NCBI GenBank assembly: GCA_016748015.1
Contig: JAAOMT010000061.1
Span: 186,001-250,000, forward strand
DNA: 64,000 nt
Direction of reading: 5' to 3'
DNA from: Geosiphon pyriformis uo1
Taxonomy: Eukaryota; Fungi; Glomeromycota
Shown here: piece after piece, positions 1 through 64,000 of the stretch
Numbering within the stretch: the first letter of the stretch is position 1
How the letters are laid out: each line of letters starts with the position of its first letter
Notes under the pieces: generated by a model
What the model saw: the letters and a program-made list of their open reading frames with translations, nothing else
Told to the model about the DNA's origin: nothing
Database searches by the model: none
Translations under genes and position numbers: made by a program

Positions 1-109
1 ACAATTTTTTCCTCCGCCATATTAATTGATACATCTGTTCTACCCATTGATCTAAATCCTTGTATTCCTCTCACTGTTATTTTTAATTTTTCCCTCTTTC
101 CCACTAATA

Positions 110-480
110 CTAACTGAGCTACTCTAATCAGAAGCAGGAATATTGCCTGTGTTATCTTTTTGTTGGGCTCTATTATATAGGTCTTTTCGGAGTCATTTTG
201 TAGCATGGCGATGATATTTTTTACATATCCCACGTCAATTATTCCTCTTCTTATATTGATCTTTCTTTTCGCTAAACTACTTCTAGATGCTAATTGAACT
301 ATTGTTGTTGCTAGAATCTCTAGTGCTATTTTCAGATTAATGCAGGTGCATGAATGCAGTTCCAATTTAATGGCATCTTTTTCTGGATATCTTAGATCAA
401 ACTCTGCATCCATATTATGTGCACATTCTGGCATAATACCTTTACCATTGTCACTATATCATTTCAACTCTTGTTCCTTG
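110..480 (-). pseudogene. dUTPase domain within Gypsy pol
   Basis: Manual minus-strand translation DAEFDLRYP...INLKIALEI...VQLASRSSLAKRKINIRRGIIDVGYVKNI...EPNKKITQAIFL matches dUTPase motifs 1-4 (AGxDL, RSSLA, GxIDxxY, IAQ). Confidence 0.85.
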
Positions 481-3400
481 AAGAGATCTGGTAGTGCAAT
501 GTATTATTCATAGTTTAAATTGGGTTTTAAATCTGAGTCTGAATTGTTTTTGTCATCATTGCCATTTTGAATGGAGCTGGAACCAGTGTTTTTATCATCA
601 TTGTCAGAGTCTGGATCGCGATTGATCAGCAATTCTGATTCCGATGCACAGCTGCTAATTGGTTCTTCTTCTTCAGGGATCGAGTAGATCATGCATGGTG
701 GTGGATTGTAAATGAGGTCACAATTGTCACAATATTCAAAGTCACTGGGAATTAAACAATGACGACACAGTTTGGTATTTAACTGTGCTAGCCATTGTTC
801 TTGCTCTTCTCTAGTGGGTGCCAAGTTTTGGTAGTGTTTATGAAACTCTTCTGGTTCTAGAAAATTTATAACTGGCTCTGTGTTCCAGTCAAGCTTGATG
901 GGTTCTGGTGAGTTGTTTTTAATTGTCCAGATTTTTTTTGGCAATGCGTCTTTAATTTTGGCAGTTGCCATTCTCCAAATTTTGTCATCATCATGTGGAC
1001 AACTGTTTAATCATCGCACTGCTCTTTGCCAAGTGGCTTCGATTGGTGTCTCTTTTTTAACCCAGTTGCTGATCAGAATCGTGTATTGACACTCTATATC
1101 ACACGTTCCTCCACGTCCAGGAATGTCATGCCACATTTCTTCATCCAAGAAAGTCTCTCCACAAGCTAAGCATGGCTGATTGTCCCATTTCCCTACTCAT
1201 TTTGGTCTTCCAAAGCATTCAAGGATGTATGAGTGGCAATAGAACTTAGTTGCCGTTGAATATTCCTCATCGTTCCCACAGCATGTGCCCATTGACAACA
1301 ATTTCTTACCACAATCGACGCATATAAGCTTAGGTCGATGATAGGTAGATCATTGTGGTATAGTGTAGGTATTATAAACGGTGGTGGTTTGGGTGGTCTC
1401 TTCTTTTTTCCCTTTTCCTTTATTTTCTTTGTCCTCTTCCCATTCTCAGCTTGAAGTCGGTTTGCTCTTGTCATTTTCGGTCCATGTCAGGTTATCAGTT
1501 TCTCAGATAAGTTCTTCCTTTTGTTTCCTTTTTCTCTTGTTGTTGTCATCCCAGAAGAGTATTGGCAGTAGTTTTTTGTGCTCTTCGTCCACCCACGACA
1601 CTTGGTAGGCTTTTCAGGTAGGTTTTTCAGGTAGGTTTTTCTTTCTTTTCCTCCAGTTCAATCAATAGTTTCTCTCTTGGAGGAGTTTTAAAGTAGCCAC
1701 ACGTGGCCGGAACATGTATGTGTTGGCCCTGATATGTTAGCTGGAGTTCCTGAGTGTTCCAGTTTAACGTTGCATTGACTTTGAATAGCCAGTTATTACC
1801 AATGAGAGCTTGGTATTAAGTGGCTTCTATCACTAGAACTTTAATGGAAGTCACGATACCATTAATTTCAAAAGGAAAGTTATCGATTTCACCGATTGGA
1901 GTTTTGGTCGCTCTATCGGCTGTGATGATTTTGGTGCTGGCAGCTCGATCAACTCGGCGACCTAATTGCTCTATGAGTTGTTTTGTGATTATGCTGCCTG
2001 TGGAACTGCTGTCCAGGATCAATTTGATGGATTGTCTTTCGACTTTGGCATCAGTGTACATCGTGGTGATTGGTTTGGCTTCAAGAGTGGCTCCACTAAA
2101 TAATGGCATTGCAGCTGTTTCCTCAAATTCGAATGGGAAGATAGCGGCCAATGACTCATCTTTAGTGATGATAGCAGGTGGGATATTATTGGTGAGTGGT
2201 TGTTTTTGGATAAATGCCAGGTTATTGGTTGAAGCATTTTCTGGGGTGACTAGGAGACTTAAATAGTTCTGAGAATTCGGGTTCTGGGGTTGACCAGTAC
2301 CCGAATTCTGCTGGTGTGGTCCAGATGGTTGCTGTGAAGAACTGGGGATCAGTTGATAGACTACTATTGCCGATCTCCAGCTCTGTTGAGTCATTCTCAG
2401 TCTTTGGGTTCTATTGGGTGGTAAGTTTTGGGGCAGTGTTTGGATCTATTGGGGTTGATAAATTATTTGTGGCTGTGGCTGATATATTACTTGTGATTGT
2501 GGCTAATAAATCGGAGGTTGATATACTGGAGACTGATAGACTGATGGCTGCATCACTGGTAGGTAAGCAGATGGGTTTTGATTTGAGTACTGATTTAGAG
2601 TTTGGAACCGGCGATCAGAGTTTCGATATGGATTTCTCAATCATTAGTTATTTAAATGCTGGTGACAGTCAATTTGGATATGTCTTTGTTTACCACAATA
2701 GTGGCAGATATGCATTTCCTGTTGCTACTGTTGATTGGTTGATAAAGATGGACATGGTTGATTTTGGGCATGATTAGAGTTTCTTTGATTATTGCATCAT
2801 TGTGGAGGCTAATAAATGGCATGATTGTCAGCTAAGTATCCTTCCAATCTCTTATTGATTGATTCACTGAACTTCTCCAATTTGGAATCCAATTCAGATG
2901 ATCTGTTCATTACTAGATTAACAGCTTGGGCGTGATTAGCCTCTGACTCAGCAGATTCAAAATCTCTGGCGCATATGACTGCATCTTGAAGAGTGCCTGG
3001 ATGCAATGGACGTACATGTTGCAAGATGCTACTGCGCAGGCCACGGATAAACTGATTGAGTATCTGTGGTGCTGTAAAATAGTTGGCATCAATTGCTTGA
3101 ATTTGGCATAGGTTTCAATGGAAGCATTCTAGGTAAGTGGTGACTGCTTCAGTTTCTCCTTGTTTTATGGTGGTAAATGCATTGACTAGGTGATTGATGC
3201 TGTTATTGTTGCTGAAGTATCTTAAGAATTCTGCTTTGAAGGCATTAAAATCTTGTGGTTTATTAATCAAGCTCTGGTACCATGAATTGGCAGTATCTTT
3301 TAGAAAGTAGGGAATGGCTTGTATTGTTCGAGTGTCATTCCATCCATTGGCTGCGATGGCTTTTTCTACATCATTTAGCCATATTTGAGTGTCATCCTCT

Positions 3401-5021
3401 TTACCTGTAAAGTTGTCAAGTTTTGCGATTGGTATGTAGGCCATTGGATCTAAGTTAGGTGGTTGTGGTGACTGTTGAAGCAGTTGTTGTTGTCCTGGCT
3501 GTTGGGGTGGTAGCTGAAGTGGCTGCTGTATGGGTTTGACTATGGAATTAATCGGCAGTTGATCGATGACGATTACCAAAGGTAAGTTTTGCTAATTAAT
3601 TAATTCAGGGTTTTGATTTCTTTGATTTGGTAGTGTTCAAATATTCGGAGTTTCGATTTCTGGATTTTCTAACTGTTGCTGAGTTTGAATGTTCAGGGTT
3701 TTAACTTCCAGGTTTTTAATGATTGGGTGCTGGTAAGTGAATTCTTGATCCTCTGATTCTTCTTTCTCCTTTTCTGATTCTGCTGCTTCCCATGGATCAG
3801 AGATTCTGAAATCTGGTGGAGGCAGTGGTAATCAAAGTCCTGATGGAATTGATAATCGCAAATTAAATCTCTCAAAGTATTCACTATATGGTCCTAACAA
3901 TTCTGTTTTTCTTTGTCTATTTTGGAATGAGAATTGTCCAAATGCTGATGTTACAGTTGATGGAAACGCATCGGTTGATGATATGTTGATGGCACTTCCA
4001 GGTGTATAGTGGTATGATGGGTTACTTGGGGATTCAACTCTGTTTTTCTTCCAAGCAGGTGGCTGTGTTTTTCGGGGTATTACTGCTGGTGTTTGTAATT
4101 TTCCCTTGCTTTTACTAGTGTATGTAATTGGATATCTTTGTTGAGTGTGGTGTTTAATTTCTTTGTTGATCTCAGTGATGATGGATGCAAAATTATGGTT
4201 TGTTGGTAGGTTGGTGTTTTGAATTAATTTCTTATAGAAAGTTTCTCTTGCTGATTCAGTATTTACTGGTGTTCCTAATAAAGAGGAAATTTTTTTGTTA
4301 ACATAGAAATTGAAGACTGATTCAGCAAATATATGATTGTGGTTTAATCCCAAGTATTGACAATAGTGTTGAAATAAGGATTTTGCAAATCCTAAATGGT
4401 TTGCTCCTATAATTTCTGATTCTGCCACTTTTGGTTTGGTGTTGTTGGTGCTGGTTCTCTGTAAGATTATACCTCACAGGGAGCACCAAATGTTACAGGT
4501 GATTATTTCTGTTATTGTATTGAATAACAAACCTGTAACTTGGTGCTCAAAAGCTACTTTCATAGATAATGTGCGGAAGGTATGGTATCTGAAGGTTTTG
4601 GTTGATCTGAAGGTTTTGTTGTGGAGTTTTTTGTATAATGGACAGAAATTCAGTGGTAATGGTAGTAGTTTTCCTGAAGTTGCAATTATGCCCAATTTCT
4701 TTTTCAGCTTGGCAGCCGGATTTATTCTGGCAGTCGTGCCCTTTTGGTAAGCTATCTGTTAATATATATAATTCTACCCTTATTTCTGGGTCTTTTTCCA
4801 GGCTATCCTTGACATCAATAACTCAGTGCTTAATCTTTTTACTCAATTAGTATACAACAACAAAATCAAAGAAAAAAAAGAAAATAAAAAGAAAAAAAAT
4901 AAAATTAAAGAAAATAAAGAAAATAAGCCAAGACAATTCAGTATGCTAGTATCTCATTAATAGCCGTGATCAAGAGCTATTGTTCCAGCATGGTTAAGTA
5001 TCAATTACTATTAACATAAAG

Positions 5022-5386
5022 TGTTGATAATGGATAGTGGATTGCGATATGGAATAATTATTTATTTGATGATTGGTTTCTTGGCTAAGGATTTTGTGGT
5101 ATCGATTCTGTCTTTTCTGTTTCTAATACTACTGCTATATATACATAATTGGGATTCCTCAATTCCTCGATTCTTCATAACAGGAATCCTAGAATTCCTG
5201 GAATCTTGCAATTTCTTTGAGAGGAATCCTGGAATTCTGGAATCCTGCAATTCCTCATTGGGGAATTCTGAAATTCCTGGAATCCTGCAATTCCTAAGAG
5301 GAATCTTGGAATTCCACATTTACTATGCTTACTTCTGATTGGCTAATAATTATGCTAATATATTTCCTATATTTCTATGAGTAACA
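5022..5386 (-). repeat. 5' LTR (type A, ~365 bp) of Gypsy copy A1
   Basis: Minus-strand termini TGTTAC...TCAACA; TATA-like ATGTATATATAG; start, TATA region and end are homologous to 46538-46953. Confidence 0.75.
5183..5317. repeat. Imperfect tandem repeat, ~38-40 bp unit x ~3.5, inside the LTR
   Basis: Units GGAATCCT(A/G)GAATTCCTGGAATC(C/T)TGCAATT(C/T)CT start at 5183, 5223, 5262 and 5300. Confidence 0.85.
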
Positions 5387-6913
5387 CCGTCTCATTCTTG
5401 GTAGTCTGTCCACAGTCTCTGGTGGTTCAAACTTTTTTGATTCAGAAAGATATTTGGTTGTTCAGAAATGTTTACATAAATTCTGGTCTGATGCCTTCGC
5501 AGTATATACTGATGGTTCTCTGTCTCATTTGGGCACTGCTGAGGTTGCAGGTGGGGCTGCAGCTTATTTTCCCAATGCTGGTGTGAGTATTGGCATTGAA
5601 GTCAGTGGGTTGTTTTCTTCTACTATGACTGAACTTCACACTGTTGTCCTGGTGCTGAAATGTGTTCTTTTTTCGTGCTCGGTTGTTATTAACACTGATA
5701 GTCAGGCTACTATTAATACGTGTGCTTCAGAATTGGGTTTATTTGTTCCTGATTTCAAGAACAAATGTTGGGTGAAAAGGCATTATATTTGCAAATTGAT
5801 TAAGGATAAGGACCTTTCTGTTGGATGGGTGAAGGTGAAGGGCCATTCAGGTGATGCTCACAATAACAAGGCTGATGCTTTGGCTGGGTGTGCTGCTCAC
5901 TTCAATTTGTCTTTTCCTATGGGCATTCAGGAAAGGTATGTTATGGCTCATGGTCAGGTTGTCTTGGGCAATACTTGACATTTTGTTCGGAATATTTATA
6001 GGTCTATCTGTCGTGTTTAATGGGAGGCTGGTCCTGGCTCTGTGGTGATAGATGAAGAGTTGATTGGAAGTGTACAGCTTCAGTTTGGCACCTAGACTCT
6101 CACATGCTGTCAGGCTTTACAAGCCGAACTTCAGCTGTTCTCCGTATCTACTTAATGAAAGTGGTCCATAAGAAGTTACCAGTTGCTATTCATAAAAGGT
6201 TGTATGATAAATGTTATCCTGGAGTTCTCTGTTTGATGTGTAGTGATGTTGAATTGTTGGATCATGTGTTTACTTGTCAAAGTGAGGCAGCTGTATGTGC
6301 TGATATTTTGTTGGGTGGGACTGCTTTGTGGAAGTTGTTGCTAGTGGGCTGCTCTTCGGCGTCCTCTCCTATGTTACATACTCTGCTTGTTGGTTGTCAT
6401 AATTCAGAGGTGTATATGCGATTGTGTAAAGACTTTGTACTGAGAGAATGAGTTGATAAAGCTACTGCACATTTCATGGATTGAAATCAGGCTGTTTTGG
6501 TGGTGGCTGATTTTGTCTGATGCCTGGCAGAAAAACACCAGTGTGGTTTGTGATTACCCAGAGCTAAGTTTAGAATGGACATGGAATGTTGTGGTTTGGT
6601 TTGTGCTTTGGAAATTCCTGTTGGTTTTTTAGCTGACTCTATTAAACATTTGTCTAGTAGAGTTGTTCGTCTTCTTGGGATTAATGAGACATTTGCCATC
6701 AATTTTGGTTTGCGCAAAACTAGCCTTTTTTTTTCTGGTATTTGTAATAGTATCAAAGTTTATGTAGGTGTGTAGTGTTGCCTAGATTGGCCTGAGTGGT
6801 TAGTCACATGTAGTAAATACGTGAGCCACATTTAGTTAGATTCACTTAGCTTGCATCTGTATACTAGATAGTGGTTGGACTGCACTTGTTAAATAGAATA
6901 AATAAAAAAAAAA
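5387..6913 (+). mobile_element. 3' part of an L1-like LINE (RNase H, C-terminal Zn finger, 3' tail, poly(A)), interrupted on the left by Gypsy A1
   Basis: AVYTDGSL...TELH...INTDSQA...WVKVKGHSGDAHNNKAD (RNase H); CLMCSDVELLDHVFTC; stop at 6775; family 3' tail 6776-6900; A-run to ~6913. Confidence 0.9.
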
Positions 6914-8620
6914 ACAATTTTTATTATATTATAAAAAAAATCATATTTTAAAGTCAATTAAATAATTTGTAATTTAATTAATATAAAAAAAAAAATTCTA
7001 ATTTTTAATATTAATGTTTTGTTTTAAACTTTTAAAATAGATAATAATACTATATATTATATTAAAAATATTAAAACTTTATAATAAATTATTAGTAAAA
7101 ACTTTTATAATAAAAAATATAAATATAACAACTTATTTTTTAATGCTAAAAACTTAGTTAAAATTTAAATATTATAAAAATTTCTGAATATAAATAAAAG
7201 TACAACCAAATTTTAGTCTTAATTATGCAAAAATTGAGTAGTCAAACTAAATTAAAAAAACATAAAACTTTAAAGATCTAAATACTTTTAATATTAAAAT
7301 ATTTTTTACTTAAAAACCAAATTTTGTTTATTAATAAGTTAATTTACAAAAGTTTTTTTAAACTTTTTTAACAAGTTAACAATCTTAAAATGTAATTTAT
7401 TATCAAAAATATTAAAAATTGGAATTTTATTTGTCTTATAAAAAACAAAAACCAGATTATTTAACAATATAATTATATAGTTTAAAAAAATTTTAATCAA
7501 ATTTATAAAAAAATTGTTAATTAAATTAACTTTTAACTTAATTGTAAATTCTTGAAAGCTTATTTAATAATTTATAAATTTATATAAAAGTGTTTAAATA
7601 TCTTTTTAATAATATTTTTTATATTTAAAAAGATTATTAATAATGCAATTTTGTTTTTAACTTAAATCTGTTCAAATAATTTTAAACTATATAAAGAGAA
7701 ATAATACAAAATATTAACTAAAAAATCTTTTAATAAATTAGTTTTAAATCTTAAATTTTTATAAATTAGTATATTTATTTTTTAATTTTTAAAATTTCAG
7801 AAAAAACCAAGTAACTATAATTTTGAAATTAATTATATATATTATATTTTTACAAATTTAATTTTTATTTTTGATTAAATTTTTTTTTAATTACTTTTAT
7901 TTTTAATGGTTTTTTTATTATTATTTATTAGTTATTCAAATTCGTCATATTATTAACAATAAAACCATGTATAATATTTTTAAAAACTTTTTTTTGGTTA
8001 TTTACTATTAATAATAACTATTAGTTTTTATACAAAAAAATTAATACTTTGGAAAATATTAAAAATTAAAAATTAAAAAATATAAACTTTTTTCTTTTTT
8101 ATATTCAAAATTCTTCAAAAAAAAAAAGTTTTTGTTTTTTTGCTATTTTATAAATCTTATTAAAATTTATTTTGCAAATAATTAAATTATTATAATTATT
8201 ATAAAAATTAATAAAATTTAAAATGTTTTTTATAATATGTAAAATAATGTTTTAATAAATAAAGCAACCATTTTTTTAAAATAAAAAAAATTAAATTTAA
8301 GTTCAAAAATTAACATAATAAATTTTATTATTATTAAAAAATTTTGAATATAAAATGTATTAAACAATTTATTAAATGTTTAAAATTACACAATATTGGA
8401 ATTTTTTATTTAAAAAATTGGTTTTAATAAAAAGTTTTTACTTAAAAACTCCTGTTACAGTTGTTGAACTCATTTACAAAAATCAGTTACAAAAAATAGT
8501 TCAGACTCATCTTTCCATTAAAAATTTTATTATCAGATATCTAAATCATACAAAATCAAATATTAGATCAAAAAAGTTGTCACGTTGCCATTAACTATAT
8601 TATCTAATCCATAACACCGT
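6914..8620. other. Extremely AT-rich, unrecognisable repeat relic
   Basis: Almost no G/C, no credible ORF, sharp transition to normal composition near 8650. Confidence 0.55.
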
Positions 8621-9432
8621 TTATGACATAATTATTTTAACTGATTCAACAATGGTCTTAAGGTAAGCAGCACGTGTATTTTCCGATTCAGGAATTTAGC
8701 AGGCCAATCAATTTGACGAAATTGGGGAAGGCTGAAATTGAATCCTACCATTTTCAGCCAACAGTCTTCTGTAAAATCTTTTTTGTCAAGGAATAGGAAT
8801 ATTTTTAAATAGGTATCACAATTCTCGAAAAATCTTTTTATTAGTACTTTACCTTTTAATTAATTTGCGAAAGTGTATTACCTGAATCCTCAAACTATAT
8901 AAATTTATTGTCGCAAATAACGCGGCAGAATTTCCAATTATATTAATCTAAAAGTTAAAACATCAGGTAACTAAACACAGACAATTAAAAAAAACCTCAG
9001 TGTGTTCTGAACTCTACAAATTGGTTTTGAATTAGTCCTGCGGCAAGAATTTGTGGCAACTGGCTCACATTTTCTTCCTGCAAAGGCTAATTGGACATTA
9101 AAAATTTCTAGTGCCTTTTCTCCTGAGCGGCGATATTTCGCACCAATGACAAACTCGGCCTTTGATAGATCAATGTCACATGCACATAGCTCATATTTGA
9201 TCTCGATAAACGATTGGTCCTACGATTGGCTACTACAATGTAATGCATAAGAGTTTGTTGACAATCGGTGGCACAATTAAGTCATTTATTAGGAGTCACC
9301 AAAATGATTTTAATCAATATTGTAATTTCCTGTTAAGCTAGCAACTTTCAACGAAGCTTTTCGCTTCAAAAAAGTATTTTCTACTTTTTTTTCTTTTTAA
9401 CTTTCCCTTTAGGTGGATGACAATAATTGAAT

Positions 9433-12400
9433 ATGTCGAGGCTACCAAAAATACCGACTGCTAGCGGTTTACCAGCCCCTGGTAGCAGTATTGGTTTGCC
9501 GACGCCTAATAATAATGGTTTACAAACTTCTAGTCTTCAACATCCAAAGAAAAGAACCATTTCTGCCCCACCAGCTAAAGTGTCTACTTTAAAAGAACTC
9601 ACTCCAGAACAGGAAGCGATTCTTCAGGAGGCAATGGAAAAATTTAATCCTGAAATTACACACAAAAATAATAATAATCAAAATACCAATCCAATCGCTT
9701 CGCCGGTACTCCCTTCAATATCAGCACCACTACAGCAACCCCTAAATTCCCCTTCAGGTCAATTACGTAAACCCGGCAGTCGAAAGCAAAGCATGTCTCG
9801 AGCAACACGTCCAGTTTTTCCATCGCTTTCTGAGATGCCACCACTACCCACACCTTTATCAACCTTATCGGAAGGGCGAAAGGTTGGCTTTAGTCAAAAT
9901 AATTCGTTTGGGTTACCTCCTCCTGGATCAACATTATTGATGCGTAACCCTTCTCCGTCATCTTCTCAAACACAATTGAGCTCACCCGCCACTGCAACAC
10001 CACCATCCACAGCTCTCAAAAATACTCGTGTACAAGCTCTGACTGCACCTCCTCCACGTCCAACTTCTCCTTCGCTCGCCTTATACAGCGTAGGTGAACG
10101 TGTGACAGTTGAATCAATGAACATTACAGGAACTTTACGATACCTGGGTCCACTTAATATCAAACCGGGGACATGGGCTGGAATAGAGTTAGATGTACCT
10201 GGAACAGGAAAAAATGATGGAAATGTTAATGGGTGTGTATTTTTAATTCGTTTCATTAATTAGCTCTGTAATTTTAATGCTAATTCCGAATTCATTTCTT
10301 ATAGATTTTCATATTTCACATGTCCACCGAAGACGGGTATATTTGTTCTCGCCACTAAACTTTCCAAATCCAAGCAAGAGTCTGATTCACAAGTGTCACT
10401 CAAGAAACCACCCTTATTATCACAATTTAACAAAAATACCTCATCAATATCTCGACCTCCATCGACCTCAAGTAATGCTAGCGACACACATTCTCCCGCT
10501 CAAACCACTCCTGCATTAACCAAACACGCACAACATGCCGCAATAGCTGCTTCTCGTATAACAGCAGGATCACGTGCTTCTAAATACATTGGTGTTACTG
10601 CTTCGCAGTTAAAGCAAAAGTCTTTGGTAAAACCTGCCGGAATCACTCAACCTCTCCATACTTCTGATTCCAATAATTGCGATCCACCCAACTCATCTAG
10701 ATTAAAACCAAGCTTAGCTCGGCCAAGTACGAATAATTTAAAGTCGCCACTAACTTCTAGTGCTAGGGTTAATCGAAGAAGAGATTCTAATTCCTCAAAC
10801 GGATCAGCGGCTTCCGGCGTATCTCAACAAGCCTATCAGTCTCCTCACTCGCACCCGTTTGGTTTTCAACGCTTATCCAGAGCTCCTACTCCTAATGAAC
10901 AAATTGAATCCCAACCATCATTTTCGGATAGTGAATCCCCTACTACGAAGGGTGAAATGACAAATAAATCACTTCAAGAGAAAATTCAAAAGCTTCTTTC
11001 TAAAGATCGTGAAACGATTGATAGTGCTCCCCTGAATATGTTTGATCAACAAGCTCTTCGCATCCAACAATTGCAGATGAAGATAGAAGTTTTAGAATCA
11101 GAAAATACATCTTTGAAGATGCAGAATAACAAGACAGGCACATCTCGTGGTGTTGGAGAGACTGAAAAGGATTCTGCTGCCTCGGAAGGGCAATGGGATG
11201 CCGAGAAAAAGAAATTAAATGAGCAAATTTCTCAGCTCACAAATCAACTTGAAGAATCACACAAAGGTCATCATCATCGCCCAAGCACATCATTATCGAT
11301 GTTAGCTGATGAAGACATAATGAACGACAAGGTTCTTCAACTTACTGAATTGATTGAACAAAAAGATGCTAGTGTCAAATCACTTGAGGAATCGCTTAGC
11401 AAAGCAAATTTACAATCCGAAGAGTATCAGAATAGGCTCAAGGGGCTAGAACAAATAACAAAAAATCAAGGCGAAAAGATTCAAGAATTGATTGCAAGTA
11501 GTGTGAAAAAATCCGAATCCTCAGCCAGTGAAGCTGCTTCAGCTAAGCGAATCGCAGAATTAGAAAAGTTAGTTGATGAAAAAGCTCTGGAAATTGGACA
11601 GCTCGTTATCAAACTCGATCAAGCACAAGTCGTTGCCTCTAACCTCAAATCTGCCGGTCAAGAAACCATCAATATTTATGAAGAGAAAGTTGCTGCGTTG
11701 TCTCAGCAAATTGAAGATTTAAAAAAAGCCGGTTCGGAAACAATAGCTCTCTATGATTCAGCGACAGTAAAGTTGGATGAGCGAGAAACTAAGATTAATA
11801 CTTTGGAAAGAGAAGCCGAGGAGCTTCGATCTGCTGGAGTCGAGGCGATTGATGTATATGAAAAGACAATTGAGGATTTCAAGAAGGAGATGGAAGAGGT
11901 GAAATTGCAATTGAGCAAAAAGGAAGAAGCACTTGTAATTTCGCGTAAAGAATTAGAGACGTTGAGATTGATACAAAAAGAATTGACCGAAGCCAAATCA
12001 CAATTAGAAATTAAAGATAAATGCGAAGAAGGTCTTCGCAACCAATTAATCGATTTACAGACGGGCTTGGAACATATGATGCGTGCAGATGCTAAATCGC
12101 GCGAGCAAATTTATCATTTGAAGGATGATATAAAGGAATCTCAATCAACCGTTAGCCGACAACTGGATGAAATTACCGCCTTGAAAAATAATGTCCAGGA
12201 ACTCATGGGGGCAAATCCCACCGATGAAATTGAAAAAGTTCAAGCCATGTTTGAGGACGATATCAAGAGATTGCAAGAAGAATTGGAAAATTCTCGGAAA
12301 TCGTTATCTGAGGCACAATTAGAAAAACGTGCTGCTTTAGGTGAATCGAATGGATTAAGGGACGAAAAGTCTTTATTAGACAAGAAAATGCAAGATAATG

Positions 12401-14272
12401 AACAGAAAAAGTCACAGTTAGAGGAGGAGTTGAATGGATTGAGAAAAATTTTGAAAGAAAAGGAGGATAAAAATTATCAACTAGGTAGAGAGCTAGAAGA
12501 CTTGAATCTCAACTTAAAAGAGCTTGAAGAAACAAAGAATATCGCAATTAATCGATCAGAAGAAGAAAAAGAAAAATTGAACAATGAGATCCAAAACTTA
12601 AAAACTAATATAACGGAGCTAGAGGAAAGTACTAATAATGCGGTTCACCATGCTGAAGAAGAAAAGTCTCTCTTGCGGCAGCAGTTGAAAGACTTCCAAG
12701 AAAAGACCAAAGAGCTTGAAGATTCCAGTAAAAGTGCCATTCAACAAGCGAATGAGGAAAAGGCTGCATTGACTGAAGCGCGTAATGCTACCTTGAAAAA
12801 CATTGATGGCATAAAAATACAGCTTCAAGAATTAGCAGCTAAGGCTAGAGAGAATGACCAACTCAAGGAGTCTCTTGAAAGTAAGTCCGCTGAATTGAAA
12901 GAACTATCGGAAAAACTTGAATCTCTACAAATTGCAAGGGATCAACTTACAATTTCAGAAATTGAATGCAAGAACTTTGAGAATGAGTTGGATAGTTATC
13001 GATCCGAAAATAAACAATTCAAGGAATTGATGCTTGCTAACAGCAAAACATCTACCGAGTCTTCCCTACAATTATCCCAAGAGATCATTGATAAATTGGC
13101 TATGTATGAAGAACAGGTGTCTGGTCTTAAGCATATTATACACGAATTAACTCGGGAAAATGTTAAGATAGCGGGTGAGAATAAAAAAATTTTGTCCGAA
13201 CAAGAAAAACTTGCTGAAGCTCACAAGCAAGTTGAAAACGAATGTTTCAAATTAATGGATGAACTTGAACGATTACATAGCGAGTCATTAAGTGGTCAGG
13301 GAATTTTGGTATCTTCGACCATTTCAGAGACATATTCCACAAACTCCAATCCAGAAACTCCCCGTGATGATCCTAGTGCAGAGAATTCAGCAGAGGAAGA
13401 TAACAATTCTTCCCCTGTTGCTCTTACAAACCCAAGTGGAAATCCAATAGCTGATTTGAATCGTTTACAATCGCTGCTAACTGAGAAACAAACTCAGCTG
13501 GATCGAATGTCTTCTCTTCATAATTCAGAAATTCGTGAGTTGCGTCAAAAAGTTAATGAACTAGAAAAATCCAAACAACGTGAGGTCAACACTCTCACGA
13601 AAGATGTAGCTGAATTAGAGTCTTTGGTTGAAAGTAAAATTTTCCGAGAAGCTGATCTGGAGGAGGAAGTTCAACGTGAACGACAAGCTTCCAAACGATT
13701 ACGGGATGAAATTGAAGATCTGAAAGAGCATGTAAGAGAGATGAGGAACATGGTAAATGATGATCTTTCACTCTCACTACATACATCTCTCAGTACTGCC
13801 GCTTCCCCGAATTCACCATCAGTTAGAATGAAAGAAAAAGATGGTGAAATGCATGAAAATGATTCTGCGAAACTCTATTGTGAAATATGTGAAGAAGAAG
13901 GACATGATATAATACATTGCAAAGCAGTTTTTGGGGCTGATTCTAATGCTCTTGGGATTGTTCCTCTGCCAATAGTGGCGAGTAATGGTAATATCAGCGA
14001 GGATAGACCGGTAAGCAGTTGATTTTATGAATTAATCCTTTCATAACCTGTCTGTGCATGTCTATTTCTATTTATTGCTACTTTTTTTCCTCTCGTGGAA
14101 CCTATCTACTACCCATTTGACAGTATAATTTCTTTTAGTTGGATGAGTTTTAATGAAAAATTCTGTTTTTCCCGCTTCACTTACCCTTGAAAAATGATAG
14201 TATTGCGAAAATTGTGAAGAGTACGGACGACACTCGACCGAGGATTGTCCAAATCAAGACGAGACTTTCTAA
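9433..14272 (+). CDS. CLIP-170/Bik1/Tip1-like microtubule plus-end CAP-Gly protein; exons 9433-10232, 10305-14010, 14201-14272
   Basis: CAP-Gly (GTLRYLG...GTWAGIELD...GKNDG + YFTCPPKTGIFV) split by GT-AG intron 10233-10304; long coiled coil; Zn knuckles YCEICEEEGHDIIHC and YCENCEEYGRHSTEDC; C-terminus QDETF*. Confidence 0.92.
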
Positions 14273-14707
14273 AATTCTTTGAGGAAAAATACTCCATGTA
14301 TTACAAAGCGAGATGTGGTTATTAATTATTTTCTGCGATTCATTTTTTACGATAAATTAATTCTTTGATTTCTCATTTGCATAATTACAAATGGGTGAAA
14401 TAATTATGGTGTCTATTTTATATAGAAGCCCCCTTGTGATTATCTGCAAAATTTGTACATTTTTTTTGTTTCTAGATAGATTTTATTTTATTCTATAATT
14501 GTACAGGCTGTGCGAATCCATGCATGTGAAATAAAACTAGAGAAAGATTTTCACAATAGAACTAAATAGTAACCGTAGTAAGGAAAATTGATTAAAACTA
14601 ATTAGAAACTTAAAAAATATCTATTTTATGACCCATTACTAATAATCACGAAATTTGAGTGATGATACAAAAATAGTCTATTCTATAAAGTAAATTAGGT
14701 TTCACGA

Positions 14708-15992
14708 TCATTCTTGTTTGTTATAAGTCCGCGCAATTTGTGGCACAAATCCCAGAAACCATTTAACTTCCCATTCATGTTCTTTTCCAGGTTTATCCAA
14801 CAACACTACTCGGATATACTGATTATAGACCATCCACCAATACGTGCCAAGAGCAGTAAGAATATGCCACCAACCATGGAATTCCAAGAAGTGCGCTAAT
14901 GGCAGTCCAAGGAAATTTCTGGCGGCTATGAGATGTGTGCAAGCGATATTATCCACGTTCCATAAGAAAAATCCAAGAGCAAATAATCCTGCACCACCGA
15001 ACAGTAAGAATTTCAAGTTGGCACGTGTTTGCAAGTTCTCGACGCGTTGAAGTAACAAAACGGATCGTATATGCAGAGCAGATACTAAAAATGCACAAGC
15101 CACTTGGTGAAATACCGGATCTCCGATATAGAGGTAGGCCAAGGTGATAGTGATAGCGTAGATAAACAAACTGAAGGGAAATATAAAACCAAACTTTGGA
15201 CGCTCGTGTATTTCGTAGCTGTGAATGATAATAAATTTAGTAAGTATAGGTCAAAAACCGAAATATCAAGATCTTATGAATTGAACTTACATATTGTACA
15301 AAAGAATGCAAGTGCCGTAAATCACTGATAAAAAAGGAAAAGGTTTGGCATCAAAGAGGAGCTTAGCGATATTAAGGTTGTGACCAACACTTACTTGGCA
15401 ATTCGTCTAATAATTGAAATTCAAACAAAAGAGTCATATGGAAGAACCATGAACCAATTCCGATAGTAGCAATTCCCATGTGAGCAAATATGAATCGTTT
15501 GCCCAAATCATATTTCAAGGTTGTGTAAATTCCAAAAAGCGCCAGGCAAACTAAAAAAAAGGCGCGTTGAAATTTATGTTAAAATAAATAAAGATATTCT
15601 CACTTAGAGCTTGATTATTTACCGAATGTAAGATTTGTCGTCGTGTTTATGAATTCGGCAAAGTATTCATGCACCTTGTAATTTTCCTATTAATTTTCGC
15701 GCGTAATTAGGTTGAATTAAAGATTAGTTACTTCGTATTCTGGAAGATTGATGATTAGACTATAAAAAGAGCAATATATCTTATTGAAGGCCTTCTTACT
15801 TCACACCAATCTAGGGTTGAAGTACTGTAACATAAGGGAAAGTGAGTACCATCATATTTTTGGTCATAAATACTATAATTGTGATTCTTTATTGAGTGAA
15901 AATGAATTAGTAAAAACTTACCCGTGTCCCCAAAAAGGTACATTTTGATCAGAGGTCGCGTTAACTTCAGAGCTAGAGGTTGATTTCGACAT
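14708..15992 (-). CDS. Alkaline ceramidase (ACER3/YPC1/YDC1 family), multi-exon
   Basis: Spliced translation MSKS...FWGHGTSTLDWCEENY...FAEFINTTTN...GIGSWFFHMTL..FQLLDELPM...WNVDN..C...EFHGWWHILT; canonical GT-AG introns. Confidence 0.93.
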
Positions 15993-16438
15993 ATTTAAAG
16001 GGTAATGTTAATTAACAGAAAGAACGAACCAAGGGAAAAAGTCACGATTACCCTAAATTGCTAAATGGATCAATCAATGATTGTCTATTTATTTTTTTGT
16101 CAACTTCTATTTCCCCGCGTAAAAGGCCCTTTCAATAAAAATTTATTTTATTTTGTACTAAAAATAGACTAGAGCCTTTGGTTACAATAGTATCGTGAGA
16201 TTAATCTTCCCGATCAAAGGGCCAATCAGGATTTGTTGCTACATAAGGGAATCTTGCATACATTCTCACACACAAAAGGAGGATATTTAAATTAACAAGA
16301 TTAGACTGGATTTATCACAGGAGTCTCGAGACCTCTTAGGTTAGGAACTTTTCTCCTTTTCACGGATCCTTAATACCTTACTAGCTGCTTAAGTTCATTT
16401 CCACACGATATAATACCTGCTGGTTTCATTTGAGGATA

Positions 16439-17750
16439 ATGGCGGATCTTGTTCCATACTTATTTTGGGAAAAGGTAAGACTTAAAACATCAAAGTGGCC
16501 CTTAATCTTCATTGCTCACTCAAGACTTTTACCTGAAAAAAGCAAGAAGGCCAATTATGTGCTCAACATTGCTTGAATTCTCTTTTACAAGGTACTTAAT
16601 TTTTGTTTCTTTTCTTTGGCAAAAAATGAATGACATTGAGATTTTTATTAATTAGATTAGATTTTCAATAGGCGAACTTTTTACGGCAGTCGATTTGAGC
16701 ATAATTGCTCGTGAATTAGATCAGGCTGAACAAGCCGCTTTGCAAGAAGGTGCGTATCCAGGGGAATTCAAGATTGATCCACAAAATAATATAAGTCAAA
16801 ACATGGATGATTCAGGATTCTTCTCAGTTCAAGTAAATAAATTTTCAATTTGGTTTTATTATCTGTGCACAGTTAATCTAAAATTTAGTATTGATAACAT
16901 ATTAAAGGTTCTGAGTCATGCGCTAAAAGTGTGGAACCTTGGTATTTGATAGATTTTTTCACCTATGAACAGTCTTTGTATTTGTTTATTATCTCAACAC
17001 AATATCTCTTATTCCATTATGACAGAAATTGTCCCTATTGGTTCAATGGAATGCAGAAGTGTAAGAGAATACCCAGAGTGAGTTGGATATTTGCAAACTT
17101 ACTTTTTTTTCTGTTAATGACAAACTCCACTTTCAGGGTTGAAATTGCCTATATATGTAATCTACATCAACACTGGTAAAGCGCATCAAGCATTTGACCT
17201 TTGAATATTACCAATTATTCACGACGACATTTCATAATTAAATTTGTGATTCGATTTTCAAGGTTTACTCTAAGAAAATTTGGTGGACAAGCAACCCGTT
17301 GGTATAACTTGGACTCATTATTAAAAGGTCCTGAGTGGATCAGCGAAACGTATTTAGGAATGTTGATTACTCAATTAGAGAATGATGGTATTTATTAATT
17401 TTTCCAAAAAAAAAAGCAAGATATATATTAATTGAAACCAATTTTTATTCACTATAGGATACAGTATTTTTGTGGTCAAAGGGCTGCTGTCAAGTAGTCA
17501 GGCTGACGTGTATGCTGAAGAACATCCAGAACCTTTCCCTGAGCGGAAGGACAAATCACCTGAGCCAATTGAAGATGATGAATATGAAGATGCAATGGTG
17601 GCGGCGGCAATAGCAGCAAGTTTAGAAAATTTTAGTAAGGAAAATATTGGAAATTCTTTATCTCAAAGTGATCAATCTACTACAATTTCAACTACAATTG
17701 AGCCATCACTGGAAGAATTGAGGACAAAAAGGTTGGCGCGTTTCGGTTGA
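16439..17750 (+). CDS. ATXN3: Ataxin-3-like Josephin-domain deubiquitinase, multi-exon
   Basis: WEK/QEGQLCAQHCLNSLLQ (catalytic Cys), QNMDDSGFFSVQV, ICNLHQHW/FTLRK (His), WYNLDSL, UIM-like DAMVAAAIAASLE, C-terminal EELRTKRLARF. Confidence 0.93.
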
Positions 17751-19339
17751 AACTTGATATCATGACGCCCCTTTTAAATCGAGTTTATAAGGGCAACTAT
17801 TTATTTGAATCTTATTAATCTCGCAGCCGAATATTTTCTTACTTTAAGAATTAAAACTTTGACATGGTAAAATGGATTTTGATTCGATATAGCGCATGAT
17901 GTTATTATAGATACCATAATATTCTTGAAACCTGTTTTGGAATATTCTACCTAATTGGTTTGAACGAGACTCGGGGGATTAAATCGAAATGATCCCATGA
18001 TGGAAGCGTTACATAGCGGGAATTACCCTTTTTTCAAACTCGAATATTCAGGTTTAATGCTCTAAGGAATTAATCAACAGGACATTTATTTCCCACAAGA
18101 TTTTTAATTATCCTTACGGATATTTTATCCAAAAAAAGATAAAGTCTTATGTACTCAAGATTGCAGTTTAAACTTCATCAAAAGAAATTTCATGTTTGTT
18201 TTCTTAAAATGCAGTTTTGTATTTGAATAATTTAAACAATTAGAATATTATCAATTTTGATTGGGAATTATTATCAAGTGTATAAATTTGTTGTATTAAT
18301 AAACGTTAGTATTAAACATTTAAACATTAATTGAGCTTGATTATTTAATTAATTAATAGTGCAAATTTCACGAAGTGAATAGTGATTAAGCATTCCATCC
18401 AATACAAAAATACTTTCGGATTTTTTAATTGTTATTGCAAGCCACATTAGGACATTATCATAAAAAGATTGGAAAAAAGGGACGTAACAGTATTTTATAA
18501 TAAAATTTAGCTTTTCCACTTTAAAGCACATCAAGGTCGTTCAGAATTACAAATTACCTCCTATAAATTTCCAATGACTTGTTTTTTTTAATATATAGAC
18601 ATTTAAAAAATATTAGATTTCAACAAAGAGAGAACTTGTTCCATTCACTGTTCAAGGCAAAAAACCAAACCTTTAGTTCTTGTCAATTAAAAATGGGTTT
18701 AAAATGTTCAGGATTGAAAGATAAAAATTTTTCCTTATTTAGATATTTTCATTCTAAAATTTTATTTTAGTTTATGGAACATTTATCGACAAAAAAATGC
18801 AAAGGCGATTAACCTCACCTAGAGTTGAGATGAAACAACCATTCGAAATGATCATGTTCCTCATATCACCGCCAAAAACCAATTGGGTATAATTGTGATT
18901 GTGGAGATAATAATAATAATAATGCGGTGGAAGAAAATTGAAAATCCAACAACTTTTTAACAGAACATTATCAATTTTACACAAGGCCAAAATTTTTATT
19001 TATTAAACTGATTCAATTATAAAAGAACTATTTAACATGAGTCACCAAATTATTTAATCTTTAGAAAATTATCTTTGTTTTATTTTTTTTAGTATATATT
19101 TTTAAACAATTTTTTTAATACGTACATCATCTAAATTTTTTTCGTTTTGGTTTTTTTTGTCAATTTGTAAAAGATTTAAAAAATGTTTTGATGTATTTTT
19201 ACTTAATAAAATTTGTTTGATAATTGAACACATTAAATATTAAGTTGTTTTTTGATAAAATCACATATAAAGTTTTGAATGCTTTTTTTAAAACACAAAT
19301 TATGTTAAAATTTAAAAATGTTAATGTACAATCTACTTA

Positions 19340-19479
19340 CCCAAAACAGTAATAATATTATTATGATGTATTTTTTTGCTTTACAAATCAAAAATTGCAA
19401 CCACATTTTACATAAAATTTGGCTTGGATATTTTTGGCTTGTTCAAAGTTTAGATCTTAATCCAATCAAAAACCTATGG
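19340..19479 (+). mobile_element. Tc1/mariner-type DDE transposase relic
   Basis: 19435-19479 translates WLVQSLDLNPIKNLW, a transition-decayed WPAQSPDLNPIENLW motif; upstream KSKIATTF resembles the post-D2 HxSK segment. Confidence 0.75.
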
Positions 19480-20140
19480 GTGTGCAAATCCTAGAATCAA
19501 TAGAGATTGCAAGGATGGGAGCTGTCTGCTTGGGTTTCGCAGACTTGTCTTTGCGCAAGAAAACGTGCATTCGTTGGTTTGTCTAGAATACGCAAGTTTG
19601 CCGTCAGATGTAATATTGTGCGGATAGGCTTAGTTTCGAAGTGGAAAGCCCATAGCACGCATTTACCCTTGTTATATGAAGGTTTACCTTGTGTCGATTT
19701 GCATAGACATGGATTGACGAAGTGTAAAGACACGAGAGATAGAAACGATTCCACGATACTGCGAATCATAATAGTGTGATGCAATGACTTACGTGACTGG
19801 AAAGAAAGATATGTGCGGGCTCACCTTGTTGTCGTTGTGTGTTACCTCTAATAATTTCGTCTCGTGCTGTCAGCGCTGATCAAGGGCTTCATTAGTGAGA
19901 TTAGTAGGAGCTGAACCTAAGCAACTTCTTAAGACGGATGGGGGGCTCTACCAAACCAGATAGCCGAAATACCATCAAAAAAGACATTTTTGTTGAAACA
20001 TCATAGGTTTCTTTTCTGTAATGTCATTTTACTTATTTAACCCAACACAACGCCTTTTGTCACATCCCCAATATGGTATTAAAGGAAAATCTTGCAAAGC
20101 CCATCTATTGCTTTAAGAGCTGTGGTAAGGATATACCTTG
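19478..20140 (-). pseudogene. tnpB: TnpB/Fanzor2-like RNA-guided endonuclease, frameshifted and truncated after RuvC-I
   Basis: Collinear motifs across frames: KVYP (20139-20128), QLLKQ*MGFARFSFNTIL (from 20122), APTNLTNEALDQ, LSFQSRKSLHHTIMIR, ITSDGKLAYSRQTNE, VCETQA, AISIDSRICTP (~19510-19478, i.e. ISIDPGIRTP with three transitions). Confidence 0.8.
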
Positions 20141-20199
20141 GCCAGCAACATGGGCTTGAGAATTTCTTCCGAGCGTTGCATGCTGCGGTTGTCTTGGTT

Positions 20200-20660
20200 T
20201 TCGTCTTGCGCTTTTTGCATGTTCTGGTGCTCTCTTCTGTATTTAGCTGCTCGCTGTCCTTGCATTCTGCAGCTAAAGATCTTGTGACAAAAATATCCTG
20301 GGAAAGTTCGTGTTCGTTGGAGGTTTTATCGTCGAAGAGAACAAAGTTTTCCAGAATGAAGATATATTGGAGGAAAGTGGTAGAGACAATATCCACTCCT
20401 TTCCAATAGGGCCTTAAGTTCCGGTCGTTTGAAGTTGACACCTGAGCCGATATCGCTGAGAAGTTGGTAGGTTGGAAATCGAGAAAGGAGAAATCACTTT
20501 TGTCACCCGAGATCCTTTTTGCTTGGCGCTAGAGAAGAAGTGGCGGCGGCGGTGGTAATCTGCCTTTTGGGAAGTTAATTCGAGAAAAAGGAAAGAGAGT
20601 GCCAGTTGGAGATGTCTTAGCGGCGATCTTTCCCTGCTTAAGCCAACAACCTAAGGTTGT
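20200..20660 (-). pseudogene. tnpA: IS607-family TnpA serine recombinase (N-terminal HTH plus resolvase), degenerate
   Basis: TTLGCWLKQGKIAAKTSPTGT (HTH), SSAKQK, FLLSRFPTYQLLSDIGSGVNFKRPELKALLE (DIGSG starts at 20454), EHELSQDI, IFSCRMQGQRAAKYRR (from 20280). Confidence 0.88.
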
Positions 20661-20758
20661 GTACTGTCAAGATAAATACATGGGGTATTTTATTTTCAAG
20701 ATTTTGAATCTAATCTGCGTTACTAAAGTATAAGCACATCTAATCTAGTACATGTAAA

Positions 20759-22117
20759 ATGGAGAAAAATAAGCATGTAACTTTTTCCCTCGAAACAAAG
20801 GAAGATCCATCCAAAGGTTTTTGTGAAGAGATTTCTAGCCTTAAAGAGCCTGTTTTTTTAGAAAAGCAACGGCGGAAAGAAGAAGAAGCTTTGGAAAAGC
20901 AATTCATCGAGGCGATTTCGAACGGTGACTATGAATTGACTAAAACTTTGTTAGATGAAGAAGGCGACGTGTGGTACAGGAATGAGCAAGTATGCTAGAA
21001 TTTTTTCATTCCAACCCCTAAATAGTTCTCAATTTGTATTATTTCTCAAAAAAGGGGGTTAGCCCTTTACATTTTGCTTGCCTCAATGGCCACTTTGAGT
21101 TAGTAACGTTGTTGCTTGAAAATGGTCATGCATGGAATGCAGTTGATCTCAAAGGGGTATCAGCTGCTGAATATGCCAAAAGAAATGGGCATGAAGTCAT
21201 ATATCAGCGTCTTTTGGAGGAAGGCTGTCGGGTAGAACTAATTCTCGGTATTGAGTTTTCCTTTTTATCGTTAATTAATAATTTGGCAAAATTTATCCCT
21301 GTTTTTATTGACCTATGAATTCTCAAAAAGGATATTTTAGGAAAAACGACATTGAAGATGAAGATCCCGAGGCACCAAATCAAGATTATCTGACGAAGCC
21401 TCTTCACTACTCCGAAGATGGCACTCGATTGCTCGACTATGAATGCAATGGAGTTATGATGGGTTGGGAACGACCACTAATGGATAGACATGCCGAGATT
21501 ATTTGCACAAATGAGGGTCTTGATATTCTTAATATTGGATTTGGGCTTGGATTAGTTGATGATGCCATTCAAAGATACAAACCCCGTTCCCATACCATTA
21601 TAGAAGCTCATACCGACGTGTTTAGCCATATGATTGAAAAAGGCTGGGATAAGAAGCCTGGCATAAAAATTATATTTGGGCGATGGCAAGATGTTCTGGA
21701 ACAGCTTGAAACATATGATGGCATCTTTTTTGATACATTTGGAGAATTCTATGATGATCTTCAAGAATTCCATGAGGAATTACCAAACCTCCTACGAGCA
21801 GAAGGAGTTTATTCCTTCTTTAACGGATTGGGTAAACATTTTATTGTTACTGGTCTTTTTTATTATTTTCAATCCATATTAAGTATTAATTCAATACCAA
21901 TGCTTTTTGCCTGAGGAAAATAGGAGCCACTAACCCTTTTTTTCATGATGTGTATTGTCGGATCGCTGAAATGCACTTGTTAGAGGTTGGTATGAGTACT
22001 CAATTCCAAGAGATCTCAATTGATCCTTCCGCCGACGAAATTTGGGAAGGGGTCAAGGGACGATACTGGACATTGGAAACCTATAGGCTGCCAATTTGTC
22101 AATTTTTAAAAGTTTAG
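20759..22117 (+). CDS. RMT2: Protein arginine N-methyltransferase 2 (ankyrin repeats plus class I methyltransferase), 4 exons
   Basis: SPLHFACLNGH...GHAWN ankyrin; GVMMGWERPLM, ILNIGFGLGLVD, HTIIEAH, GRWQDV, YDGIFFDTF, YSFFNGLG/ATN, W..VKGRYWTLETYRLP. Confidence 0.93.
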
Positions 22118-22524
22118 GACTACAATTCGGCTGAAAAATGGATGATACATCTTCTGAATCTAAGTGTTCAATATATTCATTTTTTGATGAATGGAAATTA
22201 TCAAATTTAGAGATCATTTGAATTACTCTGTTCCGCCAAATAATAATTCCCCACTTTTGATTCATATTTTGAATCTTTGAAATAGCTCAACAATTTACAA
22301 TAACATACGTTCAGCCAGCTTTTGGATGAACCTATTCAACTATATAAGTGTATCATTCCTTCACCTTGAGGTGCATTTTGAAACAAATATAATACCCGAA
22401 ATTGAGCAAGACCAAAATTCCGCAAATATCTTGCACGCCTAATCAGAGTAATTGATCTTTACTTGGTAGCTTTGTAAACCAGAGGGAGGGTTAAATATGT
22501 ATTATAGCTCCAATTTAATGCATA

Positions 22525-24644
22525 TTAACCACAATCTGGTTCCACCTCGTCCCTAACCATTGGCTCTACTCCTCCAGATAAAAATGGTCCTTCAAAATAT
22601 TCATCAATATCTTGCACCCGGGTTATTGTTTTTTGAGCCCTATTAATAAAGAAATGAAGATTATATATATATCAATTATTCCTAGAGACCAGACCACATA
22701 CATTGTGCTTTTACTCGAGGATTCATCTTGTTCAGGATTTGCAACTTTCCTCCCTTTTGGCTTGTTTGGTTTAACACTGACAAATTTGGGAGTGAATACA
22801 CTTTCAAGTTGACGTCTCGGAACGGGTTTGTGATCCTCTTCACCAATAGGCTTGCTATGAGCTGGTATTTTATTCTCATCAAATTTTTTTGCTGGTGTTT
22901 CATTGGGCTCTTCCTCATAATCGAATTCCTCAACGATTACACGCCTATTTACCGCGTCAATGGTCATAACTTGACGTTTTTGGTATGGTTTGGTTTCTAT
23001 TTTTCGCATATTGGATTGCTGCTTTTTCCCTAACGCAAGCCTTTCTTGTTCAGTCAACCAGTGATTAGGTCGATCAGCTGGGAGTGCAAAATCTGCAGCT
23101 TGGTCTATTTTATGAAGTGCAAGTATTCATCTCAATTTATGAATTTAAGATGATCATTACTTGAAAGGCAGATTTTTACCAATAATTGTGCTCCTCTTGG
23201 CGCTCGTTCGATCATACTCTAATAAAGTCTCCTTATGAAGCTCAGCTGCTCGTCGCTTCTCCTCTCGAATTTGTCGCATTCTTTCTTCATCTTCAGTTTT
23301 ACCCAGTTCTGCCCAACTCCCACTCGAAGTAGAAAGTAGATTTCCAGAGACTTTTGCGGCGTAGGGCACAGTACCACCGGTCCCAGGTTTTTTTTTTTTT
23401 CCTGCTGCTTTTTGATTCTCATTCTTTAAGCGTTTTGCTTGTTTGACAAGGTCTAATTGCTGTTCACGTGAAATGACAGGTGTTCCACAAAAGGTGCATG
23501 GTCCCACTCCTTCTTTAACACAGATGATCTTACCGCAATTTAAGCAGTTTGGTGCTATACTGAGTAGAGCATGCTTGGTGGCTGATTTGATTTAGAAACT
23601 GATGAAAGAAGAAGCAAGAAAATAAAGAATTAGAAGTTTTTTTACCTTGACAGTTGCAAGGTATTCGTTTAAGTTGAGAATCGCCATCAACATTATCGAT
23701 ATTTTGTGCTTCCAATTCTTTTAAAGCTTTTTCGATATCAACGAGCTTTTTTGGTTGAAGCTTAGCATCTTTTTTCTTAGAAGTAGTTGCTGGTAAACTT
23801 ACAGAACGATTTAATTCAGCTGAGGGACCCAGCGAGGGGAAAGATGGGATAGAGCTATTAGGTGAATTAGATCGTTGTTGAGAAGATCCTTTGGGTAATG
23901 GCAGGGGAGATAATTCAGATGATGATGAGGTAGACGGAATATTTTCCTGTACAACTTGAGCTAAGGTTTTTGATTGCTTTGATTTTTTACTGAATATTTA
24001 GAATCCAAAATGTTAGTTAGATTATCTCAAAAACATCACAAAAGAAGAATGGCTATCATTTTTCCACCTTCCGACAAAATAATTCTCTTCGGCCGATTTT
24101 TTAAAGTAAATGTTTCCGTCTTTTTTCCAAGCTTCTTCGCGGGGATCTTCATCTTTAGTCGGTATCGGTGATTGACCCTTGATACGGGGGTAGCGCAATT
24201 ATTAGGGAAGCAACAAAAAAACGGAAAGACTGTCGAAGAGAAAACATACACGACTTCTCTCTTTTCTACCCCTATCTGCTGGTTGATGCGATGTGTTATG
24301 AATTATTGCCTTAGGTGGGACTTGGTTAGTTGTCAAAAAAGCCTGGGTAGTCTTTTGAGGAAACCGTCTTGTGACAAATTCTTCAATAAAAGTTGTTCTA
24401 TCACCAGTGATACCCAAGAGTTCCTAAAAGTCAAAGTAGATTACTAACATTGTTAGAAATTGTATAATAAATGTGTATAAACAGTTTTTAGATTTGAACG
24501 TTACAATACTTGTAGATATTCAGCCAAATCTGCTTTATTTTGGAAACTCAAAAGATACGGGAACATTTGAGTTTTTAAAGTTTCACTGTCTAGACCAAGA
24601 AAAATTGATAATTTTTCACTAGCCCATTTTTCTAAAGTCACCAT
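22525..24644 (-). CDS. ASC-1/TRIP4/RQT4-like zf-C2HC5 protein (ribosome quality-control trigger subunit), multi-exon
   Basis: Starts MVTLEKWASEKLSIFLGL; CNCQ...H.LLSIAPNCLNCGKIICVKEGVGPCTFCG; KETLLEYDRTSAKRSTIID; VMTID; last exon RVQD...DCG*. The last-exon boundary is less certain. Confidence 0.85.
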
Positions 24645-25523
24645 AATTTTAATTCAAAACAATGCAAAGAAAAGGATGTAAGAGCAAAGTTTTGATTTTG
24701 ATTCAAGATCTGAGAGTCTTCGCTTTTTAGCCTTTGAAAGTTCATTTTAAGATTTTATAGTGGCAGAGGTCGCAGATTAAAATTTCTTATCGCAGGAGCC
24801 GCCGCCACTAATAGCGTCATTTCACAAGGTATCTAAAATGGCAATAAAACAGGACTGGATTTGACCTAGAAAAGGATTAGATCGAAATATCCGTTTAATC
24901 ATTGAAAATCTCTTTTTTAAAGCATTGATTAGGAGAAAAGAACTACTAAAGTTCTTTTCTTCATCATCACATAGAATAATTTACCCCAGGAACCAGATCT
25001 TATCATATATCAACCTCCGGAAGGCGGGGGATCGAGATGGAAAAGTGTGTCATGATATTTTCCCCTTTTTGATATAATTATCCAGAGTGGCTCTTTGAAA
25101 ATAGAGATCCAAGTTGTAGCCGAACAAATTCTCAGCTTTCTTAAAAAACATATCTCAAAGCCTACTTGAAGGTGATTCTGTCAATTGTCCCCAGTAGAAG
25201 AAATATCCTAAATTCTTAAACGGTGCTAAATATGGCTAAGCGCTTCCATCATGATATCAAATGTAATATTGAAGAATTAAATTATTATAGGGATAATGTC
25301 TTGAAATAGGTATATAACGTTATCAATGAAGGATTGGAGGAAGGAATCTCTGAAAACTTTAGCTATCGATTTAGTTTTATTTTCGGACCCAAGTCAATCA
25401 AACATCTTTATTTTTCCCAATCTAATTCATTCGATCTTGTCTTGAGCAACCAGAGTTCGGTACATTTTGGACGGTTAAAGATTCGACGAATGGCAAAGAT
25501 TAATCACTCAATAGCATTCATCC

Positions 25524-26345
25524 TCAACAACCTACAAGAAAAAGTTCATTTAATAAACAAAGTAAATGAATAATTATAGCTCGAGGCCTCAACTCACCAA
25601 TAAATTTAATTCTTCCATTTTCTTTTTCTTCTAACTCCTTCTTCATAGATTCATTTTCTTTAAGTATTACAGCTTTCTCTTCTTTCAAATCAATTATTTG
25701 ATTTTCCAACTCGTTCATACGCGCTTTTAATTGCTTGTTTTCTGCCATTAATCTTTCTGAAGCTTCTCTTTTTCTTTTCCGAGATTCCTGTTGATTAAGA
25801 AAATAATCTAAATAATTTAAAGTGAAGTTTACAAATATAATGGCAAGGAATGGAATTGGTTAAATTCTCACATTAGCAGCTGCACGATTCTTTACTTTAC
25901 GCTCCTGCCGCTTATCGCGTAATGCCGCTTGTGCGGCGGCTTGCAATAAAATTGGCATGAGGCCTGTCTGTCTGTTGTTAGCCGAACACACTCTTGACGG
26001 TTGTTCCTGGGGTGATAATTGAGTTTGTGGTGTAGAAGAGGATTCAGCGGGACTTGTGAAGGGGAATTTTGTGCTAAGTAATACTGCTTCTGGTGGTCGA
26101 GGGAGAAGGGGCTTCCACATATTCACATTTTGGTGATCTTGTTTCTTTCGGCTACGTCGTCGTGTAAGGACGTTAATAATTTTTTCATCCTTCCCTATCT
26201 CTCCAGGAATATCGTGTTGTGAGAAGCTAAACAGAGGCGTTAGTGTTAATTTAGGATTTAGGATATTGCTTATCGAAGACCCATTCAATTCTGTCTTTTG
26301 ATCTTCAATATAGGTTAGCCCTGACGCTGGTCGCTTGGTTTCCAT
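25524..26345 (-). CDS. bZIP transcription factor (HAC1/XBP1/CREB-like basic region); 3' end uncertain
   Basis: RKVKNRAAAN-[GT-AG intron ~25868-25789]-ESRKRKREASERLMAENKQLKARMNELENQIIDL leucine zipper. Confidence 0.75.
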
Positions 26346-26559
26346 TTTTATTTGTTAACAGTTAAGAGGAGAATGCGAAGCAAAGTAAATCGGAGATGTT
26401 GGGATTTTCCAAATGCATGCACCTCCTGTTTATATTAATTTGAGTTAAGATTAAAAATCTTGAACGTCCTGCATTGTCACACAAGAGCTACACATTTAAC
26501 AATCGATGATCATGATGCTTTATTTAGATCAATAGTTTTTAGGAGATGTGTATCCTGAT

Positions 26560-27460
26560 TGTTCACATATATAAGCTAATTAAACTTTTTATATATAAAT
26601 TAATGTTATAATAAGTGAATGAAATTTTAATTAAAATAAAATAACCATTTTTTTGACTTGTGAATGTAGTTAAATTTTACAATATTAAAAAATTTGTCTA
26701 AAGTCTTGGCTTTATCAAAAAAATTGTGGTTTTTTTAATAATTTGGATTTATTTTTTAATATATTAGAATTATTTGGTTTTTTAAATATTAATAATGTGT
26801 GATTGGTTTAAATGGCTGAATATATAAAGTAAAACATAAGCCATACTTATTTTTTAGCTTTTTTTTTGTTAATTTATAATAAGTTATAATTAAATTATAC
26901 TTGTTAATACATAATAAAAAAATATTAATAAAAACAAATATTTTTTTATTTAATATATAAGATTTAATTATTATTTAATACAATTTAACAAACTAAGTAT
27001 TTTAAATTAAATATAATTTGTGTGTTTTCTATATGTAACCAAATATAAATTCAATTTAAACTAAATTATATTGAATTTAAAAAAAACCTATTTTAAAAAA
27101 ATATTTTATGCATAAAAACAATTAAAATAAAATAGTATTTTAAAAAAATTAAATCAAGTTTATATTAATAAATATATTTTAACATATTGTTTTATATTAT
27201 ATAATATAAAAACTCTAATTTTTTTTGCTTTTATAAAATATAATTTAATTATTAATTATAACTTAAAATACAAAGATTTTAAATAGTCATAATTTATATT
27301 TTTATTATAATTAATTATTTAAGCTAATTAAACTTATATTATATTTTATTAATTATTATTTTTAATTTATTATTAAGTAAATAATAATCAACAAAATTAG
27401 GAAATTATTTTAAATAAATAATGAAATATTTGCGATAAAAATATAGCAAAAATTTCTTTC
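26560..27460. other. Extremely AT-rich relic marking the edge of the gene island
   Basis: Near absence of G/C; abrupt onset after the bZIP upstream region. Confidence 0.5.
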
Positions 27461-27469
27461 TTTCTTACA

Positions 27470-30400
27470 TCTACAAACTCTTAAAAAGTGTTTCTCTGAA
27501 AAAGAAGTTTTTTTGTTTTTTATTTATCTTTTGCAAATATTTCTCAATTAAATAATTCTTTTGTGGTAAACCTGACTACTGCTTTAGGTGGTTCTATATC
27601 CAAAAAAAAGGTGTCTATAAGAGTTTTCTATGGTCCTGTTGGGAGTTTTTTTTCTCAAAAAAAAAAGATTTCTGTTGGTAATGTCAAGCATTTAGGTGAT
27701 GAAAAGAACATCTCTTTAGTCAAACCTGGTTTTAGTAGTGGTGTGTATTCAGATATGAACAGCATGTCTGGGAATAGTGGTGATGAAGATGTCTTTTTTG
27801 GTCCTGGTAATAATTTTCTTTTTGGTTTGGCAGCAAACACCCCTAAAACTAAAAGGGTTAATACTGGCATAGTTTATGATTCCCCTCTTGGCTTAATTGA
27901 TTATGGCATAGATAAAGATGATGGGCCCCTTTCTTCTCCTCTTAAAATCTCTCTCGACAAAAAGTAAGTTGATCTAAAAATTATTAAAACTCAAGTTGAA
28001 GTATCTGTAAATAAGTTTTTTGCTCTAAATATCAATCTTAGTGCTGTAAAAGGGAAATCGGCAACAGCTAAGACTCAATTCATTAAGAAAAATTTTTCTT
28101 CAGTCAATGGTTTTGGGGAAGTCATTATTCCCTCAAAATTTGAAAAAATTATTCAATCTATATTTACTTCTAAGAAAAACATAATTAAGACTGTATTATT
28201 GGCCAGTAAAAAAGAAATTAATGTAAACAGCAATCTTAAAAAACAAGAAGTTTATTCAGATCAAGCCATAGTAATCAAAGAATTTCCTATGGACATGCCA
28301 AAAGAGATGATCATTGCTGCAGTATCTGAGTTTGGTAATATTAAGTCAATCAAAATTTAGCTGATTGGATTGTAGCAGAAGACTGTAGTAGAATTCACCA
28401 AATTAGAACAGGCAAAACAACTGGCATCAAGATGGTCATTTCTCATTGGGAAAGACTTAGTACATGTGGCTATGGTCATGAGAGATTGGGATACTTGGAT
28501 ATTTAGAGATCACTTTAGGGTGCTTTTGTTTACCTTGCTGGTGGAAACAACTGCACATAATCTTAGTACTCTTTTAAAAGAGACTGGTAAGAAAACTTGT
28601 GTAATTAACTGTTTTCTAGAAACTGGCAACTGGGTCCACTATGCTATTATTGGTTTTGAATCTGAAAATGAGCTTGAATCTGCATTCTGCACTAAGCCAA
28701 TTTTTGGTGGTGTGAGGCTTTTTTGGACTAGATTGGACTTGGTTCAGTGTAAAAAGTGTGGGAAGTTTGGACACTTAGCTTTGGAATATGATGCCTCTGC
28801 TGCTCTGGAGTTTGTTTCTTCTAGAAAAACTGTTAAAAAAAATACTTCTGATGTGAATTATCTTTAGTTGGCCAAGTTATATGTCAGGAAAAATGTTTCT
28901 ATTTTTCATCCTGCCACTTTTGGTGACAAGTCATGGGCTCAGGTGGTTTTTTCTGCATTTTTTTTGGTAATCTTCTGTTTGAGTCTGGTTTTGGTTCTGG
29001 TTTTTTTTCTTCTGGTATCTCAGATTTGAGTGGTAGCTCTTCTTTTGTCCTGGCTAACAATTTGTCTTTAAATGCTTATTTGACCTCTTTGAAATGTTTC
29101 TTAGAGCTTTTGGGTGATTAAGTTTCTGGCATTATGCACAAACTCAGTGGTATGGAGTTGGTGCCTTTGGCCCTCCTTTCTTCTTCTGGTAGTTTGATTA
29201 CTCCAGTTAACATTAATTTGGATTTAACCTTTGATATGGTTTTGGATAGTTCTGAAACAGTACCTGCATATTTTTCTGTTGTTTCAGCTTTGGAATTCAG
29301 TAGCTTAAAGATTTTGACGACTAAAATGGGATGTTTGGAGTCAAAGTTGGTGGCTCTTGAAGCCTCAATTAGTTCAGTTTTGGCGAAGTTAGATCAGTTG
29401 TGTGCTGGCTCAGGTTCTTAGGTGTTTTCTGTTTCCCAATGAGTAACTTGATTTGGAAATTTGCTATGTGTAATGTTTGTGGCATTAATGTTCCAACTAA
29501 ACAGGATGATGTTATATGGTGGTATATGAGTTCAGGTAACATGGTTTTATTTATTACTAAAACTGAATTGAAGTCTAGTATTAGGCTATAGATTATAAAA
29601 AAATTTGATGGAGTGCAAATATTTACTTTTGGGCTGGAGAATGGTTTTTTAAGGACTGGAGTAGCAGTTATTATGAATGAGTGCCTGGCTTGGTATGTGT
29701 CAAAAATAGAGAAAGTTCCTGGACAGATCATTTTAATTAGGCTTTTTTTCAAGAGCAAGGTTTTGATATCCATTTTGAGTCTTTATGCTGGTGTCTCAAT
29801 TGAATCAAGATTTAGTCAAGCTTTGGTTGTTAATTCCTTCATTATCAAAGCTGTCAATTCCAGTATATTTGTGGTCTTGGGTAGAGACTTTAATAAAAAT
29901 GGGAAAGGAAAGAGTGCAAGTTTCAAGTTTTGTTCTGATTTGGGTCTGGTAAATTCATTTGTTGGCCATAAACTGGTTGAGGTTCCTACATGGTTCAATT
30001 CAAGAGGAATTGAAAAGACTATTGATTTTATTTTTGTTAGTTACAATTTGTTTTCTGCTGTTGTTAGCCACAAAATTGGCTCAATTGTGGAATTTTTTGA
30101 CACCAATCATAAGGCAGTTTCAGTTTCAATTGGGTTGGGGGGTTTTGTGGATGCCAATTTAAATAGTTTACACAAGCAAACCAACAGGGACAGATAGAAA
30201 TTCAAGATTAAGGATGCTGATGCTGGTAAATAATTGTGTTTCAGAGAGTATTTGTCTGGCAGATTTGCTTTGGTTCTGTCTGAATTCACCCAAGTAAAAG
30301 ATCTTGGAAATTTGGATACAATGTGGAACATTTTAAGGGAGATCATGGTGGTGTCGGCTGATAAGATTTTTTCAAACATTGGTTCAGTAATTTTGAGTGT

Positions 30401-33400
30401 GCAAAAAACAGATATTTTTCCAAGTTTTTTAGATTAGAGCTTCTGATGGCAAAAATTGTGAAGAGTTTGAGTAGTGGTTGTTCAGTTAATTTTGTTTGCT
30501 TTTTACACACTTGGTCTGGTCTTGATGAAACAAAAGCTTCCAAATTTGAGACCTTGATTAATAATAATGTTGGGGCTGAAGTAGCTCTCCATTAATTGAC
30601 TATTGTGAGAAAAAAATACTGCAAATCCAAATATTATGAATCCAAAATGACTAGAGATAATTCCATCAGGAGAGCAATTAACAAATGTATGGAAAACTTT
30701 TGCTCTGATAAAAGATGAGGAAATGCATGATGCCTGGTGTTCTGTTAGATCACTGGTCAGCTCAATATACTCCCTTGGCTTATGTTAATACTAGTGAATT
30801 TTCAGATGTTATGTGTAGTTTCAGTTTGAATGAGTTGTTATTAGTGGTCAAGAATCTACTGGATAGCAAAGCAGCTGAACTTTCTGGCATTACCAATGAA
30901 CTTTGGAAGCATTACAATGAGAAGATTTTAGGTGGCCTGTTGAATATCTGTAATTTATGCTTACATTTGACGATGGTTCTAACACTATGGAAAAAAGCAT
31001 GGGTCTCTATGATACCAAAACCATATAATTGGGAAGGAACCCTAATCAACACAAGACTCATTGCTCTGATTGAGACTGCTCACAAAGTGCTTTCTAAGCT
31101 GCTTTTAGACAGGATTTCTTTGGCTTATAGCAAGTTTGATGTTCTTTGGAGTGATAATTTTTCAGTTTTGAGAGGCATGTCTACTTTCTCTTTAATTTTT
31201 GCTGTCAGTTCAGTGGTTGAAAATGCTCTGGAAAAGGGCAGGAAAGTGTGGTTGGTGCTACAGAACATGTACAAAACATATGACTCTGTTGGATGGCATT
31301 ACTTGAAGAATTGTCTAACCAAGATCAAGATGTGTTTCTACTTTATTAAGTTTTTTGAGAATGTTCATAATGGTCGAATGAATTATGTTATGACAGACTT
31401 TGGACTCATTTTCAAATACATAATACATGATGGACTTGACCAAAAAGAAGTTTTTTTTCCATTACTGTGGAGAATTTTTTATGATCCTTTGCTGTGTGAG
31501 ATTAAAAAGTTTAATTATGTGTATGACTATAGATTGGAATTCAGGTTTTTTATATGCACTGGCAAGCCATATCTTGGGACTAGTAAGGTGTTCTTCATGG
31601 CTGCTGGGACCTTTATGGATAACACAATCTGGATTGAGAACAGCATGACTGTAACTCAGAGTATTTTGAATATGGTTAGTAAGTTTTTTTATATAAATAA
31701 CATTTCAATAAACACAAATAAGACAGTAGCTATACTTATCAACAGAAAAGTTACCAATCCTCAGCTGATGATTAGTGGATCAAATATCACAATAGCAAAG
31801 AGGTGTGAAGCTCATAGATACTTGGGCATTTTTTTGTCAACTGAAGATTTTTCTTGTCCTAGTATTGCTAAAGCACATTTGGACATAAAGTTTTTTATGA
31901 ACTTAGTTTTGAGAAAAGCAGTTTCTAATAAACAATTCCTGTATTTAGTTTCTGCTGTTTTACAGCCCATTATTAGGTATAGGCTCCAATTTAGTCATGT
32001 TTCAACTAATGTGTATGAAAAATGGGACAAGTTGTTAAGAAAGAGTCTGAAACTCAAAGCTAACTTTCCCAAAAATTTCTCCAACGAGGCCTTATATCAT
32101 CCAGATTTTTATAACTTGGTACCCTTTAAACAGCTTCTGGCCAAAAATTCACTGGCCAATTTTGTGTCCTTTGCTAATTCTGTAGGTGTATTCAGCAGCT
32201 TGTTCAAACATTATGCAATAGATCTACAGACCATTAGTTGGATGCCCCAAAACTCTCTCAATTTTCCGATGACACTCTCGATCAATCCTGTGGACTGTTT
32301 TTTAGCTGGCATGATGAACACACTTTCATCATATGGTCTGTCTTTGAAAAGTAGTGTGACAAACATGTTTTGTGTGGACAGTGGTATTGCTACTACAGAT
32401 GTCCTTGGGCTGAATGTTTACATGAAGGTGGTGAATTTGTTGAAAAGGTTTGGAATAATCTACATAAACCAGTTCTTAGACCATCATGATGAGTGTTTCA
32501 CATGGAATACATTTCATAGATAGAAAAGGCTGAATTCTAAGAGACTAACTCCTAGTTGGTTTGTCTTTCTTGTAAACTTTATTAGATTTGGTGATTTGGT
32601 TGGTGGCAGCAACTCATTACAACTTTTTTCTTCAAAATTTTACTTATATGATGCTAGTTATATTAGAAATTGTCTAAAATATACAGGTTCTGATATTATA
32701 CATATTTACACTGATAGTTCGATTAGAGATCTTGGCTTCTCTGATACTTGTGATGGCACTGCTGCTTATTTCTCTAGTGCTGACATTGGTATTGGTGTTA
32801 AGATTCTTGGTTTACTGTTTTTCATGCTTGCTAAGATACAAACTATTGCTCTTGCCTTGGACTGTGTCCCTAGTCATAGTTCAGTAATGTTGTTTACTAA
32901 TAGTCAGACTTCGTTGAACCTATGTACAATGGCCTTATAAAGTCCCAAACTGGATTTCAGAAGAAAATACTGGATGGAATGTGAGTATGTTCATGAAACT
33001 ATTTTGTCAAAAAATCTGTTGGTTACCTGGAACAAAGTAAAAGAACACACTGGAATTGTCAGCAATGAGCATGCTGATTTTTTTGCCAGTAAAACTACTG
33101 GTTCTAATTTCATTCTTCCTGTCAAGATGTTACACCACTTTCTTAGCATAGAAGGCAGACCCCTTTTTGGTAATACTTGTCATATAGTCAGAAGACTCTA
33201 TAAGACTGTCAATCTTGTTGGTTGGAAATCCAAGTACGCAAGTGGCATGGTTGATAAATCAATTAGTGGCCTAATAAACAAGCATTGTACTTTCAATGTA
33301 TGGCATGCAGATGGTTAGATTAGGTCTGGTTACACAAGTTCTGCTTTTGTGACACTCCATTTGTATTTTATGTAGGCCTTGTATTATTGGCTGCCTGTGG

Positions 33401-34129
33401 CCAAGAGAAAGAGGTTATATAACTTATGTTATTCTAGTGTTTTGTGTATTCAATATAAACTTTTAGAAGATTTGGACTATATATTTGTTTGTGTTTCCAA
33501 TTTTGACATCTGTAAGAACTTAATTTCGGATGCCATCAAGAATTGGATGGTCTTGTTGAGTGCATGTGCCACTTGTAATGTGGTGGTTTACTCATTTCAT
33601 AAGACTGTAGGTTTAGATTATTTGTATATGTCTTTGTCCAAAAGTTTTGTGTTAAAAAAATGGGTGAATGAAGCAAAGAGTTTATTAGAAAATAATGCAA
33701 ATAGTGGATCTTTGGTTGTTAATCTGGTTCATTATTTTGCTGAGGGTCATAGGTCTAGTGTGTGACTGCTGAGAGCCAAACTGAGAGCCCATTATGAGAA
33801 GCATAATCTTTTGCTATACAATAGATTCATTGTCCTATTAGTGTTTGGTTTGTCTTTGATTTGGCCCTGTGACATGATTAATAGTTTTGGCATTAAGCTG
33901 AGTGTACATGTATGTTTTGGTCTTCATCTTCAATTACATAGTGTGCAGTTTGATTTTCTATGTGATTTCTCTATAACTGGTGTTCTTAGTATATAGTGTT
34001 ACCTTAACTGGCTCGAGTGACTGGTCATGTGTGGAAAATACATGAGCTACACTTAATATAAAACTTGCTTGGTTTTATGTAATTAGGTAGTGGTTGGACT
34101 GCACTCATTAAACTTAATAAAAAAAAAAA
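27470..34129 (+). mobile_element. Near full-length L1-like LINE, degenerate: ORF1 ~27563-29442 (RRM plus Zn knuckle), ORF2 29439-33996 (APE endonuclease, RT, RNase H, Zn finger), 3' tail, poly(A)
   Basis: CKKCGKFGH; WKFAMCNVCG, LGRDFN, IDFIFVS, TNH; MIPKPYNW, YKTYDSV, GLDQKEVF, TFMDNTIW; IYTDSS; stop at 33996; tail and A-run to 34129. Short internal deletion near 30715 relative to the 51.8 kb copy. The 5' end is approximate. Confidence 0.92.
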
Positions 34130-34409
34130 TTAGTTACATAAAAATTTTTTTAAATACATAATTTTATGTAAAATCTATATTAAAAAAAAAATTTATGTAA
34201 TTTACCAAAAACTATATAACTAAAATAAATAAATATATTAATTACAAATAATATACCAATTTTTAATATATAATTCACAATTTTGCTTTGAATAATTATA
34301 TTAAATTATAATATAATACAACAAATAAATAAATAAATAAATATAATAATTTTCAACTTTTTAGTTTTAATTAATTTAATAGCTTTAATAGTATTTTTAA
34401 TTTAAAAAA

Positions 34410-36657
34410 AACTCTGTCTTCTTAATTTTATGATCATAATCAGAGCAAAGACTAAAAAAGCTGCACCTGATATCTGTCCTAAAATATCTAATAAAATTTC
34501 AACCAGAAAAGCTTTCTCTGTTGTAGAAGCAACTAGGCAAAATATTTTAGAAGCCTTTTCTTTACCCAATAATTGTGATAAGCTGCTTTTGGTAACCATT
34601 GAAGCAACTTCTTTATCTTTGGCTGGTTTTTCACCAGTCAAAGTTCCCTTAAAGAGACACACTTAGATTAGTCTCAGTATTGCCTTCACTCCTACTAAGA
34701 GCCCAAAAATGTTTAATAATAGACCAGTTAACAAACTGGTTTTCCCTTCCATGGCTTGTACATTTGGTGCTGCTAGCACCTCTTTTTCAAAAAAAATGGT
34801 CAAAAAGACCAAAAGTTCAGAAAAGTGGAGGCAGTTGCTTGCCTTTGCTATTGTTACACCGAATCCCTTTGTGATTTCCAATAAGATCTTAAATGAAATT
34901 TTTATAGCATCATTCAGCATATTGTTTAAGATAAGCCAAGATCAACCACTGGCTGTGTTGTCAAATATGGTGTCTTCTGGCAGATTATTGTCAGTTTTAG
35001 AAGCAAAGCAATTTCTTTCTATTGGGTCATCTGTTCTTGAGAACTGGACTAATCAAATAGAAACTGAATCTAGTTTCTGGTGCTACTTTTAATGGTGCTT
35101 GAAAAACTATTATTAGTTGTCAAAGATTTGCTGGGTAGATAATCTCTACTCTGGTACTTAGTGCTACTTTTAAGATCAAATTGGCTTATGTTAAGGCTGT
35201 TTTTCAATCAGTACATGGTTTTTTGGATGCAAAGTCAGTGTCAAAAGACAATGTAAAGCTGTTTTGTGTAGAGTTTGCTTCTTAAGTGTCTTTGGAAGCT
35301 ATATTTTTGGTTGAGCTTACAAGCTTTGTACATTTGGCCACCCTCAAAATTGCCAAATCCTTGGTAGTTCCTGAGTCTGACTCTCTTTCTGCTGCTATTG
35401 TGCTGCATAATGTGCCTTTGGGTGTGTTTGCTGCTGATATTAAGACAGTTCTTAGTGTTTTTGATGTAATTACTTGTGTTGTGCTGAAGTCTGCTGGCAT
35501 TTGGCAGTATGCTGTGATCTATTTTGAGAATTTGGTTGCTGTTACATCTGCTCTCAATCACTGGTTAGTTTTGGTGAACAAGGATAGTGTTTGGATTCTT
35601 CTCCTTGTGAATCAACAAGAAACAATTGTGTTTTGTAATAGGTTTAAGACCAAGTTGGTCAACCTTGCTCCTGGCTGTACTGTATTTGAAATTAGTAATA
35701 TAGTTTCTCAAGTTGGTGATCAGTTTTGTTTTATTCCTCAGTTTCCTGATTCTGGTTATGTTTGGCTTTTAAGCTGATTTGGATCTTGCTGTTGTTAAAA
35801 CTGGTACACTAAAAAAGTGTCATATCTAATAGGAAACTCCTGGTTGTCAGCATTGTTTTTAGTATTAAGAAATAGGCCACTTGGCCATAGACTATAAGAT
35901 TGCTCCACCTCCCCTTTCTAAGACTCCCAAGATGTTTAAGCCATATTTTATTGGTTTTTTGTCTTATGCAAAGACATCTGTTCTCCCTGTTTTTTCTGAA
36001 TTTCCTCTTTTGGTGGCTGTTGTTTCTCCTGTTGCTATTGTAGATCCTTTGGTGTTTTCTCAGTTGGCATCTCTGGAATCTGATTTGGCCAAGCTTTCTG
36101 TTTTGGTTGAATCTATTGTTAAGCCTGTTGGCTCTATGGTTAAAGTTTTTGAACAATTTGTTAATGGTAATCTGGTTTCAAGTTTTGCTTTTGGCCTCAG
36201 AGTTAACGAAGTTTTGGTTTACATAAGTATCTTTAGTAGAGCTGTTGGTAAGTTGGAGTGAGAAGTGGTCACTCTGAAAACTGAGTATGGTTTTGAGGAC
36301 ATTGATATGTTTGGTTTTCATGTAAGTTTGTCATCTTTTAATAATGATATGTTTTCTAATTTAATGTCTTTTTGGGAACATAAATCTGCTGTTATAAAGG
36401 CTGATGTCTTTAACACAGCTAAGTAGTTGGTTAGATTGGTTAATAATAGTGCTATATTATTTGAGATTGTTCAAAAAATGTTTTCTTTGGATAAGTTTTC
36501 TTCTGATGCATCAATGTAGTATAGCCTGAACTGGTTCAAGTAACTGGTTATATATAGTAAGTATATGAACCATATTTAGTCTTGAATCTCTTAGTTTGGT
36601 TCTAATTTCTAAATAATAGTTGGGCCATACTCATTAAACTTATAATAATAATAAAAA
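34410..36657 (+). mobile_element. ORF1-only non-autonomous LINE (HAL1-like architecture), degenerate
   Basis: Single decayed ORF 34430-~36519 with ORF1-homologous RRM (IVLHNVPLG...GIWQYAVIYF...WLVLVNKDSV) and decayed knuckle (CQHCF...GHLA), followed directly by the family 3' tail (36517-36640) and a TAA/A-rich end; no ORF2. Confidence 0.8.
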
Positions 36658-37531
36658 TTTAAAATATGAAAATGAAACTTTTAATTAAAACAATATAAAT
36701 ATTATTATTTAAAATTAAAATTAAATAATTTAAACTTAAACCAAAATACAAAAATCTTATAAAATCCTAAATTTAAATATAATAAATTTAATTTACTTAT
36801 ATTACAAAATAAAATTAAACAAAATTACTTTATGTTTTAATAAAATATTTTTAGTATATACAAAAATATAGTTTAAAAACTCAAAATTTTCATATTTTAA
36901 GCAAATAATATTTGTATAAAATCTATTATATAACTTTTTATATTAATAATAAACAATTTTTTATAAAATATTTTTATAAAATAAGTTTTTAATTTGACAA
37001 TTTTGGTATTAATAAAACTAAAACACTAATTTAAATATTATATAAAAATTGTTTTATCTTAATTTATATTATTAATTAAATTAACATTCAAAATTTTTTT
37101 AATAAATCTAATTTTTTATTTAATATAATTAAATATATTGTACAATTTATATATATAATATATAATAATATTAAAGATAATAGTACTATTATAATTATAA
37201 AAAAACAATTAAAAATTTTAAAATCAAAATATAATTTAATAAACAAACTTTACTAATTAAATAATTTATAATCTTATTTAATATATTAAAATAGTTTTTT
37301 ATTTTAAATCAAATTATTAATAATTTTTTGTTTTAAATTAATAAATTAATTTTTTTTCTTAATTTAATATTTATTTTTAAATTAAATTAATATTTTGACA
37401 AATAATAATTATAATTAAACTATTTATATATATAATATATAAATACTATAATAAAACATATTTTAAAACTAAAACAATAATTATGAATTTAATCAATTTA
37501 AAAAATATTGTATTATAAATTTTAATATTAA

Positions 37532-40500
37532 TTTTTTTTTATGAATATAGTTTAATTATTATTTAATATACAAAAACAAATTAAGTAGTTCAAATTAAAT
37601 ATAACTTATATACTTACTATATATAATTAATATTATCAATAGAATTTTAATTATTAATTAACATAAAATTATCCTTATAATTCTTATTATTAATTAGCAT
37701 ATATTATTATTATTTCAATTATTACTTATTAATTAATCAAATTATTAAATATTACTATTTAATTATAATTTGATTGGTATGATACACAAATACAATAATC
37801 AAATTATGCAGTACACTAAACTCTATAATATTCAAAAATTCACCAAAATTTGTAAAAGTTTGCAAAATAATTTAATAGTTTACCAAAATTGTTTATAGTT
37901 TGTAAAAATACCTTGTAGTTTATTAAAATTATAACAAAAAAAAATGCAAATTCAAAAACTAATATTATAACAAGTTATATAAAAGAAGAGTTTTTTTTTT
38001 GAAAAAATATATTTTACTTAAAATTATCTTATCTTTAGAATAATAATTTTATACAAAACAATAAAAACAAAATACTTTAAAAAACAAATTCATTTAATTA
38101 ATTGTATTTAAAATTCTTTGAACTTCAACTAATATTTTGAAATTAATTAATTACCAATTTCAGTAATCTGTTAATAACTTCAGATTTAAACAAAAAATAA
38201 TTTTCTTAATGCAATTTCATTTTTTTGTATTTTTTTTATTATATACACTAAAGTAGTCTATAAACAAAATTCCTGTAAAAAAGTTAACTTTTACAGCAAA
38301 ATAACTACATATTTTTAGTAAACTTTTAAACAAGCAATTCTTTTTTAGAATTGATTTTCACTGTAAAGTAATTATACAAGTAATTGATATAAAATTGGTT
38401 ATTCTATTCATAAGTCTAACAGTTTAAATAAAAGATAATTTGAAGATAAATTTAGTTAATAAAGATTTACAAACTTCCAGTAATTGTAAATTTATAGCAA
38501 ACAGACATTAACAGCATTAAGAAAAAAAGACCAAAAACCTTTGGTAACACCAACTATTTAAGTTAATTAAGATTATACTATATATTTATATTAATTCCAA
38601 ATTTATTATCAAAACTAAATAAAAAAAACATGTTTTGTGCAAACTAAAATTAACTGTAAAAAACTCGATAATACTAAGTAAACAAGTCACTTCTATTAAC
38701 AAAAAACCAGACAGACCACTGTGTATTTTAGCCAAAACTTTTATATTATCAATTAATCTATATTTTTTTATATCAACTTTGTATTTTAATTTAAAATTCT
38801 ACAACTTACTATAATGTCTCTTAATCAAACAATAAACAAAATTAGTTATTATTAGTGCAGTTTTTTTTTTGTTTTTAAATATTAAAGCTGTCTTATTAAT
38901 CTAATTCTTAAGAATAATTTTTTGCATAAAATTTTATAAATGTTTATATTTAATATTTCTAAAAAAAATACATAATATTAAAAATAACAATAAAGAACAA
39001 AATTTTATCAAAAATTTTTACAATTCAATATAATCCAACAAAATTTCAGAATGCACTGAAATATTTTTTAAACAAATAAAAATGTAATTAAACATTTCAA
39101 TATTACTATAAAACAAATATAAAACACTTGAGTAATTTTTATTGTAGTTTTTTTTTTACTGCAGTTAACAGTTTCCTATAAACTGTTTTTATTAAATATG
39201 TGTAAAAAGCAGTTAAAATTTTGTTAATAAACCCAAAACATATATAAAAGTTTGAATACCAGACCAAAGCAGTATAATATTAGTTAATATTTCAAATTAA
39301 TAAGTTTTATAAAATCCTATTTTCTAGACCTGCTTCTTATTGAGCATAATATATTGTTTGATAAATATTGTGAACAAAGTAGTAAGTATTGTTTAACATA
39401 ATCATATTATCAATTACTATGAATTTTTTATGAACACTAGTAGAAAAAATCAAATATAATTGTAGTATTTCATATGCTAAAACATTAACTTAGTCATTGT
39501 TAGCATTCTTTAAATGGTTTTTGATCTTTATTTATGTTACAGAAATGTCTTTTGATCTAATTAGATTAGTTATATACTGTTTTTTAATTTAGCATTTGCT
39601 CCAGAAATTAGGTATATAAAACTTGAACTTTAAAACATATATATTTATAGCAATTTGGCTGTCTATATACAGAACTACAGAACAAAAAGAAGAAATATAT
39701 TCTAATATCAAAACAATAGTCTGCAACTTTAATATTATTAATAATATTCAAAAACTTTGATACTTATATTTACTTTAACATTAGAAAAATAAGCTACTGT
39801 TTTATTTACTATTTTTACTGTACTTAAATCTTTTAATAAACCATTAGTATACATATTAATCTCTTTTCTTCATAGTTTATATAAACATTCTTAAATTTTT
39901 AAAAACTTTTTTGATCTAAAAAAATTTGAGCAGCCAAAATTAAGTATGTTTCTATCAAATTTAATAAAAAAATTGTTTATATAAATTAAAGCTTTTACAA
40001 ACTATGCCAGTACTAAACCTTTTGGACTTAATCTTTTTTAACAATAAAAAATTTTTCAATTTATAACCAAACTATGCTTATTCAATAACATATTATTAAA
40101 AACAATATTTAATCATTTCAAAAACCAAATTATCTTAAAGTAATAAAAGTTTTTCAGTATATTAGACATAAAAAAATAACCAAAAAAATAAAAAGCACTA
40201 GGTAATTTATTTGTCAAAGAAATCTTGTTGTCCAAAAAAATTATTCATAAAATTGACTTTTAACTTGACTGTAAATTATAATGAGTTTTTTGGCATTCAA
40301 TTTGCAACGTATAAATTCAAAACTTGGTATACAAATAAATAACCAAAAATTTTTATTGCATTAATAAACCTAATTAATAAAGCCACTTTGCCTTTTGTCT
40401 GTATCTGCTTAAATAATTTTGGTTTATACAAAGATGGATAATTCAAAGTTTTATTAAAAAAGTTTTTTAGCAAATTAGCCTTAAATTTAAGCCTTTTTTA

Positions 40501-43500
40501 ATTATAATATTCTACTTTTGACACACATTTTTAAACACCAAACTGAATTGTGTTTAATAACTAATTATAGACTACAAAACTGTTAAAATTAAGTAGAAAA
40601 ATTGCTTATTTGATAAAGTTTTTCTAAGCATTATGTTTGAAAAAAACCTAATATTTAAATGTATTTTGACAAAACTTGGCTTAAATATATTCTTTATAGA
40701 TAAAAAATTTTTCAGATATCTATGAAATTTTCTATATTTAACAATAAAAATTGGTTAATTATCAATATATAATAAAGCAACTACAATTTTTTGATTTATG
40801 AAAATTATAATTGTTTTGTTATTGTTAATATAAATATTATTAATCTTAAAAGACTGATTAGCCAGATTCAAAATGTATTGTGTTAAAGCTTAATTATTTT
40901 CTATCCAAATAGTGTTATTTACAAAAGTACTTACTGTAAAAAAAAAGTTTTTTTTTTACTGATTTCTACTTTGTTTGTCTTTGCCACAAAATTAATATTA
41001 ATTTAATATCTACATAAATGTTTCAGTCTCTTAATCTTACACAATAAGGAATCATAAAAATTTTTCCAAAGAAATAATAAAAAAACTTCACCTTAATCCA
41101 ACTTATTGTGTACTTTGTAATTATTTAAAAAACTAAAATTTGTTATTACTCTATTAATTTTGTTTTTGTATATATTACCAAATAATTTAATAAACTTGTC
41201 ACACATCTTAATACACTTCAAACTAATTTTTAAATAATACTATTCAACTAAATTATAAGCTTTATACATATTTTATAGAACCAACCAAAGTTTTTGGCTC
41301 TTTTTTAAAGCATTTTTTATAATTGAACCAATAACAAACATTAAAAATTAAATTAAAGTATTTTTTAATACTAAAAAATTATTACTATAAAGAATATTAA
41401 ACTTATTATAAGCAAATAAAATATGATCTAATAAGATTTTGAATAAAATTTTCCTAATTGTTTTTATTAATACTATGAATTATGTGTTTGTTAAAATGTT
41501 ATTTCAATTATATAATTTGAAAATTATTAAAACTTATATCTTTTTTTAAAGAACTAAGACATTACTAAAAGTTAAATAAGTGTTTATTAAATTCAAAAGA
41601 CATTTTACTATTGTATTATTATAGTGTTTCTAAAGTTTATTAGTTATGTCAGAAAAATCAGCAGCTTTGTCATTAAACAGATTACCAATTACCATAATTA
41701 AATCTTCTATGTTGATTGTGCTTATTACACCAGAAAAGACATCTTTACTTATATATACTAAGAGTATATATTAACAAGTCTATAATTCAAACAGAGTTAA
41801 AAAAATCTTATACTTTCTTATTTAATCTTCTATAATCTTGTTTATTCTAAGCTTTATCTTATTTGGCTTCAAAACCAATTTTTTTCCAATTACTAAATAA
41901 TTCAAAACTATTTTTTAAAACAGCTATTTCAAAACATTTTTAATTATGCTACTCTTATTAGAACTGAAGTTTTCTATGTACTTTTTGATTATATTTCTAA
42001 TAGATGTATTTTTAATTGCCTCAAACTCATAGTACTTGAACTTACAGTAACTTTTTTTAATTATTAACAAATATTTGGTCACATTTACAGAACTTGTATT
42101 ATTATAAACTAAGCTGTTAATTTCAAAAGCTCTTATTTTATCAACAGATAACCACTTTCTAATAAAATAATCAAATTCCAATTTATTGCTTAAACTTAGT
42201 ATCTTAGTCATTTTAAATACCAATAATTCTAATTTGTAAAACTTAAAAAACTGTTTATTTTTTGAACAATCAAATTTACTGTACCAATATTTAAAGAATA
42301 CTTTATTAGTTATATTTACTATTACTTTATTTAAGATCTCCCATATTGTATTTAAGTTTTGAAAATTTTTAGCATTTGTAAACTTGTACTGTATTATCAA
42401 TAGTTTAGAAGAAGAATATTTCTTAAAACTTATTTATTTGACATTATTTACATCTTTTGTTTTAAACTTTTAATGATTTTTATTAGTCTGTTTGCAAGTA
42501 TTATTTAGATAAATATTTAACAGACTTTCTAAATCAACCAAAATTGAAACTGTTTTGTAATTAGTGTCAAAAAAATTGAAAACAAAACCAATTTCACAAT
42601 TTACAACAATTGACAATAAACTTTTATTCAAAAAAATATAATCAATAATTTTTTTAATCTCTTTAAAATTACACCAAGTAGGATTTTTAGCCAAAAAATA
42701 ATTAAAAAAATTTACTAAACTTATATTCAAGCCTTTTTTAAGATTTGTACACTTTTTGAAATTATTTTTATTGAAGTTACCACTTAAGATTGCAAATAAA
42801 CTAAAGCTAGTTGTCTTAAAAATAAAAAAGTTGACATTAAAAACTTGTTTAAACTTAGTTCCAATTGACATTCCAATATATAAATTCAAAACTATAACTG
42901 ATAATTTATTCTTAAACAGAAGATGAATTAAAATTACTTAATTAAAAATTTTTTTACTTTTGTAACATGATAAGCCAAAATATTATCAATAATAATAGTC
43001 ATATTAACACTAAGATATTTATTTTCCAAATTAAATGTAAAAATTCAAACTTCATTAAATCTGTTTATTATTTATGGCTTAGACTTTAATTTTGTTTTTA
43101 TTACAATAGATATTATGTTTTTAGAATTCATATGTCATTAAAAAATGTTTTCTTGCTTGGCTAAATTGTTTATACTTCTAATATTTCACATAGCAATTTT
43201 TTAAATAAAACTTGTTATTGAGAAAAATAAAAGTTTACACCCAAATTAATATTCTTTATTTTGGCCAAAAAGCCCAAAATCATATCTGACAAATTGTTTA
43301 TCTTATTTTCTAACTTATAAATAATTAATAACTCAAAAAATACTGCTTTTACAATAGTTTTACTACTAATAATCACATCTAAACTTTTACTTATTATTAT
43401 AATTCTGTAATAAAAAAGTCATTAATAGCTAATATTCAAGACTAAACTAAAAAACTATTGGTTTAAGTGTTTTTAATTTTTTAGCCAGCTTATCAATCTG

Positions 43501-45033
43501 TTTTGTAAGACTAACAAAACTGTGTTCAAGAGCAGCAAATCTATTATTTACTTCCATTAAAACCAGCAAAAAAAATTTATTATTCAAAAATAAATTAACA
43601 ATTACAAAAACTGATAACATTACATAAAAAGAGTTATTATTAACAACTTGCACTTATGTTTTATTACCAAAAAAGACTGGTAAAACAATTAAGGCTTGCT
43701 TTTTTTTATAAATATTAATTAATCAAACACAATTCTAAAAAGTAATCAATTTTTTACCACAACTACCAAAATTTTTACCAAATATATATACAGTAAAAAT
43801 ATGACCAAATTGTTTGTATTGAACACAAACAATTAAAAACAAATCAGTTCAACACAAATTTATATTCTTAAAAATTGGAACAGAATTAATAGCAGTTTTT
43901 TTTAATGTTTTATTAGCAAAACAAATAATTACATATTTGTTATGTTTATATGTATTTAAATTATAACCAATAAAGCAAGTTTTTTTATTATATAATGTCA
44001 ACAAATCAGAAAAATCATGAACAGTAATATTAACTAATAAAGTATACAATAAAATTTAATACTAATCTTTAAATACTTATATATATTTATTATTTACAGC
44101 TTTAGTTACATATACAGAATTATTTTTCATAAGAATTAATTACTTGGTCATAACCAAATTAGCAATATTAACTGTTTTAAATTTAATCAAAGCTTTTTGT
44201 TAAAGACTAATAAGTTGTATTTTAATTAATAAAATCTTATTAAACTTAGAAAAAACAGATTTTACAGTCAATTTAAGAAGATCAACTGGAATTTTTTTAA
44301 TAATTATTTTCTATTCTGTATAATTGTTTACTTTTTTAACATTATTATTAACCAAAATTTTTTTATAAATTGTTATATTCTTAGTTTTTTTCAAACTTAA
44401 TTCTGATATAAAGAATAATTTAATAATTTTTAAAATTTTAAAAAAATAGATATCTCTTCCAAAACCATTAACACAATAAAAAAATTTTTTTAAATTAATT
44501 AATTTATTTTTAAAAATTTTGTTAAACACTACAGAAAGTTTAATATTCAATATAAAAGATTTAACTAAATTAAAACTTTATTTTTTTAAGACATGTAATC
44601 TGATCAATAAAAATTGCTTGGAGCCATTAAACTTAAAAAACAAAAGCACTAAAATATTGTTATTATTACTTAAATATTAAAGGAAAGAATTATTAATGAT
44701 TAATCTAATATATATGTTTATATATAAGTCTTTTATAATATAATATTATCTATATTCTTATTAACTATTAAAATATCTGAATTTGTATAACTGATTTTCT
44801 TAAAAAAACTATTTTTTATATTTAACAGATTACTAATACTACTTGTTTTACTATTAACTTTATTTTCTCAAAACATTACAGATTTCTTATTAAAATCTTT
44901 AATATCTTTCAAATTTAAAAAACCAGTAGATAAATTAATTATACTACTATCAATATCTGGGTTTTTTGGTTTTTTATAAAATGCACCACAAAAATAAACA
45001 TTTTTCACATGTTTTTTTTTGGTGCTTAAATAG
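37532..45033 (-). mobile_element. Heavily decayed L1-like LINE, main body (ORF1 ~45033-43215, ORF2 ~43218-38578, 3' tail split by a solo LTR, poly(A) at 37532-37540)
   Basis: Endonuclease remnants (LSGNFN, IDYIFL, FDTNYK), ORF1 remnants (YTLLVNITVHDFSDLL; KHVKNVYFCGAFYKKPK), ORF2 C-terminus homologous to the other copies, stop at 38580-38578. Confidence 0.88.
37631..38549. repeat. Probable solo LTR (919 bp) inserted in the LINE 3' tail
   Basis: Ends TATTATCAA (decayed TGTTACCAA)...TTGGTAACA; flanks TTAA/CCAA fit a decayed 4-bp TSD; removing the insert restores the family 3' tail. Confidence 0.7.
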
Positions 45034-46324
45034 TGTTATCTGATAGAAATTAACAAAAATCAAAAATAATAATATTATAATATATTAATTAATTATTAAA
45101 TAACAGTATAAACAGAACAAATTAATAAATAAAATTAAAAAACATAATATGCACATAATAGTGTGCAAAATGTATACAAATGCATCCAATTTAATATGAT
45201 CACAAACAAGTGAACCAAAAAACACTTATAGTTAAACAGAAGATCCAATAACTTAACAATTCTTTACTAATCAATTAGGATAAACATAATTATATATAAC
45301 TTAAAATATGTATATATATAATAACTTTCTAACTAAAAAAAAAACAAACAAAAAGAAAGAATAATAAAGAACAAAAAGTCAATTAAATAAAATAAAAATA
45401 AAAAAAAGGTAGAAAGATTAGATTATAATTACAAAAAAAGCTAAAAAATGTATCTTCCAAGCTTTGTATTATCTACTAATACTGATATTAATAAAGTTAA
45501 AGATCTTTTTTCTTTATAATTTAATCTCCATTAACAACTAAAAAAACTACTATTTTCTTTTCTACTATTGCTTTTCTGTTAAAAAAAACAACAGTAGAAA
45601 TATTTAATATGTCAACAAAAACATAAATAAAGCTCAAGCTTAACAAAATTGAAAACACATTAAAAAAATATTAAATACATAAAATTACCTAAAAAATATT
45701 TGTAATACTTTGGCCAAAATTAATGACCAACTTAAAAATTTGAAATAAGCTCTTTATATTTTTGGAAAAATAATTTTTAATTAAAATTATTTTATGAATA
45801 TTAATTTTTGTTGAATTCTACTTTTTATTTTTAATTTTCTTTGAATTTATTAAAAATAAAATACTGCTTTACTATAAACAAAAAAATACAAATATTTGAT
45901 ATTAGCATAAGATAAAAAAAGTATTTTTATAAAAGTCTTAAGAAAAGACATAATTGGAAGTATAGATATATAACAAAAATTCTCCTTAAAAAACTAGCAT
46001 AATAGCAGTTATTAACAGCAATTTTGACAAAAACATTATGCTATATACCAAATCTAATAACAAAGACACTTATCAGAAAAAATTATTTAATATTTGCTAG
46101 AAAATTAAGAAAACTTATTATATTAACTTTTAGATCTTTAAATAAAAGAATAATAATAATATATTAAATAAGAATTCAGCATAAATCAAAAACAATACTA
46201 ATTAAAACTAATATACTTATTTTTATGTCAAAATTAGATAATTTACTATATTATTATTTGATTTAAAAGGCCATAAAAATTAATTATAATATAATCACTA
46301 AAATAAAAAAAAACATTTATAATA
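45034..46324 (+). repeat. 5' LTR type B (~1.29 kb)
   Basis: TGTTATC...ATAATA; collinear with 62105-63396 over its length. Confidence 0.85.
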
Positions 46325-46537
46325 TTTGATATTTACTTTAAGATTTAATTTTAATCTATTTAAGCCACCTAAATTTTAACAATAATTAATTGTATAAATT
46401 AGCAAATTAAAGTAACAAAACCAGTAACAACTATTAATTCTTTTAGCCAAAATCCATATTACTAATTTCAAAAAAGATTGGGATTACTTAATAATTATTT
46501 TTTAGCTGAATTAATTTTTAATTACTATGTATATTAT

Positions 46538-46953
46538 TGTTACTTATAAAAAAGTACAAAAGAAATAGTAAGAAAAACAGATAAAAAAATAGACCAATAA
46601 AAGAATAGTATTAAACATGTGAGCACATTGTTAATAAATTATAGCATATTGCTCAGCAATATGAGTAATATCAATAGATTAGAGTACATCACTTAGCAAT
46701 GTAAGTATTACTTATGAAATTATAGCAAATTCCTTATAAATATGTGAGATCTTATAGAATATCAATTATGTATATATAGTAAAAGTATTAAAAACAGAAA
46801 AAACAGAACACACAGTTAGAATTTCTAGTTAAAAAACACAGTTAAAAGCAGTCCAAAATTCATATTACATATTAATAAATTATTAATTACCACTTGAATT
46901 CATGTTATTATCACTTGATTAAAGAATATTAAATTATTTTCACTTTATTAATA
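46538..46953 (+). repeat. Internal type-A LTR
   Basis: Start TGTTACTTATAAAAA vs TGTTACTCATAGAAA; TATA block AATTATGTATATATAG...ACAGAA; end and downstream leader all match the reverse complement of 4945-5386. Confidence 0.7.
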
Positions 46954-49900
46954 CTCCATATTGATAGAATTTAATACTTAACCATACTAAAACAATAGTT
47001 CTTAATTATGGCTATTAATAAAATACTAAATTTTTATTTTTTATTTTTATTTTTTTATTTTTTATTTTTTTTATTTTGTTTTGTTGATTTTTTAACTAAT
47101 TAAAAAGATTAAAATGCAAAGTATTAACATTAAAAAAAAGACTGATAAAAGACTTAGGAATAAGAGTAAACATTCAGAATTAAGGAATAGCTTATCAGGA
47201 AACCAGCCATCAAGCTAAAAAAAAAATTAATAAAAAAAAATATTTTAAAAAGTTACAGACAACAACACATATTAACTCAAAATTTAAAGAAGAAACTAAA
47301 AACATTACAACAGAATATCAATATTGAATCTCTGTTTATTATATAAAAGATTCAACCAAAACCTTCAGACACCAAAACCTTCAAATATCACCAATCATAT
47401 TACTTATTAAGCACCAAGTTATGGGTTTGTTATTTGTATTAACACTTCAAATAATCACCTGTAATATTATTAAATTTAATATTTATTTGAACAAAGTTCA
47501 AAACTCCAAAAACAAAAACAAAACCTATATTAAAAATTAATCTAACACACCATGCTATTTAACACACAATTATTTCCAATAACTCTGGTACAAATACACT
47601 AAAAAATTGAAAAATATGCTTAGAAAAGTTTTCTATTTACTTTCAACAAAAACAGAAAAGACAACAGTAATCAAGATAACTAACTAAAAACTTCAATACA
47701 AATATTCTATTAAGGAATCATGAATTAACAGCAAACTCTAATCCCATTATATTAAAAACCACAGGTCATATTATTAGAACTTTATCCTACTATTTGTTAT
47801 TAAATAACCAAATTAATATATCATTAAGAACTGCATTCTTATTTACCACAAAAACAATTCTTTAAACCCTTAACTATGTTTACATTTTATTTAAAAGAAA
47901 ATTTTTTAAAAGACCTATTCTAGGAGAATACTTATCATGATTTTTAAACTCACTTTCTTTACAACTAAACTTTCAGACCACTTGGGAACTTAAACTTAAA
48001 TCTGAACCAGAATTTGAGTTTAAACATAACCAAAAAAACAAAGTACCAGAAAAAGAAAAAAAAAAGTAGAATTTTTAAACAAATTAAAACCAGAACCAAT
48101 AGCTTTTTTTGTTCAAATATCTGTAAATTCTTAAAAAATAGCTACTTTCTATATTGCAAAATTGATCAACTTTACTAAAAAAAAAAGATGTTCATATTTA
48201 GATTAAAAAAACACAAAAAACAATTATAACAAATAATTAAAATAAGACTTATAGTTTTCAAACCTTATTATTTTTTTTAAAAGACACAGCTGACTTTTAA
48301 TATTAGAATTTAAATTACAAATTCAACACTTTTACACAGTTTTGAAATACATTTTTAAAATATTTTTACAACTCTAACACTATTATCAAACTTCAAAATA
48401 GATTTAGTACTATTAAATAACAGCTTAATAAAACAGTAATTAAATATTTTAGTAAATTTAATCATGTTTTACAACAGATTAGAGCCATAGAAAACAATTA
48501 TTATATAGCTTCTCAAATTCTTAATTAGTTTGTAAAAAAATTAAGAAGTAGTATTTTAAAATAAATAAAATCATAATATTCAAAATTTACCCTAAGCTGT
48601 TATATTGGCTTAAAATATTAGGTTAGCCAAAGAAAAAATTAACCACAATAAAATAGTAAACTTGGTAATAAATAACAATAATACCAAAGAACTGAAAGAT
48701 AAAATTACTTAATTTAAGGAAAAATTATCTTAAAAGATGAAAAGTTATCTTTTTAATACCAAACCCTAGGTACCAAACTAATATCAACTACTGTAACAAT
48801 AAAACCAAACACCCTTCTAAAATTATGACTATTAAAACTCAAATAAAAACCAACAAAATATACCAATATATTATTATTATTAAAAGTACAAACATATCAA
48901 AGCCAAATATTAATTACTACAGTCTTATTAAAATTCATAAAAAAACAATTTGTGAAAATTATCTTTTAGTAATTAATATATAATATTTTAAAATTAATAC
49001 TTAGTATTAATTTAATAGTATTCTCAACAATAGTTATTATGACAACAAAACCTGGTTCAGTTATAATATTTAGTTCTACTATAACAACTATGACAAACAT
49101 TAACTCTTAGATTACATTTTTAAAACTTGAATTGGAAAAAAAATTATCTATTTCCAAATTTAAACTTCTTGGATCAGTCAACAACAAATACAATAATACT
49201 ATAAAACTTGAGTTAAAATAATAATAGATAATACAATACACTTATATATTATCAACAAGTGTTTTTTAATTTATTTAAACTACAGAATTTTTATAATATA
49301 ACATTTTATAAAGATTAGAACATTAGTATTATCAAAAGTTTTACTGTTAATATTAGTATTAATAATAAAACATTAACAATTATATTTTCTTTTGAACTTG
49401 AGAAAAAAAAATTCACTTTTATTTTGTTTAGCAGAGCTACTTTAAATGAAAATAAACTAATTATTACTATGTATACTAAGACAAAAACAGATAGTAAATT
49501 TATTAAATTAGTTCTAAACAACAGATTAGCAAAAAGCATTATTGATTTTTAATTAATGAACCAATTAGATTATTAAATTAACAAAAACACCAGTACTTTT
49601 ATTATTACCATTAATGAAGCCAAGAAAATACCAATTAAAAAAATTAACTTCTTTTCTTTTAACATAAACAGAATAATTATTTTCACTAAAGTATTAGTTA
49701 TAAATACAACTTAATATTAAGCATTAATCAAAAATAATTGGTTAGAAAAAGGAAAGTTATTTTAAATTAATTGACTCAAAAATTATAACTAATATATTAA
49801 AAACAATACATATAGGTATTTACTATATATAGATATTTTAAAAAAAATTTCCACACAAACAATTTATCCCAATTTGAATTTAAAAAAACATTGAAAACAA

Positions 49901-51803
49901 AAACCATCAAAACATATTAGGTTAAATAGGACAAAAATAACTGTAAAAAACTATTATTTGTTCTTAAATAGACTAATAAAATTTTTAATTTTATATTATC
50001 ATACTTTTTTTGTTTCTAATGTCTTCAAAATTATTGTTCAAAATTATAATGTTTAGTTTGTCAAAAAAAACTATCTTTTATAATAACTTGTATTGCTCTA
50101 TACAAAAATAACCAACAGACTACTTACTACTATTGTAACTAATATTACAAAAAAACATATAGATATCCAAAACAATTGGAAAAATAAGATAAAGCTTCTT
50201 GTATTATATGTGAAAAAATTTTACTCAATAAATACAATTGAATTAATATGTAATTTAAAAAAGCCATATGTAACCACACTTGTTAATATACTATTCTTAT
50301 TACTAACTAGATAAAAAGAAAAACTTTCTTTAATATTGTTTATAATAGAGCCCTAAATTACATATATTATTATCTACATAATACCAAACAACTTTATAAT
50401 ATAGCTAAAACAAATATACAAGATAAAATAACTAAAGAAATTCGAAATTAGAAGACACTAGCAGAAGTTATTAAAGAAGTCATTAGGTACAACTCTTTAT
50501 ACTCTCTACAAAAATTTTAAAATTATTATTAAGAACTTTGTCCAACTCAAAAAAAACAGAAACAATATTTTGTACAAATAAATACTTACCTGTATAAAAA
50601 TTGCTTAATTCTTTGTTAATTACAATAGTGTTTTGACTATTAGTCTTAGTCTAAACTATTTGAAAAAACAGCTTAATTTGAAAATTATTCAGATTATAAA
50701 ATAAGAAATACATTTTACAAATATTAAAAGTGCTATTAGACAATTTGGATACTTTTATTAATTTTCAACAAAAATTGAACATCAAATGTTTTATTAACAG
50801 CAACCAAAAATTTTTTTTAAAATAGATGTATTCAACCAATACTAGATTTGATTTCTAATATTTTAGAAACTAAACACTAATATTAAAATCATTTACTATT
50901 ATTATAATTAACCTAAAATTAGTGTTTGAAATACCAACTAGAACTATAGTATAAATAGCTCTTTAATTTAGTTTAACCAGAAAAAAAATTAATATTAAAA
51001 GAAAAATTATAAACTCCAAATATACTGAAAATCTTATAGTTTTATTATACAATAAATTAAACTAACCATATGTAATTAAACCAAAAGAAAAAATTATACA
51101 AACAATTTTTTTATCTTTATTTCAAATCATTAGATTAATTACTACTAAGACTCAAGAAAAGCTAAGAAAGACCAAATACAGAATTTAAGATCTTGATTTT
51201 ATAAAAACAGTCACATTATATATTGACTATATAGAAACAATACAGGAAAACTTAGACATAATCTGAATTAATAAAATAATTACAATATTATTATTCAAAA
51301 CATACTTATTTAATATATACAAAAAGACAACAAAAAAAGATCTTTTATTCAAACTATATACTTTCTTTTGTAAATAATTTTCAATTGGTCTTATTAATCT
51401 ATATATACTATGCTATAGCTATTTGCAAATAGAAATACCTATTCACAACTTATTTAAAAAAACTATATACTTATCTAAAAATACAGTCTTAGAATATTTG
51501 AGCATAAACATCACTTATTAACATAAACTCCAAGAAATTCTTGACTTCTTCCAGTTAGTGTTATATTGTAAAACTAAACTAACTCTATTAAAATTAAGTA
51601 TTAAATATTATTAAATAACTAATAAAAAATTAATTAAGCTTAATCTTAGATTACTAGACTTTTTACAACAAAGACAATTGTAAGTATTTATCTTAAAATA
51701 CTCAAATATTTTTGCCAAAAAAAATAAGTTTGGACAAACCAATTTGGTTTATTATCAAATTTATACAAAAAATACATTATTTATTAAGCAATATGTTTAT
51801 TAA

Positions 51804-54800
51804 AAATATTTTAAAGTCTTAACCCTGACCACAATGAGAGCAAAAGATAATTTTGAAGAAATTGCTTTTTTTTTTCCCTCTCACCTCAGTTCCTGTTAAC
51901 TATTTCTTCTAACTTACCTTTATTTGTTGTAATAGAACTGGTGGGCTCATCTGCTGGTGGTTCTGGTTTGGGTTCAGCTGGTTTGGAGACCTGTCAGAGT
52001 GCTAAAAACAAGCATGTTGATATGGTCTACACCCATGGTGCATTCTACAAAAAGCCTAAAAAGCCTACAGCTAGCGTTTTGGTTAAGTCGTCTGCTAGTC
52101 CTCTATATTTGGAAGACTTGGGTGGTGACAATGATAAGCTGGCAGCATTCTGGGAAGCAGAGTGGGTAGTGTTCTGGCAGTGTAAGTGGTCTTTCGGATG
52201 TCAAGAATTTGGAGAACTTAGTTGCCAAAGAGACAAGCTACATTAATTCAGGTAAGGACGACGAAATGGATGAGACTACATCACGTAGGACTCGCATTCG
52301 GACGTATGTGTTGGAACAACCTCTTAAGGTGCTTCTATTTGCTACTATGAACAATGATGACAATGATTCCATGTTGCCGCCTTCTAAAATCAATGGGCCC
52401 AATCAGCTGCCTTCTTCTAAATCACGTGTTCTCGAGAGTTGTAGTTTCAAGCCAGTGAAATTGTTTGCTCTAGATGTGAATTTGTCAGCTGTTCCTGGCA
52501 GGACTAATAGTAATAAGCTTATTTCAATCAAAAAAATTTTTTACAAAATTGATGGTTTTGGAGAAGCTTCAACTCCCTCAAAATTTCTTGGTGTTATTTA
52601 TTCGACTTTCACAAGTGAGTCTAGTTTGATTAAGGCCAGAAAAATGGCAGTCTGTGAGAAAATTGTTGTAAATGGTGATCTCAAAAAAGCAAACATTCAT
52701 TCAAATTAGGAAGTGGTTATTAAGGAGATCCCAATGGATCTTCCAAAGCTGGCTGTGGAATCAGTTTTTTCTAAATTTGGTAAGATCATTTCCATCAGAA
52801 TGCAATTGATTGGTCTTTGGCAAAAAACCTGGATTGAATTTGAGTTATCAGAAGTTGCCAGTTTGGTCACTTCTAAGTGGTCTGTTCTTATGGGAAAGGA
52901 TTCAGTTTGTGTAGCACTGGCCGTTAGTGATAAACAAACATGGATATCTAGGGATCAACATTGAGCTATGCTTTATACTTTGCCTGTGAGTACTTCTGCT
53001 CATGATTTGTCTGATTTATTGATGTTATATGGTGGAAAGACTTGTTTCATTGGCTGCAATCCCAGTTCATATGTCTGCAATCAATGTGTAATCATTTGTT
53101 TTGAAAATGAGGCTGCCAGATTGGTTGCTGTTAGTACTATTCCAATTTTTAAGGGTGTTAGTTTGCATTGGGCTAATCTTGTTTTGGCTAGTTGTGCCAA
53201 GTGTGAACAATTTGGTCATATCACTGTCAACTGTTCTGTGGGTAGAAGTTCTGGTATTCATGGGAAGAGAGTGGTTTCTGATCATGATCGGGTTTGCCTG
53301 GCTGGTATATATAAGAAAAAATCGGCTTGTATTGCCTGTCCAGTTTTGTTTGGTGGCAAGACATGGGCTTAAGTTGTTAGTGGCACCCCCTTCCATGCGT
53401 TTCTTTCTGGTTTTTCTGATTCTGGTTTGCATTCTGGTTTAGTTCCTCCTTCAGCAGTCTTTGATCCTTTTGTTGTTTCTCATTTGGGTGATCATTTGGC
53501 GGTTTTGGAGTGCTCTTTGGAGCTTTTGGCTGACTGTGTTTCTGGCATCTTGGTTAGGTTGAATTCTTTTGGTATGGTTTCTTCAGTTCCTTCTTTTTTG
53601 GTCTCCTTTCCTGTTGCTTCTGCAGCTTTGGGTTCTGAAGTGGATTCAAATATGATTGTGGACAATGCTTCAGGTTTTCTTAATATTACCTCCCCTGTCA
53701 CTGATAATGCTGTTGTCGATCTCAGCACTAGTAGTTTCAAGGTTCTTACTGCCAAGGTGGGCAGTTTGGAGACAAAATTGGTCACTTTGGAAGCTTCAGT
53801 TGGTTCAGTTTTGAATAAGTTGAATTTTCTGTGCTCTAGTTTGGGTTTGTTAGCTCCCACAGTTTCTCAATGACTTATTTAATTTGAAAGATTGCAACAT
53901 GTAATGTCAGAGGTATGAACAATTGTGCAAAGCAAGCAGACATTGTTTGTTGGCATAAGGATATGAACAATCTGGTCTCTATTATTACTGAAACAAAGTT
54001 GTGGGAAAAGATTTGCTCTTGGATCGCTGATAGGTTTGATGGTGTTCGTGTTTTTACTTCTGGTCTGGATTCTGGTCACATGGAATCTGGTATTGCTATT
54101 ATTTTGAATTCTTCATTGGCAAGACATGTGTGCAAGGTTTCAGAGGTGCCTGGTTGGCTCTTGTCAGTGAGGCTGTTTTTTAAGAACAAGCTTTCTGTGT
54201 TGATTCTGGGGTTGTATGCTGGCACTTCCTCGGTGGTTCATTTTTCTCAGGCTGGTGATATCAACTCTTTCATCACTAAAGCAGTGAATGAATCTTCTTT
54301 TGTTATTCTTGGTGGTGATTTCAATGAGGACAGTTCTCACAAATGTGCCAGTTTCAAAAAGTGTTTCGATTTGAGTTTGGTCAACTCTTTGGGTGGGAGT
54401 TTGTTTGTGAAATCTCTGACTTGGTGCAATTCTTGTGGTGCCACCAAGACAATTAACTATGTTTTTGTCTCCTCTAATTTAATTAATGTGGTTGTGAATC
54501 GCAGTGTGGCTGGCATTAATGACTTTTTTGATACTGATCATAGGACTGTTTCTGTGTCTGTGGATATAGGTAGATTGTTGGATGTGCAGCTTTCTTCATT
54601 GTGCAAACAGACCACCAGGAATTGTTGGAAATTTGACATCAAGAATGCCAATAGAGCTAAGTGGTTGGAGTTCAAGGACACTTCAGCTGCTAATGCCTCT
54701 ATGTTTTCGGATGCGTTTGGTGCTGCTGTAAAATTTTCTGATATGGACGCTATGTGGAACATTGTTCACAAAATCATGATTCTTTCTGTGAATGGTACAT

Positions 54801-57800
54801 TTAAAAAGAAGTAGTTCAAGGGCTTTGATGGCATTTTTACCAAGGTGTCTTCTAAGTTTCATAAGCTAGAATTGCTGGTTTCAAAGTTGGTCAAGGCTTC
54901 ATGTTTGGTTTCTAGTAAAGAGTTTGTTGCTTTGTTGGAGATGTGGCACAGGCTTGATTCCCCTGGTGCATCAGTGGTGAGATCTTTGTTTCTTTCAGGT
55001 TCTGGTTTCGATCTTATTCATTCTGCACTGGCCAAAGCGAGGAAGTTGTACCATGTTTCTAAGTTGTTGGAATCCAAACATGCTGAGGAATCTTCGATCA
55101 AGCAGGCTATTAGTAAGAGAATAGAAAGTTTTGAACTGGACAAGGGTCACACCATTAGGAGTGTTTTGGAGTGTCCTTTTCACAAGATGGTCTTGGATTA
55201 TCTGGTTATGGAAGATGAGTTGATTTTGGAGCCTGACTCTGTCAAATCAAAGGTGGACAAAATCATGAAGAGGTGGACCAAAAAACATAGGGTGGTTTCT
55301 AATATTTTCAGAGATTGGGCTCTTCAATATTGGCCTTTAGAGTATGTTTTTGATGATGCTTTTTCTGGTGTCATGTGTCTGATTAGTTTTGATGAAATGT
55401 TGGCAGTTGTCAAGAATCTTCCTGATGGGAAGGTGGCTGGTCTTTCTGGTATCTCTAACGAATTGTAGAAGTGTTGTGACAAATCAGTTTTGGATATGCT
55501 TTTGGTGCTCTTGAACCTGTGTTTAGTTAGTGAGTCAGTTTCTGGACCTTGGAAAGAAGCTTGGGTTTCTATAATCCCTAAACCATATAAATGGGAGGGA
55601 ATTCTTACGAACACTTGTCCTATTGCTTTGATTGAAACAGCCTGCAAGATTTTTTCCAAGATCCTTTCAGATAAGATTTCTTCAGCTTGCAGCACTTTTG
55701 ATGTTCTTTGCGGGGACAATTTTTCAGTTCTAAAAAGTACAACAATCCAGTCTCCCATTTTTGCTGTTGGTTCAGTAATTAAAGATGCCCTGGAGAAAAA
55801 CCAAGAACTCTGGTTGGTTTTACAAGACATGTACAAGGCTTATGACTCAGTTGGTTGGGAACATTTTAGGAGAAGTCTGGTTAGAATTAAGATATGTGAG
55901 AAGTTTATTAGATTTTTTGGCAGCATTTACAATAGTCGCGTTAACAAAGTGATAACTGACTTTGGCCTAACTGATGGATATTGTGTTCATGATGGACTGG
56001 ACCAAAAGAAAGTTTTCTCTCCTCTTCTCTGGTGTATATTCTATGATTCACTCTTGTGTGAAGTCAAAAGACAAGATAGTGTGTATGGCTACAGGTTGAA
56101 TTCTCATTTTATATTCATAACTGGCCAGGTAGATCCTCAAGCTGGGCTGTTTTTATTTTTTGCTGCCAGCACTTTTGTCAATGATACTATTTGGGTAGGT
56201 AGCAGCCAGGCTGCTACACAACACATTCTTGATGTTGCTAGTGAGTTTTTCAAGTTTAATGATATTTCTGTAAATAACAACAAAATGGTGGCCATCCCCA
56301 TCAATTGCCAGATGTTGGACCTTCATTTGACTATCAGTGGTGTGCCTATTTCTGTTGCCAAAAAAGGGGAATCTCATCGTTATCTAAGCATTTTTTTATC
56401 TTTTGAGGGTCTTTTGAAGTCCAGCTTAACTAAAGCCCAGGCAGATGTGTGGTTTTTTGTGAATCTAGTTTTAAGAAAGGCAGTTTCTGATAAGCAGTGT
56501 GCATATTTGGTGTTTGTGGTTCTTTTTCTCATCATTAGCTATAGAACTCAGTTCAGTTTCATTTCTGTGGGTGTTTGTAACAAATGGGATACTCTAGTAT
56601 GCAAGATCTTGAAATCTAAGTCTGGGTTGCCCTGTGATTTCCCCAATGATGCACTGCACCACCTCTCATTGTATGGTTTAAAGACTTTTGAGCAGATTCA
56701 GGCTGAGAGTAAATTGGCATCCACTGTTACTTTCACAAATTCTGCTGGTATTTTGGGTTGCCTTTTTTTTTATAGGTCTTATGATCTTCAAGTTCTTAGC
56801 TAGCACCCGCGTCATTCTTTGCTGTTTCCATCTTGTATTGGTGTCAATCCCTCAAACAATTTTTTGGCTGATGTGGTTCGTATTTTTTCCAGATGTGATT
56901 TGTCTTTGGGTGGCTCTCTGGCTTGTGCTTTTTGTTATCGGTGCGGTACTCCTATGTCTTTGGTTCTTGGTGAACCCTGTTTTTTCAGGTGTGTCTTTTC
57001 ACTTAGACATTATGGAATTGCTTTTGTGAAACAGCTTTGTGACCATAATGGTGATGTTTTCAGTTGGAGAGCCTTCAAGTGTTGGAAGAGGCTAGACTTT
57101 CGTGGCTCAATCTCTTTCTGGTTTGATCTCTCCATTCGCTTTCTTGGTGGTATTGGTCTCCTCTTCTCAAGTTTTTTTTTGTGGATGGTCATGCTGTGTC
57201 AGATATTTATCTCTCTCATGATTTTGGTGTGGTTTGTGATATTCTGCTGACTACTGATGCTGCCTACTTTTCTGTGTATACAGATGGGTCTCTGTCTGGT
57301 CTGGGCACTGTTAACATAAAAGCAGATGCTGCTGTTTTTTTTGAGGACATTAACTTGGATTTGGGGGTTGGGATGTCCAGTTTGGTTTCTTCTACTCTGA
57401 CGGAACTGCAAGCCATAGCTTTGGCCCTTGAGTGTGTTCCTTCTTCTCATTCAATTGACTTGTTTTCGGATAGCCAAGCTGCTTTGGATGTATGTAGGTC
57501 AGAGTTTTCACTGGTTCGTCTGGATTTCAGGAACCTCTGTTGGATTGAGCATTGCCACATTGCTACCATTATTCGTCAAAAGAATTTAGATGTGAATTGG
57601 GTTAAGGTAAAGGGTCATTTAGGTGTCTCAGGCAATGAGCATACTGATGTACTTGCCAAAGATGCTGCTCTCTCTACTTGGTGTCTGTCTTATTTAGTTA
57701 GTGAACGTTTTCTGTATGCTGGTGGTACAGCAGTTTCTGGTAATTCTAGACACTTTGTTCGTGATATTTTCTGATCAGTTTATCATGCTCGTTGGAAGGT

Positions 57801-58690
57801 TGGAGTTGGTTCTTGTGTTGTGGCTGATAGTTTGTGTGCTGATGTCAATTGGTTTAAGTCTTTTATGGTATGACACACCAATTTTTACTTGGCCTTCGGT
57901 TTTACCAGCATGCGCACAGCAAGCTGTCACACTTACTTTATGAAGGCTTTCCATCATTGGCTTCCTGTTGCTGTGTGCAAGCATTTATATGATAGGAAAT
58001 ACCCCAGTGTAATTTATTTGTTCTGTGGTGATGTTGAGATCTCAGATCACATTTTTTCGTGTTCTCAGGATGCCGCAGGCCATGCTCGTTTGTTGGACAC
58101 TTATGCTTCAGCTTGGGGGGCCCTTTCTGGTCTATCTCGCTTTTCTTTATGTGTTTTACAGGTATTGGCTTCTTGTATTTCCAAGGTTGGAATTGGTGTT
58201 GCTTTGTGTAAGGGCTTTGTTTTCAATGACTGGTTTCAGGAGTCTGTCTCGGTTTTTAAAAATTCTAAGGAAGATACTAAAAAGATTGTGGGCTTTGTGT
58301 GTGGGTTTTGTCTTGCATTTTGGAATGATATCTGGTTGGTCCATGCCAAACACTGGGCATTTATGGAGAGGCATGGTTTGATCCCACGTAATGGGTCCGT
58401 TCTCATGTTAATTTTTGGTTTGCCTGTGGCATTTTTGGCTGGTGTGATTAGGCTGTTGAGTATTGCTAAAGCTTTTGGAGTTAGTTTCGGATTTTGCAAG
58501 CTTTGTTTGTTTTTTTTGGGTATTAGGAACACAGTCTCTGTACATATAGATGTGTAGTGTTGTCCTAACTGGCCTGAGTGGCTGGTTACATATAGAAAGT
58601 ACATGATTCACACCTAGTTTAGATCATTTGTATGATGTATAGTGCTAGGTAACATTTGGATCTCACTCATAAAATAATAATAATAAAAAA
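51804..58690 (+). mobile_element. Full-length L1-like LINE (least decayed copy) inserted in Gypsy pol; ORF1 ~51932-53873, ORF2 53870-58557
   Basis: 11-bp TSD ATGTTTATTAA at 51793-51803 and 58691-58701; ORF1 CAKCEQFGH...C; ORF2 LGGDFN, DTDH, IIPKPYKW, DMYKAYDSV, TFVNDTIW, VYTDGSL, KVKGH; 3' tail plus (TAA)n/A. Confidence 0.95.
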
Positions 58691-61600
58691 ATGTTTATTA
58701 AGTATTACTATCCAAACATAATATTATAAAAAAAAAAGTTAATTGAATTTTAGAAAATAGACTTATACAATCTTTTATAAGCTTTTAGTTTTTACTTATT
58801 GGCTTAATATAGAAAAAATAGAAAAATCCAATTTTGAATTAACTATAGAAAACTCAATAATATTACCAAAAAAAATGTTTACCTCTTATTATAAATTAAT
58901 AAAATCTTAAATACTTTAGAAAAATCCAAATGGTTTTTGACTCTAGATTTTGCTAATAAATATTAACAAATAGTTATGAACTCTAACAATTTAAAATAGC
59001 AATTATAAATTTAATATAATGCTATTTAGATTAAATAATACCTTCATAATATTTCAATGGCTAATAAATATTATCTACTTTAAAATTCTGTAAAAGTCTA
59101 TAGTAATCTATTTAGATAACATAAATATGTTCTTGTCAATATTTAAAAAACATCTTAAATATCCACAGCAAATCTTTAAAAAACTTCAAACCACTAAACT
59201 AAAACTTAATTCCAAAAAATATTTTTTCAGAAAATCACAATTTGCTTTCCTAAAGCATATTATTAAAAAAATAAAATAAAATCTAATCTTGTAAAAATTA
59301 AAAAAATTAAAAATATTTTTCATCTTTAGAATTTAACTGAACTTTAAAAATTTTTAAAACTTACTTTATACTATCAAAAGTTTGTCAAAGACTTTTCAAC
59401 AGTGACTTAACTGTTAAATTAATTATTAATTAAAAATACAACACAAAAATAGAGTAAAAAATAAGAACAAACATTTGATTACTTAAAGCAAAAATTCAGT
59501 GAAACTCCTATCTTAGTATACTCTAATTTTACCAAAAAATTTGTACTTATAATTAATGTTTTCAGAATAAATCTAAGTGCTGTATTATTACAACAAAATA
59601 AAAAAGAAAAAAAACACATAGTTATATATGTCAGCAGAGATCTAAATATAGCTAAAAAAAATTATACAGCTTATAAAATAGAATATCTTGTGATTATATA
59701 AGCCATAAAATATTTCAAACAATATTTACTATGTAATCCATTTAATATTATTACAGATCACAAAGAACTTACTTGATTAATAAACAAAACTTTTTAAAAA
59801 AGCATTATGCCAAATGGATTATTATTTTACAATCTTATACATATAATATTATTTATAAAAAGAGAATTAAGAACACAAATACAAACTGTTTATCCTGAAT
59901 AAAACATATATAATCACCAAAAATTACTTATTATTTGATCAAAATAAATATCAAAACATATCAATATCTAATATATTACCTTATAATTCTCCAATTATCA
60001 ATGAAATTATTGTTAAAAGAACAAACAAAAATTCAAAAACAAGCTAAATATTATCTAATTAAAAACAATATATTATACCAACATTATTAATATAATCTAT
60101 TTTAAGTAATTACCAAAACTAAGAAAAAAATTATTTTTTATAATATACACTTGGATCCAAATACAGAACACTTTGCAAAAGAAGCCATAATTTAGTGAAC
60201 AACTAGTTAGTACTACTGATCAAAGATATATATTGATATTATTTAATATATTTATAATTGTAATATGTCAAAAAAGAAAAGAATTAAAAGCAACTGAACT
60301 ATTACAACCTATTAAAATAAGAAAACTATTTGACAGTATAGAAATTGATCTAGTAAAATCACTAACTATTATTACTAAAAAAAACTAATATATTGTAGTT
60401 ATTGTAAATTACTTAACAAAATAACCAGAAATAAGAGCCATTAAAACTGCAGATGCTAAATCAGTTGCTAACTTCATGTATAAAAATTTGATTTATAAAC
60501 ATAGTTGTTTAAAAGAACTACTTTTAAATCAAAAAATCTACTTTGTAAATAATTTGTTTGCTAAAATCAGTCAATGCTTTAAGATAAAACACCTTTTTTC
60601 ATTATCTTATTATCTATAGATAAATGAATTAGTAAAATGTTTTAATAGAATATTATATAAATTACTGGCAAAAATAAGCAATAAAATAAACAAGAATAAG
60701 ATTTATTTATCTCTTCAGTTTTATTGACTTATTAAACACTAAAACATAATACTACAAAATTTACACTATTTAAATTAGTATGTAAAAGAAATGCTATATT
60801 ACTTATAGAACTAATAATAAACACTTATCTAACAAAACCAATAAATAAAAACAATTTATAAAAAATCATTAAAAAACAGACTTACAAACTGCTAAAAAAA
60901 CTAAAAAGCAATTGCTAATATGTAATTAATAATATTAAGTACTTCCAAAAACAACAAAAAGTCTAACATAATAACAAACTTCCAGAACAACCCATTATCT
61001 ATAAAATAAAAAACAAAGTTTTATTACATAAAACAAAAACAAAAAAACAATAGAATAGAAAATTTGACAACAAATAGAACAAATCTTTTTATGTTTACAA
61101 TGTCTTAAATAATAGAGCATATAAATTATATTTAAGCAATAAAATTTTGAAAAAAGTTGTATACAGTAACTAATTAAAAATTTTCATTAACAACAATTAT
61201 CTAATCTGTTAATGTCCAAATTAGGAACATATATATTAATTGTGTTTTCTGACCAAATTTTACTAGATTTAAAGCCAATAATAATTATCAAACATTATTA
61301 ATTAATTCAATCAACCACATTTAAATTATTATCATTAATATTTAAAAAAAATTAAAACAATTTCAAAAATAGTTAGAAAAATTAGAAATATTAAACTATT
61401 AAAAAAATTTTTTTAAAATTTTGATATATAAAAATAATTAATTTTAGTACATATTTATTATTTATTTTTATTATAAATATACTTGAAAATAGCATAAATA
61501 CTTTCCAACTTTTATTTTGGCTACTACAAAAAAATAATTTCTTATTAGAAATTACTTTTAATAATTCTGAAATATTATATAAAAAAAAATCCAGCTATAT

Positions 61601-62104
61601 AAAAAAATGAGCCAAACCTAAATTGTTTTAATTCTTATTATGAGAAAAAAAATGCTAATATATTAATTGATAAAATCATGAAAAAATTCTAACTTTTAAA
61701 AAATACAATACCCAAAAAAAAAACTTAATTGTTTTTTTTTGCTATACATATTTTATGATAACCACATAATTAGATTTTCAAACAATCTACACTAAAAAAA
61801 ATAGCAAGAAAATCAACAAAACAAAACTTCAAAAGTTCAAAAAACTAACTAAAAAAGACAACTTTAAACACTATTTTAGGATAGCATACTAACTCTATGT
61901 GCTATTTTAATATTGTTCAGAAGTATTGTTAACAAATAAAATGAATATACTTATTTCTAATAGAATTGGAAAACTTACTAACAATAAATTCCAGAATTTG
62001 TAAAAATGAATAGTTTAAACAACTATACAGATTTTTATTTTAGATATTGATATTAAAAAAATACACATCAATTTTAATAGAACTTAATCTTAAGAAGAAA
62101 AAAA

Positions 62105-63396
62105 TATTACCTAATAAAAATCCAAAAAAATTAAAAGTAATAATATTATAATATATTAACTAATTATTAAATAATATTATAAACAGTACAGATTAACAAA
62201 AAAATTAGAAAATAGAATATACACACAATAATATGTAAAATATATTTTATTTAATATAATTACAAACAAGTAAACCAAAAAGCACTCATAATTAAACAGA
62301 AGACCTAATAACTTAACAATTACTAACTAATTAGTTAGCATAGGCAGAATTATATATAACTTAAAATATGTATATATATGATAGCTTTCTAATTAGAAAA
62401 AAAAAAAAAAAAAAAAAGAGAATAATAAAGAACAAAAAAGTTAATTAGACAAAATAAAAACGAAGAAAAAGTGAAAAAATTGGATTATAATCTTAAAAAA
62501 AGCTAAATAATATGCTTTTCAAGCTTTGTATTATTTACTAATACTAAGATCAATAAAATTGAAGAATTTTTTTTTTTATAATTTAGTTTCTTGTAAATAA
62601 TCAAAAAAGCTATTACTTCTTTTTTACTATCATTTTTTTATTGAAAAAAAAACAACAATAAAAACATCTAACATGTCAACAAAAACATGAATAAAACCCA
62701 AGCTTAACAAAATTAAAAACACATTAAAAAAATATTAAATACATAAAATTATCTAGAAAATACTTGTAACATCTTAGCCAAAATCAATAATCAACTTAAA
62801 AATTCAGAATAAGTTCTCTATATCTTTGGAAAAATAATTTTTAATTAAAATTATTTTACGAATATTAATTTTTGTTGAATTCTACTTTTTATTTTTTATT
62901 TTTTATTTTTTTTAAATTTATTAAAAATAAAATATTGCTTTATTACAAGCAAATAAATACAGATATTTGATATTAATATGAAATAAAAAGTGTATTTCTG
63001 CAAGAATCTTAAGGAAAAACATAATTAAAAATATAAGGATACAACAAAATTCTTTTTTGGAAAATTAGTATAACAGCAACTATTAACAGCAATTTTGACA
63101 GAAATATTATTCCATATACCAAATCTAATAATAAAAACACTTATCAAAAAAAATTATCTAATATTTGTTAAGAAATTAAAAAAACTTATTAAGCTAATCT
63201 TTAAATTTTTAAATAAGAAAATAATAATAATATATTAAATAAAAATTCAGCATAAATCAAAAACAGCACTAATTGAAACTCATATACTTATTTTTATGTT
63301 AAAATTAGATAATTCACTATATTATTGCTTGATCTAAAAAGCTGTAGAAATTAATTATAGTATAACCATTAGAAATAAGAGAAAAAATTTATAACA
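62105..63396 (+). repeat. 3' LTR type B
   Basis: TATTACC (decayed TGTTACC)...ATAACA, preceded by the purine run AAGAAGAAAAAAA. Confidence 0.85.
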
Positions 63397-63580
63397 GCAG
63401 ATTTTTAAACCAGCCAAATCAAAGTCAAAACCACTAGTAAAAAAGTCTATTAGTTTTATTACAACAAAAAATAATGTAGTAAAAGAAATAACTAAAAGAA
63501 AAAAGAGAAAAAAAATAAGAAAAACTATTTTTTTAATAACTCTAAACTTTTATTGTAACCAGAAGATCAACAAAAAAAGA
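63397..63580 (-). mobile_element. 5' end (5' UTR plus start of ORF1) of the minus-strand LINE split by the Gypsy insertion
   Basis: Reverse complement matches 51820-52000; joining across the TSD gives in-frame GLKICLSTKKK vs GLETCQSAKNK in the intact copy. Confidence 0.85.
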
Positions 63581-64000
63581 GTTTTTTTTATATTAATTTT
63601 AAGATTTATATTTTTAAAATACATAATTATATTATTAATTACAAAAAAAACCCAAAATTTTTAATAAAGTTATTAATATATATTGTTAAATCTTTTAAAT
63701 TACATAATAATAAATAGTTAACAAGATTAAAAATAACCAAAACCAAAAAAATATTATTATTAACAAATACAAATTTTATAATATCTGTTTTTATATATAT
63801 ATTAAACATTAAATACAGCAAAAAATTGATATAAAATTTAAATTTATTTATAAAACAAAAAATAGATATATTATTATTTAAAATAAAAAAATACATAATT
63901 ATAATATATTATAATATTAAGTTTTTTTTATTAAAATTTAATAAGCATAGTCTAATTATTATTTAGAAATTAGAAACAAACTAAGTATTCTAAGACTAAA

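Follow-up and report, generated by a model that had tools for sequence, protein, structure and literature searches.

Relics of an IS607 transposon family in Geosiphon pyriformis suggest that its Fanzor2 gene gained a spliceosomal intron

A dead transposon copy among fungal genes

Our first question was whether short motifs, scattered over one strand of a fungal contig, are the remains of an IS607 element encoding a serine recombinase (TnpA) and a Fanzor2 nuclease. Note that, here, the window is the whole stretch of Geosiphon pyriformis DNA analysed, 64,000 nucleotides in length. The TnpA and TnpB motifs listed in the original prediction were all found, on the minus strand and in the order given there, spread over three reading frames. 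Taken singly, the stop-free pieces yielded almost nothing. A Pfam search of them gave no relevant match and, in an NCBIfam profile search, only the SDIGSG piece matched NF033518 (E 0.0042). Hence, a comparison of multiple copies was required. The window stretch has 70 DNA matches within its own genome, at 63–94% identity. It is also colinear with an intact relative, L076, from the left end through 19478 (75% identity over aligned columns, a value that includes a spurious tail beyond 19478). The HTH motif resembles the start of an intact TnpA, P0002, at nearly every residue. A homolog search with a short decayed piece returned a single protein, G. pyriformis G9A89_018258, which is an annotated copy of the family and confirms Geosiphon as the host. 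We are confident that 19478 to approximately 20750 (minus strand) is a dead, right-truncated IS607/Fanzor2 copy, from a family of more than 100 copies that has since decayed. The predicted pairing of IS607 recombinase and Fanzor2 is supported by colinearity with L076 and by the profiles that intact relatives match. In itself, the window copy is an ordinary dead transposon of a known kind.

The copy was initially placed at 19478–20660. The 19478 edge holds but the left edge reaches approximately 20750. A left-end remnant, comprising the second subterminal repeat and leader, occupies 20682–20752 (minus strand) and was aligned to the left ends of L076 and other copies. Its terminal CCG is no longer legible, and the outer boundary is good to within about 10 nt. 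The tnpA pseudogene, for the IS607 serine recombinase, lies at 20079–20681 (minus strand), from an ATG at 20681 to a TAA at 20079–20081, and carries many frameshifting deletions. The YARV residues preceding the catalytic serine have been removed by deletion. The part encoding the N-terminal winged HTH (20570–20681, minus strand) is retained here, whereas it is deleted in most aligned Geosiphon copies. The 5' two thirds of a Fanzor2 pseudogene (19478–20565, minus strand) start within tnpA, in the +1 frame, and end just past RuvC-I; the start codon position is now AGG. The last element sequence still recognisable is a decayed RuvC-I motif at 19478–19507 (minus strand), which reads SIDPG-RTP in the family. 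At the glycine codon of DPG, a single change between GGG and AGG had been proposed. Most related copies have GGC, from which AGG is two changes away. One 13-nt end motif can still be recognised. RuvC-II, RuvC-III, the zinc finger, and the right end were looked for across the whole window and are absent, as anticipated for a dead copy. The right-end RNA region is missing too.

Could this be a contaminant or a misassembly? The gene pair is prokaryote-like and poor in introns. Moreover, an RNA contig and the assembly differ at 4 of 707 letters. The differences are three substitutions and one inserted base (window 19932, 19976, 20137, and 20299), and are due to allele, strain, or assembly error. 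Nevertheless, more than 100 copies, each decayed differently, are spread across dozens of contigs. Fungal genes flank the copy on both sides, its RNA has undergone spliceosomal processing, and the RNA contig spans the break point into flanking DNA. Contamination, a concern raised with the original prediction, was not borne out, and we give either artefact almost no credence. The neighbouring genes encode fungal ceramidase, Josephin, RMT2-like (ankyrin-methyltransferase), and TRIP4-like proteins. These ordinary neighbours also rule out a proviral setting for the window.

The host carries a multi-copy family, as had been predicted, with over 100 decayed and dispersed loci in the Geosiphon assembly. 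Queries from intact relatives gave at least 152 TnpA matches (270 candidates) and at least 96 Fanzor2 matches (740 candidates). Right ends within two mismatches number 62 in the genome, compared with 0 in a reversed control. The intact copies suggested to exist elsewhere in the genome did not materialise among the best-scoring candidates, all of which carry stops. Four subfamilies, A to D, can be distinguished among the fetched loci, and the window copy belongs to A. Relative to the profile of its subfamily, a copy carries a median of 10–13% substitutions, chiefly C>T and G>A, and numerous deletions (median 10 nt); for the window copy, divergence is 10.7%. RIP-like or strong CpG hypermutation was ruled out, since C>T change at CpG is just ~1.6 times that in other contexts. 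We conclude that this is an old family that, as far as this assembly goes, has died out. More than 100 dispersed copies imply past mobility, which would have depended on TnpA.

Several further observations were made among these loci. Most aligned copies (left parts of L001–L075) lack the ~90–110 nt encoding the TnpA HTH, which suggests that HTH-less, non-autonomous derivatives may have done much of the spreading. L015 and L016 (G000:C687) are identical-scoring relics in a tandem duplication, ~2.1 kb apart. L031 and L032 (C649 and C783) also score identically, and reflect either a segmental duplication or a haplotig. In the same genome, there is another Fanzor2 lineage, distinct from the main one (L051 1465–3144, L052 270–2230, and L061 1500–1713). 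It is nearer to chytrid-side proteins (P0301, 63–69% in the RuvC part) and has DNA gaps, skipped by the protein matches, that could be further introns. In L052, there is a CCATCCG terminus at 2225. L037 (1441–1998) is a tnpA relic without DNA similarity to the main family, and so a further IS607 lineage. Finally, the window contains A+T blocks (37000–52000 and 59000–64000) with 18% GC, a CpG observed/expected ratio of 0.02–0.05, and sharp borders against gene islands. These blocks contain no CCG or CGG, compared with 6.4 CCG per kb in the gene island. Hence, a copy in the gene island is expected, and lack of CCG alone may explain siting among genes.

Anatomy of the intact element and its nuclease

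The living element can be read from L076, found in an ENA soil metagenome. This is an intact element of 2,274 bp, with a 258-aa TnpA and a 651-aa TnpB-family ORF (Fanzor2). Its left flank is A+T-rich (22–35% GC) and eukaryote-like, and bacterial genes appear only after ~10,000. The contig is probably chimeric, so we rejected L076 as proof that the element occurs in Bacteroidota. The probable join, at 9440–10025, lies a few hundred bases right of the element, between fungal-like and Bacteroidota-like DNA. The flanks of L076, across a single CCG, read as one short open frame (P-G-Y-Y-G).

The TnpA of the intact relatives scores 153 bits against NF033518 (cut-off 110), as well as matching PF00239 and PF00376; P0002 and P0005 both exceed the NF033518 cut-off. 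These proteins are serine recombinases with an N-terminal HTH, and the window copy is colinear with them but broken. In these elements, tnpB lies on the same strand as tnpA, downstream of and overlapping with it. As suggested originally, ends were defined by multi-copy alignment. The left end begins, and the right end finishes, at CCG, and the flanks are unrelated. There appears to be neither a terminal inverted repeat nor a target duplication but a short core shared by both junctions; since these were read from alignments, without a true empty allele, a 3-nt duplication and a shared core are formally indistinguishable. The core is CCG on the coding strand and CGG on the other strand, and the exact point of crossover cannot be assigned. 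Both ends contain short direct repeats: two copies of a 13-nt motif in the left end and one in the right, all in the same orientation. IS607 elements lack inverted repeats and duplications, and their TnpA binds end motifs (PMC6188088). Hence, the CCG ends, unrelated flanks, and repeated 13-nt motif are consistent with IS607.

The N-terminal third of the L076 Fanzor2 is encoded within tnpA, in the +1 frame. This nested frame has 0–3 stops in most clade members, including those from Nostoc and a giant virus, compared with 14–15 stops in two canonical IS607 elements. At the other extremity, the last 140 nt fold better than shuffled sequences for 4 of 5 ends (z -2.8 to -4.4), and 11 of 39 pairs exhibit two-sided change. 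This region is likely to be an omegaRNA that overlaps the end of the Fanzor2 coding sequence.

Fanzors are distinguished by a DPG motif and a glutamate six residues before the zinc finger (10.1101/2023.08.09.552727). The RuvC-I DPG motif is present in the family profiles and L076, and decayed in the window copy. The catalytic glutamate, six residues ahead of a C4 zinc finger and followed by the RuvC-III aspartate, is present in the family and deleted from the window copy. For a structural model of the L076 Fanzor2, the top match was ApmFz2 (9B0L; Z 22.1, rmsd 4.2, 437 residues aligned). Model residues 67–637 align on 53–517 of the 9B0L chain, which places the nested part on the Fanzor2 N-terminal domain. 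With other TnpB and Cas12 chains, alignment does not begin until about residue 170 of the model. The model thus predicts a Fanzor2-type N-terminal domain and overall fold. By analogy, nucleases of the L076 type would carry out RNA-guided, TAM-dependent cleavage.

Probable intron gain in Fanzor2 and RNA from the relic

In subfamilies A and C, a GT...AG segment of 81–90% A+T separates a lysine codon from an aspartate codon of Fanzor2. At the same site, a short coding loop stands in place of the intron in subfamilies B and D and in the intact relatives. The segment lies in phase 0 and its removal restores the frame. Genome-wide, we found 34 donor matches, 40 acceptor matches, and 17 pairs at a distance of 53–99 nt (median 83), together with 24 intron-less matches. 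Copies that retain the intron at full length include those at G000 C669:125888–125960, C662:637993–638084, and C771:146141–146227. Host introns at this locus are 65–92 nt long. With its GT and AG ends, T-rich body, host-like length, and restored frame, the segment has the sequence hallmarks of a spliceosomal intron. In a DNA tree, A and C are grouped (SH-aLRT 95). The intron-less subfamily D nests inside C, although its rows are flagged for composition and two of them are less than half filled.

Downstream of the intron, 59.5 synonymous and 25.5 non-synonymous changes over 154 codons separate A from C (dN/dS 0.05). Note that the profiles compared are column majorities of decayed copies and retain 2–3 stops. 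Dead copies, set against their own profile, have dN/dS of 0.3–1.0. The low downstream value indicates that the nuclease was under selection after the intron was gained, and hence that splicing was required. We conclude that, in the ancestor of subfamilies A and C, gain of a phase-0 intron by Fanzor2 and continued purifying selection are strongly supported. The nested Fanzor2 was very likely expressed via host splicing after this gain, while the element was still mobile.

RNA evidence comes from contigs of one public run, which has no library record and is labelled 'probably DNA'. In that run, splicing is seen at three GT-AG introns of RMT2 and at one intron of RMT2's neighbour. At the window copy, RNA contigs cover 19358–20530 (minus strand), including ~120 nt beyond the break; the 5' end of the transcript was not captured. 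The phase-0 intron of the subfamily has collapsed here to a 20-nt GT...AG remnant (19668–19687, minus strand). One splicing event has removed 105 nt (19583–19687, minus strand), using the ancestral donor and a cryptic acceptor further downstream (joint 19582–19688, CT..AC). A cryptic intron of 66 nt (19759–19824, minus strand), which is coding in other copies, has also been removed (joint 19758–19825, CT..AC). The original statement that no introns are evident is wrong, given the remnant, the intron in other A and C copies, and these RNA joints. A higher-depth RNA contig matches only window 19856–19876 and 20239–20272, then diverges, and probably derives from transcription of a different family member.

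The A+T-rich segment might, instead, be an insertion by which Fanzor2 was inactivated in a master element that went on transposing, since only TnpA was needed for this. TnpB is, after all, dispensable for transposition (PMC6188088 and PMC3627910). Splicing to the ancestral acceptor was not seen in the RNA contigs at the window copy, where the intron has collapsed. Furthermore, the joined form is short of ~7 residues found in subfamily B, but loop length varies among intact relatives, and the loop is of low confidence in the model. An insertion of this kind does not account for the GT and AG ends having been kept, in phase 0, while the interior differs between A and C. The same applies to the host-like length, the dN/dS downstream with catalytic motifs kept, and use of the donor in vivo. 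We consider a killing insertion improbable, and retain the spliced intron as our reading.

Today, the RNA from the window copy is non-coding and divergent from RMT2. The longest Met-ORF in any exon is 50 aa, and a coding role was rejected exon by exon. The RMT2-like host gene (20759–22117, plus strand) encodes ankyrin and methyltransferase parts, has three RNA-confirmed introns, and lies head-to-head with the relic. The sole methionine codon of its first exon, likely the start codon, is 78 nt from the tnpA ATG and ~10 nt from the left end of the element. Hence, the RMT2 promoter may lie in the relic. The window copy would now make only spliced, non-coding RNA, probably from a bidirectional promoter common to both transcription units. 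A related proposal is that the left-end remnant has been co-opted as the RMT2 promoter or 5' UTR, which would explain why the relic survives and is transcribed. The position of the sole exon 1 methionine, with an in-frame stop just upstream, fits this, as do good coverage of RMT2 by RNA contigs and divergent transcription of the relic. Conversely, no contig covers 20576–20943, leaving the start site unmapped, and an upstream exon is possible. The copy has diverged as much as its siblings have (10.7%), and its position in a gene island is expected regardless, given A+T blocks without CCG. We view co-option as a possibility, but an unlikely one.

Origin, proposed mechanism and known systems

Where did the family come from? 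Among named organisms, close relatives occur in Rhizophagus, Diversispora, Cetraspora, and the chytrid Borealophlyctis. At two places in Borealophlyctis (L157 131–2419 and P0294), Fanzor2 either adjoins an FHA plus HMG-box gene or has been annotated as a fusion with one. A tree was built from 40 rows of the RuvC core, selected from 84. One clade (96/89) unites the Geosiphon profiles with the soil elements and the proteins from Diversispora and Cetraspora. Its sister (100/96) comprises elements that include two on giant-virus-like contigs.

The Nostoc endosymbiont had been suggested as a donor. Most pro-Fanzor IS607 elements are from cyanobacteria (10.1101/2023.08.09.552727), and the best plasmid matches, to Nostoc and Trichormus, share the nested frame with the family. 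However, over the RuvC half, identity is 38% with Nostoc PCC 7120, compared with 53–79% for Glomeromycota and soil elements and ~55% for those on virus-like contigs. Joint monophyly of the PCC 7120 pro-Fanzor and Geosiphon was rejected (p-AU 0.000125), in a test that took in this one named Nostoc sequence rather than the symbiont strain. When 185,579 prokaryote genomes were scanned by word pattern, no TnpA exceeded 44%. Together with relatives in three other glomeromycete genera and a chytrid, these results make direct passage from Nostoc to Geosiphon highly improbable.

A horizontal origin is, as predicted, likely, but it is older than Geosiphon and more probably ran through giant viruses than through Nostoc. 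One such scenario, compatible with a dead IS607/Fanzor2 copy in the window, is entry into an ancestral glomeromycete from a giant DNA virus. Elements of the sister clade lie on gene-dense contigs that encode either DUF5901 and minor capsid P11 or RNA ligase and DUF4419. One of them, L158, has the same right-end terminus as the family. Integrated giant-virus sequences have been reported from Rhizophagus (PMC10640383) and from zoosporic fungi (PMC13533422). These contigs are, though, short and unclassified; two of four sister rows have no informative context, and a sister relationship gives no direction of transfer. Scans of viral contigs turned up a single distant TnpA but no Fanzor2 of close similarity; the evidence for a virus link therefore comes from contigs in the protein collection. 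We lean slightly towards entry from a giant virus, and passage by way of a virus into an earlier fungal ancestor is plausible. That all three proposals hold jointly (giant-virus arrival, an intron-spliced nested Fanzor2 in a mobile element, and a dead left end serving as RMT2 promoter) is rather doubtful.

From this anatomy, a mechanism can be proposed. Briefly, TnpA, a serine recombinase with an N-terminal winged HTH, would have bound the short direct repeats observed in both ends and, with chemistry as in the IS607 literature, recombined DNA at the CCG core. A Fanzor2 of ~650 aa, its N-terminal domain nested in tnpA, would have loaded the omegaRNA formed by its own 3' coding end and the right end. 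By extension from TnpB and Fanzor2, it would have taken a guide from the right flank and cut empty sites, favouring retention of the element. In the ancestor of A and C, entry of the phase-0 intron into a variable surface loop would then have placed Fanzor2 expression under host splicing. The base ahead of the left CCG is A in 12, G in 3, C in 1, and T in none of 16 independent ends, and right ends are nearly always TCCG. The chance of finding no T is ~0.001 if T has a frequency of 0.35. Hence, a nuclease recognising RCCG or VCCG would cut the empty site and spare the TCCG junction of its own element. This 4-nt RCCG motif is a prediction; characterised Fanzor2 TAMs are 3 nt long (PMC10432273 and PMC11832414).

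These data place IS607-Fanzor2 elements across arbuscular mycorrhizal fungi and their kin. They describe a selection-supported intron gain in the class of Fanzor thought closest to bacterial TnpB. If the intron was gained while the subfamily was active, a bacterial-style element was adapting to eukaryotic life. What raises the case above routine is the combination of this intron, its RNA-confirmed donor, the rejection of a Nostoc donor, and an intact relative. With L076 and the virus-like L158, a complete nuclease, end RNA, and the predicted RCCG motif become directly assayable, and the way in which a Fanzor2 avoids cutting its own right junction can be tested. Our literature search, which was incomplete, found no paper on Fanzors in Glomeromycota, nor any that describes an IS607-borne Fanzor2 with an intron. 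That Fanzors can gain introns has been published (PMC10530073), but the worked example is a Fanzor1 in a Helitron.

The nearest characterised system is ApmFz2 (ApmFNuc), from an IS607 element of Acanthamoeba polyphaga mimivirus (PDB 9B0L; PMC11832414 and PMC10530073). This likewise pairs IS607 TnpA with Fanzor2, and shares the DPG, shifted glutamate, C4 zinc finger, and N-terminal domain. It is both the best sequence match (E 6e-25) and the best fold match (Z 22.1) for L076. However, identity is only 21%, ApmFz2 has no intron, and its TAM is GGG, compared with the CCG core of the Geosiphon family. Its conserved non-coding 3' region extends ~200 nt past the ORF, compared with 44 nt in the Geosiphon family and L076. 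Hence, in the latter, the right-end RNA must overlap the coding end. NlovFz2, from Naegleria lovaniensis (PMC10432273), is also a eukaryotic Fanzor2 with a long N-terminal extension, a likeness drawn from its description rather than its sequence. Its measured TAM, 5'-CCG, equals the CCG core at both ends here, but a transposase association is not reported for it (PMC10432273). Among bacteria, ISXfa1, IS1535, and the Nostoc PCC 7120 plasmid element have the same tnpA-tnpB order and HTH serine recombinase (10.1101/2023.08.09.552727 and PMC6188088). Bacterial IS607 and pro-Fanzor elements also have repeated end motifs and a right-end RNA, and lack terminal inverted repeats and target duplications. 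In ISXfa1, one base separates the TAM (GGG) from the element's own junction (CGG), and the same is predicted for the Geosiphon family. The bacterial core is, however, GG rather than coding-strand CCG, and canonical IS607 has no long nested frame; the Geosiphon family adds a spliceosomal intron and a eukaryotic host. Finally, IS607-like Fanzor2 relics in yeast (PMC3627910 and PMC3673617) are likewise IS607-derived sequences in fungi.
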